From contig JAGOHU010000001.1 in the NCBI GenBank assembly GCA_017995975.1, forward strand, positions 1-49,138: a stretch of 49,138 bases of DNA, written 5' to 3'. The position numbers and the translations under genes are program-made. Position 1 is the stretch's first letter. Each line of letters begins with the position of its first letter. Below, piece after piece: positions 1 through 49,138 of this stretch. The notes under the pieces were generated by a model. The model searched no databases. It saw only the letters and a program-made list of their open reading frames with translations, and was not told the DNA's origin. Source of the stretch: Negativicutes bacterium. GTDB taxonomy: Bacteria; Bacillota; Negativicutes; JAGOZY01.

Positions 1-1212
1 TTGAGTAATGTCTCGAATGTCGGTTCCATCAATCGAAATGGCCCCAGACCCGACCTCGTAAAAGCGAGGGATTAGGTTGACTAAAGTCGTTTTTCCTGAT
101 CCGCTTGGTCCAACTAGAGCAATCATTTGGCCTGGTTTGGCTGTGAAATTTAAATCTTTCAGAACTGGTTCCCCTGGTTTATATTCAAATCCCAAATGAT
201 CAAATGATACTTCCCCTTGAATCTGTTTTAGCTCTTTGGCTCCAAGTTTGTCTTGAATATCGGGAACATGATCCATTACTTCAAAAACTCGGTCTGCATT
301 GGCTAGGGAACGCTGAAGAGCTGCATAAGTTCTTGAAATCCGTTTGATTGGATTGGATAGATTCACTGCATAGAACAAAAAGGCAATCAAAGCCCCAGAA
401 GTAATTTCATCATTTATAACCGACATACCACCATACCAAAAAACGACACAAATCCCAATGGCTGCGAAAAATTCAACAATTGGGTTGAGGAGAGAGCCAG
501 TTCGCACTGCTTTCATGCTAGTACGAAAATTTCTCTCATTTTGTTTATGGAATCGTTCCAGTTCGTATTCTTCTCGAGCAAAAGACTTAACAACTCGAAT
601 TCCTGATAAAAATTCTTGAATAAGTGAGGTAATCTCAGATGCTCGTTCTTGAGCCATCCCACCAATTAAACGAATTTTTCTTCCTAGTTTATCAATTGCA
701 AAAGCAATAATCGGCACTGCGATAAAAGTTAAAGCAGTTAATTTCCAGTTTAGAATAATCATCGAACCAACTGAAAAGATCAAAACAAAGCTTTCTGTAA
801 TAAATTCAACTCCACTATTGAGCATGGCCATTTGAAGACCCCCAATGTCATTGGTGAAGTGACTCATCATAGTCCCGGTCGTTTTTCTTTCATAATAGCC
901 CAATGAAAAATGTTGTATTCTTTTGAAAAAATCTTCTTTCAAATCAATCATCGAGCGTTCCGATACAAAGGACATAAAGTACCCTTGCCCATAAATAAAG
1001 AAGCCTCGTAAAATGAACATAAATAGAATCGCAAAAATAATTTGATTGAGCATTACCACATCTTTATTTTTAAATACATCATCAATTACATCTTTAATTA
1101 CCCAAGGTAAGAAAAGTTGTGCTGCCGATGCGCCGAGCATACATAAAATAGCCAGAGTCAATTTTCCCTTGTAAGGGTGAATGTAACGAATTAATCGCAA
1201 ATAATAGGCCAT
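1..1212 (-). CDS. msbA: Lipid A/LPS-export ABC transporter, fused permease-ATPase (MsbA-like); C-terminal part cut off by the window edge
   Basis: Absent from the ORF track because there is no stop inside the window. My translation of the minus strand from ATG 1212-1210 gives MAYYLRLIRYIHPYKGKLTLAILCMLGASAAQLF..., an ABC-exporter TM domain. Walker A LVGPSGSGKTT is encoded near nt 85-115 and the frame stays open to nt 1. The start overlaps the lpxB stop by 1 nt (TAATG). Confidence 0.85.
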   Translation of the reverse strand, partial: MAYYLRLIRYIHPYKGKLTLAILCMLGASAAQLFLPWVIKDVIDDVFKNKDVVMLNQIIFAILFMFILRGFFIYGQGYFMSFVSERSMIDLKEDFFKRIQHFSLGYYERKTTGTMMSHFTNDIGGLQMAMLNSGVEFITESFVLIFSVGSMIILNWKLTALTFIAVPIIAFAIDKLGRKIRLIGGMAQERASEITSLIQEFLSGIRVVKSFAREEYELERFHKQNERNFRTSMKAVRTGSLLNPIVEFFAAIGICVVFWYGGMSVINDEITSGALIAFLFYAVNLSNPIKRISRTYAALQRSLANADRVFEVMDHVPDIQDKLGAKELKQIQGEVSFDHLGFEYKPGEPVLKDLNFTAKPGQMIALVGPSGSGKTTLVNLIPRFYEVGSGAISIDGTDIRDITQ

Positions 1213-2351
1213 TAGGTTACTCCTTTTCCTGCTATCTCTAAGACTAATTCAGCAGTTCGTTGAACTGCTCCACCGCCCCCAAGAGCTTTTTTCATTTTTG
1301 CTAATTTTTCTAAGACTTGAGTTCTTGCTTCCTCATCATAAAGCCATCGAGAAATTTCGCTAGCAATTCTTTCGCCAGTCACTTCGCCTTGGAGTAATTC
1401 AGGCACGATCTCTTCTCCTACCACAATATTGGGCAATCCAAAATGAGGTAATTTAATCAACATTTTTCCAATCACATAACTGAGAGATGATGCTTTGTAC
1501 ATGATCACTGCAGGTACTCCAAGGAGCGCTGCTTCCAATGATGCAGTACCCGATGTAATCATCCCAGCTGCACAAATAGAAATCAAATCATAGGTATCCC
1601 CTCGGATAATCCGAATAGGTAAGCCTTTCAAATCAGCGATCTCTTGAATCATTGACTCTGAAATGGTGCTCGCAAGGGGAAGAAAAAATTCCAACTTTGA
1701 ATCGGATTTTAATAAAATCTTGGCTGCCTCTACCATCGGTGGGAGTAGCTTTTCAATTTCTTGCTTTCGGCTACCTGGCATCATTAAAATTTGCTTTTTC
1801 TCTGGATCTATCTTGAAAAACTGCTTTGCTTCTTCCAAACTTCTTTTTGGCACTGTAATATCCACAAGCGGGTGTCCAACTTCAATGACATTAGCTCCAG
1901 CTTCTCGATACACTTCTGCCTCAAAAGGAAAGATCGAGGCAACTCGGTCACTAATTTGAGCCACATCTTTGGCTCGTCCACGCCGCCAAGCCCAGGCTGA
2001 GGGACTAATATAGAAAATGACCGGAATACCCATTTGATAGGCTTTCCTCGCAAGTCGAGTATTATATTCTGGGTAATCAATAACAACCAGTGCATCTGCT
2101 TTTCGATTGGCTAGTTCAGTTAGCATGATCTTTCGAATTCGAAATAATTTCCGAATTAATTTTAGACTTCCAACCAAGCCAATCACACCTAAATCATCGA
2201 TTTCTTGTAGAATTTCTACCCCAGATTCTTTCATCTGAGTGCCACCCATCCCAAAGAGCTCTACCTCTGGGCAAGCATGTTTGATCGCTTCAGCTAATTT
2301 AGCCCCATGCAAATCTCCCGAAGCTTCCCCAGCTGACAACATAATTTTCAT
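1212..2351 (-). CDS. lpxB: Lipid-A-disaccharide synthase
   Basis: 379 aa. N-terminus MKIMLSAGEASGDLHGAKL is typical of LpxB. GGAGG SD upstream. Sits in the lpx cluster. Confidence 0.93.
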   Translation of the reverse strand: MKIMLSAGEASGDLHGAKLAEAIKHACPEVELFGMGGTQMKESGVEILQEIDDLGVIGLVGSLKLIRKLFRIRKIMLTELANRKADALVVIDYPEYNTRLARKAYQMGIPVIFYISPSAWAWRRGRAKDVAQISDRVASIFPFEAEVYREAGANVIEVGHPLVDITVPKRSLEEAKQFFKIDPEKKQILMMPGSRKQEIEKLLPPMVEAAKILLKSDSKLEFFLPLASTISESMIQEIADLKGLPIRIIRGDTYDLISICAAGMITSGTASLEAALLGVPAVIMYKASSLSYVIGKMLIKLPHFGLPNIVVGEEIVPELLQGEVTGERIASEISRWLYDEEARTQVLEKLAKMKKALGGGGAVQRTAELVLEIAGKGVT

Positions 2352-2366
2352 TCAAGATACCTCCAC

Positions 2367-2398
2367 AAAAAAAGGCTACGAGATGCCCCTCATAGCCT
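2367..2398 (-). terminator. Intrinsic-terminator-like hairpin plus U-tract between lpxI and lpxB
   Basis: Minus strand reads AGGCTATGAG-GGGCAT-CTCGTAGCCT, a 10-bp stem with one G-U pair, then TTTTTTT. It begins 1 nt after the lpxI stop, and the U-tract runs straight into the lpxB SD (GTGGAGG). Confidence 0.6.
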
Positions 2399-2399
2399 G

Positions 2400-3218
2400 C
2401 TAATTAGCTTCCAATGATTTTGCTACAATTGCAATTCCATTTTCGTCCGCCAAAGCCGCAGTCGCCTTTGCATCAAAGAGAAAAGTTTTACCTGCTTCCA
2501 TTACAATGGCAGTCGCCCCTACTTTAATCATTGTCTGAATTGTATCTGGTCCAACAGTAGGTACATCATATCGTTGATCCTGCTGAGGTTTTGCTGCTTT
2601 GGCAACTACTGCCCCGCCTCGAGCTAACTGACCGCCGCGCAAAATACAAGCATCAGTGCCTTCAATTGCCTCAACCGCCATTACTGCTCCATCTTTTACA
2701 ACCACTGTTTGACCAATATCCAATCCACCGATCGCACAAGCCATCTCTAGACCAAAGTTCATGTCTTTCAGTTCTCTTTCGTCGGGTTGACGTTGAGTAT
2801 AGACCCCAGGTTTAGCCAAGAGTAATTCCAAAGCTTCCATTTGGGATAAAGTTCTCATCCCTTCTTTCGCCAGTTCATCCACACAGGCTTGGAGTAAGGT
2901 ATCATCTTTATAATCTTTTACTCTTGCCAAAAGAGCTAAACCTTTGAAATCTGGGATAATACTTCCCTCCATGATGAATTCTTTACTTACTTTCCCAAGC
3001 ATAACGAGTTCGGTAACTTCATTTTTCTTTAGAAAACTTAAAATTTTTCCAATTTTCCCTACTGGGATAACTTCATAAATTGATGAAACCTGTTGCAGTT
3101 CTTCTTCAACTCCAGGAACCAAAGCAACGGTAACTACTATTCTACCAGCATCTTTCATAGCACGAGCATATTCTACTGGTAAATTTCCAACTCCTGCTAG
3201 AAGGCCTACTTTCTTCAT
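2400..3218 (-). CDS. lpxI: UDP-2,3-diacylglucosamine pyrophosphatase LpxI (DUF1009 family)
   Basis: Track ORF trimmed to MKKVGLLAGVGNLPVEYA..., which has a GGAG SD. The longer ORF would run into lpxA. DUF1009/LpxI-like sequence lying between lpxA and lpxB, the usual LpxI position. Confidence 0.8.
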   Translation of the reverse strand: MKKVGLLAGVGNLPVEYARAMKDAGRIVVTVALVPGVEEELQQVSSIYEVIPVGKIGKILSFLKKNEVTELVMLGKVSKEFIMEGSIIPDFKGLALLARVKDYKDDTLLQACVDELAKEGMRTLSQMEALELLLAKPGVYTQRQPDERELKDMNFGLEMACAIGGLDIGQTVVVKDGAVMAVEAIEGTDACILRGGQLARGGAVVAKAAKPQQDQRYDVPTVGPDTIQTMIKVGATAIVMEAGKTFLFDAKATAALADENGIAIVAKSLEAN

Positions 3219-3237
3219 AGCTTTTTGCTCCGTTTCT

Positions 3238-4062
3238 CTAATCTTTATCAATAGTTCTCTGAGCAGGGCACACTCCACGCTCTGCATTTCTGAGAAATCT
3301 TACAAAATGATCTAGTTCGTCTGAAAAAACTAACTGTTCTTCCATTTGAGTAATGGCTTCCGACAAGCTCAAGCTGCTCCGATACAAGATACGAAAAGCC
3401 TTTTTGATTTCTCGCCGAATTTGCTCAGACACTCCTGCTCTTGCCATGCCCACATTATTCAAGCCTCGAACTTTTGCAGGATAACCAGCTACAATGGTAT
3501 AAGGAGGTACATCGTGACTTACCAAAGCTCCGCCACCTAACATTGCATTTCTACCGATTTTTGTAAATTGGTGAACCGCAGCTAAACCACCGATCACTAC
3601 TCGGTCCTCCACACTAACATGACCGGCTAAGGTGGCGACATTGGACATAATCACATGATTCCCAACAATGCAATCATGGGCAACATGAGTATAAGCCATA
3701 AACAAGCAATTTGAACCAATACGAGTTTCGCCATTTTCGCCAGTTCCTAGGCTAATCGTGCAATACTCACGAAAAGTACAATTATCGCCAATCACGAGAA
3801 AGCTCTTTTCCCCTTTATATTTCAAATCTTGAGGAACGCTTCCAATAGACGCACCCGGGGAAAATCGGCAATTTTTACCGATCATTGTCGAGCCAGCAAT
3901 GACTACGTGAGGACCGATTTTGCACCCATCACCAATTTGTACATTTGGACCAATCACTGCATAAGGGCCGATTTCTACACCCTCACCAATCACTGCACCC
4001 TCTTCTACAATAGCTGTTGGATGGATGCTCGTTTCGCTCCGTTTCGTTTTTATCAATTCCAT
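3238..4062 (-). CDS. lpxA: Acyl-ACP--UDP-N-acetylglucosamine O-acyltransferase
   Basis: 274 aa. Left-handed beta-helix hexapeptide repeats (IHPTAIVEEGAVIGEGVEIGPYAVIGPNVQIG...) plus the LpxA C-terminal helical domain. Confidence 0.94.
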   Translation of the reverse strand: MELIKTKRSETSIHPTAIVEEGAVIGEGVEIGPYAVIGPNVQIGDGCKIGPHVVIAGSTMIGKNCRFSPGASIGSVPQDLKYKGEKSFLVIGDNCTFREYCTISLGTGENGETRIGSNCLFMAYTHVAHDCIVGNHVIMSNVATLAGHVSVEDRVVIGGLAAVHQFTKIGRNAMLGGGALVSHDVPPYTIVAGYPAKVRGLNNVGMARAGVSEQIRREIKKAFRILYRSSLSLSEAITQMEEQLVFSDELDHFVRFLRNAERGVCPAQRTIDKD

Positions 4063-4094
4063 ATTGCATCCCCTTATTCTAAATTTAGAATTCT

Positions 4095-4532
4095 CTATTC
4101 TTCTTTCTTTTTATCAATCAAAGCATAAGTGAATATTGCGCTAGCAACCACTTCACCATCTACCCGCGCCTCAGATTTTACTTTACCAATTAATCCTTTG
4201 TACTTCATCATTTCGCTGGTGATAATCAATTGATCGCCTGGAACGACCGGCTTACGAAATCGTACTTCGTCAATACCTGCAAAAAAAGTACCCATCCCTT
4301 TATATTCGGGACAACACATAATAAATAACCCACCCACTTGACCCATGGCTTCCAAAATCAAAACTCCGGGCATCACTGGATTCTCTGGAAAATGACCATT
4401 GAAAAAAGGTTCATTCACACTCACATTTTTTATCCCCACTGCTTTTTTCATGGGTTCAAGCTCAATCACTCGATCTACCAAAAGAAATGGATAGCGATGA
4501 GGTAAACACTCTTTTATCTCCAAAATATTCAT
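4095..4532 (-). CDS. fabZ: 3-hydroxyacyl-ACP dehydratase FabZ
   Basis: LPHRYPFLLVDRV and FFNGHFP hot-dog dehydratase motifs. Start moved to ATG 4532, which has a GGAGG SD 8 nt upstream and overlaps the lpxC stop by 1 nt. The track start at 4547 is a TTG without an SD. Confidence 0.93.
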   Translation of the reverse strand: MNILEIKECLPHRYPFLLVDRVIELEPMKKAVGIKNVSVNEPFFNGHFPENPVMPGVLILEAMGQVGGLFIMCCPEYKGMGTFFAGIDEVRFRKPVVPGDQLIITSEMMKYKGLIGKVKSEARVDGEVVASAIFTYALIDKKKEE

Positions 4533-5374
4533 TATGACTTCCTCCAATATTCTTCTTGTAGCTGTTTGGCCAATTCGGCGTTCAGCGAATGAGCCGACTG
4601 AGAAGCGATAACATGACCTTTAATTCTAAATCCGCACAAAGCAAGATCACCAATCACATCTAAAATTTTATGTCGCACTAATTCATCTGGAAATCTTGGT
4701 TCATTTAAACTTTTATCTTTGTCATAAACTAAAGCATTTTCAAGGGATCCACCCAAAGCCAAATTGTGTGCTTTCAGGGCTTCTAACTCTTCGACAAATC
4801 CAATCGTTCGTGCTGGGGCAATTTCCTTAATTCCATTACCCTCAGCTAGCTCAATATCATAAAATTGAGTGCCTAGCTCCGGGTGTGAATTCATTGAAAT
4901 AAAGGAAATTCGATACCCTTCATAAGGTTGGATAGTAATGAAGCGATTTTTATCATACACTTGGAAAGATTTTTTCAAATCCAGGTATTGTACCGGCCCA
5001 TCTTGAGTTAATACTCCAACTTTTAAAATCAAATCACAATAAACTTTCGCGCTCCCATCCGCTGCTGGCGGCTCCGGTGAGTTCATCTCGATTTGGCAAT
5101 TATCAACTTCCATCAAGTAAAGAGCAGCCAAAATATGCTCCACTGTAAAAACTTTATTTTCTCCATTCCCCAAAGTAGTTGCCCGCTGAGTAGAAGTGAC
5201 CTGATCGGCTAGAGCAATAATCGTTGCCTGTTCTTCTAAATCAGACCGAATAAAGACAATCCCGGTATTAGGTTCGGCTGGAAAAAATTTGATTCTTACT
5301 GGCTTCCCCGAATGTAATCCAACTCCTTCGAAAACAAAGGATTCCTTGATTGTTTGTTGCCATTTTCTTTTCAT
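4532..5374 (-). CDS. lpxC: UDP-3-O-acyl-N-acetylglucosamine deacetylase
   Basis: 280 aa. The N-terminal region TIKESFVFEGVGLHSGKPV, TVEHILAAL and the C-terminal HK..D region are typical of LpxC. Confidence 0.94.
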   Translation of the reverse strand: MKRKWQQTIKESFVFEGVGLHSGKPVRIKFFPAEPNTGIVFIRSDLEEQATIIALADQVTSTQRATTLGNGENKVFTVEHILAALYLMEVDNCQIEMNSPEPPAADGSAKVYCDLILKVGVLTQDGPVQYLDLKKSFQVYDKNRFITIQPYEGYRISFISMNSHPELGTQFYDIELAEGNGIKEIAPARTIGFVEELEALKAHNLALGGSLENALVYDKDKSLNEPRFPDELVRHKILDVIGDLALCGFRIKGHVIASQSAHSLNAELAKQLQEEYWRKS

Positions 5375-5384
5375 AATACTCTCC

Positions 5385-6257
5385 CTAGCCAGTAGTTCTT
5401 TCTCGCCCTACTAATTTCCAACGATTATGTAGCCAAAACCATTCTTCCGGGTGTTGTCGAATATAATCTTCAATAATCCCCATTAACTCTATTGTAATCT
5501 CTTCTTGCGCCACATGGCGGTCCTTCGCTTGATCAACCATTTTTAGGGGATACACGGTGATATGATGCTTTCCATTGGGTAACCGATGAATAAAGATCGG
5601 GACAATGGGCGCCTTTTGAAGTCTTGCCAAAACCGATGGCCCTGGCTGACTTGAAGTTTCTCTGCCAAAAAAATTCACCCGAATATCGCTCTGAGCAGCA
5701 TATTGATCCATCAAAAGACCAACCGCTCTTCCTTCCTTCAAGTGCCGAACCATATCGCGGACTTCCGCCCTCATCGCCAAAATCATATTGGCTCCACCTC
5801 GTAGGTCCATAATGATTTGATTGACCTCTTTGTTATGCTGAGGTGTCATCACAGCAACCAGCGGATAGCCATACAAAGCCAGTCCGCCTCCCAACCACTC
5901 CCAATTCCCTTGATGGGCTGTAGCGATAATAACGCCTCGATTCATCGCTAAAGCTTCTTCTAGGTGCTCTTTGCCTTCAATTGAAATCCATTGGGATACA
6001 TTTTCCGGAGTCAATTTTGGCAAGGCTAATGCCTCCATAATTAGAACACCCATATTTTGGCAATTCACTTTTGCAAGTTGCCTTGCCCTTTTTTCATCGA
6101 TTTGAAGAGAAATCATCAAGTTCTCCAACATGATAAGTCGTCTTTTTTTAGGTAGAAACCACCAAAGGAGTGTGCCAAATCCCCCGCCCCACAAGCGCCA
6201 ACCCCGTGGCCCCATCCAAGTGGCAAAGGCACTTAATTTTTTCAATATAAAATACAT
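5385..6257 (-). CDS. lpxL: Lipid A late (secondary) acyltransferase, LpxL/HtrB family
   Basis: 290 aa with an N-terminal membrane anchor. HX4E acyltransferase motif in ATAHQGNWEW. Located between lpxD and lpxC. Confidence 0.75.
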   Translation of the reverse strand: MYFILKKLSAFATWMGPRGWRLWGGGFGTLLWWFLPKKRRLIMLENLMISLQIDEKRARQLAKVNCQNMGVLIMEALALPKLTPENVSQWISIEGKEHLEEALAMNRGVIIATAHQGNWEWLGGGLALYGYPLVAVMTPQHNKEVNQIIMDLRGGANMILAMRAEVRDMVRHLKEGRAVGLLMDQYAAQSDIRVNFFGRETSSQPGPSVLARLQKAPIVPIFIHRLPNGKHHITVYPLKMVDQAKDRHVAQEEITIELMGIIEDYIRQHPEEWFWLHNRWKLVGRERTTG

Positions 6258-6271
6258 ACATAATCCTCCGA

Positions 6272-7297
6272 CTACTTGGAACCACTTTTTTCTTCTAATT
6301 TCTGTTCCAAAACACGAATTCTTTTAATTAATTCTGGGACCTGCCGAAGGCCCGCTTCTTCTCGAAGCCATTCACGATGGGGACGTATTGGAAATCCTGC
6401 CATCACCGAGTCATCTGGTACATCATGATTGATCCCACTTCGTCCAGCAAACATGCAGCGATCCCCGATAGTCAAGTGTCCTTTTGTAGCAGTTTGGCCT
6501 CCAAATGTACAATGGTTACCAATTTTAGTGCTACCAGAAACTCCACAAAAAGCCACAAATAAACAATGTTCTCCAGTTTGTACGTTATGAGCCAAATGAA
6601 CTAGGTTATCAGTCTTTGTTCCATTACCAACAATCGTATCACCCAAAGTTCCTCGATCAATTGTTGTATTGGCACCAATTTCTACATCATTGCCAATTAG
6701 CACTCTACCAATCTGGGGCACTTTTTTATGAATTCCCTCTGAAAAAGTAAAACCAAATCCGTCAGCACCGATTACGGCTCCTGAATGAATAATCGTTCCA
6801 TTACCAACTTGGCAATATTCTCGGATTGTTACGTTTGGATAGATAATACAATCTTCACCAACTTCAGCTGAATCACCAACATAAGTATGGGGATAAAGAA
6901 TGGTTCCTTTTCCGACTTTCGCTTGAGGGCCCACATAAGCAAAAGCCATTACAATTGCCCCATCTGCAATCTCAGCAGTCGGGTCCACATGGGCTGCTTG
7001 ATGAATTCCTACTGAGCGGACAAGAGGAGGCTGAAATACTTGACTCAAAATAATAAAAGAAGCCCGTGGATTTTCCACTCGAATCAAGGTCAAGTCACAA
7101 TTCACTTTTGCATCAGAAGGTACCACCACAGCCCCAGCTTTTGCTAAATGCAAATAATCTAAATAAGGAGGAACCGCAAAAGTGATTTCAGTGCTTCCAG
7201 CCTCCTGTAAACCTGCTACTCCATCAATTCGCTTTGCCGAATCTCCTTCTACTTTTCCGCCAATCATTTTAGCCAGTTCTTCAACCGTAAAATTCAC
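6272..7297 (-). CDS. lpxD: UDP-3-O-acylglucosamine N-acyltransferase
   Basis: 341 aa. LpxD N-terminal domain followed by a long hexapeptide-repeat beta-helix. GTG start with GGAGG SD 7 nt upstream. Confidence 0.93.
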   Translation of the reverse strand: MNFTVEELAKMIGGKVEGDSAKRIDGVAGLQEAGSTEITFAVPPYLDYLHLAKAGAVVVPSDAKVNCDLTLIRVENPRASFIILSQVFQPPLVRSVGIHQAAHVDPTAEIADGAIVMAFAYVGPQAKVGKGTILYPHTYVGDSAEVGEDCIIYPNVTIREYCQVGNGTIIHSGAVIGADGFGFTFSEGIHKKVPQIGRVLIGNDVEIGANTTIDRGTLGDTIVGNGTKTDNLVHLAHNVQTGEHCLFVAFCGVSGSTKIGNHCTFGGQTATKGHLTIGDRCMFAGRSGINHDVPDDSVMAGFPIRPHREWLREEAGLRQVPELIKRIRVLEQKLEEKSGSK

Positions 7298-7315
7298 ATC
7301 AAGTCCTCCTATTTT

Positions 7316-7825
7316 CTATTGTTTTGGAGCCTCTTTCTTTTCTTCCGTTGCTTTGGCTTCCTCAGCTGGTTTGGGTTCTACTTTTCCGCCTAATTTAGCG
7401 ATTACATCATCTGTAATGTCGACACTTCCAACCACCACTTGAGCTTTTGTCAAAACAATTCCCATTTTCTTTTCTTGAGCAACTTCCGTAGAAGCTTTTT
7501 GAATTCCTGTAATAAATTCAATTCCAATTTGTTTTTCTAATTCTTGAGCTCGTTTCTGAAATTCTTGTTGTTTTGCCATAAATTCTTGTTGTGCTTTCGC
7601 TGGATCCATTTTTTGCAATTCTGCTTCCAAAGCCTTGCCCTCTTCTTGCAACACTTGTTGTTGAGCAGTCGCTTTTTGAATGATCTCAGCCCCAAATTTA
7701 GATTCCTTTTGGATTCTTTCATAATCAACAACTCCGACTTTTTGGGCCTCATTGCTACAGCCTGCTACCAACAGAGTTGCTCCGATCAAAGCAGCTCCCA
7801 TCCATTTCGTTAAATTCATTTTCAT
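7316..7825 (-). CDS. skp: OmpH/Skp-like periplasmic chaperone, lipoprotein form
   Basis: 169 aa. Signal peptide with lipobox LLVAGC, then a Gln/Glu/Lys-rich coiled-coil region typical of OmpH/Skp. Immediately upstream of lpxD, as in many diderms. Confidence 0.8.
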   Translation of the reverse strand: MKMNLTKWMGAALIGATLLVAGCSNEAQKVGVVDYERIQKESKFGAEIIQKATAQQQVLQEEGKALEAELQKMDPAKAQQEFMAKQQEFQKRAQELEKQIGIEFITGIQKASTEVAQEKKMGIVLTKAQVVVGSVDITDDVIAKLGGKVEPKPAEEAKATEEKKEAPKQ

Positions 7826-7896
7826 CCGTCTCCTTTTATTTACAGTATATCTTCCTAATTATACTAGAAAAGACTACTTTTAAGCAATTATTTCGT

Positions 7897-7923
7897 AAAA
7901 AAAAGCCAGACCCGAAGGACCTG
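7897..7923 (-). terminator. Putative intrinsic terminator after the second skp paralog
   Basis: Minus strand reads CAGGTCC-TTC-GGGTCTG (the stem includes two G-U pairs) followed by GC and T8. Confidence 0.5.
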
Positions 7924-7933
7924 ACCTTTTTCC

Positions 7934-8407
7934 TTACTTGCTATTTAAAATTTTAATGACTTCATCTGTAATATCACTACCACCATATAATACATCATCT
8001 TTAGCTACTACAACAGTGTATCCCTTTGAGTCAGCGGCCTTTTTTACAGCTCCACCAAGCTTTAGTTTCCATGCACTGGAAATATCGCTTTCACTTTTCT
8101 TTATTTTTTCAACCAACTGTTGCTCATATCTTTGTTTTTCATCAGCCGATAAAGCTGCAGCGTTTTTCTTAAAGTCTTCTTCCGCTTGCATCTGAACATC
8201 TTGGAATTGTTTCACCGCATCATTAAAATCGGTGGATTGAGAGCGTACTCGCTCCATATCTACTACCGCAACCGAACTGGCAGGAGCTGCCGAAGCTTGT
8301 CCAGTCATTGAGTTGGCGCCCATAATAAATACGCTTACTACAAAAATAGCAGCAACCGCCAAAGTAATCGTTTTCACATTTCTTGGATTTCTAAGCCACA
8401 TCATCAT
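7934..8407 (-). CDS. OmpH/Skp-like periplasmic chaperone, second paralog (signal peptide, no lipobox)
   Basis: OmpH-like coiled-coil sequence (FQDVQMQAEEDFKKNAAALSADEKQRYEQQLVEKIKK). Start placed at the ATG cluster 8 nt after GGAGG; the track ORF begins 18 nt further upstream at 8425. Confidence 0.75.
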   Translation of the reverse strand: MMMWLRNPRNVKTITLAVAAIFVVSVFIMGANSMTGQASAAPASSVAVVDMERVRSQSTDFNDAVKQFQDVQMQAEEDFKKNAAALSADEKQRYEQQLVEKIKKSESDISSAWKLKLGGAVKKAADSKGYTVVVAKDDVLYGGSDITDEVIKILNSK

Positions 8408-8449
8408 TATAAAATTCCTCCACATCTATTCTCCAATATTACTAGGATT

Positions 8450-8478
8450 ATTATACCTTGTTCTTTTTTGCCTCGCAA
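8450..8478 (-). promoter_or_regulatory. Sigma-70/SigA-type promoter upstream of the skp-skp-lpx genes
   Basis: Minus strand has TTGCGA (8478-8473), a 17-nt spacer, and TATAAT (8455-8450), about 40 nt upstream of the skp paralog start. Confidence 0.6.
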
Positions 8479-8537
8479 TTGATTTTACAAATTATTCCGC
8501 ATTTTAGCGTCCTATTTGTCTTAAAAATATAGGAAAG

Positions 8538-8566
8538 GGTTCTTGACCCTTTGTCAATAAAGAACC
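8538..8566 (-). terminator. Putative terminator hairpin after bamA
   Basis: GGTTC...TTGAC-AAAGG-GTCAA-GAACC hairpin on the minus strand, followed by the T-rich CTTTCCTATATTTTT. Confidence 0.45.
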
Positions 8567-8580
8567 ATCACAGAGTTTGA

Positions 8581-10416
8581 TTAGAAACTAGCGCCAAATC
8601 CAAAGCTAAAACGCCCTTTATCTTCCCCATTCCCCATCCCATAATCCAAACGTAATGGACCTAGTGGGGTATTCAAACGAATTCCAAGCCCATAAGTAGT
8701 TCGTAATTTAAAAGATCGTCCTGGGTCACTAAAAACAGCATTTGATGTACCGCCCCAAGCATCTCCTACTTCGCCGAAAGCAACAACTGAAACATATTTT
8801 TGGACTGGTACTCGGTATTCCAAGGTCGCAGCCAGCATTTTAGTCCCTCTAAATTGACCACCTTCAAAACCTCTGAGTACCGTATCGCCACCAACAGAAA
8901 GTAAATCCGATTCCGGTACATCATCACCAGTTTGTAAGCCTCCAAGAAAACGAACTGCGATGGTGTGCTCTGCTTTTCCAAACATCACAGGCCAATATTT
9001 ACGGGCATCCAGATTAAATTGGGTGTAATTAAAGTCCCCACTAATTACAGGTAAGCCTTGGGTCGCACTTAACGAAAAACGTTTCCCTTGAGTTGGCACA
9101 AAGTAATTATCTCGATCATCATAAATAAATCCGAGGCTAACATTGCTATAGCGACCAAAATTATCCGAAATATAATTAGGAACCGTTCGATAGTCTGTCC
9201 CACTTTGATGCTCACTATACTTGGTATCTCGAATTCCGAAGCCAACAAATGCTTTTTTGTATTCTCCGTAAGGCTGAGAAATTGTTACATCAAAGCCCCG
9301 GGCTTCTCGGTCGTACTCGGAGATTTTGTCTCCATCAGGACTTCGATCCACCCTTCTGCGCATGAGATCATAAACATTAAGACCAAGAGACATTTCTTTT
9401 TTGGTCAACCAAGGATGAACATAACTAAATTCGAAACCATGACGAAGTTTATTTTTAAAGTCCCCTTCGCCACCAAATTCATAACGCAATTTAATTTGGT
9501 CCGTAATTCCTAAGAAATTCTTGTCCCCAAATTCTGCAGATACGGAAAAACCATCGTCTTCATTGTAGCCGCCCCCTAAGCCAACTGAGCGACTAGGGCC
9601 TTCTTTGACTTCAATAGCATAAACAAATTGATTTGGTTCTCGTCCTGGCTGGAGATCCATCTTAACATCTTCAAAAATACCTAAATTGTTGAGACGACGA
9701 ATTGTATTTCGCGCATCTTCTGCTTTCAAAGGCTCACCTTTTTTTACTCGGATTTCTCGCAGAATTGCTTTATCTTTCGTTTTGTCATTCCCTTTGACCT
9801 GAATTTCTTCAATAACGCCTTCAACTACTTTGGCAGTTACCGTACCGTCCTCAAGCATTTGAATATCTGCCAGCCGGGCAAGAACATAACCATTCTTTTT
9901 ATAATGCTCTTCCACTGCCTGCAAATCGCCAGTCAGTCGATTCGTATTGATAACCACCCCTGGGGTGACTGTTGCAAGAGCTTCTAATTCCTCGGTTTTA
10001 TAAATGGTATTCCCAGTCAATTTCAATCCTTTAAATTTCGGATTTTCTTTGACCTCGTAAACCACTTCAGTCCCTTCAGGTACAATATTGTATTTCATTC
10101 GAGCCCCTTGGAAATAACCAGTGCTCAAAATCGCCTGAATATCTTTTCCAGATTGATCCGCTGTCCAAACACCGCCTGGACGACTCGCAATCACATCCAT
10201 AATTGATTTTTTCTCAATGCTTTGAAGTCCTTCAATATCAATTCGGGTGATTTTCTGCCCAACTGGTCCTTCCGCATCAACGGTCGCCTCAGCTGTTGCT
10301 ATAGGTGCTGGGGAAACGATTGGAGTTTCTCCGTAAGCAATCCCACCCGAATATCCCATTGCCACGCCTAATCCAAGCACACAGAGCATTTTCTTTACTC
10401 GATATTTTTTGCTCAA
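8581..10416 (-). CDS. bamA: Outer membrane protein assembly factor BamA (Omp85), short form
   Basis: 611 aa with a signal peptide. About 230 aa of POTRA-like repeats, room for about three. C-terminal Omp85 barrel ending in the aromatic signature GFGASF. TTG start with GGAGG SD. Confidence 0.9.
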   Translation of the reverse strand: MSKKYRVKKMLCVLGLGVAMGYSGGIAYGETPIVSPAPIATAEATVDAEGPVGQKITRIDIEGLQSIEKKSIMDVIASRPGGVWTADQSGKDIQAILSTGYFQGARMKYNIVPEGTEVVYEVKENPKFKGLKLTGNTIYKTEELEALATVTPGVVINTNRLTGDLQAVEEHYKKNGYVLARLADIQMLEDGTVTAKVVEGVIEEIQVKGNDKTKDKAILREIRVKKGEPLKAEDARNTIRRLNNLGIFEDVKMDLQPGREPNQFVYAIEVKEGPSRSVGLGGGYNEDDGFSVSAEFGDKNFLGITDQIKLRYEFGGEGDFKNKLRHGFEFSYVHPWLTKKEMSLGLNVYDLMRRRVDRSPDGDKISEYDREARGFDVTISQPYGEYKKAFVGFGIRDTKYSEHQSGTDYRTVPNYISDNFGRYSNVSLGFIYDDRDNYFVPTQGKRFSLSATQGLPVISGDFNYTQFNLDARKYWPVMFGKAEHTIAVRFLGGLQTGDDVPESDLLSVGGDTVLRGFEGGQFRGTKMLAATLEYRVPVQKYVSVVAFGEVGDAWGGTSNAVFSDPGRSFKLRTTYGLGIRLNTPLGPLRLDYGMGNGEDKGRFSFGFGASF

Positions 10417-10459
10417 GATAAATCCTCCCTATCCATGTCAAACTTTCAATTTAAAACTT

Positions 10460-10490
10460 AGATTCTTAATGGGTTGCCAAATAAGAATCT
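10460..10490 (-). promoter_or_regulatory. Hairpin between tamB and bamA (weak terminator or attenuator)
   Basis: Perfect 9-bp stem AGATTCTTA/TAAGAATCT with a 13-nt loop, followed by AAGTTTTAA. The U-tract is weak. Confidence 0.35.
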
Positions 10491-10538
10491 CCTTCTGATA
10501 CATAATACCACTTTCTCAAGTAGAACCAAAGTTTTTTT

Positions 10539-13500
10539 TTAAAATCTACCCCGAAAAAAGACTCGATATCGATTTTCTTTGTCCTCTCGTTCCCATTCGA
10601 CCGATATATTCCAATAACGATTAAAATCATATCGTAGGTTTGTGATACCATTTGCCAGATCCTCAAAAGAAAGTGCATTTGAGATAAAAACATTTTTCCC
10701 AATTGATTTTCCAACTCGAATTCCGTAATTGGCTTCAAATTTATTACGAAGACCTTCCGTGTTCTGTTGATTTGAAAAATGAAGTTGGGTTAAAACGACC
10801 TCATCTACCCCGAAGTTTGCCTGAGCAAATTTTTCCAGTCCAAAAAGTCCCTGAGCTTGAAGTCCCATTTCTAAAAGAGCTAACGCACCAGCCGAAGTTA
10901 GTTGTTGCCCTAGTCCATTTGGGTTATTATCAATTGAATTGGTTTTGAACAACAATAAGTTTCGGATTTCATCTTGACTCATTGCCGGTTCTGACGAAAG
11001 AACAAATTCCATTTGGGTAGCAATCCCTTTAGCTTGAAGGTTGATTTGAGTATTTGCCATTCGAGTTTGAGCACGCAGACTGATTTCTGGAATTAGTCCA
11101 GTAAAACCTCCGAAATTAGCTTTTCCTTCTAAAATATCAAATTGATTGTTAAAGTACCAAATTCTTCCACTATTCACTTCAAGTTGCCCCATTAAAGCAG
11201 GCTTTTGTATGGTACGTCGGATTCGCAATTTCCCTTGAGGTGAAATATCGTAGAAGACCGGGTCGTAGAACCTTACCTTTTGCCCAATATGAAGTTGGAT
11301 ATCCAAATCAGTCTCAGGTAAATAAAAAGCTTGAGAATCCTGTACGAAAAGACTAATCGGAACGCTAATCGTAACCCGATCTAAGCGAATATCCCCTTGT
11401 ACCTTCGGTTTAAGAACTCCAGAAACCAATTCCAATTTTCCGTTAATTTCACCTTTGTAATAAGGACTAGTCACTTCTAATTGTTGGGCTACTAAAGATG
11501 CACGATAATCACTCAATACAGTTCCAGCCAAACCGCCTTGACCAGACAAATTCAACTTCCCTTTCCCCATCTTTGCAGACCCTTGGCTAATCACAAAGGA
11601 TTCTCCTTTAAAGTCCAACGCTAATTGGATATTTTCAAGAGGTTCTTTCACCTTATCAAAGTGGATAATGCCGTTTTGAATTCCAAGAGTCCCGTTAATA
11701 TTCGGATGAGCCAAAGTTCCTTTAATGTGAAGCTGACCTGTTGTAGCTCCTTCAGCTTCTGTAATGAATGGGGTAATCGTTGGCAGGATGGCCAGATTTG
11801 CATTGTCTAGTCGCAAATTCAAATCCATGCTTTCGGTTCGGCCCGATTCTTTTTTCTCCAAGGCGGCTAACGGAATTTTTCCATCCAGGCTGGCTTGATA
11901 AATTCCTTTTACCAGTGACATTTGTTCGATCAAAATATTTTGATCTTTTAAAACAATCAAAGTTTGGAAATTGTCGAAAGCCACTCCTCCGAGTCCCCCA
12001 GGAGTAATATTACCAGAGAGGGCCACTTCAGGATTTTTTAAGGTACCACTTGCTTGACCCACAATCTGGAGCTTTCCTGTCAGAGGAATATCTTGATAAG
12101 CTAAGTCGGGTAATATTGAAGCATCTAAATCTCTACCACCGATCTGTATATCAATATTCCCTTTTGAATCAATACCCCCTTCAGCAGCCAAAAATCCCTC
12201 TGTTCCAATTTTCCCAGTTAAATTATCAATATCCCAGGCCGTACCATCTTTTGTAACATGAAATCTTACTTGGTCAAAGTGTTGTTTTCTGAAAGTTCCT
12301 TGGGAAATAAATCCTTTGATGTCGGTTTCAATATGACCAGGGCTCATGGTTACTTTTATATTTCCACTCAATAGCCCTTCCAGTTCAGGAACCGAGAGGG
12401 TGGCTAAAGGTAAGCTTTGACTGAGCTTGAGCTTCTCTGCAGTAATTTCGCCATAAATCATTCGTCTTGGTCCATTTGCATACCCTTGGAATAGTACCTT
12501 GCCCTCATCTCCTTGAGAAAAAGAAAATTCTGGGATTCGAAGCTCCACCTGATCGCCCGCTAAGATAAGATTCACATTTTCGATTTTCTGACCATTCATT
12601 TCGATCAACGGTGCCGCAAGTTGAGCATCAATTGTGTATTTATCTCCCTGCCCTTTGACGACTCCGCCAAAATGAACCAATCCACTTACTGGATAAGGCC
12701 ATTCCCAGCCAAGAGGCCGTTCGGAAAAGAACTGTCCTTCCGAAACGGTTACCTCATATCCACCTTTTTCATCGTACCACCCACTGGAGCTAAAATTCAT
12801 GCTCCAATTTTCAAAGCGGAAGCTTTTAAACTTCCAAAGACCATCTTTTCTTTCGTATTTGCCTGAGAGATGATCGATGAGAATCGAATTTTCTTTTGAA
12901 AGACCTGCACTGCCATTAGTCAATGAAATCTTCCCTTTAATTGAAGGATTAGCCAAATTTCCTTGAATAGTCAGTTGATTGGTTATATTCCCACTTAGAA
13001 ATATATTTTGAGGTAAAAAAGGCAAAGCCATTTCACCTCTAAAATTACTACTTTGGACTTCTAAAAAGCTATCAGATCCATCTAACGCCAACCAGCCTTT
13101 GATCTGGTGGGTTCTTTGGGAGGAACGAAAAGAGCGGATAAACTGATCATTTAAATTTAAAAGCGAAGTCGATGGATAGGCAATAAAATGATCACCGATC
13201 TTTCGAAAGTCGAGCCACCCAAATTGATGACTATCTCCGCCATATTGAATCAAACTGACCTCGTCAATCCCAAGGATACCGTCTTCTTTTAAAAGAAGTC
13301 TTCCCTTTATCGAATTAAAAGGTTGAGAGACAATCAGTCCATTTTCACCTACAAAGTCGATTGCTCCTTGCCAAGTACCTGCATTTTTTTGCAAGCTTCC
13401 TCGACCAGAAAAGCTTCCGCCAATTGGGTAGGCAGGAATAAATTCTTGAAAAGAAGCGGCTTCAATTTGGCTAGCTGTAAATTCCAATAGAGAGGAATTT

Positions 13501-15020
13501 ACCATCACCTCAAGGGATCCACCAGCTGCAAGCACATGGAGTTGAGTCGCAAATTCTTCTTTCGGAGCCCAAGCAAATTCTCCCGAAGCTTGGGTAATTG
13601 GAATACCCCGAATCTGCGCTTCTGAGAATTGTAACTCTCCATTGCCTCGAATTCCCTTTAACCCACCCGAAAAAGAAACTTCCCCAGACACACTGCCTTT
13701 TAGAGGAGATAAATCAGCTAAACCAAAATTCTTGGGAATTTGATCTAAGTAAATATGAGCTAAAACAAAATTCCCTTCACCCAATTGATCTTTCCAATTG
13801 AATCTCCCAGCTCCACTCAGCTCTCCGCTAAAAATTTGACCTTCGAAGTTCTTCAGTATAACCTCCGAAAGATCACCCTTGACTTCACTTGTAAAGTTCC
13901 CAATTGCTGCCTCTTGATAGACCAGATCTTTCACGCTCAGCTTACCATCCCCAATAGGTAGGTCCAGCGTACCGGTAATCTCAATATCTCCACTTACCAC
14001 TCCCGAAATCTCTTGGGCTTTGACCAGTGGGATGGCACCAAGTTGGAAACCTTCGGTCTGTAGGGTTAAATTTAATTTTTTCTCCCCTTGGATTTCTGCT
14101 TTACCCGAAATTACGAAAGGTTGACCATTCAAATTTCCTTTGATATTGGTGGCTTCAATTTCTTGATTTGTACCCGAAAGTTTACCATTCCAACCAGTTA
14201 GATGATAATCTTGCCACGAAATACCTGCATCTTGAAGCTCTCCTTCGCCTTCGACTAGCCAAGTTTGATCTTCCAAACGCTGAATTTCGACCCGATAATT
14301 CTTGGCCACCCCTGCCCAATTAGTAAGCTTAGGTTCCTGATTAGAAAGCCAAGCTAATGAACCATGGGTCAAACTCAAATCACTGCCCGAAACTTTAATT
14401 GTACCTTTTTCTTGATACCAAGAAAACTCAACTTGCCCTCGGTCTTTTTCTAAAACAAAATCACCAGTCCCACTAATCTGTCCGGTAGGGAAGATATGAA
14501 TCTGTCCATTTAGACCCATCTCTTTATTTACTAAATTTTGACGATTCACATAAATTTGCGCATTTTGAATCAGAAGAGAAAGAGTCACTTTTGTAGATTC
14601 AGTAGCAGTTTCTTGCCTCAACAAATCGCTCAGATTCCATTGGCCGGGCTTCAACTCAGTCACATAAACAAGAGGTGATTGGAGTGCTACTTGTTCTAGT
14701 GCTTCAACTCCAATTTGTCCAGTTATCAATTTCCAGTAGTTAAGGGTAACTCGAACTTGAGGAATTTCTGTCACGATTTTCCCATCTACTCCATAAAAGC
14801 GGACTCCTTCTAATTTAATCGCTGGTGGGAAAGTGATCCGCAACTGGTCAATTTCGATTTTTCCGTTCAAACTCTGTCCGGCTGTCTCTAATACAATTTG
14901 TTTAACTTTATTTTCTATGATTGTGTGATTGCTCTGCCACCAAAGAGCAGCTCCCAGTATGCTAACAAGCACAAAGGCTACAAAAAAAATAGAGAAACGC
15001 CGCACTTGATTAATCATCAT
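10539..15020 (-). CDS. tamB: TamB-like translocation and assembly module protein (DUF490/AsmA-like)
   Basis: 1493 aa. Single N-terminal TM anchor, then a very long beta-rich Gly/Ser/Asn-rich body. DUF490-like C-terminus ending RVFFRGRF. Immediately upstream of bamA. Confidence 0.85.
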   Translation of the reverse strand: MMINQVRRFSIFFVAFVLVSILGAALWWQSNHTIIENKVKQIVLETAGQSLNGKIEIDQLRITFPPAIKLEGVRFYGVDGKIVTEIPQVRVTLNYWKLITGQIGVEALEQVALQSPLVYVTELKPGQWNLSDLLRQETATESTKVTLSLLIQNAQIYVNRQNLVNKEMGLNGQIHIFPTGQISGTGDFVLEKDRGQVEFSWYQEKGTIKVSGSDLSLTHGSLAWLSNQEPKLTNWAGVAKNYRVEIQRLEDQTWLVEGEGELQDAGISWQDYHLTGWNGKLSGTNQEIEATNIKGNLNGQPFVISGKAEIQGEKKLNLTLQTEGFQLGAIPLVKAQEISGVVSGDIEITGTLDLPIGDGKLSVKDLVYQEAAIGNFTSEVKGDLSEVILKNFEGQIFSGELSGAGRFNWKDQLGEGNFVLAHIYLDQIPKNFGLADLSPLKGSVSGEVSFSGGLKGIRGNGELQFSEAQIRGIPITQASGEFAWAPKEEFATQLHVLAAGGSLEVMVNSSLLEFTASQIEAASFQEFIPAYPIGGSFSGRGSLQKNAGTWQGAIDFVGENGLIVSQPFNSIKGRLLLKEDGILGIDEVSLIQYGGDSHQFGWLDFRKIGDHFIAYPSTSLLNLNDQFIRSFRSSQRTHQIKGWLALDGSDSFLEVQSSNFRGEMALPFLPQNIFLSGNITNQLTIQGNLANPSIKGKISLTNGSAGLSKENSILIDHLSGKYERKDGLWKFKSFRFENWSMNFSSSGWYDEKGGYEVTVSEGQFFSERPLGWEWPYPVSGLVHFGGVVKGQGDKYTIDAQLAAPLIEMNGQKIENVNLILAGDQVELRIPEFSFSQGDEGKVLFQGYANGPRRMIYGEITAEKLKLSQSLPLATLSVPELEGLLSGNIKVTMSPGHIETDIKGFISQGTFRKQHFDQVRFHVTKDGTAWDIDNLTGKIGTEGFLAAEGGIDSKGNIDIQIGGRDLDASILPDLAYQDIPLTGKLQIVGQASGTLKNPEVALSGNITPGGLGGVAFDNFQTLIVLKDQNILIEQMSLVKGIYQASLDGKIPLAALEKKESGRTESMDLNLRLDNANLAILPTITPFITEAEGATTGQLHIKGTLAHPNINGTLGIQNGIIHFDKVKEPLENIQLALDFKGESFVISQGSAKMGKGKLNLSGQGGLAGTVLSDYRASLVAQQLEVTSPYYKGEINGKLELVSGVLKPKVQGDIRLDRVTISVPISLFVQDSQAFYLPETDLDIQLHIGQKVRFYDPVFYDISPQGKLRIRRTIQKPALMGQLEVNSGRIWYFNNQFDILEGKANFGGFTGLIPEISLRAQTRMANTQINLQAKGIATQMEFVLSSEPAMSQDEIRNLLLFKTNSIDNNPNGLGQQLTSAGALALLEMGLQAQGLFGLEKFAQANFGVDEVVLTQLHFSNQQNTEGLRNKFEANYGIRVGKSIGKNVFISNALSFEDLANGITNLRYDFNRYWNISVEWEREDKENRYRVFFRGRF

Positions 15021-15059
15021 ACGACATCCCTCACTTTTCCTTTTAACTAAAAAAATCTT

Positions 15060-16514
15060 TTATTCTGCTTGAAATAATATCTTCGTTTTTTCTGGATTTT
15101 CTTTTAATTCTTCGATTTTTTTATCAAGCATCTCACTAGGCAACGGAGTCCGTTCAAGTTCCTCAGCCGAGAGTGGTCTTTTTACACCAATTCCCATGGC
15201 TTTATCCAATTTAGCTCGGCTATTGTTATAGTCAAACAACGATGATACATAATTTGTTTGGGCATTGGTTAAAGCATTTTGAGAATCTAATACATCTAAA
15301 TTTGTCCCAACTCCAGCTTGATAACGAGCTTGAGCTATTTTATAATCTTCTTCTGCTTGAGAAATCGCAACCGAACTGGTCTGAATTCGTTCTCTTGCTT
15401 CTTGAAGGTTTAGCCAAGCTTGGCGAACTTCCAGGTCCACTCCCTGAATGGTTGTTTTGAGAGTTGACTCTGCTTTTTCCTGCTTAGCCATTGCTTCTCC
15501 TACTCGGCCACGGGTGTAAAAGCTGTCAAAAAGAGTTAATTTAACAGTGCCACCCACATTCCAACCAGTAGTTTCCCAACCCGGTCGATCCACATCCCCT
15601 TTATTGTACCCTGCCGAAACAGCCACAGTTGGATAATATCCTGCTCGAGCAGTCCGTACAGCCGCTTTGGCTGAGTCAATACTTGAGAAAGACTGATGAA
15701 TCTCAGGTCGATACAACTTCGCATAAGAAATACTTTCCTCTAGAGTCCGCTCATCTGGAGTAAATCCTAATGAATCTTTCAACACTAACGAGGTGCCCAT
15801 ATCTACCCAAATTAGATTGGCCAAACTTGCATTAGCCAAATCAAGGCTATTTTTCGCTTTGATCAGATTTTGTTTGGCGTTAGCCACTTCGACTTCTGAT
15901 CGAAGTACATCGGCTTTGGCTACTAGTCCAACTTCAAATCGTAATTTTGTATTTTTCAGGTGCTCTTCCATCCGAGCCAATGCTTCGTCTGCATTTTCTA
16001 CGGTTTTCTCTGCATAAAGTACCTGATAATAGGCTTGTGCTGTCTGCATGCGAAGTGATTGTTCCATCAATACCACTCCGTAAGTACCGCTATAATATCC
16101 CTCTTTGGCCTGAGTCACTTGTCCTTGGTTGGCTCCGCCTGAGTATAAAACCCAATTTAAATTTACTCCATTTGAAAATTGATTGGAATACACATCTTTT
16201 CGCAAAGTATTTGCATCACTATAAGAGCGAGTCTCCGAATGAGTAGCCCCTACGGTAGGACCATAAGAAGCTTTTGCTTGCTCCACTCTGCGTCGAGCAG
16301 CCTGACGATCCGCATCCATTCCATCCAGTTGAGGATTTCTGCTCAAAGTCATATCAATCGCATTTTCTAAAGTAATTTCCAAAGGTGCATTTTCTTTTTG
16401 TTCCACTCCGGAAGCATCCCATATTTTTTCTTCTGCTTTAGCCACATAATTTATTGACAACAGAGACCCCAGAATAGCCATAGCAAGGAGTTGTTGATAT
16501 TTTTTCTTGTTCAT
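15060..16514 (-). CDS. tolC: TolC-family outer membrane efflux/channel protein
   Basis: 484 aa with a signal peptide. Two OEP-type repeats with long alpha-helical heptad regions (LEITLENAIDMTLSRNPQL..., AQARYQAGVGTNLDVLDSQNAL). Confidence 0.88.
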   Translation of the reverse strand: MNKKKYQQLLAMAILGSLLSINYVAKAEEKIWDASGVEQKENAPLEITLENAIDMTLSRNPQLDGMDADRQAARRRVEQAKASYGPTVGATHSETRSYSDANTLRKDVYSNQFSNGVNLNWVLYSGGANQGQVTQAKEGYYSGTYGVVLMEQSLRMQTAQAYYQVLYAEKTVENADEALARMEEHLKNTKLRFEVGLVAKADVLRSEVEVANAKQNLIKAKNSLDLANASLANLIWVDMGTSLVLKDSLGFTPDERTLEESISYAKLYRPEIHQSFSSIDSAKAAVRTARAGYYPTVAVSAGYNKGDVDRPGWETTGWNVGGTVKLTLFDSFYTRGRVGEAMAKQEKAESTLKTTIQGVDLEVRQAWLNLQEARERIQTSSVAISQAEEDYKIAQARYQAGVGTNLDVLDSQNALTNAQTNYVSSLFDYNNSRAKLDKAMGIGVKRPLSAEELERTPLPSEMLDKKIEELKENPEKTKILFQAE

Positions 16515-16541
16515 TTTGTTTAGTTCCTCCTCAATGATGAT

Positions 16542-17876
16542 TTAAAAACGTTGCCGAATTCCAAAATAAGTCGAACTGGCCCGATCTTTCCCATAAATTT
16601 GTCCAAAAATCGATGTGGTGTCCGTCACATCGTATTCACCCCGGACTCGATATTTAAAATCATTTGGATCGTATCCATCCACACTTACTTTAAGACGTTT
16701 AGATGCTTGCCAATCCACCCCAACTCCCAGCCGGGACTCAAATACCCCAGCTCGAAATCCGATTGGCCCTTTCCAAGTTCCACCTTGAAGCTCGAAATGG
16801 TTCTCTTCACCGATATCCTGAGCACCAATACGTATATATCGATCTCCGCCAATTGAGACATTTGCATCACCACGCCAATCCTTTTCATCAGCCGAATAGG
16901 ACATTTCTGCTCCGCCCTCGAAAAAGTTTCGAGAGCTAGTTTGCTTTTTTCCTACCCCGGTGCCTTTATCGCTTCCACTTGATTTATTACCACCCAAAAG
17001 TTGGTTGATTTTTGCACTGGTCTCACTAGCATTACGGATTGTCGCTTTCACATCCGCGATGGTATTCGGATCTGTAGCCATTCCTTCCACCGAAGCCGTG
17101 ATTTTATCCATTCGAGCTATGACGCTTTTCATATCTGACAACATTTGCCGAATATCTTCGGCTCCTTTTCCGTTATCATCTACTGTAGCGAGCATACGAT
17201 TTGCAGTCCCCACTACTTGACGCATATCATCTGAAGTGGCCCGTAGATTTTGGACAATCGCCCTCATATCACCTTCACTACCACTGCTCATTCGATTTAA
17301 ACTCTCAGTTGCCATACGCAAATTATCTGTAATCAAACCCATATTTCTAATGGCCGTTTTAATTGCAATTTTAGTTTCTTCTGATCCAGCAATTTCATTT
17401 ACATTACCCACAGTCTGCTCTAATTGGCTGACTAATCGATTTGCAGAAACCATCATATCATCAATGCTAGGTCGAGAAGTTCCTTCAAGCTTCGAACCAG
17501 GAGGCAAAAAATCCTTGTTTACCTCCTCAGGTGGTTGAATTGCCACATACTTAGAACCCACCAAGCCCTCGGTTCCGAGAGAAACAAGGGACCCTTTCGG
17601 CACCTTCACTCCCGGGTCCATCTTTAGGGTAACACTAATCCCGTGAGGCATTAGTTCAATTTTCTCGACTTTACCGGCTCGAATTCCTGCATAACGAACC
17701 TGGTTACCTACCCCTAAGCCGTCAGCAGTTTTAAAAAAGACTTGGAGGGTGTAGCCCCGATTGCCCGATAAATCAATATCTGCAATAAAAATACCTAGTG
17801 CAACAACTACTGCTAACCCAATCAAAGTAAATATGCCTACTTTGATCTCTATCTGTCGACTACTATTTTCCTGCAC
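16542..17876 (-). CDS. mlaD: MlaD (MCE-domain) protein, long form with helical stalk and beta-rich OMP-like C-terminal module
   Basis: 444 aa. N-terminal TM, MCE domain (residues about 38-115), about 180 aa of predicted coiled-coil, a Gly/Ser/Lys linker, then about 128 beta-rich residues ending YFGIRQRF. GTG start with GGAGG SD, overlapping the end of mlaF by 14 nt. Confidence 0.85.
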   Translation of the reverse strand: MQENSSRQIEIKVGIFTLIGLAVVVALGIFIADIDLSGNRGYTLQVFFKTADGLGVGNQVRYAGIRAGKVEKIELMPHGISVTLKMDPGVKVPKGSLVSLGTEGLVGSKYVAIQPPEEVNKDFLPPGSKLEGTSRPSIDDMMVSANRLVSQLEQTVGNVNEIAGSEETKIAIKTAIRNMGLITDNLRMATESLNRMSSGSEGDMRAIVQNLRATSDDMRQVVGTANRMLATVDDNGKGAEDIRQMLSDMKSVIARMDKITASVEGMATDPNTIADVKATIRNASETSAKINQLLGGNKSSGSDKGTGVGKKQTSSRNFFEGGAEMSYSADEKDWRGDANVSIGGDRYIRIGAQDIGEENHFELQGGTWKGPIGFRAGVFESRLGVGVDWQASKRLKVSVDGYDPNDFKYRVRGEYDVTDTTSIFGQIYGKDRASSTYFGIRQRF

Positions 17877-18654
17877 TACTTACCCCTCCTTTTTCATTTT
17901 GATAACCAACTAAACCATATTCTAAAAATTGTTGGACTTCCGGATGAGAACTGCGAACAAATTCTTCTTTCGTACCAATTTCAGTAATTTCACCATTATA
18001 AAGCATGGCAATCCGGTCAGCACTTCGGAAAACTCCTGGCATATCATGAGTCACCATAATCGAAGTTACACCCAAAGTTTCTTTCGTTTTTACGATTAAC
18101 TCGTCAATTTGCTTTGATATAACCGGGTCTAGCCCAGATGTCGGTTCGTCATACAATACCAATGGTGGGTTTGCTGCAAGAGCCCGGGCCAAACTTACTC
18201 GTTTTTTCATACCCCCTGAAAGCTCAGATGGCATTTTGGACTCTACCCCTTCGAGCCCGACAAGCCGTAATTTCTCGGTTACAATTTGTCGAATTTTTTC
18301 CTCTGGCAATTTCAGGTGTTGTCGTAAGGCAAACCCCACATTATGTTCCACATCCATCGAATCAAAAAGAGCTGAATACTGAAATACCATGCCCATTTTT
18401 AACCGAATGTCATTCAATTCTTGATAATTTATTTGAGTTAAATTAGTTCCTTCAACCCAGATGTTCCCAGTTGTAGGCTTCAAAAGTCCAATAATCAATC
18501 GAAGTAAAGTACTTTTTCCAGTCCCCGAAGGACCTATCACTGCAAGAGTTTCTCCTTCGTAAACCTCTAAATTAATATGTTTTAATATTTCTTTTCGCCC
18601 AAAAGCAAGGGAAACATCTTCCAATCGAACAATTACTTTTTTTTCTGCTGTCAT
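17863..18654 (-). CDS. mlaF: Phospholipid ABC transporter ATP-binding protein MlaF
   Basis: Walker A GPSGTGKST, ABC signature LSGGMKKR, Walker B LVLYDEPTSGLD. Start set at ATG 18654 (MTAEKKVIVRLEDV); the track ORF starts at an upstream TTG. Confidence 0.9.
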   Translation of the reverse strand: MTAEKKVIVRLEDVSLAFGRKEILKHINLEVYEGETLAVIGPSGTGKSTLLRLIIGLLKPTTGNIWVEGTNLTQINYQELNDIRLKMGMVFQYSALFDSMDVEHNVGFALRQHLKLPEEKIRQIVTEKLRLVGLEGVESKMPSELSGGMKKRVSLARALAANPPLVLYDEPTSGLDPVISKQIDELIVKTKETLGVTSIMVTHDMPGVFRSADRIAMLYNGEITEIGTKEEFVRSSHPEVQQFLEYGLVGYQNEKGGVSSAGK

Positions 18655-18682
18655 GTTTCTCCCCACTTTCAAAATATCTCAC

Positions 18683-19444
18683 TCAAAAGATAAGTACTGA
18701 TAAGAAATAATTACTAATAAAAATTAAGATGATCGAATGAACCACCGATTCAGTAGTCGCTACTCCTACACCTTCTGCACCGGTTTTGGCATTCATTCCA
18801 TGATAGCAACCTACTAAAGCAATAATAAAGCCAAAAAAGATTCCCTTAATCAAGCCGCCATATAAATCTTTCACTGTTGCAAAGTCTTTAATGGATTGCA
18901 TATAAACAGCACTATTAATATCTGTGTAATTGCTCGCTACAAAATAGCCACCCAAAGAGCCAATCGCATCGGAAAATCCTACCAGAATTGGCAACATAAC
19001 CATACAGGCCAGCACCCGAGGCAAGACCAGATAAGAGACTGGCGGAGTTGCCATGACTTCCAAAGCATCCAATTGTTCGGTCACCTTCATAGAGCCAATC
19101 TCCGCAGTAATTGCGGCTCCAACTCGCCCTGCGACCGTAACGCCTGTCATAATCGGAGCCAACTCTCTCGCTAGTGCAATAAAGACAGCACCACCTGCTA
19201 CGCTTTGAGCACCAAACTCAACAAATTTAGCTGCCAATTGATAAGTCATAACCATACCCATAAATACCGAAATAATTGTCACAATCAAAATCGAATCCAC
19301 CCCGAGCTTCGAAGCTTGATACAAAGTTCGATTCCAATTAAATTGCGGAAGAGCTCGAAAGGTTTGCATTGTCAGACTAGATAACGCACCCACATAGGCA
19401 ATCATAAAAATGACTCGTTCTCCAAAAGCTGCAAAAAAATTCAT
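18683..19444 (-). CDS. mlaE: Phospholipid ABC transporter permease MlaE
   Basis: 253 aa polytopic membrane protein of the MlaE/Ttg2B family, adjacent to mlaF and mlaD. Strong GGAGGGG SD. Confidence 0.88.
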   Translation of the reverse strand: MNFFAAFGERVIFMIAYVGALSSLTMQTFRALPQFNWNRTLYQASKLGVDSILIVTIISVFMGMVMTYQLAAKFVEFGAQSVAGGAVFIALARELAPIMTGVTVAGRVGAAITAEIGSMKVTEQLDALEVMATPPVSYLVLPRVLACMVMLPILVGFSDAIGSLGGYFVASNYTDINSAVYMQSIKDFATVKDLYGGLIKGIFFGFIIALVGCYHGMNAKTGAEGVGVATTESVVHSIILIFISNYFLSVLIF

Positions 19445-19478
19445 TCTGTCGCCCCTCCTCTCTCAAAATCTCATGCCT

Positions 19479-21437
19479 TTATTTCTTAGGAGCTGATGAG
19501 GCTTTTGGTTTTTTGACTTTCACTTCCACATAGCTATCTCCATAAATAATCCAAGGCTTAATTTTTCTCAACTTAAAAGAGCTCTCGTACATTTGAATAT
19601 CATCGGTACTACCCATACTTTTTTCCTCAAGCGGAGTAAGTCCAGTAGCTTGACGATTATCCTGAGCTTTGCGAAGTTTCTCTTTATCTTTCTCCGTTGG
19701 AACAAAATATCCTTCTAAAATAAGGTCTTGGCTATGATTTAATCCTAAATAAGTATTCACTAAATCTTTCAAATCCTTAGGAGCAAGCCAACGTTCCTTC
19801 TCAAGATAGACGATCTGGCTCACCACTTCCTTCGGCATCTCGTCGCCAGTCAAATAGCTCGCCCCACCTCGTACCAAAACAAACCAATTTCCTGGGGTTG
19901 CATAAGGAGGAATTGTATATTTAATTTTCTCAATCACTCGTTTCTCTCGGTAGGGTTGCATCTCTACTTCGACTTCAATCGTTTCACCCGGATAAGCCTC
20001 TTTTATCGGTGAAGCGGCTCGGATGATTTGGGCTAACTTCTTTTCCTCCGTCAAATTGATTTTCACTTCGATTTCATCTAACTCAACTTTTTCAAAAGGG
20101 TTAACATTTAATAAACCCAGCGCAAAATCCAATTCATTAATCGAAACCTCTGCAAGATTCTTGGACCCATAAAGCATTGCTGATCGAGTAACTTGCCCAT
20201 TGGGTAAATTTTTCCCTTTTAAGGTCATCTGAACAAACGCGGTCCCACCAGCTTCCCGATCCATCACTTGATCAATCCCGCTATAAATGCTAGCCGGCAC
20301 AAGAGCGGAGGTCAGTTTTTCATGCTGAACCACATCAAATTTCAATGATTTCTCTACTTTTCCCGACATATCAATCACAGTAAGCTTCACTTGAGTGGTC
20401 TTAGGAAAAAGTCGCAACTGTCCGCTAATTCCAGCTTGGCGATCCTGATCAATCATCCCTAGGGTATTGCCTAAAGTACCTAATTTAAAAGCCGAATTAA
20501 CACTCGGTATCACCCCAATGACTTCAGCACTTGTCATAAAATAAGAACTCTCGCCACCATGGATAAAAGGATGTCCAAAAGCAATCACCTTACCATCTTC
20601 CACCCAGGTAACAGTCCCTAAAGCTCCCATATTCACATCACCTTTGACGAATTGAGCTCCAATCGGACTCCCAGGTGCCAATGTTCCACTGGTGTTACTG
20701 GAACCGCTACCAGTCTCATAAGGAATGAGATTCAGAGGCTCTAATTTTTTACGTAAAAAGTCCATCGCTCTTGGAGTCATTCCACTCACCAGCAAAGGAG
20801 TCGCCAAAGGTCGAATCCCACCCTCGGGCAAACTAACTTCTGGCAATTGAGTATCTCCAGAGGAGGATTTCTTATTGTCTCCCTCAGAAGAAGGCTCAGC
20901 CTTTTCTTTCATTTGTCGAATTTCCGGAAGAGGTGCCTTAAAAATCTCTCCCCAACGGGCTTCCTCTGATTCATAGGGAGTAATCACATTTTGCCAATCA
21001 CTGATATCCACAATAGGTGATTTAGGTAAAAAACCATGAGGTAAATCCCAAAGCTTCACCATATCTTCCGCTGGGGTCAAAAGCCCCAATCGAGCATCCG
21101 AAAAGCCCCAACCATAAGCGACCGCTCCAACTAAACGTCCATCAATCATCACTGGGCTTCCACTCATCCCCTGAGCAATTCCACCAGTCTTATCAATCAA
21201 AGGTCCCGAAACTCTGACTAAAATCAAGTTTTCCACCGGCCCCTGCTTTTTCAAAACACCCAGAATTTCCACAGAAAAATCTTCGATTTTCGTGCCTTGA
21301 ACAACGGTCTTCCCTGTACCAACCATACCAGCTCGCAATTCACTCACTGGCATTACAGGTACAGCGGCTTCTGAAAAAGCACAAAAAAAGCAAAAAAACA
21401 CTAACATTCCAAAAAAAACTCTGTCTCGCGCTTGCAT
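19479..21437 (-). CDS. Secreted SpoIVB-like peptidase S55 domain protein with a long C-terminal extension
   Basis: 652 aa with a signal peptide. SpoIVB-type Ser motif GGIAQGMSGSPVMIDGRLVGAV at residues about 85-106. SpoIVB-type His motif AFGHPF at about 286-291. No PDZ domain recognised. Confidence 0.8.
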   Translation of the reverse strand: MQARDRVFFGMLVFFCFFCAFSEAAVPVMPVSELRAGMVGTGKTVVQGTKIEDFSVEILGVLKKQGPVENLILVRVSGPLIDKTGGIAQGMSGSPVMIDGRLVGAVAYGWGFSDARLGLLTPAEDMVKLWDLPHGFLPKSPIVDISDWQNVITPYESEEARWGEIFKAPLPEIRQMKEKAEPSSEGDNKKSSSGDTQLPEVSLPEGGIRPLATPLLVSGMTPRAMDFLRKKLEPLNLIPYETGSGSSNTSGTLAPGSPIGAQFVKGDVNMGALGTVTWVEDGKVIAFGHPFIHGGESSYFMTSAEVIGVIPSVNSAFKLGTLGNTLGMIDQDRQAGISGQLRLFPKTTQVKLTVIDMSGKVEKSLKFDVVQHEKLTSALVPASIYSGIDQVMDREAGGTAFVQMTLKGKNLPNGQVTRSAMLYGSKNLAEVSINELDFALGLLNVNPFEKVELDEIEVKINLTEEKKLAQIIRAASPIKEAYPGETIEVEVEMQPYREKRVIEKIKYTIPPYATPGNWFVLVRGGASYLTGDEMPKEVVSQIVYLEKERWLAPKDLKDLVNTYLGLNHSQDLILEGYFVPTEKDKEKLRKAQDNRQATGLTPLEEKSMGSTDDIQMYESSFKLRKIKPWIIYGDSYVEVKVKKPKASSAPKK

Positions 21438-21508
21438 GTATCATTCTCCAATCTTAAGTGAGGTAAAGAAACTTTTTTCATTGTTCCAGTTTACCCTAAT
21501 ACGACGAA

Positions 21509-21538
21509 AGCGGCAAAAGTGATTTTACTTTTACCGCT
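21509..21538 (-). promoter_or_regulatory. 12-bp hairpin between the lipoyl-like gene and the S55 gene
   Basis: Minus strand reads AGCGGTAAAAGT-AAAATC-ACTTTTGCCGCT (one G-U pair), followed by TTCGTCGT. The U-tract is poor, so its function as a terminator is uncertain. Confidence 0.35.
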
Positions 21539-21548
21539 TTTCAGTAAA

Positions 21549-21860
21549 TTAAGGATTTTGAGATTCAACCTTAACAACGATTTGTCCAGTCTTGACTGAT
21601 TGTCCTGGGGTCACCAGCACTTCCGTTACCACTCCAGTCACCTTTGCACGCGAAGTTGGAGCCACACCTGTCAAGGTCTCAACACTCACTAGTACTTGTC
21701 CTTCTTGTACTGTATCATTGACTTTGACAAGCCCTTGAGCAGCCACTTTGCCATTTAAAACAGCCGAGTGATCAATCACACCTGCAGCAAAAACAACCAT
21801 CGTTATAGATAAAGCAAGTATTGCAAACAAACTCGCCACTTTTATTCTAAAATTTTTCAT
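21549..21860 (-). CDS. Small secreted or membrane-anchored protein with a biotinyl/lipoyl-like (barrel-sandwich) domain, no biotinylation lysine
   Basis: Trimmed to MKNFRIKVASLFAILALSITMVVFA..., with GGAGGTGG SD. C-terminal VKVNDTVQEGQVLVSVETL...GVVTEVLVTPGQSVKTGQIVVKVE resembles a lipoyl/biotinyl hybrid-motif fold but lacks an (A/E)MKM motif. Confidence 0.65.
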   Translation of the reverse strand: MKNFRIKVASLFAILALSITMVVFAAGVIDHSAVLNGKVAAQGLVKVNDTVQEGQVLVSVETLTGVAPTSRAKVTGVVTEVLVTPGQSVKTGQIVVKVESQNP

Positions 21861-21906
21861 AATATTCCACCTCCAACCGAATATATTATACCATAAAATT
21901 ATGTTT

Positions 21907-23310
21907 TTATCGTGAACTCTTTCGAGGAATAATAATGATCGAACTTCCAACTGATCTTTCGGCTCCGTCAGAAGGTTTATTTTTGATTTTTTGATTGACT
22001 ACCATCTCGCTCGATCCACCACCATCAAGGTTCATCGCATTATAAATACCCATTTTATTCAGGAAGTCCGCCAACTCAGTCAAGCTCATCCCAACACTCT
22101 GCCAAGACCTACCATCCACTACAATCAGCCAAACCGTACCATCTTTCATCTCTCCAATCGCAGTCCGTGGTGCCCGCCCCACCGAGATATCGCTTGGAAA
22201 GGCTTCTTGTTTAGAAGTCACATTTACTTTACCATTTTCAATCAAGCGAGGGCCAGCACCAATCACGTGGGTAGCTCGATCCCATTTCGGATCGATCAAA
22301 TGCTCTACAGTGACCTTGTCGCCTGGCACCAAGTAGCTAATCATATCCTTTTCTTGACCATGAGCCGAAAGAACCCAATCGCCTTTGTTAATCAGACTAT
22401 TTTCAGATTTTCGTTCAATAATCTGTCCTTTGGAAATTCCTAGCTCTAGTCCCCATTGGTTGGTTCTTGTCTTCGTTCCTTGTCTCGAATTATAAAGTAC
22501 TGCTTGATTTTCGCCTCGAGGAATATTAATTCCACCGATCTTCATTGACCAGTCTGGAATCGTATCCACAGAAAATTTGCCACGATAGCCCAAAGTACCC
22601 ACAATATTCTTGCCTTCTTTGGTAAAGCCCCAAGCAGTTCGTTCTTGCGGGTCTCCGGTCACCCATTCTCCATTAATTTTTAAATTTCCCAAATATTGGC
22701 CAGCCCAGCTAAAGTACCCCCCATTGACACCGGCAATCGCATTATACCGTTTGGTCATACTACTGACCACTTCTAGATTGCCCATCTTATCCCAAGCCAA
22801 AATCGGAACAATGTCTCCAGCCCCTGGTTCAATTTGAACAATATGAACTCGAACCGATGAACTGCCTAAAGGGAATTTATGATATTGATACTCAATTCCT
22901 TTAGTCAATTTTTCCGACCGTTCCACTCGAGCTGGCTCATCAATATCCACTACAAAACGATTTGGATTTTTCAAAGTCATAGTGCGCCAGTTTGTCGGTT
23001 CTTTTAAAATAATCTTCAGCTCGACTCCATCAGGCTGCTTAAAAACCTCTACAGATTTTGCATAGCCTCCCAACTCCATGATTGTAGGTAAATCGACTTT
23101 CACTTCCCCTGGAATAAAGAAGGTCAGTTCTGTTTTGCTCGGGTTGGCCTCTTGAGTCACTTTGGCCATATCGCCTTCGATATCCACTACCAATCGCAGA
23201 TAATTATCATCTACCTGATATCGAACTGCCTTAATTTCTGCTGCTTCCACAGAAATCATCATCAAAAGCAAACACCCAAGCACCAATCCTAAGAGATTAC
23301 GAAATTTCAC
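21907..23310 (-). CDS. AMIN-domain plus phosphodiester glycosidase (DUF2233/NAGPA-like) envelope protein
   Basis: Trimmed to a GTG start 9 nt after AAGGAGG (VKFRNLLGLVLGCLLLMMIS...), because the longer track ORF overlaps mreB. AMIN-like segment IKAVRYQVDDNYLRLVVDI...NPNRFVVDID. DUF2233 signatures GVNGGYF and AMNLDGGGSS. Confidence 0.8.
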   Translation of the reverse strand: MKFRNLLGLVLGCLLLMMISVEAAEIKAVRYQVDDNYLRLVVDIEGDMAKVTQEANPSKTELTFFIPGEVKVDLPTIMELGGYAKSVEVFKQPDGVELKIILKEPTNWRTMTLKNPNRFVVDIDEPARVERSEKLTKGIEYQYHKFPLGSSSVRVHIVQIEPGAGDIVPILAWDKMGNLEVVSSMTKRYNAIAGVNGGYFSWAGQYLGNLKINGEWVTGDPQERTAWGFTKEGKNIVGTLGYRGKFSVDTIPDWSMKIGGINIPRGENQAVLYNSRQGTKTRTNQWGLELGISKGQIIERKSENSLINKGDWVLSAHGQEKDMISYLVPGDKVTVEHLIDPKWDRATHVIGAGPRLIENGKVNVTSKQEAFPSDISVGRAPRTAIGEMKDGTVWLIVVDGRSWQSVGMSLTELADFLNKMGIYNAMNLDGGGSSEMVVNQKIKNKPSDGAERSVGSSIIIIPRKSSR

Positions 23311-23326
23311 AGCACCAATCCTCCTT

Positions 23327-23353
23327 AAAAAAACAAGGCGGAATATCCGCCTT
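23327..23353 (-). terminator. Intrinsic terminator-like hairpin directly after mreB
   Basis: Minus strand reads AAGGCGGA-TAT-TCCGCCTT, then G and T7. The U-tract is immediately followed by the AAGGAGG SD of the AMIN/DUF2233 gene. Confidence 0.6.
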
Positions 23354-23356
23354 ATC

Positions 23357-24394
23357 TTAACGTCTACGACGCCGTAACTGCATAATGCCTTCTTGCAATA
23401 TATCCAAGCTATCGAGAGCTTTGCCCGAACCAAGAGCCACACAAGCTAACGGATCCTCTGCAATGACAACCGGGATACCTGTTTCTTCGCTAATCACCTG
23501 GTCTATTTTATGGAGAAGCGCCCCACCGCCAGTGATCACAATCCCCCGATCAATAATATCCGCCGACAATTCGGGAGGGGTAGTCTCTAGCACAAGCTTC
23601 ACAGCTCCCACAATCAGCCCAATACTCTCGGAAATCGCCTGATAAACATCACCCGAAGTCATCCGAATCACTCTCGGCAATCCACTGACCAGGTCTCGGC
23701 CCCGAATATCAAAGCTATCACTTCGTCCGTTAAGCTTTGCTGTACCAATTTGAATTTTCAATTTTTCGGCGGTTTGCTCCCCGATTAGCAAATTATGTTC
23801 TTTTTTCACATAGCGGACAATCGAATCGTCAAACCGATCGCCACCGACACGAATACTTTCGCTTTTCACGATGCCCCCTAAACTGAGTACCGCAATATCA
23901 GTCGTACCGCCACCAATATCAATGATCATATTTCCCCTTGGCTCTTGAATATCAATCCCAGCTCCGAGTGCAGCCGCCAAAGGCTCTTCGATCAAATAGA
24001 CTTTCCCGCCCCCCGCTTCGGCAGTCGCTTCCAACACAGCTCGTCTTTCAACATCCGTGACCCCAGAAGGAATACACATCATAATACGAGGTTTTTGAAA
24101 ACTATTTTTACCAATTACTTTTTTTACAAAGTACTGAATCATATTTGACGTCGCATCATAATCAGCGATAGCTCCCTCACGCAGAGGTCTTACTGCAGTG
24201 ATATTTCCGGGAGTTCTCCCTAACATATTGCGAGCTTCCACTCCCAAAGCTACGATTTTTTTACTACCGGTTTCCATAGCAATCACCGAAGGCTCGTTCA
24301 AAACAATTCCTTGGTCTTTAACATAAACTAATACATTGGTCGTACCCAAATCAATCGCCACATCTTGTTTTTTCAAGAAACTGAAAAGGCTCAT
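23357..24394 (-). CDS. mreB: Rod-shape-determining actin homolog MreB/Mbl
   Basis: Actin-fold motifs AIDLGTTNVLVY, DIGGGTTDIAVLS and VITGGGALL. Start at ATG 24394 with AAGGAG SD; the track ORF extends into murA. Confidence 0.93.
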   Translation of the reverse strand: MSLFSFLKKQDVAIDLGTTNVLVYVKDQGIVLNEPSVIAMETGSKKIVALGVEARNMLGRTPGNITAVRPLREGAIADYDATSNMIQYFVKKVIGKNSFQKPRIMMCIPSGVTDVERRAVLEATAEAGGGKVYLIEEPLAAALGAGIDIQEPRGNMIIDIGGGTTDIAVLSLGGIVKSESIRVGGDRFDDSIVRYVKKEHNLLIGEQTAEKLKIQIGTAKLNGRSDSFDIRGRDLVSGLPRVIRMTSGDVYQAISESIGLIVGAVKLVLETTPPELSADIIDRGIVITGGGALLHKIDQVISEETGIPVVIAEDPLACVALGSGKALDSLDILQEGIMQLRRRRR

Positions 24395-24407
24395 GGTTAT
24401 CTCTCCT

Positions 24408-25694
24408 TTATTCAGGCAGGTCTCCGCTTCCTGGACCACGACGAATCGTAGCCCCCAAAGAAGTCAGCTTATCAACTAGATTTTCATATCCCCGATCAAT
24501 ATGATAAATCGCCCCAATTTCCGTCTCGCCTTTTGCAGCCATTCCGGCTAAAACTAAAGCAGCACCACCTCGCAGGTCTGTGGATGTCACCTTACAACCC
24601 ATCAGTTGACTTGGCCCATCAATCACCGAGCTTCTGCCTTCGATCCGTATCGCTGCCCCCATACGCTGCAACTCATTCACATGCATAAAACGATTTTCAA
24701 AAACCGTTTCTGTTACAATCCCGCTTCCATTGGCCTGAGTCAACAGTGCCATAAATTGAGCCTGAACATCAGTTGGAAATCCCGGATAAGGAAGAGTTTT
24801 AATATCCACCGATTTAAAGTCCTTCATTTTCCGAGCATCTACTGTAATCCCATCCACATCCTCTTCCACTTCGATGCCCATTTCACGCATCTTAGCCACA
24901 ACAGGTTGCAAATGCTCTGCAATTGCATTGTCAACTCTCACAAAGCCTCGAGTCATTGCCGCAGCAATCATATAAGTAGCAGCTTCAATCCGGTCCGGAA
25001 TTACTTGATGATTTCCGCCTTTCAGTACAGCCACGCCTTCAATGCGAATCACATTGGTACCAGCTCCCTTGATCTTGGCTCCCATGGTAGTCAAGAAATT
25101 TGCCAAATCAACAATTTCAGGCTCTTCTGCCGCATTTTCAATAAGGGTAGTCCCCTTAGCTAGCGCTGCTGCCATCATCAGGTTTTCAGTAGCTCCTACA
25201 CTTGGGAAGTCTAGATAAATTTGTCCTCCCACAAGGCCCCCCTCAGGCGCTCTTGCGATCACGTGGCCTGGCCCTTGTTCGATAATCGCTCCCAAAGCCT
25301 CTAAGCCTTTTAAATGTAAATCAATCGGCCGCGAACCAATATTGCAGCCTCCAGGCAGAGAAATTTTTGCTCGCCCAGTTCGAGCAACCAAAGGTCCGAT
25401 CACCAAAAAAGCAGCTCTCATCTTGCTCACCAACTCATAAGGAGCCTCATCACCAAGCACTTCTTTGCAATCAATATGTAAAACCCCATCAGTCGGTCCT
25501 TCTACCTCAGCTCCCAAGTATTTAAGAACCTCCGAAATGGTACGCACATCTTCCAAATCTGGCACATCTTCCAAACGAGTTGGAGTCGTTCCCAAAAGAG
25601 CAGCAGCAATAATAGGTAATACCGCATTCTTAGCACCACTTACCCTTACCTTGCCTTCCAAAGCAGCTCCACCACGCACAAACAGTTTCTCCAC
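24408..25694 (-). CDS. murA: UDP-N-acetylglucosamine 1-carboxyvinyltransferase
   Basis: About 428 aa. Typical MurA N-terminus (M)[23 protein letters not shown] and active-site loop [18 protein letters not shown] start 10 nt after AAGGAGG is preferred over the track TTG at 25700. Confidence 0.93.
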
Positions 25695-25894
25695 TATCAA
25701 TAAGCCTCCTTAGCTTTTAACTACTTACAAATATCTCCACAGTAAAGGATATCATGAAAACGAACCGAATGGCAAGAAAAACGGCAATTTTGATAAGATC
25801 AAATCACCCTTTTGGAAAGTCTATCCAATACCTAACCTGACTCTAATAATGACTTCTAATACTCTCTACAGGTAAACCAATTTATCCATTCAGA

Positions 25895-25936
25895 TAAAAA
25901 AGCCCTTGGATCTGTACATGTACAGTACCCAAAGGC
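25895..25936 (-). terminator. Intrinsic terminator of the atp operon
   Basis: Long hairpin GCCTTTGGGTACTGTAC-AT-GTACAGATCCAAGGGC on the minus strand, then TTTTTTAT, about 20 nt after the atpC stop. Confidence 0.75.
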
Positions 25937-25957
25937 TTTTCACTTATAAAACTTGCT

Positions 25958-26368
25958 TTATTTACCACCAATTCGAAGGCGTACGAGGGCTTTTCGAAGC
26001 GCATTTTCAGCTCTTGAAAAGTCTGTATCCGATTGTCTTTCAGCCAATCGTCGCTCAGCTCTTTCCTTGGCTCTTAAAGCTCTGTCTAGATCAATTTCCG
26101 AACCTAATTCAGCAACCCTTGCTAAAATACTCACTCGGCGAGGTAGGACTTCAAGTACCCCACCAGTGATCGCCACTTTTACTTCTGATTTATCTGGTAA
26201 CTGTACTCGAATCGATGATGCTTCAGCCAAAGGAGCAATCATGGGAGTATGACGTGCTAAAATCCCCAAAGAGCCACAGACTGTCTGTACCACGATTTGA
26301 GTCCCAGCCACATCAAGTACTTTTCGATCCGGGGTTAAAATTTCAATCTGAAAAGTTTCTCCACTCAT
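25958..26368 (-). CDS. atpC: F1 ATP synthase subunit epsilon
   Basis: 136 aa. Last gene of the atp operon. Beta-sandwich plus a helical C-terminal domain. Confidence 0.92.
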   Translation of the reverse strand: MSGETFQIEILTPDRKVLDVAGTQIVVQTVCGSLGILARHTPMIAPLAEASSIRVQLPDKSEVKVAITGGVLEVLPRRVSILARVAELGSEIDLDRALRAKERAERRLAERQSDTDFSRAENALRKALVRLRIGGK

Positions 26369-26371
26369 TGG

Positions 26372-28656
<2,285 letters not shown>

Positions 28657-28662
28657 TACTCA

Positions 28663-30195
28663 TCACCCCTTATGCGAGGCTTCAGAATGAGTAGGAACAA
28701 AATTTTCTTTAAAGCTTCCAATAGCTTGTATCAGAGCCTCTTCGTTTCCATCCAAAGTTTTCTTCTCTCGGATTCCAGCTAATAAGCTCGACTGATTTAA
28801 ACGCAAGTAAGCCAAAAATTCTTTCTCAAAGCGTAAAATATCCACCAACTCAATCGAATCCAAATGACCATGAATCCCTGTATAAAGAGAAGCCACTTGT
28901 TCCTCTACTGGGAAAGGTTGATATTGAGGTTGCTTCAAAAGCTCAGTCATTCGTTGACCTCGAGCAAGCTGATTTTTGGTTGCTTTATCCAAATCACTAC
29001 CAAATTGGGCAAAAGCAGCCAATTCACGATATTGAGCTAAATCCAAACGAAGCTTTCCTGCTACTTGTTTCATCGCCTTAATTTGTGCATTTCCACCTAC
29101 CCGAGAAACGGATAAGCCTGCATTCACCGCCGGACGAATCCCTGCATAGAAAAGTTCACTTTCCAGATAAATCTGGCCATCTGTAATCGAAATAACATTG
29201 GTTGGAATGTACGCTGAAACGTCTCCAGCCAAAGTTTCGATAATCGGTAAAGCAGTAATCGAACCGCCACCCAATTCAGGTGACAATTTTGCTGCTCTTT
29301 CCAAAAGGCGAGAATGTAAATAAAAAACATCTCCCGGATAAGCTTCACGACCTGGTGGTCGACGCAGCAACAGGGACATGGCCCGATAAGCTTGGGCATG
29401 CTTGGAAAGATCATCATATACACAAAGCACATGTTTGCCTTGTAGCATAAAATGTTCTCCAATTGTAACGCCTGTATAAGGGGCTAAATATTGAAGTGGA
29501 GCACCTTCGGCAGCAGTAGCAGCAACAATAATCGTATATTCCATGGCTCCTGCTTCTTCAAGACGATGTCGCACTTGAGCTACCGTAGAAGCCTTTTGGC
29601 CGATCGCTACATAAATACAGATCACATTTTGACCTTTTTGATTCAAAATGGTATCAATCGCTACCGCAGTTTTACCGGTTCCACGGTCCCCAATAATCAA
29701 TTCCCTTTGACCTCGGCCAATCGGAACCATTGCGTCAATCGCTTTAATCCCAGTTTGAAGCGGCTGTGCTACAGATTGACGATCTGCAATTCCGTAAGCT
29801 TGACTTTCCACAGGGCGGAAGCCTTCATTTGCAATCGGACCTTTTTCATCAATTGGCATACCTAACGAATTCAAAACTCGTCCAATCAAACCATCTCCCA
29901 CAGGTACTTCTACAATTCGACCTGTTCGCTTGACGACATCGCCTTCTTTAACCTCGTCTTCTCGACCGAGAAGAACTGCACCTACATTGTCTTCTTCAAG
30001 ATTGAGAACCATTCCATAAATTTCATTGGGGAAAAGGAGAAGTTCGCCGGACATTGCTTTTTCTAGTCCATGAATACGAGCAATCCCGTCTCCAATTTCC
30101 ATTACAGTCCCCACTTCATCAACCTGCAAATTTACTTGATACTTTTCAATCTGCTGCTTAATGATGGAAGTAATCTCTTCTGGACGTATCTGCAT
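28663..30195 (-). CDS. atpA: F1 ATP synthase subunit alpha
   Basis: 510 aa. P-loop GDRGTGKTA and alpha-type sequence throughout. Confidence 0.97.
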
Positions 30196-30197
30196 AA

Positions 30198-30761
30198 TTA
30201 ACCTTCCACCTCCATCTGCTTCTGTGCCGAATTCATCAGTCGATCCCCAAGGGTTCGAAGCTGGCCTCGCACGGAACCATCAATCCAACGATTTCCGATT
30301 CGAATCAAAAGCCCTCCTAAAATAGAGGCATCTTCCTGATTGATCACCCGAATATTCCGGCCACTCACTTCTTCCAACTTCTTTTGCAAAGCAAGTTCCT
30401 CAGCCGAATTCAATTTTTTCGCACTAATCACCGAAACCTCAAGAATCCGAGATTCCTGATCTGCAATTTTACGATATTCATGAACAATCGTAGGTAAAAT
30501 ATCCCCTCTTTGCTTATCAATCAGCAAAAACAAAAAATTCTGAACCACCACAGGAGCTTCGCCAAAAATGTTAGCCACTGCTTCTTTTTTGGCTAACATT
30601 GGCACATGAGGGGTGATGAGAAATTCTTTCAAATCCGAATTTTTCTCAATAGCCTCAGAGATTTCTCCCAATACTTCTCCATAGGGTCCGACTTTTTCTT
30701 CTTTTTGAGCAATCTCAAAAAGCGCCCGGGCATAACGCCCTGCTACTCTTTCGCCTAGCAT
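30198..30761 (-). CDS. atpH: F1 ATP synthase subunit delta (OSCP)
   Basis: 187 aa. [11 protein letters not shown]-terminus. Positioned between atpF and atpA. Confidence 0.9.
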
Positions 30762-31258
30762 GGTAAATTCCCTACGCTTTCACGATCAATTTTTCCAATG
30801 ACCTCATGAATCAAATCACTGTGCTTTTTCTCATCCATTTCTTTTGAGATAATTTTTTCAGCCATCACCACAGACAACTGAACTACCTCATTTCGAATAT
30901 CCATCAAAGCTTTTTCCTTCGCATGAGCAATCTGATTTTCTGCTTGAATGCGGAGCCGCTCTGACTCTTCACGAGCAACAGTAATCATTTCTTCTTTGGC
31001 TTTCTCAGAAAAGCGATTCGCATTTTCGATAATTTGCTGAGCCTCTTTGCGTGCATTGGCTAAGTGTTCCTCATACTCAGCGCGCAAATCAGTTGCAGCT
31101 TGCTTCTCCTTTTCTGCTCCTTCCAAATTATTCTGAATCGTTTGGCGTCTTTTCTCCATCATTTCAGAGACCGGTTTATAGCCAATTCGGTACAGACAAT
31201 AAAGGAGGAGGAAAAAGTTTATAACTTGAAATCCCATGGTTAAATTAACATCAAACAA
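30755..31258 (-). CDS. atpF: Fo ATP synthase subunit b
   Basis: 167 aa. One N-terminal TM helix followed by a long charged helix. Operon position fits. Confidence 0.9.
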   Translation of the reverse strand: MFDVNLTMGFQVINFFLLLYCLYRIGYKPVSEMMEKRRQTIQNNLEGAEKEKQAATDLRAEYEEHLANARKEAQQIIENANRFSEKAKEEMITVAREESERLRIQAENQIAHAKEKALMDIRNEVVQLSVVMAEKIISKEMDEKKHSDLIHEVIGKIDRESVGNLPC

Positions 31259-31288
31259 TGGACATTCCCTCCTATCCTATGAGTCAAA

Positions 31289-31522
31289 CTACATTACTTT
31301 ACTCATGAATACTAACGCAACCAAAGCTGCAACTAGTGGTACTACCTCAGTAAAAGCGAAAGCCAAAATCATAGCTCCTCGAATTGCATCTTTTTCTTCT
31401 GGTTGACGAGCAATGCTTTCCAGCGCAGTTGCCCCAATTTTAGAAATCCCGTAAGCCGCTGCCAACGCACCTAAACCAACAGCAATTGCTGCACCTAAAA
31501 TATAAGCCATTGTATTTTCCAT
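31289..31522 (-). CDS. atpE: Fo ATP synthase subunit c
   Basis: Hairpin proteolipid with the loop ARQPE and the carboxylate in FTEVVP. Start at ATG 31522, 8 nt after AAGGAGG; the track ORF begins at an upstream TTG. Confidence 0.93.
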   Translation of the reverse strand: MENTMAYILGAAIAVGLGALAAAYGISKIGATALESIARQPEEKDAIRGAMILAFAFTEVVPLVAALVALVFMSKVM

Positions 31523-31551
31523 GAATAATTCCTCCTTCAAATTTTAACTAA

Positions 31552-32217
31552 TTAATGATCTTCTGCAAATGCTGATGCCAAATAGGATGCAGAAAGTAAC
31601 GTGAAAACGTATGCCTGAATTACGCCAATGAGCACACACATCAACAACCAAATCACTGGGATTAATGGCGGAAACAGATTATATAGAACATGAAGCAAAA
31701 CCTCGCCAACCAAAATATTCACAAATAGCCGGACAGCCAAGGTACATGGTCGAACCAGTTCATCCAACAGGTTCATTGGAAGCATTAGCCAGTGAGGTTG
31801 CAAAAAGTGTTTAAAATAACCTAACCCTTTTTCCCGGGCTCCGACTAGATACACACTAAAAGCCGCAATAATTGCAAATGGAAAAGTCGTATTGAAATCA
31901 TTTGTAGGAGAAGTCAATTTTGGAGCAAGTCCCCACATATTAGCAATCAAAATGAACAAAAAAAGTGTCAGCAAAAAAGGTCCCATTTTCCGGCCTGCCG
32001 GTCCAATCATACTATCAATTAAATCAATAATAAAATCAATAGCCATTTCAAAACTATTTTGCATCCCTTCTGGAACAATTTCTAGACGACGAGTAGCTAA
32101 GTAAGCAAATAAAATAATTATTGCCATAGTCACCCAAGTCATAAAAATGGTATCCAGAAAAATCTCATGCCCAAATAAAAGCCCCCGAGTATGATGTATC
32201 AGTTCTCCACCCTGCAT
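31552..32217 (-). CDS. atpB: Fo ATP synthase subunit a
   Basis: Polytopic protein with the conserved Arg helix (LAVRLFVNILVGE). Start at ATG 32217, after AAGGAGG with a 9-nt spacer; the track ORF is 15 codons longer. Confidence 0.92.
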   Translation of the reverse strand: MQGGELIHHTRGLLFGHEIFLDTIFMTWVTMAIIILFAYLATRRLEIVPEGMQNSFEMAIDFIIDLIDSMIGPAGRKMGPFLLTLFLFILIANMWGLAPKLTSPTNDFNTTFPFAIIAAFSVYLVGAREKGLGYFKHFLQPHWLMLPMNLLDELVRPCTLAVRLFVNILVGEVLLHVLYNLFPPLIPVIWLLMCVLIGVIQAYVFTLLSASYLASAFAEDH

Positions 32218-32296
32218 TTTTATCACCTCCTTTACTTGGTAATTTGCCCACAATATTCTCAAGTTTCTGAAAATATCAGGCTAAAAATTTTTTAGT

Positions 32297-32647
32297 CTAC
32301 TCCCACCAACAATAAATCAAAAGGAGCGGATAAAAAATAGCAAACCCTATCAGTGTCCAACTCAATTGCAGTATTGGTAAAAAATAACCAAGCGAAAGTG
32401 CAAAAGCAACAATCGGCAACCGTAGACCTGACAAGATTTGCAAAAACAGGTGAATCTTATCTCCATAAGACTTCGCTGTAAGTACCAACAAGAGCAGGTA
32501 TATTAAAGATAGGGTTCCACCATAAAAAACACTGAATGCAGCAAATTTTTCATCGAAAAACCAGCCTACCAACCCAAGAAGAGCTGTAAGGACAAATAAA
32601 TAAATCAAAAATTTCTTCCAATGACGAGGGAATCCAAAAGAATTCAC
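32297..32647 (-). CDS. atpI: ATP synthase protein I (AtpI-like small membrane protein)
   Basis: 116 aa, four hydrophobic segments, immediately upstream of atpB. GTG start with GGAGG SD. Confidence 0.7.
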   Translation of the reverse strand: MNSFGFPRHWKKFLIYLFVLTALLGLVGWFFDEKFAAFSVFYGGTLSLIYLLLLVLTAKSYGDKIHLFLQILSGLRLPIVAFALSLGYFLPILQLSWTLIGFAIFYPLLLIYCWWE

Positions 32648-32668
32648 TTTGCATCCTCCCCTTTGAGC

Positions 32669-32893
32669 TTATTTTTTTATATAAAGTCCAGAAATATAGC
32701 GTAATCCACTATAAAATGGAATCAGTAATCCAAAAAAAGCTCCACTTATTATACCCAATGGGCTGGTATGATAATAAGCGTCAATCAGTGTTCCTGCCTT
32801 CACTCCGAGATAAGCACAGCTTACCACAGTAATGCCGAAGCCAGTCCCCCAACTTAATATGCGTAGCCATTTTCTTGTACTTGGATTGCTCAT
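32669..32893 (-). CDS. atpZ: AtpZ/AtpI-family small membrane protein
   Basis: 74 aa, two TM helices, first gene of the atp cluster. The assignment rests on position and size. Confidence 0.6.
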   Translation of the reverse strand: MSNPSTRKWLRILSWGTGFGITVVSCAYLGVKAGTLIDAYYHTSPLGIISGAFFGLLIPFYSGLRYISGLYIKK

Positions 32894-32961
32894 TTTTTTA
32901 TCTCCAAGTCTAACCTATTCATAATTTTAACAATTCGCTTTTTTTCAAAAAAATCCTTTTT

Positions 32962-34104
32962 CTAAGCTTTGTATATTTTTTGATCAAAATATTTTTCGAT
33001 CGCTTCGACAATTTGTACCGCTGCAGTACCATCCCCATAAGGGTTACTTGCAGCCGACATGGCCAAATAAGCTTTTTCGTCACTTAGCAACTGGTGAGCT
33101 GCTTGATATACCTCATCTTGATCAGTTCCTACCAATCTGACAGTCCCAGCCGCTACCGCTTCCGGTCGCTCTGTGGTGTCTCGCAGGACAAGCACTGGCT
33201 TGCCCAATGAAGGGGCCTCTTCTTGAATCCCACCTGAGTCAGTCAGGATAAGGGCCGAATGATTTAGCAAATTGGCAAAAGGTTCATAGTCCAAAGGCTC
33301 AATCAAGACCACTCGATCATGACCGCCCAGTTCTGCTTCTACCACATCCCGCACCTTAGGGTTTTTATGAACTGGAAAAACAGCCACTGTATCTGAATGA
33401 GCTTCCAAAACATCTCTCAAAGCTCGATAGACCTGCCTCATAGGCTCTCCTAGATTTTCTCGGCGATGAGTGGTAACCAAAATGATCCGTTTTTTGCTCT
33501 CCAAGGCTTGATTTAAAGCTGGATCATCAAAAGTATAGCCCGGCTTCACTGTTTTTAATAACGCATCAACTACTGTATTGCCGGTCACAATAATCCGTTC
33601 GGCCGGCACACCTTCTTTGAGAAGATTTTCTTTTGCGGTTTCGGTCGGAGCAAAATGCAAATCCGTTAAAACTCCGGTCAGCTTGCGATTCATTTCTTCT
33701 GGGTAAGGGGAATACTTATCTCCAGTTCGTAGGCCTGCTTCTACATGGCCTACCTGAATCTGATGATAAAAAGAAGCTAACGCTCCTGCAAAAGTCGTAG
33801 TCGTATCTCCATGCACCAGAACCATATCAGGCTTTTCAAGGGATAAGACTTCGTTTAAGCCCAATAAAGATCGAGAAGTCACATCAAACAATGTTTGATC
33901 AGCCGCCATAATATCTAAATCATGTTTCGGTTCAATTTCAAAAAGACGAAGTACCTGATCCAGCATCTCTCGATGTTGAGCCGTCACAGCAACAACCACC
34001 TCAAATCGGCCTGATTCCTGCAAAGCTTGAACCACTGGTGCCATCTTAATTGCTTCTGGACGAGTGCCAAACACAGTCATAATGCGAATTTTTCCCCTTG
34101 CCAA
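32962..34104 (-). CDS. wecB: UDP-N-acetylglucosamine 2-epimerase (non-hydrolysing)
   Basis: IRIMTVFGTRPEAIKMAPV and HGDTTT, plus the SGGIQEE segment (DSGGIQEEAPSLGKPVLVLR), are typical. The start is uncertain: TTG 34104 is preferred, with TTG 34131 (the track start) and ATG 34080 as alternatives. Confidence 0.9.
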   Translation of the reverse strand: MARGKIRIMTVFGTRPEAIKMAPVVQALQESGRFEVVVAVTAQHREMLDQVLRLFEIEPKHDLDIMAADQTLFDVTSRSLLGLNEVLSLEKPDMVLVHGDTTTTFAGALASFYHQIQVGHVEAGLRTGDKYSPYPEEMNRKLTGVLTDLHFAPTETAKENLLKEGVPAERIIVTGNTVVDALLKTVKPGYTFDDPALNQALESKKRIILVTTHRRENLGEPMRQVYRALRDVLEAHSDTVAVFPVHKNPKVRDVVEAELGGHDRVVLIEPLDYEPFANLLNHSALILTDSGGIQEEAPSLGKPVLVLRDTTERPEAVAAGTVRLVGTDQDEVYQAAHQLLSDEKAYLAMSAASNPYGDGTAAVQIVEAIEKYFDQKIYKA

Positions 34105-34137
34105 ATTATTCGACCCCTTTCCCACTTTCAATTCAAA

Positions 34138-35166
34138 TTACAGTTCTTTTGGATCCCCATAGCGCAAAACCCCAATTTTAATGGCTCCAGCTACTGCAAG
34201 AAGTAATAAAGCAGCCACAATCGCCATCCCCACCAGCGGCGGAAGCTCTGACAAAGCGATTGCTCCCAAAGCCAAACAAATGCTAAAGAAATACATGGCC
34301 AATACTACTTTTTTCTGAGACAACCCTAGTGCCAACAATCGATGATGCAAGTGGCCTTTGTCAGGCTTAAAAACCGGCTGCCCTGCTAACTTTCTTCTAA
34401 AAATCGCAAAGGCCGTATCAATAATTGGTAGTCCCAATGCGATACAAGGCACAACTAACGCAATTGTAGTGGCACTTTTCACTGCCCCCATCACCGCGGC
34501 TGCTCCCATCACATAGCCCAGAAACATACTCCCCGTATCACCCATGAAAATTTGAGCCGGGTTAAAATTATATACTAAAAATCCAAGGCAAGCTCCTGAT
34601 AAAGCAGCCATCAAAAGAGCAATCGGCCAGAGCTGATTTAGTATCGACACGATCAGCACAGTAAGGGCTGCAATCGCAACAACACCCGCAGCGAGCCCAT
34701 CAAGCCCATCAAGCAAATTCACCACATTGATCATTGAAATAATCCAAAAGACTGTAAAAGGAACAGACAGCCACTCTAAATAAAAATAGCCCCCTAATGG
34801 GTTACTCAACCACTGAATTTGGGACCCAGTTAGAGCCAATACAAAAGCAGCTAAAATTTGTCCAGCCAGCTTCCATTTTGCTGGAATTTGCCAAAAATCA
34901 TCCGCCACTCCTAATCCAACAATCAAAAAAGCTCCCACTAAAAATCCAATAAATTCAGTATTCCATTGAGTCGTCGTGATCATTACGGATAGCATAAAAG
35001 CGCCAAAAATCGCCAGACCTCCCAGCCTCGGAATTACCCCTTTATGGACTCGCCTCTTATCAGGCCGATCCACTGCCCCAAAACGAATCGCCAGTCTCTT
35101 CACTTGTGGAGTCAACCAACAAGTCAATAATAATGCTAAGAAGAAAGCAATCCATGCTTTATTCAT
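34138..35166 (-). CDS. wecA: Undecaprenyl-phosphate GlcNAc-1-phosphate transferase (WecA/TagO, MraY-like family)
   Basis: 342 aa polytopic protein. Glycosyltransferase family 4 motifs NLLDGLDGLA and GDTGSMFLG. Confidence 0.85.
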   Translation of the reverse strand: MNKAWIAFFLALLLTCWLTPQVKRLAIRFGAVDRPDKRRVHKGVIPRLGGLAIFGAFMLSVMITTTQWNTEFIGFLVGAFLIVGLGVADDFWQIPAKWKLAGQILAAFVLALTGSQIQWLSNPLGGYFYLEWLSVPFTVFWIISMINVVNLLDGLDGLAAGVVAIAALTVLIVSILNQLWPIALLMAALSGACLGFLVYNFNPAQIFMGDTGSMFLGYVMGAAAVMGAVKSATTIALVVPCIALGLPIIDTAFAIFRRKLAGQPVFKPDKGHLHHRLLALGLSQKKVVLAMYFFSICLALGAIALSELPPLVGMAIVAALLLLAVAGAIKIGVLRYGDPKEL

Positions 35167-35192
35167 TCTCTCTACCTCAATCCAGTCTCAAA

Positions 35193-35858
35193 TTACTCTG
35201 CGATCCGATAAGGTTCGCAATAGCCTCTTTTTATAAGTTTTTCAATATGCTCTTCCAGCATCAAAGATAAATTTAATTGATATTGATCTGCCAACAAATA
35301 CATCATCGTAAAGCAGCATTGAGCAATATCCAATAATTCAAACACCGCACCTTCCCAAGCTTTCGGATCTTGCAACTCTTCCTTTTCTCCCGAAGCCCCA
35401 GTACCTTTGCCTAAAAACTGAGTCAATTCGCCAAATTCTTCTTGAATTTTCGCCACGGTGAGCAAAAGAGTCAATCCGGGAATCTTAAGCTTAGGTAGTT
35501 TGAGTAATTTCCAATTTCCTTTACTTGTTACTTGATAATCTTCCGTTTCTTCATAAGAATAACCTTTTTCTCGCAATTTCAACAAATGAACTTTTACCAG
35601 TTCATCTACTTGGATTCCTTTTTCTGATTCAAAAACAAAAATCATGGTTACACAAGTTTGGCCCACATCTAAAAGTTCGCTAGCAATTCGATGAATCGTC
35701 TCTCCGGTTGCCTCTTTTTTTTCTTCTTGATCTACCAAGCAAAGAATCTCTCGAGACAATTCTCCCGCTTCCTCAATCCCTTTTAGCAAAGTTGAGAAAA
35801 GAGTTGGTTGAATCTTTGTCAATCGAGGCAGTCGGATTGTATCTGCTAGAAAATCCAT
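35193..35858 (-). CDS. Protein with two tandem MazG-like (all-alpha NTP pyrophosphohydrolase) repeats
   Basis: Repeat 1 is LLKGIEEAGELSREI...ASELLDVGQTCVTMIF...LREKGY. Repeat 2 is KIQEEFGELTQFL...VFELLDIAQCCFTMMY...LIKRGY. Start at ATG 35858 (AGAGGA SD), because the extended -10 at 35906-35914 would put the transcript start downstream of the track ATG at 35903. Confidence 0.65.
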   Translation of the reverse strand: MDFLADTIRLPRLTKIQPTLFSTLLKGIEEAGELSREILCLVDQEEKKEATGETIHRIASELLDVGQTCVTMIFVFESEKGIQVDELVKVHLLKLREKGYSYEETEDYQVTSKGNWKLLKLPKLKIPGLTLLLTVAKIQEEFGELTQFLGKGTGASGEKEELQDPKAWEGAVFELLDIAQCCFTMMYLLADQYQLNLSLMLEEHIEKLIKRGYCEPYRIAE

Positions 35859-35905
35859 TTTTGTCCTCTTTCTTTTCAATTCAAAATTGAGTCTATTCCT
35901 CATAG

Positions 35906-35914
35906 ATTATAGCA
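35906..35914 (-). promoter_or_regulatory. Extended -10 promoter element upstream of the tandem-MazG gene
   Basis: Minus strand reads TGCTATAAT. No good -35 is visible. Lies just downstream of the comEB terminator. Confidence 0.45.
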
Positions 35915-35932
35915 CTAAACTAACTTTGACAC

Positions 35933-35961
35933 AAAAAAAGAGAAAGGATTTCTCCTTTCTC
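35933..35961 (-). terminator. Intrinsic terminator after comEB
   Basis: Perfect 9-bp stem GAGAAAGGA-GAAA-TCCTTTCTC (GNRA loop) followed by T7, 17 nt after the comEB stop. Confidence 0.8.
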
Positions 35962-35977
35962 ACTAAAGTCACCCAAA

Positions 35978-36439
35978 CTATTCAGCTTTTACATAATGAT
36001 GAGGTCGATTGGAAAAGCCTTCCAATGCACGGACGATAATCTTTTTGTCCATTTTACAAAACCAATCAATATAGGCATCATACTGGCGAGCATAAACAAC
36101 TTCCACGATCCCGGAAGCAATAATCAACTTCTGGCATTCCGGACAGGGATAATCAGTCACATACAAAGTGGCCCCTTGCCTTTGATCCGGTGTGCATTCA
36201 AGAAGCGCATTGGGCTCAGCATGAACACAGCGGATGCAATGACCTTCTTTGATCTCGCAGCCCTCTTCTAAACAATGAGGCATCCCAGGAGGACTACCAT
36301 TATAACCAGTTCCTTTAAGTCTTTTGTCCTTCACGACCACTGCTCCAACCACCCGGCGGGAACAAGTGCCTCGCATTGCAGTTTGAAAAGCAATTTCCAT
36401 AAAATACTCATCCCACGTAAGACGTCGATTCATTATCAT
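35978..36439 (-). CDS. comEB: dCMP deaminase (ComEB-type cytidine/deoxycytidylate deaminase)
   Basis: Zinc motifs VHAEPNAL and PCPECQKLI. The start is ambiguous among GTG 36448, ATG 36439 and ATG 36433. Confidence 0.88.
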   Translation of the reverse strand: MIMNRRLTWDEYFMEIAFQTAMRGTCSRRVVGAVVVKDKRLKGTGYNGSPPGMPHCLEEGCEIKEGHCIRCVHAEPNALLECTPDQRQGATLYVTDYPCPECQKLIIASGIVEVVYARQYDAYIDWFCKMDKKIIVRALEGFSNRPHHYVKAE

Positions 36440-36476
36440 TGGTTTCACCTGCTTACTTCAAATTTGGATTTCCGAA

Positions 36477-37103
36477 TTACTTGGTTCCAAAAATTCGATC
36501 TCCTGCATCACCAAGACCAGGAACGATATAGCCATGATCATTCAAGCATTCATCCAAAGCGGCAGTGTAAATCTCTACATCCGGATGAGCATCATTTACT
36601 ACTTTTACACCTTCTGGCGCCGAAACAAGACAAACTAATTTGATATTTTTAGCCCCTTTGGCTTTCAGCAAATCAATGGCTGCTGCCGCACTACCGCCAG
36701 TTGCAAGCATTGGATCAAGCAGAATGAATTCTCGCTCCGATACATCACTTGGCAATTTGCAATAGTATTCAACTGGCTTCAATGTTTCTGGATCTCGATA
36801 AAGTCCGATATGCCCCACTTTGATGGTAGGAATCAATTGCATAAACCCAGCAGTCATCCCAAGACCAGCTCGAAGAATCGGCACGATTGCCATTTTCTTT
36901 CCAGCAATTACCTTGGAGTTACAAGGTCCTACAGGAGTCTCAATCATTTTATCTTCTAACGGTAGATCACGAGTAATCTCATAAGCCATCAAAAGAGAAA
37001 TTTCTTCTAGCATCTCTCGAAAATCCTTCGTCCCAGTTGTCTTTTCACGGATAAAGGATAATTTGTGCTGAATTAAAGGATGATTGATTACATGTACTTT
37101 CAT
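36477..37103 (-). CDS. upp: Uracil phosphoribosyltransferase
   Basis: [17 protein letters not shown]-terminus and PRPP loop [12 protein letters not shown]. The track ORF is 21 codons longer and overlaps glyA. Confidence 0.94.
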
Positions 37104-37119
37104 TTTGCTTCCTACTTTC

Positions 37120-38382
37120 TTATTTAGTCTGCCAGCATCCACAAGCATAAAGTGGATATTTAGCAAGAAGTTTCGCCACTCGGTCTCGAGCCTCTTTCAT
37201 TGCTTCTTCATCATCCAGATTTTTCAAAGTAATCGAGATAATTTCAGCAATTTCTTCCATATCTTCTTCCTTGAGCCCTCGAGTGGTCATAGCAGGGGTT
37301 CCAATTCGGAGCCCGCTGGTCACGAAAGGACTTTCTGGGTCACCAGGAATCGAATTTTTATTGACCGTAACTCCGACTTCATCCAATGCTTTTTCTGCTA
37401 CTTTACCAGTGATTTGATGATTGCGAAGGTCAACTAGCATCAGATGATTATCGGTTCCATTGGAAACCAAATTAAAGCCTTGATCTTTCAATGCTTCCGC
37501 CAGCGCTTCTGCATTGGCCAAAATTTGTTCCCCATAGGCCCGAAAATCTTCATCCATAATCTCTTTAAAAGCCACTGCTTTGGCGGCAATCACATGCATT
37601 AAAGGACCACCTTGAGTTCCTGGAAATACAGCTTTATCGATTTTAGCAGCCAATTCGGATTTACACAAAATGATTCCGCCTCTTGGACCACGCAAGGTTT
37701 TATGAGTCGTAGAAGTCACCACATCGGCGTAAGGGATCGGGCTTGGGTGTAATCCACAGGCCACAAGTCCAGCAATATGAGCCATATCTACAAAGAAAAT
37801 CGCCCCTACTTCTTTCGCAATGTTACCAATGCGTTCAAAATCAATGATGCGGGAATAAGCACTGGCTCCAGCCACAATCATTTTTGGCTTTTCTTTGCGT
37901 GCAATTTCTTCCAATTGATCATAATCAATATGATGAGTTTTTTCATCCACTCCATAAGGAATGATTTCAAAATAAGTACCCGAAAAATTCACTGGGCTAC
38001 CATGGGTCAAATGACCCCCATGGGCCAAATTCATTCCAAGCACTTTATCCCCTGGTTGAAGTAATGCAAAGTAAACTGCAAAGTTGGCATTGGCTCCCGA
38101 ATGAGGCTGAACATTTGCATGCTCTGCACCAAAAATTTTCTTGACTCGCTCAATGGCTAGCTTTTCTACCACATCAACGTGTTCACAGCCCCCATAGTAA
38201 CGTTTATCTGGGTAGCCTTCCGCATACTTATTAGTCAATACGCTCCCCTGAGCTTCCATAACGGCTTTCGATACGAAATTTTCGGAAGCGATCAATTCGA
38301 TCTTATCTTGCTGACGCTTTCTCTCAGCTTCAATTGCTGAAAATACTTCTGGATCTCTTGCTTCTACATGCTTTAGTCCCAT
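37120..38382 (-). CDS. glyA: Serine hydroxymethyltransferase
   Basis: 420 aa. PLP-lysine motif [14 protein letters not shown]. Confidence 0.97.
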
Positions 38383-38402
38383 TTTTCAATTCCGCCCTTC
38401 TT

Positions 38403-38948
38403 TCAAGTTTCTGGATATTGAGCTCGACTACCTCCGATAAGAGGAAGCCGGGTTTTTGCAGCAGTAATTAGTGCTTCTCCGTAAAATCTACGGCTGAGTC
38501 GTACTGGTACAGCTACTCTTTTCAGATGCATCCCAATCAAAGTCTGACCAATATCAATGCCTCCATCGACTTCGACCCTTTCGACTAACACTGGGTTTTT
38601 CATTTTCTCCCATGCAGTTGTCCCCATAGAGCCACCTGCACTGGCAACAGGTCTAGCAGAAACTAAATTCCACCCTTTTTCCCTTGCCAAATCGCCGTCC
38701 ACAACAATTGCTCGATTTAAATGCTCACAACACTGAAATACTAAATCGATTCCCTCAGATTTTGCATTTGCCATCAAGCCATTGTACAAGGTCTCGGCAA
38801 TTTCAAGAGAACCATATTTGCCGATCACTCGGCCTTGAATTTCACTGGTACTACAGCCAATGACTACAATACTTCCAGCTGGAAGTTGTAACATTTTAAA
38901 TAAGTCTTTTGCTAGCAAAGAAGCTTCTTCAATTTCCCACTTGCTCAT
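38403..38948 (-). CDS. TIGR01440/DUF436 family protein (YwlG-like)
   Basis: 181 aa. Occupies the conserved slot between rpiB and glyA that ywlG holds in Bacillus-type synteny. Function unknown. Confidence 0.75.
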   Translation of the reverse strand: MSKWEIEEASLLAKDLFKMLQLPAGSIVVIGCSTSEIQGRVIGKYGSLEIAETLYNGLMANAKSEGIDLVFQCCEHLNRAIVVDGDLAREKGWNLVSARPVASAGGSMGTTAWEKMKNPVLVERVEVDGGIDIGQTLIGMHLKRVAVPVRLSRRFYGEALITAAKTRLPLIGGSRAQYPET

Positions 38949-38952
38949 GACA

Positions 38953-39390
38953 TTATTTCTCCAATCCAGCTATTTTTTCCACCCGGCGACTATGACGGCC
39001 TCCCTCGAATTTGGCTTTTAGCCATTCTTCTACAATAAGCAAAGCGTGACCAAAGCCAATCACTCGCTCTCCCATAGCCAAGATATTGGCATCATTATGT
39101 TCCCTAGATTTTTGAGCCGAGTAGACATCGTGACACAAAGCCGCACGAATCCCATCAATTTTGTTGGCCGCAATACTAATTCCAATCCCAGTACCACAGA
39201 TCAAAATCCCCTTATCGGCTCGCTCCAATAGAACTTCCTCGGCAACTGCTTGAGCCACATCGGGATAATCAATGGAATCTAGGTTCTGAGCACCCAAATC
39301 GATCACCTCGATTTGTTTTTCTCTCAACCATTTCACCATCTCTGCTTTCAAATGAAAGCCTCCGTGATCACTACCAATTGCTATCTTCAT
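38953..39390 (-). CDS. rpiB: Ribose-5-phosphate isomerase B
   Basis: 145 aa. MKIAIGSDHGG and ICGTGIGISIAANK are typical of RpiB/LacAB. Confidence 0.93.
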   Translation of the reverse strand: MKIAIGSDHGGFHLKAEMVKWLREKQIEVIDLGAQNLDSIDYPDVAQAVAEEVLLERADKGILICGTGIGISIAANKIDGIRAALCHDVYSAQKSREHNDANILAMGERVIGFGHALLIVEEWLKAKFEGGRHSRRVEKIAGLEK

Positions 39391-39455
39391 CTTTTTTCCT
39401 CCAACGTGAATACTTCTTCTTTAATTAGTCATAGAAGAAGAAATACCCTGCAAAA

Positions 39456-39899
39456 TCAGTTAATTTTTCCCCAAGATTTTTCTACTCTCACTCGAATTTC
39501 TCGAGCTGCTCTCTCGTACTGAGACCGATCGCCGCCGAAAGGGTCTGCAATTTCGCCCTCTAGCTCTGCAAATTCGGACAAGGTTTTAATTTTCTCACTT
39601 TCCTCTGGAAATTGAGCAATTAGAATCATTTTTTGGCTTTCCGTCATCGTCAAAATCCAATCAGAAGCTTTTAGAAAATCCGGGACGAGCTGTCGAGATT
39701 GGTGCTCCGAAATATCAATTCCTTGCCCTTTTAATATCTCCAGACTAGACACCGAAGCTTTTTGACCATTCCCTGCCATCAAGCCTGCTGACAAAACAGC
39801 AATATCTTTTCGATCTGCCTTTCCGATCAAATCTTTTAAGTAACCTTCCGCCATAGGGCTTCGACAAGTATTGCCAGTGCAAATAAAAAGAATATTCAT
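39456..39899 (-). CDS. ywlE: Low-molecular-weight protein phosphatase (YwlE-like arginine/tyrosine phosphatase)
   Basis: 147 aa. CX5R(S) active site in ILFICTGNTCRSPMAE and a downstream DP motif. Confidence 0.88.
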   Translation of the reverse strand: MNILFICTGNTCRSPMAEGYLKDLIGKADRKDIAVLSAGLMAGNGQKASVSSLEILKGQGIDISEHQSRQLVPDFLKASDWILTMTESQKMILIAQFPEESEKIKTLSEFAELEGEIADPFGGDRSQYERAAREIRVRVEKSWGKIN

Positions 39900-39900
39900 C

Positions 39901-40941
39901 CTAATCTCTCCTCTCTGCCTTCCAATACCGATGACTAGCAGCTTTCTTCATTCGGTTCATCAAAGCAACTCCTAGACCCACTTCAGAAACCGTAAGAATA
40001 TAAATTTCATCCATCTTTTGCCGGTCCATTTCTCTCAATAGACCATAAAAATCCGCTGCTAAAGGGGCAATGTCGCCCTCGGTCCCTCGTTGCAAAATTA
40101 TTACATTTTTCGGAATCGAATAATCGATAATTCCAATTAAAGAAATAAAAGCGATCTTTTTTTTGCTTTCTCCAGCATATCGTAGCATTTCTGCAACATC
40201 GATTAAATCTTCTAACATCACCATTTGAGCTTGAGGTGCATAGTGAGTATACTTCATGCCCGGAGCTTTTGGTTTTTCTTTTTCATCTACCAAAGCCGGA
40301 TCTGCTTCTACTAGGCCAACCACTTCTTCCAGCATTTCTAGTGTGATACTACCAGGACGCAAAATCATAGGTAATGAGCCTGTGCAATCAACCACTGTGG
40401 ATTCTAGCCCAAGCTCCGTACTACCTCCGTCAATCACTCCAGCGATTTTACCAGCTAAGTCTTCAATCACATCTTGGGCATTGGTCGGGCTTGGTCTGCC
40501 TGATAAATTTGCGCTCGGTGCCGCAATGGCCAGTCCAGCTTGCCGAATCAAGGACAAAGCAATTGGATGACTGGGCATACGAATGGCAACGCTCTCCAGA
40601 TCGGCTGTCGCTTCATAAGGAACTTTGTTGCTTTTCGGCAACACCAGTGTCAATGGGCCAGGCCAGAATCTTTCCATCAAAAGTCTCGCACTCGGAGTGA
40701 TCAGAGAAACAAGCTCATGGAGCTGAGAAAAATCACTAATATGGAGGATCAAGGGATTGTCCCCAGGCCTACCTTTTGTTGCAAAAATTTTACATAGAGC
40801 CTCTGGATTCAAACCATTTCCACCTAACCCATAAACTGTTTCAGTTGGAAAGGCAACTAATTCACCAGATTTTAAAAAATTTGCTGCTTCTTGAAGAGCA
40901 GGTAAATCAATCGAAGTCGAATTCATTTTCCAAACTTTCAT
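39901..40941 (-). CDS. tsaC: L-threonylcarbamoyladenylate synthase (Sua5/YwlC long form)
   Basis: 346 aa. YrdC domain (VAFPTETVYGLGGN, KGRPGDNPLILH) plus a Sua5 C-terminal domain. The start could instead be the ATG 15 nt downstream. Confidence 0.9.
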   Translation of the reverse strand: MKVWKMNSTSIDLPALQEAANFLKSGELVAFPTETVYGLGGNGLNPEALCKIFATKGRPGDNPLILHISDFSQLHELVSLITPSARLLMERFWPGPLTLVLPKSNKVPYEATADLESVAIRMPSHPIALSLIRQAGLAIAAPSANLSGRPSPTNAQDVIEDLAGKIAGVIDGGSTELGLESTVVDCTGSLPMILRPGSITLEMLEEVVGLVEADPALVDEKEKPKAPGMKYTHYAPQAQMVMLEDLIDVAEMLRYAGESKKKIAFISLIGIIDYSIPKNVIILQRGTEGDIAPLAADFYGLLREMDRQKMDEIYILTVSEVGLGVALMNRMKKAASHRYWKAERRD

Positions 40942-40965
40942 GACCTACTCTCCTTTCACAATGTT

Positions 40966-41820
40966 CTAACGGCTGAACAAAACCACCCGTTCAATTCCAC
41001 CATAGTCACAAATCGGTTTTTCCAACGTTTTCCAGCCTAACGTTTCGGCGATTTCGGTCACAGGCTGAGCCTGATGAATCCCAACTTCCATGAGCAAAAA
41101 GCCATTGGGTAATAAGTGTTTTTCGGCTTGTGTGAGCAAGCGGCGGTAAAAATCTAATCCATCCATTCCGCCATCCAAAGCCATCATAGGCTCTTTTTTC
41201 ACTTCCACCTGCAAGCCTGCCATATCTTTGGTCGGGATGTAAGGAGGATTCGAAAAAATTCCATGCACTTTTCGATCTCCCACTGGTTCGAGTAAATCGC
41301 CTAGCAGAAATCCAGCTCGATCCCCAACCTCTAATCTCAGACTATTTTCCTTAGCAATCTTTAATGCTTCGGGAGATAAATCTGTTCCAATTCCTTTTGC
41401 ATTCTCCACTTCCTTAAGGACACTTAGCAAAATCGCCCCACTACCTGTACAGATATCTAAAAATCGTGGTTCTTCAATCTCTTTTAAATAACGAATCCCT
41501 GCTTCAACTAAAAACTCTGTATCCGGTCGAGGGACCAAAACTGCTGGAGTCACTTTAAAGGAATGGCCCATAAATTCTTTTTCCTCAAGAATATAAGCCA
41601 CTGGCAGTCCTTCAATTCGCTTTTTCACCATGTCTCGATAGCGATCCACTTCCGATTCTTCCATCGGTTGATCAAAGCGGACATATAGTTGAATTCGTTC
41701 TAGCCCCACCACATGACATAATAAAACTTCAGCTGTCAAACGGGGTTGATCGATCTCTTTATTTTTAAAAAATGTGGCCGTCCGGGCCAAGAGTTCTCCA
41801 ATGGTCAATAAGGTACTCAT
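40966..41820 (-). CDS. prmC: Release factor glutamine N5-methyltransferase
   Basis: 284 aa. SAM motif DICTGSGAI and catalytic NPPY. Overlaps the prfA stop by 4 nt. Confidence 0.93.
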
Positions 41821-42887
41821 GACTCTACAGCTTGAAGTTGCTCCGCTTGAGCCGATGCGATCAGCGGATCAATCAATTCATCTAATTCACCGTTTAAAAT
41901 CATATCTAATTTATGGAGAGTCAGACCAATTCGGTGATCCGAAACTCGTCCTTGAGGGAAATTGTAAGTCCGAATTCGCTCACTTCGGTCCCCAGTCCCT
42001 ACTTGCTCTTTCCGATTTTGGGCCAATTCGGCTGCTTGGGCTGCTTGAGCTGCTTCGAGCACTTTCGCTCGGAGAACTCGCATCGCTTTATCTTTGTTTT
42101 TAAGCTGAGACTTTTCATCTTGGCAAGTCACCACAATATTTGTTGGTAAATGTACAATCCGTACTGCTGATTCGGTACGGTTAACGTGTTGTCCACCAGC
42201 GCCACTGGCGCAATAGGTATCAATCCGCAGATCATTAGGGCCAATGTTTACCTCTACATCTTCTACCTCTGGTAACACCGCAACCGTCACAGTCGAAGTG
42301 TGGATTCGTCCGCCTGATTCGGTAGTAGGAATCCGTTGTACTCGGTGAACTCCGCTTTCATATTTGAGACGACTATAAGCGCCAGATCCACTAATCGCAA
42401 AAATAACTTCTTTGAAGCCTCCCAGCTCGGTTGGGTTGGATTCGAGAAGTTCCACTCGCCAGCCTCTTTCTTCTGCATAACGGTTGTACATACGAAATAA
42501 ATCTCCTGCAAAAAGTGCCGCTTCATCCCCACCAGCTCCGCCTCGTATCTCAACAATTACATCTTTCTCATCATTCGGGTCTTTAGGGAGAAGAAGAATT
42601 TTTAAATTTTGTTCGATTCCATCTACTTGAGGTTCTAGCTCATTCAGCTCAGCTTTCGCCATTTCAATCATTTCCGAGTCGGAGGTTTCTCTTAGAATTT
42701 CTTTTGCTTCTTGAATTCCTTCCATTACCACTCGGTATTTCCGATACTCTTCGACCAAAGGAGTCAATTGACCATGGGCCCGCATTTCTTTTTGCCACTC
42801 GCTTTGATTGGCGATCAGTTCCGGATCAGAAATTCGGGACTCCAATTCTTGATATCTTTCTTCAAACACTCGCAATTTATTTAACAC
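41817..42887 (-). CDS. prfA: Peptide chain release factor 1
   Basis: 356 aa. SGAGGQHVN (GGQ) motif; PxT tripeptide anticodon region (RIPTTES). Confidence 0.97.
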
Positions 42888-42914
42888 AATCTTTTCTCCC
42901 TTTCGATTTTCTCT

Positions 42915-43820
42915 TTACGAAATTAATGGTAATTCAGATTCTTCCACTTTTTCAGACGAACCGCTCAAAGCATTTTCTAATGAAACAATCGCTACTTCAA
43001 TTTGACTCTCATCAGGCTCTCGAGTTGTTAGGTTTTGAAGCATCAACCCAGGAAACATAATCATTTTAATGAACCAGTGATCACTACTTCCACCAAGGCG
43101 AATCAACTCATAAGCTAAGCCTGCCACCAAAGGAAGCAGTCCAATACGCCATAATATCCGTTCTGGCAAAGAGGACCAAGTCACAAAAGCAGAAACGATA
43201 ATACTCACCATCACCACTAGAAAAAGAAAATTCGTACCACAGCGGGGGTGAAGTCGAGTGTAAGGTTTCACATTTTCCACAGTTAGTTCTTTGCCATTTT
43301 CATAAGCATAAATGGTTTTATGCTCTGCCCCATGATATTCAAAAACTCGACGAATATCTTTCAGTTGGGAAATACCCACCAAATAAGCCAAAAAGATAAA
43401 TACCTTCATCAGCCCTTCAATGACACTTAGTTGCCAACTTGGCAGACCTTCCGGAGCTAAAAAGCGAGTTGCCACGCTGGGAAGAGCTACAAAAAGACCT
43501 AAGGCCAATAGGAAGCCAAGTCCCATCATCAAAGTACTTAACCAGCCACTTTCGCCGCCTTCTTCTTCTTCACCTAGGACAACTGCCGAAAAATGTAAGG
43601 CCTTCGCTCCAATTTTCATAGATTCGATCATTCCGGCTGCACCACGCAAAAGAGGCCATTTCAAAATCGGCCAGCGTTTTCCCCAAGAATCAATCTCTTC
43701 AGTTTCTACACTGATTTCACCTTGAAGATTTCTCACCGCAATCGCCATATGGTCTCCGGCTCGCATCATGACTCCCTCAAGAACTGCTTGCCCACCAACT
43801 TTTTGTATATTTTTACCCAT
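42915..43820 (-). CDS. DUF1385 family membrane protein
   Basis: 301 aa. GGQAVLEGVMMR N-terminus and the YHGAEHK motif. Conserved position between rpmE and prfA in Firmicutes. Confidence 0.8.
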   Translation of the reverse strand: MGKNIQKVGGQAVLEGVMMRAGDHMAIAVRNLQGEISVETEEIDSWGKRWPILKWPLLRGAAGMIESMKIGAKALHFSAVVLGEEEEGGESGWLSTLMMGLGFLLALGLFVALPSVATRFLAPEGLPSWQLSVIEGLMKVFIFLAYLVGISQLKDIRRVFEYHGAEHKTIYAYENGKELTVENVKPYTRLHPRCGTNFLFLVVMVSIIVSAFVTWSSLPERILWRIGLLPLVAGLAYELIRLGGSSDHWFIKMIMFPGLMLQNLTTREPDESQIEVAIVSLENALSGSSEKVEESELPLIS

Positions 43821-43865
43821 AATTTCTCCTCTATATCAAGTGAACCAAATTCACAATATCACGCT

Positions 43866-43894
43866 AGAAAAATAGCAGAGCATCACTGCTCTGC
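43866..43894 (-). terminator. Intrinsic terminator after rpmE
   Basis: GCAGAGCA-GTGA-TGCTCTGC, an 8-bp stem followed by TATTTTTCT on the minus strand. Confidence 0.7.
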
Positions 43895-43919
43895 CATCTG
43901 TCTTCTTATCCAATTGAAC

Positions 43920-44120
43920 TTACTTAGCTCCGTAACGACGGTTAAATTGCTCAACCCGACCACGAGCAGCTACATTACGTTGTTGCCCTGTATAGAATGG
44001 GTGACAATTCGAACAAACATCTACACGCAAACTTTCTTTTGTCGAGCCAGTTTCAAAAGCATTTCCACAACCGCATTGTACTTTTGCTTGTTGATATTTA
44101 GGATGAATTCCTTCTTTCAT
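43920..44120 (-). CDS. rpmE: 50S ribosomal protein L31 (Zn-ribbon type)
   Basis: 66 aa. [10 protein letters not shown]-terminus and four Cys (CGC...CSNC). Confidence 0.96.
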
Positions 44121-44172
44121 TTGAGTTCACCTACCTTGCTTATACATTCATGTTTACCACATGCTACAGTAT

Positions 44173-44200
44173 ATTATAGCACACTTTTTTTCCCCTGCAA
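44173..44200 (-). promoter_or_regulatory. SigA-type promoter of rpmE
   Basis: Minus strand has TTGCAG (44200-44195), a 16-nt spacer ending in TGC (the extended -10 TGn), and TATAAT (44178-44173). Confidence 0.6.
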
Positions 44201-44218
44201 ATATTTTCTATAAATAAA

Positions 44219-44929
44219 TCAGATTGTTGATTTTTCAACTGGCCAAGGCCAAATCCAATCAAGGACTAACATACAAAAAGCAACGATTACCATGGCTCCA
44301 ATTACATCACTTAAAAAATGATTTCCCTCCACTATTCGCATAAAGCCTGCAAACAAAGAGTAGACAAAACCAGCTAGGAAAATGAAATCTCTTTTGCGCT
44401 TTTTTTCCGTCGTGACTGCCAGAGCAATTAATGAAAAAGAGCCTGCTGTATGACCACTTGGAAAAGAACGTTCCTCATTGGGAACGAAAGCCAGATTCGT
44501 ATCTTTAAATTCCAGCACCGGGGCAAAAGAACGGGTACCTCCAAATTCAATTAACGAATAAGGTCGGGGGCGTTCAGAGGTGAACTTCAGATTTTGAACC
44601 ACCCCTACAGCTCCAATCAGCATAATCAATACAAAGAAGAGCAATCGTTGCCCTTTGTTGCACAACTCTTTTTTGCGAAACCAGATTCGTGCCGCTCGCC
44701 CGAGAAATAGAATTACAAATAGAGTGCTAAAAAAATACACACTATAATCAGAAATTCTTGCAATCCGCCAGTGAGAGCCGATAAATTCGCCATTTTCAAA
44801 AAACAGTCCGCTAAATGCTAAATCTTTAGCTGGATTTGCCCATAAGTAAATAAAAAGAACCAAAGCTAACGATAAAATAATCCGCAAGGGCTTTCGTAAT
44901 TCTTGTAGCACAAATCCAACTCCCCTCAC
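44219..44929 (-). CDS. PAP2-superfamily membrane lipid phosphatase
   Basis: All three PAP2 motifs are present: KFTSERPRP, PSGH, and R-x5-H-x3-D in RIVEGNHFLSD. The start is uncertain, either GTG 44929 or GTG 44911 (the latter has a GGGGAG SD). Confidence 0.8.
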   Translation of the reverse strand: MRGVGFVLQELRKPLRIILSLALVLFIYLWANPAKDLAFSGLFFENGEFIGSHWRIARISDYSVYFFSTLFVILFLGRAARIWFRKKELCNKGQRLLFFVLIMLIGAVGVVQNLKFTSERPRPYSLIEFGGTRSFAPVLEFKDTNLAFVPNEERSFPSGHTAGSFSLIALAVTTEKKRKRDFIFLAGFVYSLFAGFMRIVEGNHFLSDVIGAMVIVAFCMLVLDWIWPWPVEKSTI

Positions 44930-44931
44930 TA

Positions 44932-45795
44932 CTAATCAAATAAACTTGTTTGCTCTTCCGATTTCCCAGCTTCGACTACTTTAGGTAGCGGAGGCATTTT
45001 GGCAACCCCTTCTCTCGGCCAGTCAAACACAGCTACTAAGGGTGCATGATCCGATGGCTTTTCTTTCCCTCGAAATTCTCTCAACACATAAGAATCAGTC
45101 GAACAGGCAGCTAAGGCAGGAGTTGCCCAAATATGGTCAATCCGCCATCCTAAATTTCTTTCAAATCCATTGATCCCTCGATAATCCCAAAAGGTAAATT
45201 CATCTGTACCAGTACGGAATTTGCGGAAGATATCTTCCCAACCCCAGCTCATCAAATCAGTCATGATTTTTCGTTCTTCCGGATGAAAGCCAACCGAACC
45301 AGCCAAACGCTTCGGATCATGCACATCAAAATCACCTACTGCTACATTTAAGTCACCTAACCAAATCCAAGGCTGATCTGGATTGCCAAAAAAGTTCCAG
45401 TAATTTTTCATTTGTTTGAGCCAGCCCAATTTATAAAACCATGGCTCTGTGTCCACTTCACGGCCTTGGGGTACATAGGAATTCACCACGCGAACCCCAT
45501 CAATTGTGGCAGAAATTAAGCGTGCTTCTCCTGGTAGCTCCCAACCACCGCTGCCAAAGCGTACATCTTCCAGAGGCAAAGTAGAGGCGATCGCTACTCC
45601 GTTGTAGCTTTTTTCGCCTTTGAATGCCACATGATAGTTACGCTCTTCAAACCACTCAAGAGGAAATTTATCATCCATCACTTTGGTTTCTTGCAAAGCA
45701 ATCACCGTAGGTTTTTCTTTTTCCAAAAGTTCGTCCAAAGCCTCAAGTCGACTACGGATCGAATTTACATTGTAAGTAATAATTTTAAAGCTCAT
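44932..45795 (-). CDS. xth: Exodeoxyribonuclease III (AP endonuclease, EEP family)
   Basis: MSFKIITYNVNSIRSR, LQETK and the C-terminal PSDHAP. ATG 45795 follows AAGGAGG and overlaps the upstream stop (ATGA). Confidence 0.92.
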   Translation of the reverse strand: MSFKIITYNVNSIRSRLEALDELLEKEKPTVIALQETKVMDDKFPLEWFEERNYHVAFKGEKSYNGVAIASTLPLEDVRFGSGGWELPGEARLISATIDGVRVVNSYVPQGREVDTEPWFYKLGWLKQMKNYWNFFGNPDQPWIWLGDLNVAVGDFDVHDPKRLAGSVGFHPEERKIMTDLMSWGWEDIFRKFRTGTDEFTFWDYRGINGFERNLGWRIDHIWATPALAACSTDSYVLREFRGKEKPSDHAPLVAVFDWPREGVAKMPPLPKVVEAGKSEEQTSLFD

Positions 45796-46604
45796 TTCAT
45801 TTCCTCCTTCCAATAAGGAACTACTTGGCAAATTTCAGCTGACGGGACTGTTTGTTGTATTTTTTTTACAAATCGCGACAAGCTCAATTCTTCTTGATCC
45901 GCTTCAGTAAGTAACTCAAAAAGAGCTTCCCATTCACAAATTCCATTAATCATATGAATCTGTTTGGGCTGGTGACTTTCTAAGAAATTTACCAATCCTT
46001 CAACTTCATGAGCCGAATTCGAAATTCCTGGAACATAGTGAATCACCACTGCCGACTCAGTTGGGAGATTTTCAACTCGGGATAATCCCATTATTTTTTG
46101 AAGCTCCCCACGATAGCTAAACCAATGAACTTCTGGTAATTCTTCTGAAATGGGATTCTTCACTCGACTAGCAGCCACCCAATTTTGATTCTGCCAACAG
46201 GTTAAAGCCCCATAAGCTAGCGGAGGCAACGATTCTTCTCCTTTGGCTGAGCTATCAAAAGCTGATAAAGCATTCAAAATATATCCTTCAGGCAATACTG
46301 CACCTACCGCCGTCATAGGCAAAGGCAATATTTCAATTTCATCTTTTTTCCACAACATCGGCTTTCGGCTCGGCAACGAATACAAAACGCTGTCTTTATT
46401 CAAAGGCAAAAGTTCTTGAGGTTCTAACGGAGCAATCTTAATCCCTTTTCTACCTAATGCTCGATAGCCAGGAATATCATAAAGGCTTCCTTCTATATCT
46501 CCATAAAGAGGACGAGGATAGCCGACACTTTCAAACTTTGGAAGCTCTCTTCCTTTTTTTTCAGTCCCTTTTTTACTCGGACTTTTCTGTTGCTTGTTCT
46601 TCAT
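45792..46604 (-). CDS. Hypothetical protein with a Lys-rich N-terminal tail
   Basis: 270 aa from ATG 46604 (289 aa in the track ORF, from 46661). No family recognised. Translationally coupled to xth, and its 5' end overlaps the pth 3' tail. Confidence 0.6.
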   Translation of the reverse strand: MKNKQQKSPSKKGTEKKGRELPKFESVGYPRPLYGDIEGSLYDIPGYRALGRKGIKIAPLEPQELLPLNKDSVLYSLPSRKPMLWKKDEIEILPLPMTAVGAVLPEGYILNALSAFDSSAKGEESLPPLAYGALTCWQNQNWVAASRVKNPISEELPEVHWFSYRGELQKIMGLSRVENLPTESAVVIHYVPGISNSAHEVEGLVNFLESHQPKQIHMINGICEWEALFELLTEADQEELSLSRFVKKIQQTVPSAEICQVVPYWKEEMK

Positions 46605-47205
46605 CGTTCTTTTCTTTCCTTGCCTTTTTTTCTTCTTTTTTATTTCGTCGATGAATATCATTCATCACATTGCTCAGTTCTTCTTTCACAAACCGCTCTG
46701 CTGCCTCGGCGGCTAATCCAATCGCTTCTTTAAACAGAGGTGCCTCTTCTTCGGTGGGACGAGACAACACATAGTCTGGTACCTTCCAGCCCGTCGGCGG
46801 CCGTCCGATTCCCATCCGAATTCGGGGAAAATCCTCAGCTCCCAAGCGCTGGATAATTGAGGTCATTCCCCTTTGTCCACCGGATGAGCCATTTTTCCGA
46901 ATCCGTACTTGCCCAGCTGGCAAATCAAGATCATCATAAATAACAATCAAATCTTCTAAAGGAACCTTAAAAAAATGAAGCAATGGTTGTACCGCATCGC
47001 CACTTAGATTCATAAAAGTCTGAGGCATCACCAAAAGAACTTTTTCAGCACCAATACGAATCTCCCCAACACTAGCATTGTATTGATCTTTCCAATTAGT
47101 CACCTTAAACTTTTCTGCCAAAGCTTCGATCACCCAAAAGCCTGCATTATGCCTTGTATTCACATATTCTCTGCCCGGATTCCCCAAGCCTACGATTACT
47201 TTCAT
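46573..47205 (-). CDS. pth: Peptidyl-tRNA hydrolase with a charged C-terminal extension
   Basis: MKVIVGLGNPGREYVNTRHNAGF and the rest of the Pth core, followed by about 25 extra Lys/Glu-rich residues. Confidence 0.94.
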   Translation of the reverse strand: MKVIVGLGNPGREYVNTRHNAGFWVIEALAEKFKVTNWKDQYNASVGEIRIGAEKVLLVMPQTFMNLSGDAVQPLLHFFKVPLEDLIVIYDDLDLPAGQVRIRKNGSSGGQRGMTSIIQRLGAEDFPRIRMGIGRPPTGWKVPDYVLSRPTEEEAPLFKEAIGLAAEAAERFVKEELSNVMNDIHRRNKKEEKKARKEKNDEEQATEKSE

Positions 47206-47344
47206 TGATTACCCGCTCCTAAATATAAAATAAAACTCTACCTCTTATTGTCCCATAAATGAGAAAAAAAATCAGCAAATCTTTTCGACTCAATTTAGTT
47301 CACTCTTTTTTACCCTTTTATCTCGTAACAATTAATAATAGTTA

Positions 47345-47373
47345 TTGTTTTTGCTCTTTCTTTTTTGTATAAT
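47345..47373 (+). promoter_or_regulatory. SigA-type promoter of the Bfd-like gene
   Basis: TTGTTT (47345-47350), a 17-nt spacer ending in TG, and TATAAT (47368-47373), about 55 nt upstream of the ATG. Confidence 0.6.
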
Positions 47374-47426
47374 CAAAAAGTAGATTCGATTCTACCAAAT
47401 TATAAATATTATTGGAGGTATTCATT

Positions 47427-47600
47427 ATGGATAAAAGTACAACCGTATGTCATTGCTTTAGTGTAACTGTAGGTCAAATCGAAGATGCAGTCAAAGGTGG
47501 AGCAGAGACTCTTGAAGCAGTTCAAGAAGCAACTCAAGCTGGAACTGGTTGCGGAGCTTGCAAACCAGTCATCCAAGAAGTAATTGACTCTGTAAAATAG
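47427..47600 (+). CDS. Bfd-like [2Fe-2S]-binding domain protein
   Basis: 57 aa. The Cys pattern VCHCF...GTGCGAC matches the BFD-like 2Fe-2S domain. ATG 47427 follows GGAGG; the track ORF starts at TTG 47412 inside the SD. This is the only plus-strand gene. Confidence 0.8.
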   Translation: MDKSTTVCHCFSVTVGQIEDAVKGGAETLEAVQEATQAGTGCGACKPVIQEVIDSVK

Positions 47601-47644
47601 TAAATTTACTCCCACAACAGATCTTGCCTAATGTAAAAAAAATA

Positions 47645-47695
47645 AAAAACCTCCTAATATAGAGTAGAAAAACTACAATATGTTAGGAGGTTTTT
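47645..47695. terminator. Bidirectional intrinsic terminator between the convergent Bfd-like and secreted-protein genes
   Basis: AAAAACCTCCTAA...TTAGGAGGTTTTT. The core 8-bp stem CCTCCTAA/TTAGGAGG is extended by A/T pairs, with an A-run on the left and a T-run on the right. Confidence 0.75.
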
Positions 47696-47813
47696 TATTT
47701 GGAAGAAGAAATGATCTGTTACAACTTCGATATGTAAGGTTTCTTTGAAAACTCCGTCTTCGTAGCACTACCCACATTATAAGGACAAAAATATCACAAC
47801 TTCATGATTTCAA

Positions 47814-48356
47814 CTAATAAGCTTTGTCGATTAAATCTGGACTTAAAAATACTCCTGACCCTGGCTCGGAATACCAATTATTAAATCCATAGAATTGTGT
47901 CCACCCTATTTTTTTACTCTTATGATCTTTTGCCATAATCCACAAATCACTAGTTATTTTTATTTTGTTACTGTTCAACTGAACAGAAAATATCTTATCG
48001 AAATTCCCATAATCTGCCCAAACAGAATAGAATCCTTCGCCATCATAGTACAAAAAATAAATCGTACTATCTTCTGTTGAAATCTGTTTACTTTGATAAG
48101 GATAGGTATGAAGTTGAGACCCCATAGCAGTAGCTGTATTATCTTTTTTTAAAATAAAAGCAACCTCACTATCAGAAGACGGTTCTTGGTAGAAAATAAC
48201 ATCCATTTTAGGTTTCATCCATTTTTTCCCTGCAGTTATGTCAAAATTCACTTCTCCATTTAACTTATTTGGTATTATTAATTTGGCTGGTGGTGATGAC
48301 GCAAAAGAAACTGAAGCAAATATCATAACAACAAAGATCAAAAAGATTTTTTTCAA
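47814..48356 (-). CDS. Secreted hypothetical protein (AT-rich gene)
   Basis: Signal peptide KKIFLIFVVMIFASVSFASS, then an aromatic-rich, beta-looking sequence. No family recognised. Start either TTG 48356 or GTG 48374. By eye it is clearly more AT-rich than the flanking genes. Confidence 0.6.
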   Translation of the reverse strand: MKKIFLIFVVMIFASVSFASSPPAKLIIPNKLNGEVNFDITAGKKWMKPKMDVIFYQEPSSDSEVAFILKKDNTATAMGSQLHTYPYQSKQISTEDSTIYFLYYDGEGFYSVWADYGNFDKIFSVQLNSNKIKITSDLWIMAKDHKSKKIGWTQFYGFNNWYSEPGSGVFLSPDLIDKAY

Positions 48357-48389
48357 CTCACTCACTCCTCCCACTCTTAGGACACAGGG

Positions 48390-48489
48390 TCGTTTTTACC
48401 GTTGGGAATAGATTCAATCTTCGTTTCACTCGATTTCATCAAGGCTACGGTATCCCTCGTACTAGGACTTTTTCGTCACTTTGTTCCTT
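48390..48489. repeat. Copy 1 of a 100-nt near-identical direct repeat (candidate structured RNA element), just upstream of the secreted-protein gene on the minus strand
   Basis: Hand alignment to 48559-48658 gives 98/100 identical bases with a 169-nt offset. Internal complementary segments are listed in the findings. Confidence 0.85.
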
Positions 48490-48507
48490 GAAAAGTTGCA
48501 CACACAC

Positions 48508-48548
48508 ACAAAAGCCCACTCCAAACTTTCGTTCCGAGTGGGCTTTTT
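48508..48548. terminator. Strong hairpin terminator between the two repeat copies
   Basis: GCCCACTC (48514-48521) pairs with GAGTGGGC (48536-48543), with an inner AAC-GAAA-GTT extension. On the minus strand it is followed by TTTTG(TG)n; on the plus strand by TTTTTAT. Confidence 0.75.
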
Positions 48549-48558
48549 ATAGATTTAC

Positions 48559-48658
48559 TCGTTTGTACCGTTGGGACTAGATTCAATCTTCGTTTCACTC
48601 GATTTCATCAAGGCTACGGTATCCCTCGTACTAGGACTTTTTCGTCACTTTGTTCCTT
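48559..48658. repeat. Copy 2 of the 100-nt direct repeat, lying between the prs stop and the hairpin terminator
   Basis: Differs from copy 1 at only two positions (T/G in the gtttNta segment and A/C in the gggaNtag segment). Confidence 0.85.
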
Positions 48659-48674
48659 AAAGTCCTGTACTCGT

Positions 48675-49138
48675 TTAGCACCACAATTTTCCTTGTTTGA
48701 TTGTTTTTTCATCAAAGAGACAACTGACCGAGTAATTTTTCGAGATTCGAAGGATTGTTTCGCCAAAGAGAGGTGCAAGGGAAATAACTTTAATTTTTTC
48801 ATGCATTTTCTCTTCTGGTACTGGGATCGAATCACTCACTACTACTTCTTTGAGAGCCGAGTCAGCAATTCGTTGAATCGCCGGGTCGCTAAAGACCGGG
48901 TGAGTACAAGCTGCATAGATATCTTTTGCTCCAAATTTTTTGAGTGCATTTGCTCCCTCAGTGAGAGAACCGGCGGTGTCAATAATATCGTCAACGATAA
49001 TGACATTTTTACCTTCTACAGAACCAATGATATTCATCACTTCTGCAACCCCAGGCATAGGTCGTCGTTTTTCAATAATTGCAATTGGCGCTTCGAGGAG
49101 ATCAGCCATTTGTCTAGCTCGATTGACTCCGCCAAGGT
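48675..49138 (-). CDS. prs: Ribose-phosphate pyrophosphokinase, C-terminal part (5' end outside the window)
   Basis: The frame stays open to the window edge (...LGGVNRARQMADLLEAPIAIIEKRRP...). PRPP-binding loop IIVDDIIDTAGS. C-terminus SVSCLF plus about 11 extra residues. Confidence 0.93.
   Translation of the reverse strand, partial: LGGVNRARQMADLLEAPIAIIEKRRPMPGVAEVMNIIGSVEGKNVIIVDDIIDTAGSLTEGANALKKFGAKDIYAACTHPVFSDPAIQRIADSALKEVVVSDSIPVPEEKMHEKIKVISLAPLFGETILRISKNYSVSCLFDEKTIKQGKLWC

Follow-up and report, generated by a model that had tools for sequence, protein, structure and literature searches.

A probable circular permutation of the chymotrypsin-like barrels in a putative S55-family endopeptidase of the outer-membrane gene cluster of diderm Firmicutes

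We propose that S55L, an S55-like protein encoded in the outer-membrane gene cluster of a Negativicutes bacterium, belongs to the SpoIVB lineage (S55, PA clan) and would be a serine endopeptidase exported by the Sec route. The two beta-barrels of its chymotrypsin-like domain would occur in swapped order, the chain being circularly permuted where one barrel meets the other; proteolysis itself is inferred. After the signal peptide, the chain would start with the normally C-terminal barrel, carrying S92 in GMSGSP, and its terminal helix (residues 25-131), pass through a flexible linker of ~70 residues and a small alpha/beta insert, and then reach the normally N-terminal barrel (252-345), which bears H289 and D332, the latter most likely completing the triad. 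We infer, without measured geometry, that the barrels pack against each other so that Ser, His and Asp would meet in an active site between them. In place of the PDZ domain that SpoIVB and HtrA have, S55L has ~300 C-terminal residues, whose probable task, also by inference, is the binding of substrates or partners. Synteny and two proteomic observations suggest that the protein may work in processing or quality control in the setting of the BAM/TAM/Mla machinery. To this explanation as a whole, an exported permuted S55 PA-clan endopeptidase of the outer-membrane cluster with inferred catalysis and packing, we assign a probability of about 0.7.

The window is the whole stretch of DNA analysed, 49,138 nucleotides in length. 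The gene and its export signal are located as follows:
19479..21437, minus strand: whole S55L gene (S55-like protease), an open reading frame with an ATG start encoding 652 aa
21366..21437, minus strand: signal peptide, residues 1-24 (MQARDRVFFGMLVFFCFFCAFSEA), a hydrophobic N-terminus ending in SEA, with a predicted helix at 2-21

The signal peptide cleavage site after residue 24 is inferred from the letters alone. A database protein, P0001, is 100% identical to S55L. Because an in-frame stop codon lies two codons 5' of the ATG, no N-terminal extension of the reading frame is possible, which excludes the escape left open by an earlier sequence-only reading of this DNA, namely that a different start might place a histidine upstream of S92. 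That reading had located two SpoIVB-type motifs, and translation of the reading frame finds both in place: the first, at residues 85-106 (nt 21120-21185), reads GGIAQGMSGSPVMIDGRLVGAV, and the second, at residues 271-292 (nt 20562-20627), reads GALGTVTWVEDGKVIAFGHPFI. It had also stated that no histidine precedes the nucleophile and that the first is residue 134; the histidines of S55L are indeed at positions 134, 289, 293, 372 and 568, none of them N-terminal to S92. In the native chain the order is Ser92, His289, Asp332, and the PA-clan linear order of His, Asp, Ser is not met. H289 and D332 are 43 residues apart, which resembles the His-to-Asp spacing of 45 residues in chymotrypsin.

The serine-bearing part of the protein is delimited by several lines of evidence:
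21045..21365, minus strand: Ser barrel and following helix, residues 25-131 (PF05580, 9lnf, hhalign, Foldseek, predicted strands)
21153..21185, minus strand: nucleophile loop GGIAQGMSGSP, residues 85-95 (conservation, alignment with SpoIVB S378)

Residues 25-131 are equivalent to the C-terminal barrel plus terminal helix of the S55/PA fold. A coordinate check of the hmmscan type, suggested along with the sequence-only reading, was run and confined the Pfam PF05580 match to the C-terminal half of the model, where the nucleophile Ser lies: only residues 24-108 of S55L are matched, at profile positions 108-192/210, with 61.2 bits, which clears the gathering cutoff of 25 bits for S55 membership. 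The SpoIVB crystal structure 9lnf behaves in the same way, its residues 307-395 aligning to residues 21-109 only, and PF05580, 9lnf and the SpoIVB equivalog TIGR02860 each cover just ~21-109 of S55L, on the C-terminal half of the model. SpoIVB (MEROPS S55; PF05580; 9lnf), which acts in sporulation signalling in B. subtilis, is 33% identical to the Ser barrel (E~1e-16 to 1e-20) and shares with it the nucleophile loop GGI.QGMSG.P; S92 (codon 21162-21164, minus strand) pairs with SpoIVB S378. Profile-profile comparison by hhalign places the Ser barrel on the SpoIVB C-terminal barrel with E=1.5e-20, and Foldseek relates it to SpoIVB, MarP and DegP/DegQ with a probability of 1.0 over ~105-118 columns. 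In the AF2 model it has six strands followed by a helix at 123-131. G90, M91, S92, G93, S94 and P95 are invariant or near-invariant in an alignment of 267 diverse family members.

The proposed partner of this barrel lies farther along the chain:
20403..20684, minus strand: His/Asp barrel, residues 252-345 (six predicted strands, conservation, hhalign, fusion gain on PF05580)

Residues 252-345, in which the AF2 model also predicts six strands, are taken as the putative equivalent of the N-terminal barrel of the S55/PA fold, an assignment that is marginal when hhalign is applied to this barrel alone. Its key codons (minus strand) are 20637-20639 for D267, 20571-20573 for H289 and 20442-20444 for D332. 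One line of evidence comes from de-permuted constructs, in which the His segment of five diverse members was fused ahead of the Ser barrel and the fusion was scored on PF05580; a reversed His segment in front of the Ser barrel served as the control. The de-permuted constructs scored 69.4, 65.5, 55.6, 44.1 and 50.8 bits, the Ser barrels alone 57.9, 52.6, 49.2, 38.6 and 43.4 bits, and the reversed controls 57.0, 51.3, 48.5, 37.1 and 42.0 bits. De-permutation thus gained 5.5-12.9 bits in all five members, and three of the five constructs gave a single near-full-length match from profile positions ~13-16 to 192-210, whereas the reversed controls lost ~1 bit and never passed profile position 108. 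Such a collinear near-full-length S55 match is obtained only after de-permutation, and not in the native order.

Profile-profile alignment points to the same placement. With a 267-sequence profile, residues 269-343 align to the SpoIVB N-terminal barrel (SpoIVB 214-301) over 75 columns with P=0.011, the score exceeding those of all 30 controls, and no match is obtained to the SpoIVB C-terminal barrel. The alignment pairs D267 with SpoIVB D213, H289 with H236 and D332 with N290, and the likeness of the two His barrels at the motif and profile level lies in G.GT.T...A.GH and G.I..[DN]...GI.G.L. After de-permutation, 184 columns align collinearly (score 123 vs 113), and the permutation breakpoint coincides with the SpoIVB inter-barrel junction, between GIFGTL and HQP.... 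It should be noted that the hhalign result for the His barrel is non-significant (E~0.15) against a single SpoIVB sequence or with a 120-sequence profile. The SpoIVB sequence set is narrow (75-98% identity), which limits the power of the profile; it was gathered with the full 9lnf sequence, as the 89-aa 9lnf fragment gave only short C-terminal fragments without the His barrel.

These data have to be weighed against the possibility that an S55 Ser half-domain is followed by an unrelated, recruited beta-domain supplying His and Asp, which would make the active site analogous rather than homologous. The His region alone has no Pfam match, no PA-clan protease is among the top 50 Foldseek matches of an AF2 model of residues 197-652, from which the Ser barrel is left out, and the significance of the His barrel on its own is marginal (P~0.01 at best, E~0.15 with shallower profiles), all of which such an origin would accommodate; given the Foldseek null, the His barrel is without independent structural confirmation. 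An unrelated domain would not be expected to add bits in five of five de-permuted constructs and none in the reversed controls, to align collinearly with the N-terminal barrel of SpoIVB specifically and not with the C-terminal one, to place H289 on H236 and D267 on the invariant D213, or to end exactly at the SpoIVB inter-barrel junction. We therefore regard an unrelated origin as unlikely and retain the permutation.

Three further segments make up the rest of the chain:
20823..21032, minus strand: linker, residues 136-205, low-complexity and predicted disordered (pLDDT 43-59)
20685..20822, minus strand: alpha/beta insert, residues 206-251 (strand 213-218, helix 222-235, strand 237-241)
19482..20402, minus strand: C-terminal region, residues 346-652, beta-rich domains and helices (AF2, pLDDT mostly >90)

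The linker runs from the original C-terminus to the original N-terminus of the permuted domain, and its length varies across the family, as seen from alignment gaps and from homologue matches that fall into two stretches. Residues 206-251 form a small insert packed on the His barrel; the strongest DCA coupling overall, V217-M270, connects the two. For residues 346-652, no Pfam match, no PDB-sequence match in a profile search and no confident Foldseek match were found, and the Pfam search of S55L revealed neither a PDZ domain nor any other Pfam domain besides PF05580. The remarks that no PDZ domain is visible and that ~300 C-terminal residues belong to no recognised family have consequently held up in the Pfam, PDB-sequence and Foldseek searches.

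The sequence-only reading had offered a second architecture, a Ser-bearing half-domain with a Ser-less domain after it. Spelled out, an orphan half-domain would precede an S55 domain that lacks only the Ser and consists of the His barrel and a degenerate barrel at ~346-450, which would make the protein a pseudo-protease with an extra half-domain. Apart from a short motif echo (LIDKTGG vs VMDREAG), this idea found no support. Profile-profile comparison of several domain pairs gave no sign of internal duplication, and for residues 24-135 and 340-455 it yielded 7 aligned columns at a probability below 1%; residues 347-450 are predicted to form four strands and two long helices and no six-stranded barrel. 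DCA moreover couples the N-terminal Ser barrel with the His barrel, and S92 is invariant, which is unexpected for an unused nucleophile. This second architecture is accordingly very unlikely.

The pairing of the Ser and His barrels proposed under the permutation rests on coevolution, residue invariance and a high-pTM model, with no measured geometry; from these we infer that the two barrels pack and rebuild a Ser-His-Asp site. The full-length AF2 model has a pLDDT of 83.6 and a pTM of 0.80, with six strands per barrel. Two inter-barrel DCA couplings, A88-A316 (5.0) and L129-G336 (2.7), stand above both the shuffled-null maximum of 1.42 and the maximum of 1.72 for other domains of the same protein, and A88-A316 shows size-compensating covariation; about seven inter-barrel pairs exceed the shuffled null, but only these two also exceed the phylogeny-preserving control. 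Among the 267 members, which are otherwise only 30-40% identical, and counting those with a residue at the position, S92 is kept in 265/265, H289, D332 and R333 each in 267/267, and D267 in 263/267; D332 is most likely the third triad residue. Measured against the two-barrel criterion of the PA fold, the Ser barrel reaches a Foldseek probability of 1.0, the His barrel has six predicted strands but is unmatched by Foldseek, and the interface comes from DCA and the pTM of 0.80. Taken together, the fusion gain, the profile-profile placement, the inter-barrel couplings and the invariance of S92, H289 and D332 support the circular permutation that had been suggested as the first of the two architectures.

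S55L is not a chance feature, since more than 5,400 homologues have the same architecture. The family is large, with ~3,400 strong representatives, and its existing annotation is merely generic. Its immediate neighbours in the window are:
21549..21860, minus strand: upstream small protein with a signal/anchor and a biotin/lipoyl-like domain (PF00364)
16542..19444, minus strand: mlaE-mlaF-mlaD, downstream (Pfam; order kept in most of 80 loci)

The stop codon of S55L is separated from mlaE, on the same strand, by 34 nt, and a promoter and terminator scan around S55L gave nothing above the shuffled expectation, including no terminator between S55L and mla. Downstream in the window are MlaE, MlaF, MlaD, TolC, TamB and BamA, and upstream are the lipoyl-like protein, NAGPA/AMIN, MreB and MurA. 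The order MurA-MreB-(NAGPA)-lipoyl-S55L-MlaEFD-TolC-TamB is found in most of 80 reference loci, and the position of S55L recurs in locus L083; in L021 (Halanaerobiales), L033, L073 and L085, S55L lies directly before TamB. The synteny survey that had been suggested earlier thus yields a conserved outer-membrane cluster order. In most Negativicute loci the lipoyl-like gene directly precedes S55L (as a 102-aa gene call in L083), and its product is a possible partner of S55L.

The gene order also speaks to sporulation. No sporulation genes occur in the window, which agrees, as do the gene neighbours, with what had been read from the sequence. SpoIVB/S55 is the only named family matched, so a divergent SpoIVB orthologue in sporulation signalling has to be considered. 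S55L scores 56 on TIGR02860 against a cutoff of 305 and lacks a PDZ domain; it has a fixed place in the gene order of the outer-membrane cluster; and the family, found in sporulating and non-sporulating genera, includes the non-sporulating Veillonellaceae, Dialister, Megasphaera and Acidaminococcus. A sporulation role can practically be dismissed. In addition to its location and score, S55L differs from SpoIVB in barrel order (His then Ser in SpoIVB; Ser, then His, then Asp in S55L), in the absence of the PDZ domains carried by true SpoIVBs (PF17820, PF00595, PF13180), in its ~300 unrelated C-terminal residues, and in an invariant D332 where SpoIVB has an invariant N290.

The location of the gene in the outer-membrane cluster, with function unknown, has already been published (Poppleton 2017, PMC5491611). 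Vpar_0521 of Veillonella parvula belongs to the outer-membrane proteome, having been detected in outer-membrane preparations, and F7NM31, an S55-domain protein of Acetonema longum, was one of only two proteins in a cross-linked anti-BamA co-immunoprecipitation, with 3 peptides. Both are presumed S55L orthologues on the basis of gene order, accession order and annotation, and not of their sequences: Vpar_0519 (DUF2233/NAGPA), Vpar_0521 and Vpar_0525 (TolC) mirror the arrangement NAGPA-lipoyl-S55L-MlaEFD-TolC, and both proteins carry the same annotation as S55L, 'peptidase S55 domain-containing'. On the same strand as these genes, S55L lies between the MreB/NAGPA/lipoyl-like side and MlaEFD-TolC-TamB-BamA, the position expected of a Vpar_0521-type protein. 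The synteny, the outer-membrane detection of Vpar_0521 and the recovery of F7NM31 with BamA support the earlier suggestion of an envelope role rather than a sporulation role. S55L is conserved in the outer-membrane cluster of diderm (Gram-negative-type) Firmicutes and functionally uncharacterised. Its substrates are most likely envelope proteins and its site of action the periplasm, at the outer membrane or close to it, as inferred from synteny and these two observations, the activity itself being an inference.

A protein that merely keeps a protease-like fold and serves the outer-membrane machinery as a catalytically inactive scaffold or adaptor would also fit recovery with BamA and in outer-membrane fractions. 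There are no enzymatic data, and SpoIVB itself is without a canonical third triad residue. Pseudo-enzymes normally lose catalytic residues, whereas S92, H289, D332 and the whole GMSGSP loop are kept across the 267 divergent members, so an inactive protein appears quite unlikely. For the active permuted peptidase that we prefer, the closest functional likeness is found in periplasmic serine proteases of the PA clan that are exported and have envelope proteins as substrates, such as HtrA/DegP/DegQ/AlgW/MucD (S1C) and MarP/Rv3671c, with a Foldseek probability of ~1.0 over one barrel. They differ in that only one barrel aligns in sequence order, the catalytic order is not that of S55L, and S55L has no PDZ domain and no detectable sequence similarity to them beyond the GxSGxP region; S55L has no Trypsin_2 or PDZ Pfam match that would indicate S1C membership, the sole link being the structural similarity of a single barrel. 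By this analogy, envelope quality control or processing would be the most plausible kind of role. Going further, it is conceivable, though we hold it as rather doubtful, that this natural Ser-His-Asp-order permutation of the PA clan is an active protease and a core BamA/TamB-associated outer-membrane biogenesis factor in diderm Firmicutes, in a family of thousands. An example role within that wider reading is the missing processing or quality-control partner of the accessory-free BAM machinery of these bacteria.

What defines a protease clan is its fold together with the order in which the catalytic residues follow one another along the chain. If the permutation is true, a large natural family that has swapped chymotrypsin-fold barrels yet keeps Ser, His and Asp invariant would stand as a textbook-level exception, as well as a natural experiment on how the chymotrypsin fold assembles. 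Our literature search found no description of a permuted PA-clan or S55 fold and no follow-up work on Vpar_0521; published descriptions of Vpar_0521 and F7NM31 mention only an 'N-terminal SpoIVB domain', with neither a permuted topology nor a downstream His/Asp barrel. What appears not to have been described before is only the permuted topology. The 2025 SpoIVB crystal structure raised the still unresolved question of the third catalytic residue, on which D332, at the position of the SpoIVB Asn, bears. In diderm Firmicutes the outer-membrane machinery is without the accessory proteins familiar from Proteobacteria, and hardly any partner of BamA emerged from a 2026 study. S55L is one of the few conserved unknowns in the cluster; its presumed orthologues place it in outer-membrane fractions and, possibly, among the proteins that co-purify with BamA. 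Regarding it as a complete, probably active protease (activity being inferred), and not as an 'N-terminal SpoIVB domain plus unknown', would lead to testable hypotheses about its place in this machinery.

The gene studied here encodes an S55-like protease (S55L, a name also used for its homologues):

19479-21437, minus strand, S55L open reading frame, 652 codons

The frame cannot be extended because a stop codon sits two codons upstream of its ATG. The sequence-only reading had described a protein in which a SpoIVB-type serine motif precedes the histidine motif, and its observations on the frame, motifs and neighbours were confirmed in all particulars: GGIAQGMSGSPVMIDGRLVGAV occupies residues 85-106, GALGTVTWVEDGKVIAFGHPFI occupies residues 271-292, and the only histidines are at 134, 289, 293, 372 and 568. 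The Pfam S55 profile PF05580 matches residues 24-108 only, at profile positions 108-192 of 210 (61.2 bits), corresponding to the second, Ser-bearing half of the domain. The SpoIVB equivalog TIGR02860 reaches 56 bits (cutoff 305), and the sequence of the SpoIVB crystal structure (PDB 9lnf) aligns to residues 21-109 only. The Ser barrel (residues 25-131), at the N-terminus of an exported protein, is demonstrably a bona fide S55 element. The absence of a PDZ domain was borne out, as no PDZ and no Pfam family other than S55 was found in S55L, and residues 206-465 and 450-652, scanned separately, gave no credible Pfam match.

Two explanations had been offered for the inverted motifs: a circularly permuted fold, or a Ser-bearing half-domain followed by a second S55 domain lacking its serine. 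Profile-profile comparison of residues 24-135 with 340-455 aligned 7 columns at <1% probability, and the predicted structure of 347-450 consists of four strands and two long helices; a Ser-less second domain is thus not supported.

Circular permutation was examined with PF05580 in five S55L members that are mutually only 30-40% identical. For each, we scored three constructs: the Ser barrel by itself, a de-permuted fusion that places the His segment (equivalents of residues 252-345) directly before it as in SpoIVB, and a control fusion in which the His segment was reversed.

PF05580 scores (bits) of the three constructs in five S55L members
Member; Ser barrel alone; de-permuted; reversed control
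query; 57.9; 69.4; 57.0
P0014; 52.6; 65.5; 51.3
P0089; 49.2; 55.6; 48.5
P0341; 38.6; 44.1; 37.1
P0272; 43.4; 50.8; 42.0

Three of the five de-permuted members gave a single collinear match, from positions 13-16 to 192-210, covering nearly the whole domain, and none of the five reversed controls reached past position 108. Profile-profile comparison used the 9lnf sequence from the PDB, 120 true SpoIVBs and a 267-sequence S55L family profile. The Ser barrel matched the SpoIVB C-terminal barrel (E=1.5e-20) and gave nothing against the N-terminal one. Over 75 columns, the His segment matched the N-terminal barrel (query 269-343, SpoIVB 214-301; score 18.5, P=0.011), beating 30/30 reversed or shuffled controls (maximum 17.8), and showed no match to the C-terminal barrel. 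The de-permuted profile gave a collinear 184-column alignment with SpoIVB and scored 123, compared with 113 for the Ser barrel alone; it paired H289 with H236, D267 with the invariant D213, and S92 with S378. The end of the His segment, GISGQL, coincides exactly with the end of the first SpoIVB barrel, GIFGTL, and beyond this point SpoIVB aligns with the residues immediately following the S55L signal peptide. Taken alone, this profile-profile support for the His segment is modest, because shallower profiles gave a non-significant match to SpoIVB (E~0.15).

Conservation over 267 members bears on the putative catalytic residues, two of which are encoded here:

20637-20639, minus strand, codon of D267
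20442-20444, minus strand, codon of D332

S92 is present in 265/265 non-gap sequences, H289, D332 and R333 in 267/267 each, and D267 in 263/267. The GMSGSP loop is nearly invariant throughout. H289 and D332 are 43 residues apart, resembling the 45 residues from His57 to Asp102 in chymotrypsin. Judging from the predicted model, D332 would stand just ahead of the last strand of the His barrel, the usual place of the Asp in the PA clan. Overall, there is moderate evidence that the downstream His barrel, with its invariant His and Asp, is homologous to the first half of S55. The SpoIVB residue aligned with D332 is N290, which is Asn in all SpoIVBs sampled. This is of note because the authors of 9lnf found a distance of 24 Å between His236 and Asp363, the residue proposed previously (PMC12502668). 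The D332-N290 and D267-D213 alignments may therefore bear on which residue, if any, completes the "non-canonical" triad of SpoIVB.

An AlphaFold2 model of S55L built with 120 homologues was confident (mean pLDDT 83.6, pTM 0.80). It contains six strands and a terminal helix (39-131), a disordered stretch (137-192), a small alpha/beta insert (213-241), six further strands (258-341), and more beta-rich and helical domains towards the C-terminus. Foldseek searches of the PDB returned probability-1.0 matches to SpoIVB, MarP (Rv3671c), DegP, DegQ, AlgW and MucD, each spanning only ~105-118 columns, or one barrel, as is expected when a sequence-order-dependent aligner meets a permuted two-barrel fold. 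A second model without the Ser barrel (197-652; pLDDT 87.4, pTM 0.85) had no PA-clan protease among its top 50 Foldseek matches, and therefore the His barrel lacks independent structural confirmation.

In place of coordinates, we used mean-field DCA on 345 sequences (effective number ~200), which is informative because it recovers the beta-hairpin registers of the model (e.g. S55-S77, V96-V106, V284-M301, V306-G320). The second strongest coupling in the whole two-barrel region is inter-barrel: A88, four residues ahead of the nucleophile, with A316 in the His barrel (score 5.0). A second coupling (2.7) joins L129, in the helix after the Ser barrel, to G336, four residues past D332. Shuffling the halves between sequences gave a maximum of 0.9-1.4, and a phylogeny-preserving control that paired the Ser barrel with the protein's other domains reached 1.7, so these two contacts are robust. 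Sequences that have Ala88 carry Ser, Pro or Ala at 316, whereas those that have Val, Leu or Ile at 88 carry Gly316, a size compensation typical of direct packing. Another five pairs close to the catalytic loops, Q89-A286 and L102-T277 among them, exceeded the shuffled null and not the stricter control, and are not relied upon.

The PF05580 constructs, profile-profile alignments, coevolution and conservation thus favor circular permutation, to which we assign a probability of about 0.85; the geometry of the triad is inferred. The full explanation, which adds the mechanism and role proposed below, is held somewhat less firmly and remains probable.

The minus-strand order in the window is LpxB, LpxI, LpxA, FabZ, LpxC, LpxL-like, LpxD, Skp, Skp, BamA, TamB, TolC, MlaD, MlaF, MlaE, S55L, followed by a small lipoyl-like protein, NAGPA+AMIN, MreB, MurA and the ATP synthase operon. 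No sporulation genes occur in the window, in agreement with the earlier placement of S55L among envelope genes, and its residence in an outer-membrane gene cluster is fixed. Between S55L and mlaE lie 34 nt, where terminator signals do not rise above chance; co-transcription is a plausible inference. Other features are:

7316-7825 and 7934-8425, minus strand, tandem Skp/OmpH chaperone genes between LpxD and BamA
21549-21860, minus strand, small lipoyl-like protein, ~104 aa starting MKNF, with a hydrophobic stretch at the N-terminus and one biotin/lipoyl-like domain
21907-23442, minus strand, NAGPA (phosphodiester glycosidase, formerly DUF2233) and AMIN-domain protein
32297-32647, 35193-35903, 45792-46661 and 47814-48374, minus strand, four ORFs of 116-289 aa without a Pfam match at E<=1e-5

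The mechanical frame of the lipoyl-like gene begins at a TTG (21950). This gene lies directly upstream of S55L in most Negativicute loci, and its product could be a partner of S55L. The true start of the NAGPA+AMIN gene is probably further downstream, because the listed GTG overlaps the end of mreB; the NAGPA gene is missing from Dialister and Megasphaera loci. The four Pfam-less ORFs sit amid housekeeping genes (ATP synthase, UDP-GlcNAc 2-epimerase, SHMT, RF1, Pth).

More than 5,400 of the candidate proteins examined matched S55L at E<=1e-3. When 50%-identity representatives were searched exhaustively, 9,763 passed E<=1e-3, a tier that will include true SpoIVBs matching via the Ser barrel, and 3,389 passed E<=1e-30. 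Source names for the family are only "SpoIVB peptidase S55 domain-containing protein", "peptidase SpoIVB" and "hypothetical". All members examined carry the N-terminal second-half-only S55 match, including forms of 1,342-1,484 aa (P0341, P0348, P0385; locus L081, 8001-12284) with a C-terminal Reg_prop-type beta-propeller and Ig-like (Big) domains. P0341 lies outside the Mla/TamB cluster, beside a Wza-type polysaccharide exporter and glycosyltransferases. In locus L084 (8001-11424) the propeller is encoded by its own gene immediately downstream, an arrangement suggestive of fusion or fission.

Reference genomes hold at least 590 S55L loci. The best 80 of these come from all three Negativicutes orders, with spore formers (Sporomusa, Pelosinus) as well as genera that do not sporulate (Dialister, Megasphaera, Acidaminococcus, Phascolarctobacterium), apart from one locus in a Halanaerobiales MAG. 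Synteny is very well conserved on one strand: MurA-MreB-(NAGPA)-lipoyl-like-S55L-MlaE-MlaF-MlaD-TolC-TamB. Four loci, L021 (the Halanaerobiales MAG), L033, L073 and L085, have S55L immediately before TamB(-BamA) without intervening Mla genes, and this adjacency may be the ancestral core arrangement. L073 has two consecutive S55L matches, possibly reflecting a split gene or a tandem copy, and in L085 S55L follows flagellar FlgF/G/A/H/I genes. Two MAGs labelled Acholeplasmataceae (L062, L063) carry the whole MurA-MreB-NAGPA-lipoyl-S55L-MlaEFD(-TolC-TamB) order, and one labelled "Bacilli" (L027) carries MreB-NAGPA-S55L up to the contig end; these are probably mislabelled or misbinned, or represent unrecognised diderm lineages.

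Vpar_0521 was found in 3/3 outer-membrane preparations of V. parvula (Poppleton et al. 2017, PMC5491611) and was described as an N-terminal SpoIVB domain with a C-terminal DUF1090, conserved in diderm Firmicutes, its role being left open (PMC5491611). It is very likely orthologous to S55L, an inference from gene order, because the locus-tag order Vpar_0519 (DUF2233 = NAGPA), Vpar_0521, Vpar_0525 (TolC) mirrors the window. Vpar_0519, also detected in that outer-membrane proteome, is probably the counterpart of the NAGPA+AMIN protein. In Acetonema longum, cross-linked anti-BamA co-immunoprecipitation yielded only two proteins, one being the S55-domain protein F7NM31 (2026, PMC13018214). Its accession falls in the same run as those of SonA (F7NM22) and SonB (F7NM24) of the outer-membrane cluster, at the distance expected from the window order, from which orthology to S55L is inferred.

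In the literature we found no published function for the S55L family and no description of a permuted S55 or PA-clan fold; structure-classification databases might mention one. Both the gene family and its association with the envelope were known before; the permuted catalytic domain appears undescribed. In the mechanism we infer, S92, H289 and D332 would come together in a PA-like active site assembled from the two barrels, and the GMSG loop would supply the oxyanion hole; the disordered 136-205 segment would be the new link between the old termini, and the C-terminal domains may stand in for PDZ as a substrate- or partner-binding module. At or near the outer membrane, the enzyme would then work on envelope proteins, possibly in association with BAM/TAM.

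Follow-up and report, generated by a model that had tools for sequence, protein, structure and literature searches.

Small structured interspersed repeats are well described in a few cultured groups, namely as enterobacterial REP, pneumococcal BOX and RUP, and Bacillus cereus bcr. BOX elements are built as boxA-(boxB)n-boxC. According to PMC3184786, BOX of Streptococcus pneumoniae is given a predicted RNA structure and is co-transcribed, and bcr1 consists of two independent stem-loops with compensatory changes, flanked by 5-bp direct repeats, transcribed and genomically dispersed. REP elements, according to PMC3733652, are 20–40 bp G+C-rich palindromes with an unpaired GTAG or CGTC tag and a high copy number. 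Most lie downstream of genes and between ORFs that are convergent or unidirectional, and each is plausibly active as an RNA hairpin (PMC3733652).

We find that a family of structured interspersed repeats exists in an uncultured Negativicutes lineage from sewage. Among described elements, bcr1 from the Bacillus cereus group (PMC3184786) is closest to it in kind, and the two share no sequence homology. Like bcr1, the element is a small non-coding repeat of Bacillota with two covarying stem-loops and no transposase inside. Unlike bcr1, its unit is ~110–115 nt long instead of ~155 nt, only 13 copies are seen, clustered and partly tandem, and its flanking repeats are 9 nt long and ambiguous, compared with 5 bp in bcr1. 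It is a new repeat family of an already known kind, the structured interspersed repeat; a full-text literature search for "Negativicutes" together with "repetitive extragenic" found no paper.

The family was entered through a repeat pair in the window, the whole stretch of 49,138 nt that was analysed. A repeat search of the window identifies a two-copy direct repeat of 103 nt (48390–48492 and 48559–48661), 97% identical and spaced by 169 nt. BLAST over 48390–48489 versus 48559–48658 gives 98 of 100 identical positions, which confirms the near-identical direct repeats at an offset of 169 nt reported in an earlier note on this DNA. No third copy is present in the 49-kb window by exact search, BLAST or a covariance model. 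Specifically, the covariance model R1, which was built from 7 sequences, matches copy 2 (A2, 48559–48661, minus strand) at 48557–48631 with 90.3 bits and copy 1 (A1, 48390–48492, minus strand) at 48388–48462 with 85.2 bits, and the next best score in the window is 8.8 bits. Independent assemblies of sewage metagenomes, at least six and from different samples (L001, L002, L004, L005, L082 and L084), carry the two-copy arrangement base for base, and it is therefore no assembly artefact of this window.

Read on the minus strand, the locus runs from the prs stop codon through A2, a hairpin, a (TG)6 run, A1 and 17 nt of spacer to GGGAGGAG and a 183-aa ORF. The earlier note had given the same order; its distance of 12 nt between copy 1 and the Shine-Dalgarno (SD) sequence is too short. 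A2 thus belongs to the prs 3' UTR, with the stop codon on one side and the terminator on the other, and A1 separates the terminator from the SD of the downstream gene. The interval between the copies is 66 nt of unique sequence, which holds the terminator hairpin and, between the terminator and A1, the dinucleotide run (48498–48509), which reads (CA)6 on the plus and (TG)6 on the minus strand.

The GC-rich hairpin at 48510–48547, defined by an inverted repeat and by folding, has arms of 17 nt with 88% complementarity, lies between an A-tract and a T-tract, and is likely a bidirectional intrinsic terminator of prs. A simple terminator scanner made no call at 48510–48547 because of an internal mismatch in the hairpin. 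The hairpin belongs to the locus-specific spacer and lies outside the repeat family. The prs gene (ribose-phosphate pyrophosphokinase) is represented by its 3' part (48675–49138, minus strand; stop codon at 48675–48677) and is cut by the window end; the full-length gene in assembly L001 carries the Pfam domains Pribosyltran_N and Pribosyl_synth.

The gene on the other side of the pair (47814–48365, minus strand) encodes 183 aa as called, with a signal-peptide-like N-terminus. A TTG codon at 48354–48356 is the better-spaced start with respect to the SD GGGAGGAG at 48365–48372 and would yield 180 aa. Among 5.8 billion proteins the only homologues of the product are members of its own 90% cluster. 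A Pfam search of the protein gave no match above cut-off, with CBM46 below threshold, and a comparison with the 184-aa gene beside the L082 array described below gave no paralogous link. No sigma-70-like promoter is recognised upstream of this orphan gene, so its transcription would depend on read-through past the prs terminator or on a promoter that escaped recognition.

The first link to further copies came from a permissive BLAST match, 65% over 88 nt, in the sodA–pth spacer of L079. By inspection, this spacer contains two diverged copies (e1 and e2), and two more stand in tandem repeats downstream of prs in L076. R1 then matched sequences on which it was untrained. In the window species, these are L082 1762–1701, 1652–1578, 1500–1434 and 1303–1230 on the minus strand and 1124–1185 on the plus strand, with 25–59 bits. 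They form an array of about six copies that lies within the 1.09-kb spacer of a convergent gene pair, 8 kb outward from the window's prs end, and no promoters or terminators are found within the array units. A further untrained match, L079e3 (L079 3876–3951, 52 bits), follows an Exo_endo_phos gene. The window species thus has about eight copies at 2 loci 8 kb apart. L079 has copies at three sites and L076 has two, and these two related species, with pth 81–83% identical, together hold five. All 13 copies lie within ~10 kb of prs/pth, in a search that spanned ~80 kb from this genome and ~14 kb from the two relatives with the element.

R1 finds no copy in the 10 kb beyond the other window end, none in ~58 kb of four relatives at 70–78% pth identity, and no match at E ≤ 1 on 762 kb of unrelated genomes. 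A motif scan of viral contigs returned 120 loci, all of them chance matches with R1 scores of at most 19.9 bits. Exact 20-mer scans gave no match in viral contigs and none in a genome collection that does not hold this species; a pth-based scan of the same collection reached only distant phyla, at 49% identity or less. BLAST of 47600–48700 against plasmids and phages found nothing meaningful. A 20-mer match in JGI metagenomes (L075) was rejected as chance, since it lies inside a high-GC dapA-like ORF. Rfam 15 gives no match to the whole window at the gathering score, nothing credible for 48250–48800 on both strands at E ≤ 10, and no match to other family members at E ≤ 1. The earlier note had matched the repeat to none of the c-di-GMP-I, ykkC/guanidine, purine, TPP, glycine, fluoride or ZTP consensus sequences.

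Copies stand after prs (A2 and L076), after the 184-aa hypothetical gene and after a LysR gene in the convergent spacer of the L082 array, and between Exo_endo_phos and PAP2 (L079e3), and others precede sodA, a PNPOx-like gene and the orphan gene. No relationship links the genes downstream of the copies. All copies have the sense orientation with respect to the adjacent transcription unit, an arrangement with a chance of ~0.03 over five informative loci. Pairs spaced by 169–172 nt occur in three species, namely in the window, L076 and L079.

We give a probability of about 0.6 to the reading that A1 and A2 are members of a lineage-specific, multi-copy intergenic repeat family that is likely spreading and co-transcribed.

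The unit has a G+C content of 39–59% and, read on the window minus strand, folds into two hairpins. Most members start with a head, GGCTTGACTGC, which is absent in A1 and A2. The 5' hairpin, P0, has an 8-bp stem and a loop of the form AAGGAAC...GTGAC, and the linker GTAGGAAACC joins it to the main hairpin. In A2, P0 (48634–48665, minus strand) is GGACUUU/AAAGUCC with the loop AAGGAACAAAGUGACGA, supported by folding and by covariation in the family. In A1 (48467–48496, minus strand), it is ACUUUU/AAAAGU, as read from sequence and alignment, and its 5' strand is drawn from other flanking sequence than that of A2. The AAGGAA/AGGA motifs in P0 loops and linkers are similar to CsrA or anti-SD targets.

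The main hairpin of A2 (48566–48621, minus strand; consensus structure and covariation) begins with P1, a base of 5–6 bp that reads UACCGU/ACGGUA. The next segment is an irregular helix, in A2 GCCUUGAU/AUCUAGUC with C·U and U·U, which is near-invariant in the family as GCCUUGAUGA / GAAUCUAGUC. Its pairs are, in order, G-C, C·U, C-G, U-A, U·U, G-C, A-U and U-A or C-G, followed by a symmetric tandem G·A. P3 (4–5 bp, AAUC/GAUU in A2) follows, and the hairpin tip beyond varies in length. The main hairpin of A1 (48397–48452, minus strand) has the same architecture, with one C·U in place of the family C-G at the CUAUUC position. We rejected a K-turn, since the G·A loop is a symmetric 2x2 loop and there is no 3-nt bulge.

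A GYAG-like tetranucleotide (GTAG, GCAG or GTAC) lies 6–7 nt 5' of the main hairpin in most copies and is variable. In having such a tetranucleotide near the main hairpin, and in being an imperfect palindrome that folds as a single-stranded nucleic acid, the element is like REP and the RAYT-mobilised BIME. Unlike REP, it is ~110 nt long, consists of two different hairpins with 43–47% G+C, and occurs in direct orientation where REP usually forms inverted dimers, and its tag is variable and off the stem. No RAYT was seen among the called genes of the fetched loci.

Both hairpins are conserved structures supported by covariation. When 10 copies are aligned by sequence only (MAFFT), 92.1% of pair cells hold standard pairs and double-sided changes occur in 21 of the 25 pairs; none of 500 shuffles reached these values, and controls with partners slid by 1–3 columns have 31–45% of cells paired. 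A model-fitted alignment of 12 distinct copies has 94.3% of cells paired and double-sided changes in 13 of 17 pairs. All 8 pairs of P0 have double-sided changes, and P1 and P3 covary freely. RNAalifold on the first diverged copies gives compensatory changes as well, e.g. UACCGU/ACGGUA versus ACCGGC/GCCGGU. Two pairings proposed in the earlier note, ACTTT/AAAGT in the 5' hairpin and TACCGT/ACGGTA enclosing GAT-GA-AATC...GATT-GA-ATC, thus hold up, covarying across 10–12 diverged members; the third, GGGA with TCCC, is unsupported, its positions being unconserved in other members. That note would have taken many dispersed copies without covariation as the mark of a REP/MITE-like repeat. Copies are indeed dispersed over several loci; they also covary. 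Folding energies of the single copies are no better than those of shuffles (z of +0.30 and −1.47 on the minus strand, +1.47 and +0.51 on the plus strand), and the larger region folds significantly only through the terminator hairpin.

Across the family, G·U pairs outnumber A·C pairs by 7 to 1, and therefore the fold is selected on the window minus strand, as RNA or as folded single-stranded DNA. This asymmetry disfavours a plus-strand small RNA of roughly 160 nt, which the earlier note had offered as an alternative. Such an RNA would run from copy 1 to the hairpin and its TTTTT, antisense to the orphan-gene leader in cis and to copy 2 in trans, a geometry that resembles convergent type I toxin-antitoxin layouts. 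The hairpin does have a T-tract on the plus strand also, and the direct repeats flank a bidirectional terminator. We nevertheless hold this RNA to be extremely unlikely, because there is no sigma-70-like promoter upstream on the plus strand, the plus-strand z-scores are positive, other loci of the family lack this geometry, and the small ORF in the repeat does not keep its frame across members.

The layout of element, terminator, element and SD on the coding strand, with an element that is a conserved structure, had suggested a tandem riboswitch or another ligand-sensing cis-regulator, with one aptamer per copy, terminator control by pairing of CGAGUG with CACUCG, and SD masking by pairing of UCCCA with UGGGA. 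Like tandem riboswitches such as that for glycine, the locus has two successive structured units, with a terminator and an SD close by. Unlike them, the family has no conserved ligand pocket, expression platform or gene association, and it also occurs in 3' UTRs and arrays. Neither proposed switch survives comparison with the other members: CGAGTG sits in the variable hairpin tip and its intended partner in a terminator that is locus-specific, and the TCCCA position is unconserved. The conserved part is one continuous irregular helix, which has the look of a protein-recognition hairpin as opposed to a ligand pocket or a multi-helix junction. Copies are found at several loci, some of them truncated, beside genes without a common function; most members follow genes or separate convergent ones and have neither a terminator nor an SD as partner, and the downstream gene here is a species-specific orphan. 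There is no Rfam match at E ≤ 10. Regulation by a riboswitch is very unlikely, and the distribution of the family largely refutes it.

Two loci carry signs of insertion. L079e3 fills the spacer of the Exo_endo_phos–PAP2 operon, which is only 15–25 nt long in L001, L076, L077, L078 and L207. Its flanks, GCTTGACTG/GCTTGGCTG, match at 8 of 9 nt. In L077 and L078, the prs terminator directly follows the prs stop codon and no element is present there. In the window, A2 stands between the two copies of a perfect 9-nt direct repeat, TACTCGTTT (AAACGAGTA on the minus strand); the left copy (48668–48676) overlaps the prs stop codon, and the right copy (48556–48564) begins with 6 nt that are the end of the repeat unit. 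The 9-mer matches three times in the window against 0.29 expected, and two of the matches are those that flank A2. Removal of A2 together with one copy of TACTCGTTT puts the terminator ~17 nt after the prs stop codon, as in the relatives. Because the element's own end accounts for 6 of these 9 nt, the flanking repeat may reflect microhomology and not a target-site duplication. The sequence GCTTGACT recurs at the start of several units and is therefore part of the element there, with no duplication.

The element is like the MITEs RUP, Correia and ERIC in its size class of ~100–150 nt, the lack of an ORF, its intergenic position, its presence/absence polymorphism and the possible target-site duplications. 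Unlike MITEs, the window copies have no terminal inverted repeats, the duplication is insecure, and no parent IS is known. Specifically, no inverted repeat exists between the ends of A1 or of A2. Other members show partial complementarity between their 5' GGCTTGACT and AGTCAAAG, a segment within the main hairpin; this is no terminal repeat. No transposase was found among the called genes of the fetched loci around the window proteins.

Some units are incomplete. In the L082 array, 5'-half units are repeated three times, truncated so that they lack the 3' strand of the main hairpin, and joined where CCTTAATGA meets GGCTTGACT; in L076c2, a deletion takes away half of P3. With its repeated 5'-half units, the L082 array behaves as a modular array, like BOX. 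Unlike BOX, it has another sequence and other modules, and the window copies are single complete units split by a unique spacer.

The family is thus probably a mobile or recombining structured interspersed repeat that is co-transcribed. The element would spread as REP, BOX, bcr1 or MITE-type repeats do, by copy-insertion into intergenic spacers, and local duplication or recombination may also multiply copies. Its invariant irregular helix would be the recognition site of a trans-acting protein; candidates are a transposase or nuclease that acts on single-stranded DNA in folded form, or an RNA-binding protein. A2 is probably a recent insertion into the stretch that leads from the prs stop codon to its terminator, with A1 or a common master as the putative source, and such recent copying would account for both the 97–98% identity and the 9-nt flanking direct repeat. 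A2 lies in a spot of this lineage that is variable, since the prs–pth interval of relatives with pth 70–83% identical holds different genes: convergent sodA in L077, L078 and L207, and a PNPOx-like gene, a hypothetical gene and sodA in L076.

On the repeat-element reading, copies would be co-transcribed with neighbouring genes, with A1 as the putative leader of the species-specific orphan gene. An effect on expression, if there is one, would be of the REP or BOX type, through stabilisation or processing of transcripts or through deletion of the terminator by recombination between A1 and A2. The two copies bracket this terminator and may be prone to recombine, which would fuse the species-specific secreted-protein gene to the prs operon. 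Ligand sensing would not be expected.

Some observations sit less easily with a repeat element. The conservation of the irregular helix and the consistent sense orientation would also fit a selected RNA function, and the recurrent pair spacing of 169–172 nt in three species is left unexplained. These observations bring in a structured RNA module that is itself under selection, its spread being secondary: a protein-binding module, a processing or stabilising UTR signal, or a sponge in arrays. The window pair would then serve prs as a 3'-UTR module and the orphan gene as a 5'-leader module. This account overlaps with the repeat-element reading and differs from it in what keeps the copies in place, selection or selfish spread. 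Selection is favoured by the strong covariation of the two hairpins, the near invariance of the irregular helix with its conserved non-canonical pairs, the G·U/A·C asymmetry that indicates one folded strand, the sense orientation of all copies (~0.03, five informative loci) and the paired spacing. Against it stand truncated units without the main-hairpin 3' strand, the loss of half of P3 in L076c2, presence or absence at orthologous sites with closer relatives lacking the element, unrelated neighbouring genes and folding energies no better than those of shuffles; a G·T wobble, moreover, is tolerated in folded single-stranded DNA too. We consider a selected module possible but unlikely.

A specific form of this account is an undescribed protein-binding RNA module under selection, in which an RNA-binding protein or RNase specifically recognises the irregular helix. 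The linker and the GGA-rich loop of P0 would then act as an array sponge or as a processing or stability signal, and the dimers spaced by ~170 nt downstream of prs would be the functional unit. We regard this form as doubtful. Whether the repeat is maintained by spread or by selection, the family offers a two-hairpin motif supported by covariation, whose non-canonical helix is conserved to an unusual degree, and this helix is a handle for finding the partner protein, be it a transposase or an RNA-binding protein.

The copies of the pair are adjacent and 97–98% identical, and one assembly has a single hybrid copy, as a neutral one-off local duplication of meaningless spacer DNA could leave them. 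A two-hairpin unit that recurs in diverged form at other loci and in other species, with compensatory changes, refutes such a duplication as a complete explanation and makes it highly improbable; recent local copying stays part of the repeat-element reading. The single-copy version (L003, identical to L083) has one hybrid copy and no terminator. Recombination between the copies, or an assembler that skips the A-B-A loop, may each have given this product. We did not accept it as a real single-copy allele, because it is exactly what a de Bruijn assembler yields by skipping that loop; SNP levels in the flanks do not discriminate between a real allele and an assembly collapse for L003/L083. The repeat pair accounts for breaks and collapse of the locus in metagenome assemblies. 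In the L085 scaffold, an N-gap stands at the site of the pair.

Other candidate classes were tried and rejected. A coding repeat (small ORF MMKSSETK...) was dismissed because the frame is lost in L076 and both differences between the copies are non-synonymous. Members have no R'/R'' consensus in common, which removes an integron attC site, and a diversity-generating TR/VR pair would call for a reverse transcriptase and a copy within a gene, neither of which was found. A type III toxin-antitoxin locus was set aside as well, there being no ToxN/AbiQ-type gene and the downstream protein having a signal-peptide-like N-terminus and no homologues beyond its own cluster.

For annotation, the locus shows that a repeat inserted on both sides of a terminator can mimic a tandem riboswitch layout. 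The left part of the window is a diderm LPS/outer-membrane cluster, and sewage metagenomes contain the species in abundance (288 index blocks for pth).

Paired elements of the repeat family lie at nearly the same start-to-start distance in three species, namely 169 nt in the window (48388-48631), 172 nt in the relative L076 (3255-3499) and 170 nt in the relative L079 (1076-1320). Despite the near-equal spacing, the inter-element spacers of the three pairs are mutually unrelated. The spacer 3' of prs in L076 (3040-3717), whose pth is 83% identical, spans 677 nt and consists of tandem units of ~172-180 nt. Each unit contains TCGCTATAATCTGGGGG, a −10-like box, together with a single element of the family; in the second unit, the 5' hairpin, P0, and P3 of the main hairpin both carry deletions.

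An array is present in L082, a locus of the window species ~8 kb past the prs end of the window. Specifically, ~six family units, five on one strand and one on the opposite strand (1124-1762), are located inside a 1.09-kb spacer, with convergent genes for LysR and a 184-aa hypothetical protein on either side. The array includes three 5'-half units in tandem, with a junction of CCTTAATGA directly followed by the unit head GGCTTGACT. Comparison of the unit start with the main hairpin in seven units (L079e1, L079e3 and L082a-e) indicates that this head nearly duplicates GCCTTGATG, the invariant helix's 5' strand. Thus, the head may pair alternatively with the 3' strand of the helix, AGTCAAAG. Such pairing is a possible source of array slippage or of an alternative fold. 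The two window copies, A1 and A2, are without the GGCTTGACT head.

The repeat disturbs short-read assembly. In one scaffold (L003, identical to L083), there is one hybrid copy (8686-8855), and 169 nt including the terminator are missing. A second scaffold, L085, has a 100-N gap within the repeat (7850-7949). Copy-number variation is therefore not readable from these assemblies. The Logan contig L081, from a near-identical strain, has 10 differences from the window (L081 1-131; window 48337-48461), of which nine are transitions. All are in the first 125 nt, which cover A1 with its flank as well as the signal peptide and the start codon (GTG to ATG), versus zero across the following 1230 nt. The contig starts with adapter-like CCGATCT, and the differing segment could be either a genuine divergent or recombinant stretch or a contig-end artefact.

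Sequence comparison with L076-L079 and L207, all from relatives, marks the prs-pth interval (window 47206-48677) as a variable spot in the lineage. In relatives, the interval contains sodA, which may be accompanied by a PNPOx-like gene and a hypothetical gene. In the window species, these are replaced by a divergent Fer2_BFD gene of 57 aa and the orphan gene for a secreted protein. The two genes are convergent, and the inverted repeat that separates them, with 28-nt arms, 89% complementary, and A- and T-tracts (47640-47700), is likely a bidirectional terminator.

The pth product (210 aa) has a Lys/Glu-rich C-terminal extension of ~25 aa, and similar extensions occur in relatives (199-221 aa). 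pth overlaps the start of the next gene (Pfam-less, 270-289 aa) by at most 89 nt (46573-46661). The left third of the window (1-16500) is a diderm envelope cluster (LpxB, LpxI, LpxA, FabZ, LpxC, LpxD, two OmpH, BamA-like and TamB-like), and the window's genes are all on the minus strand.
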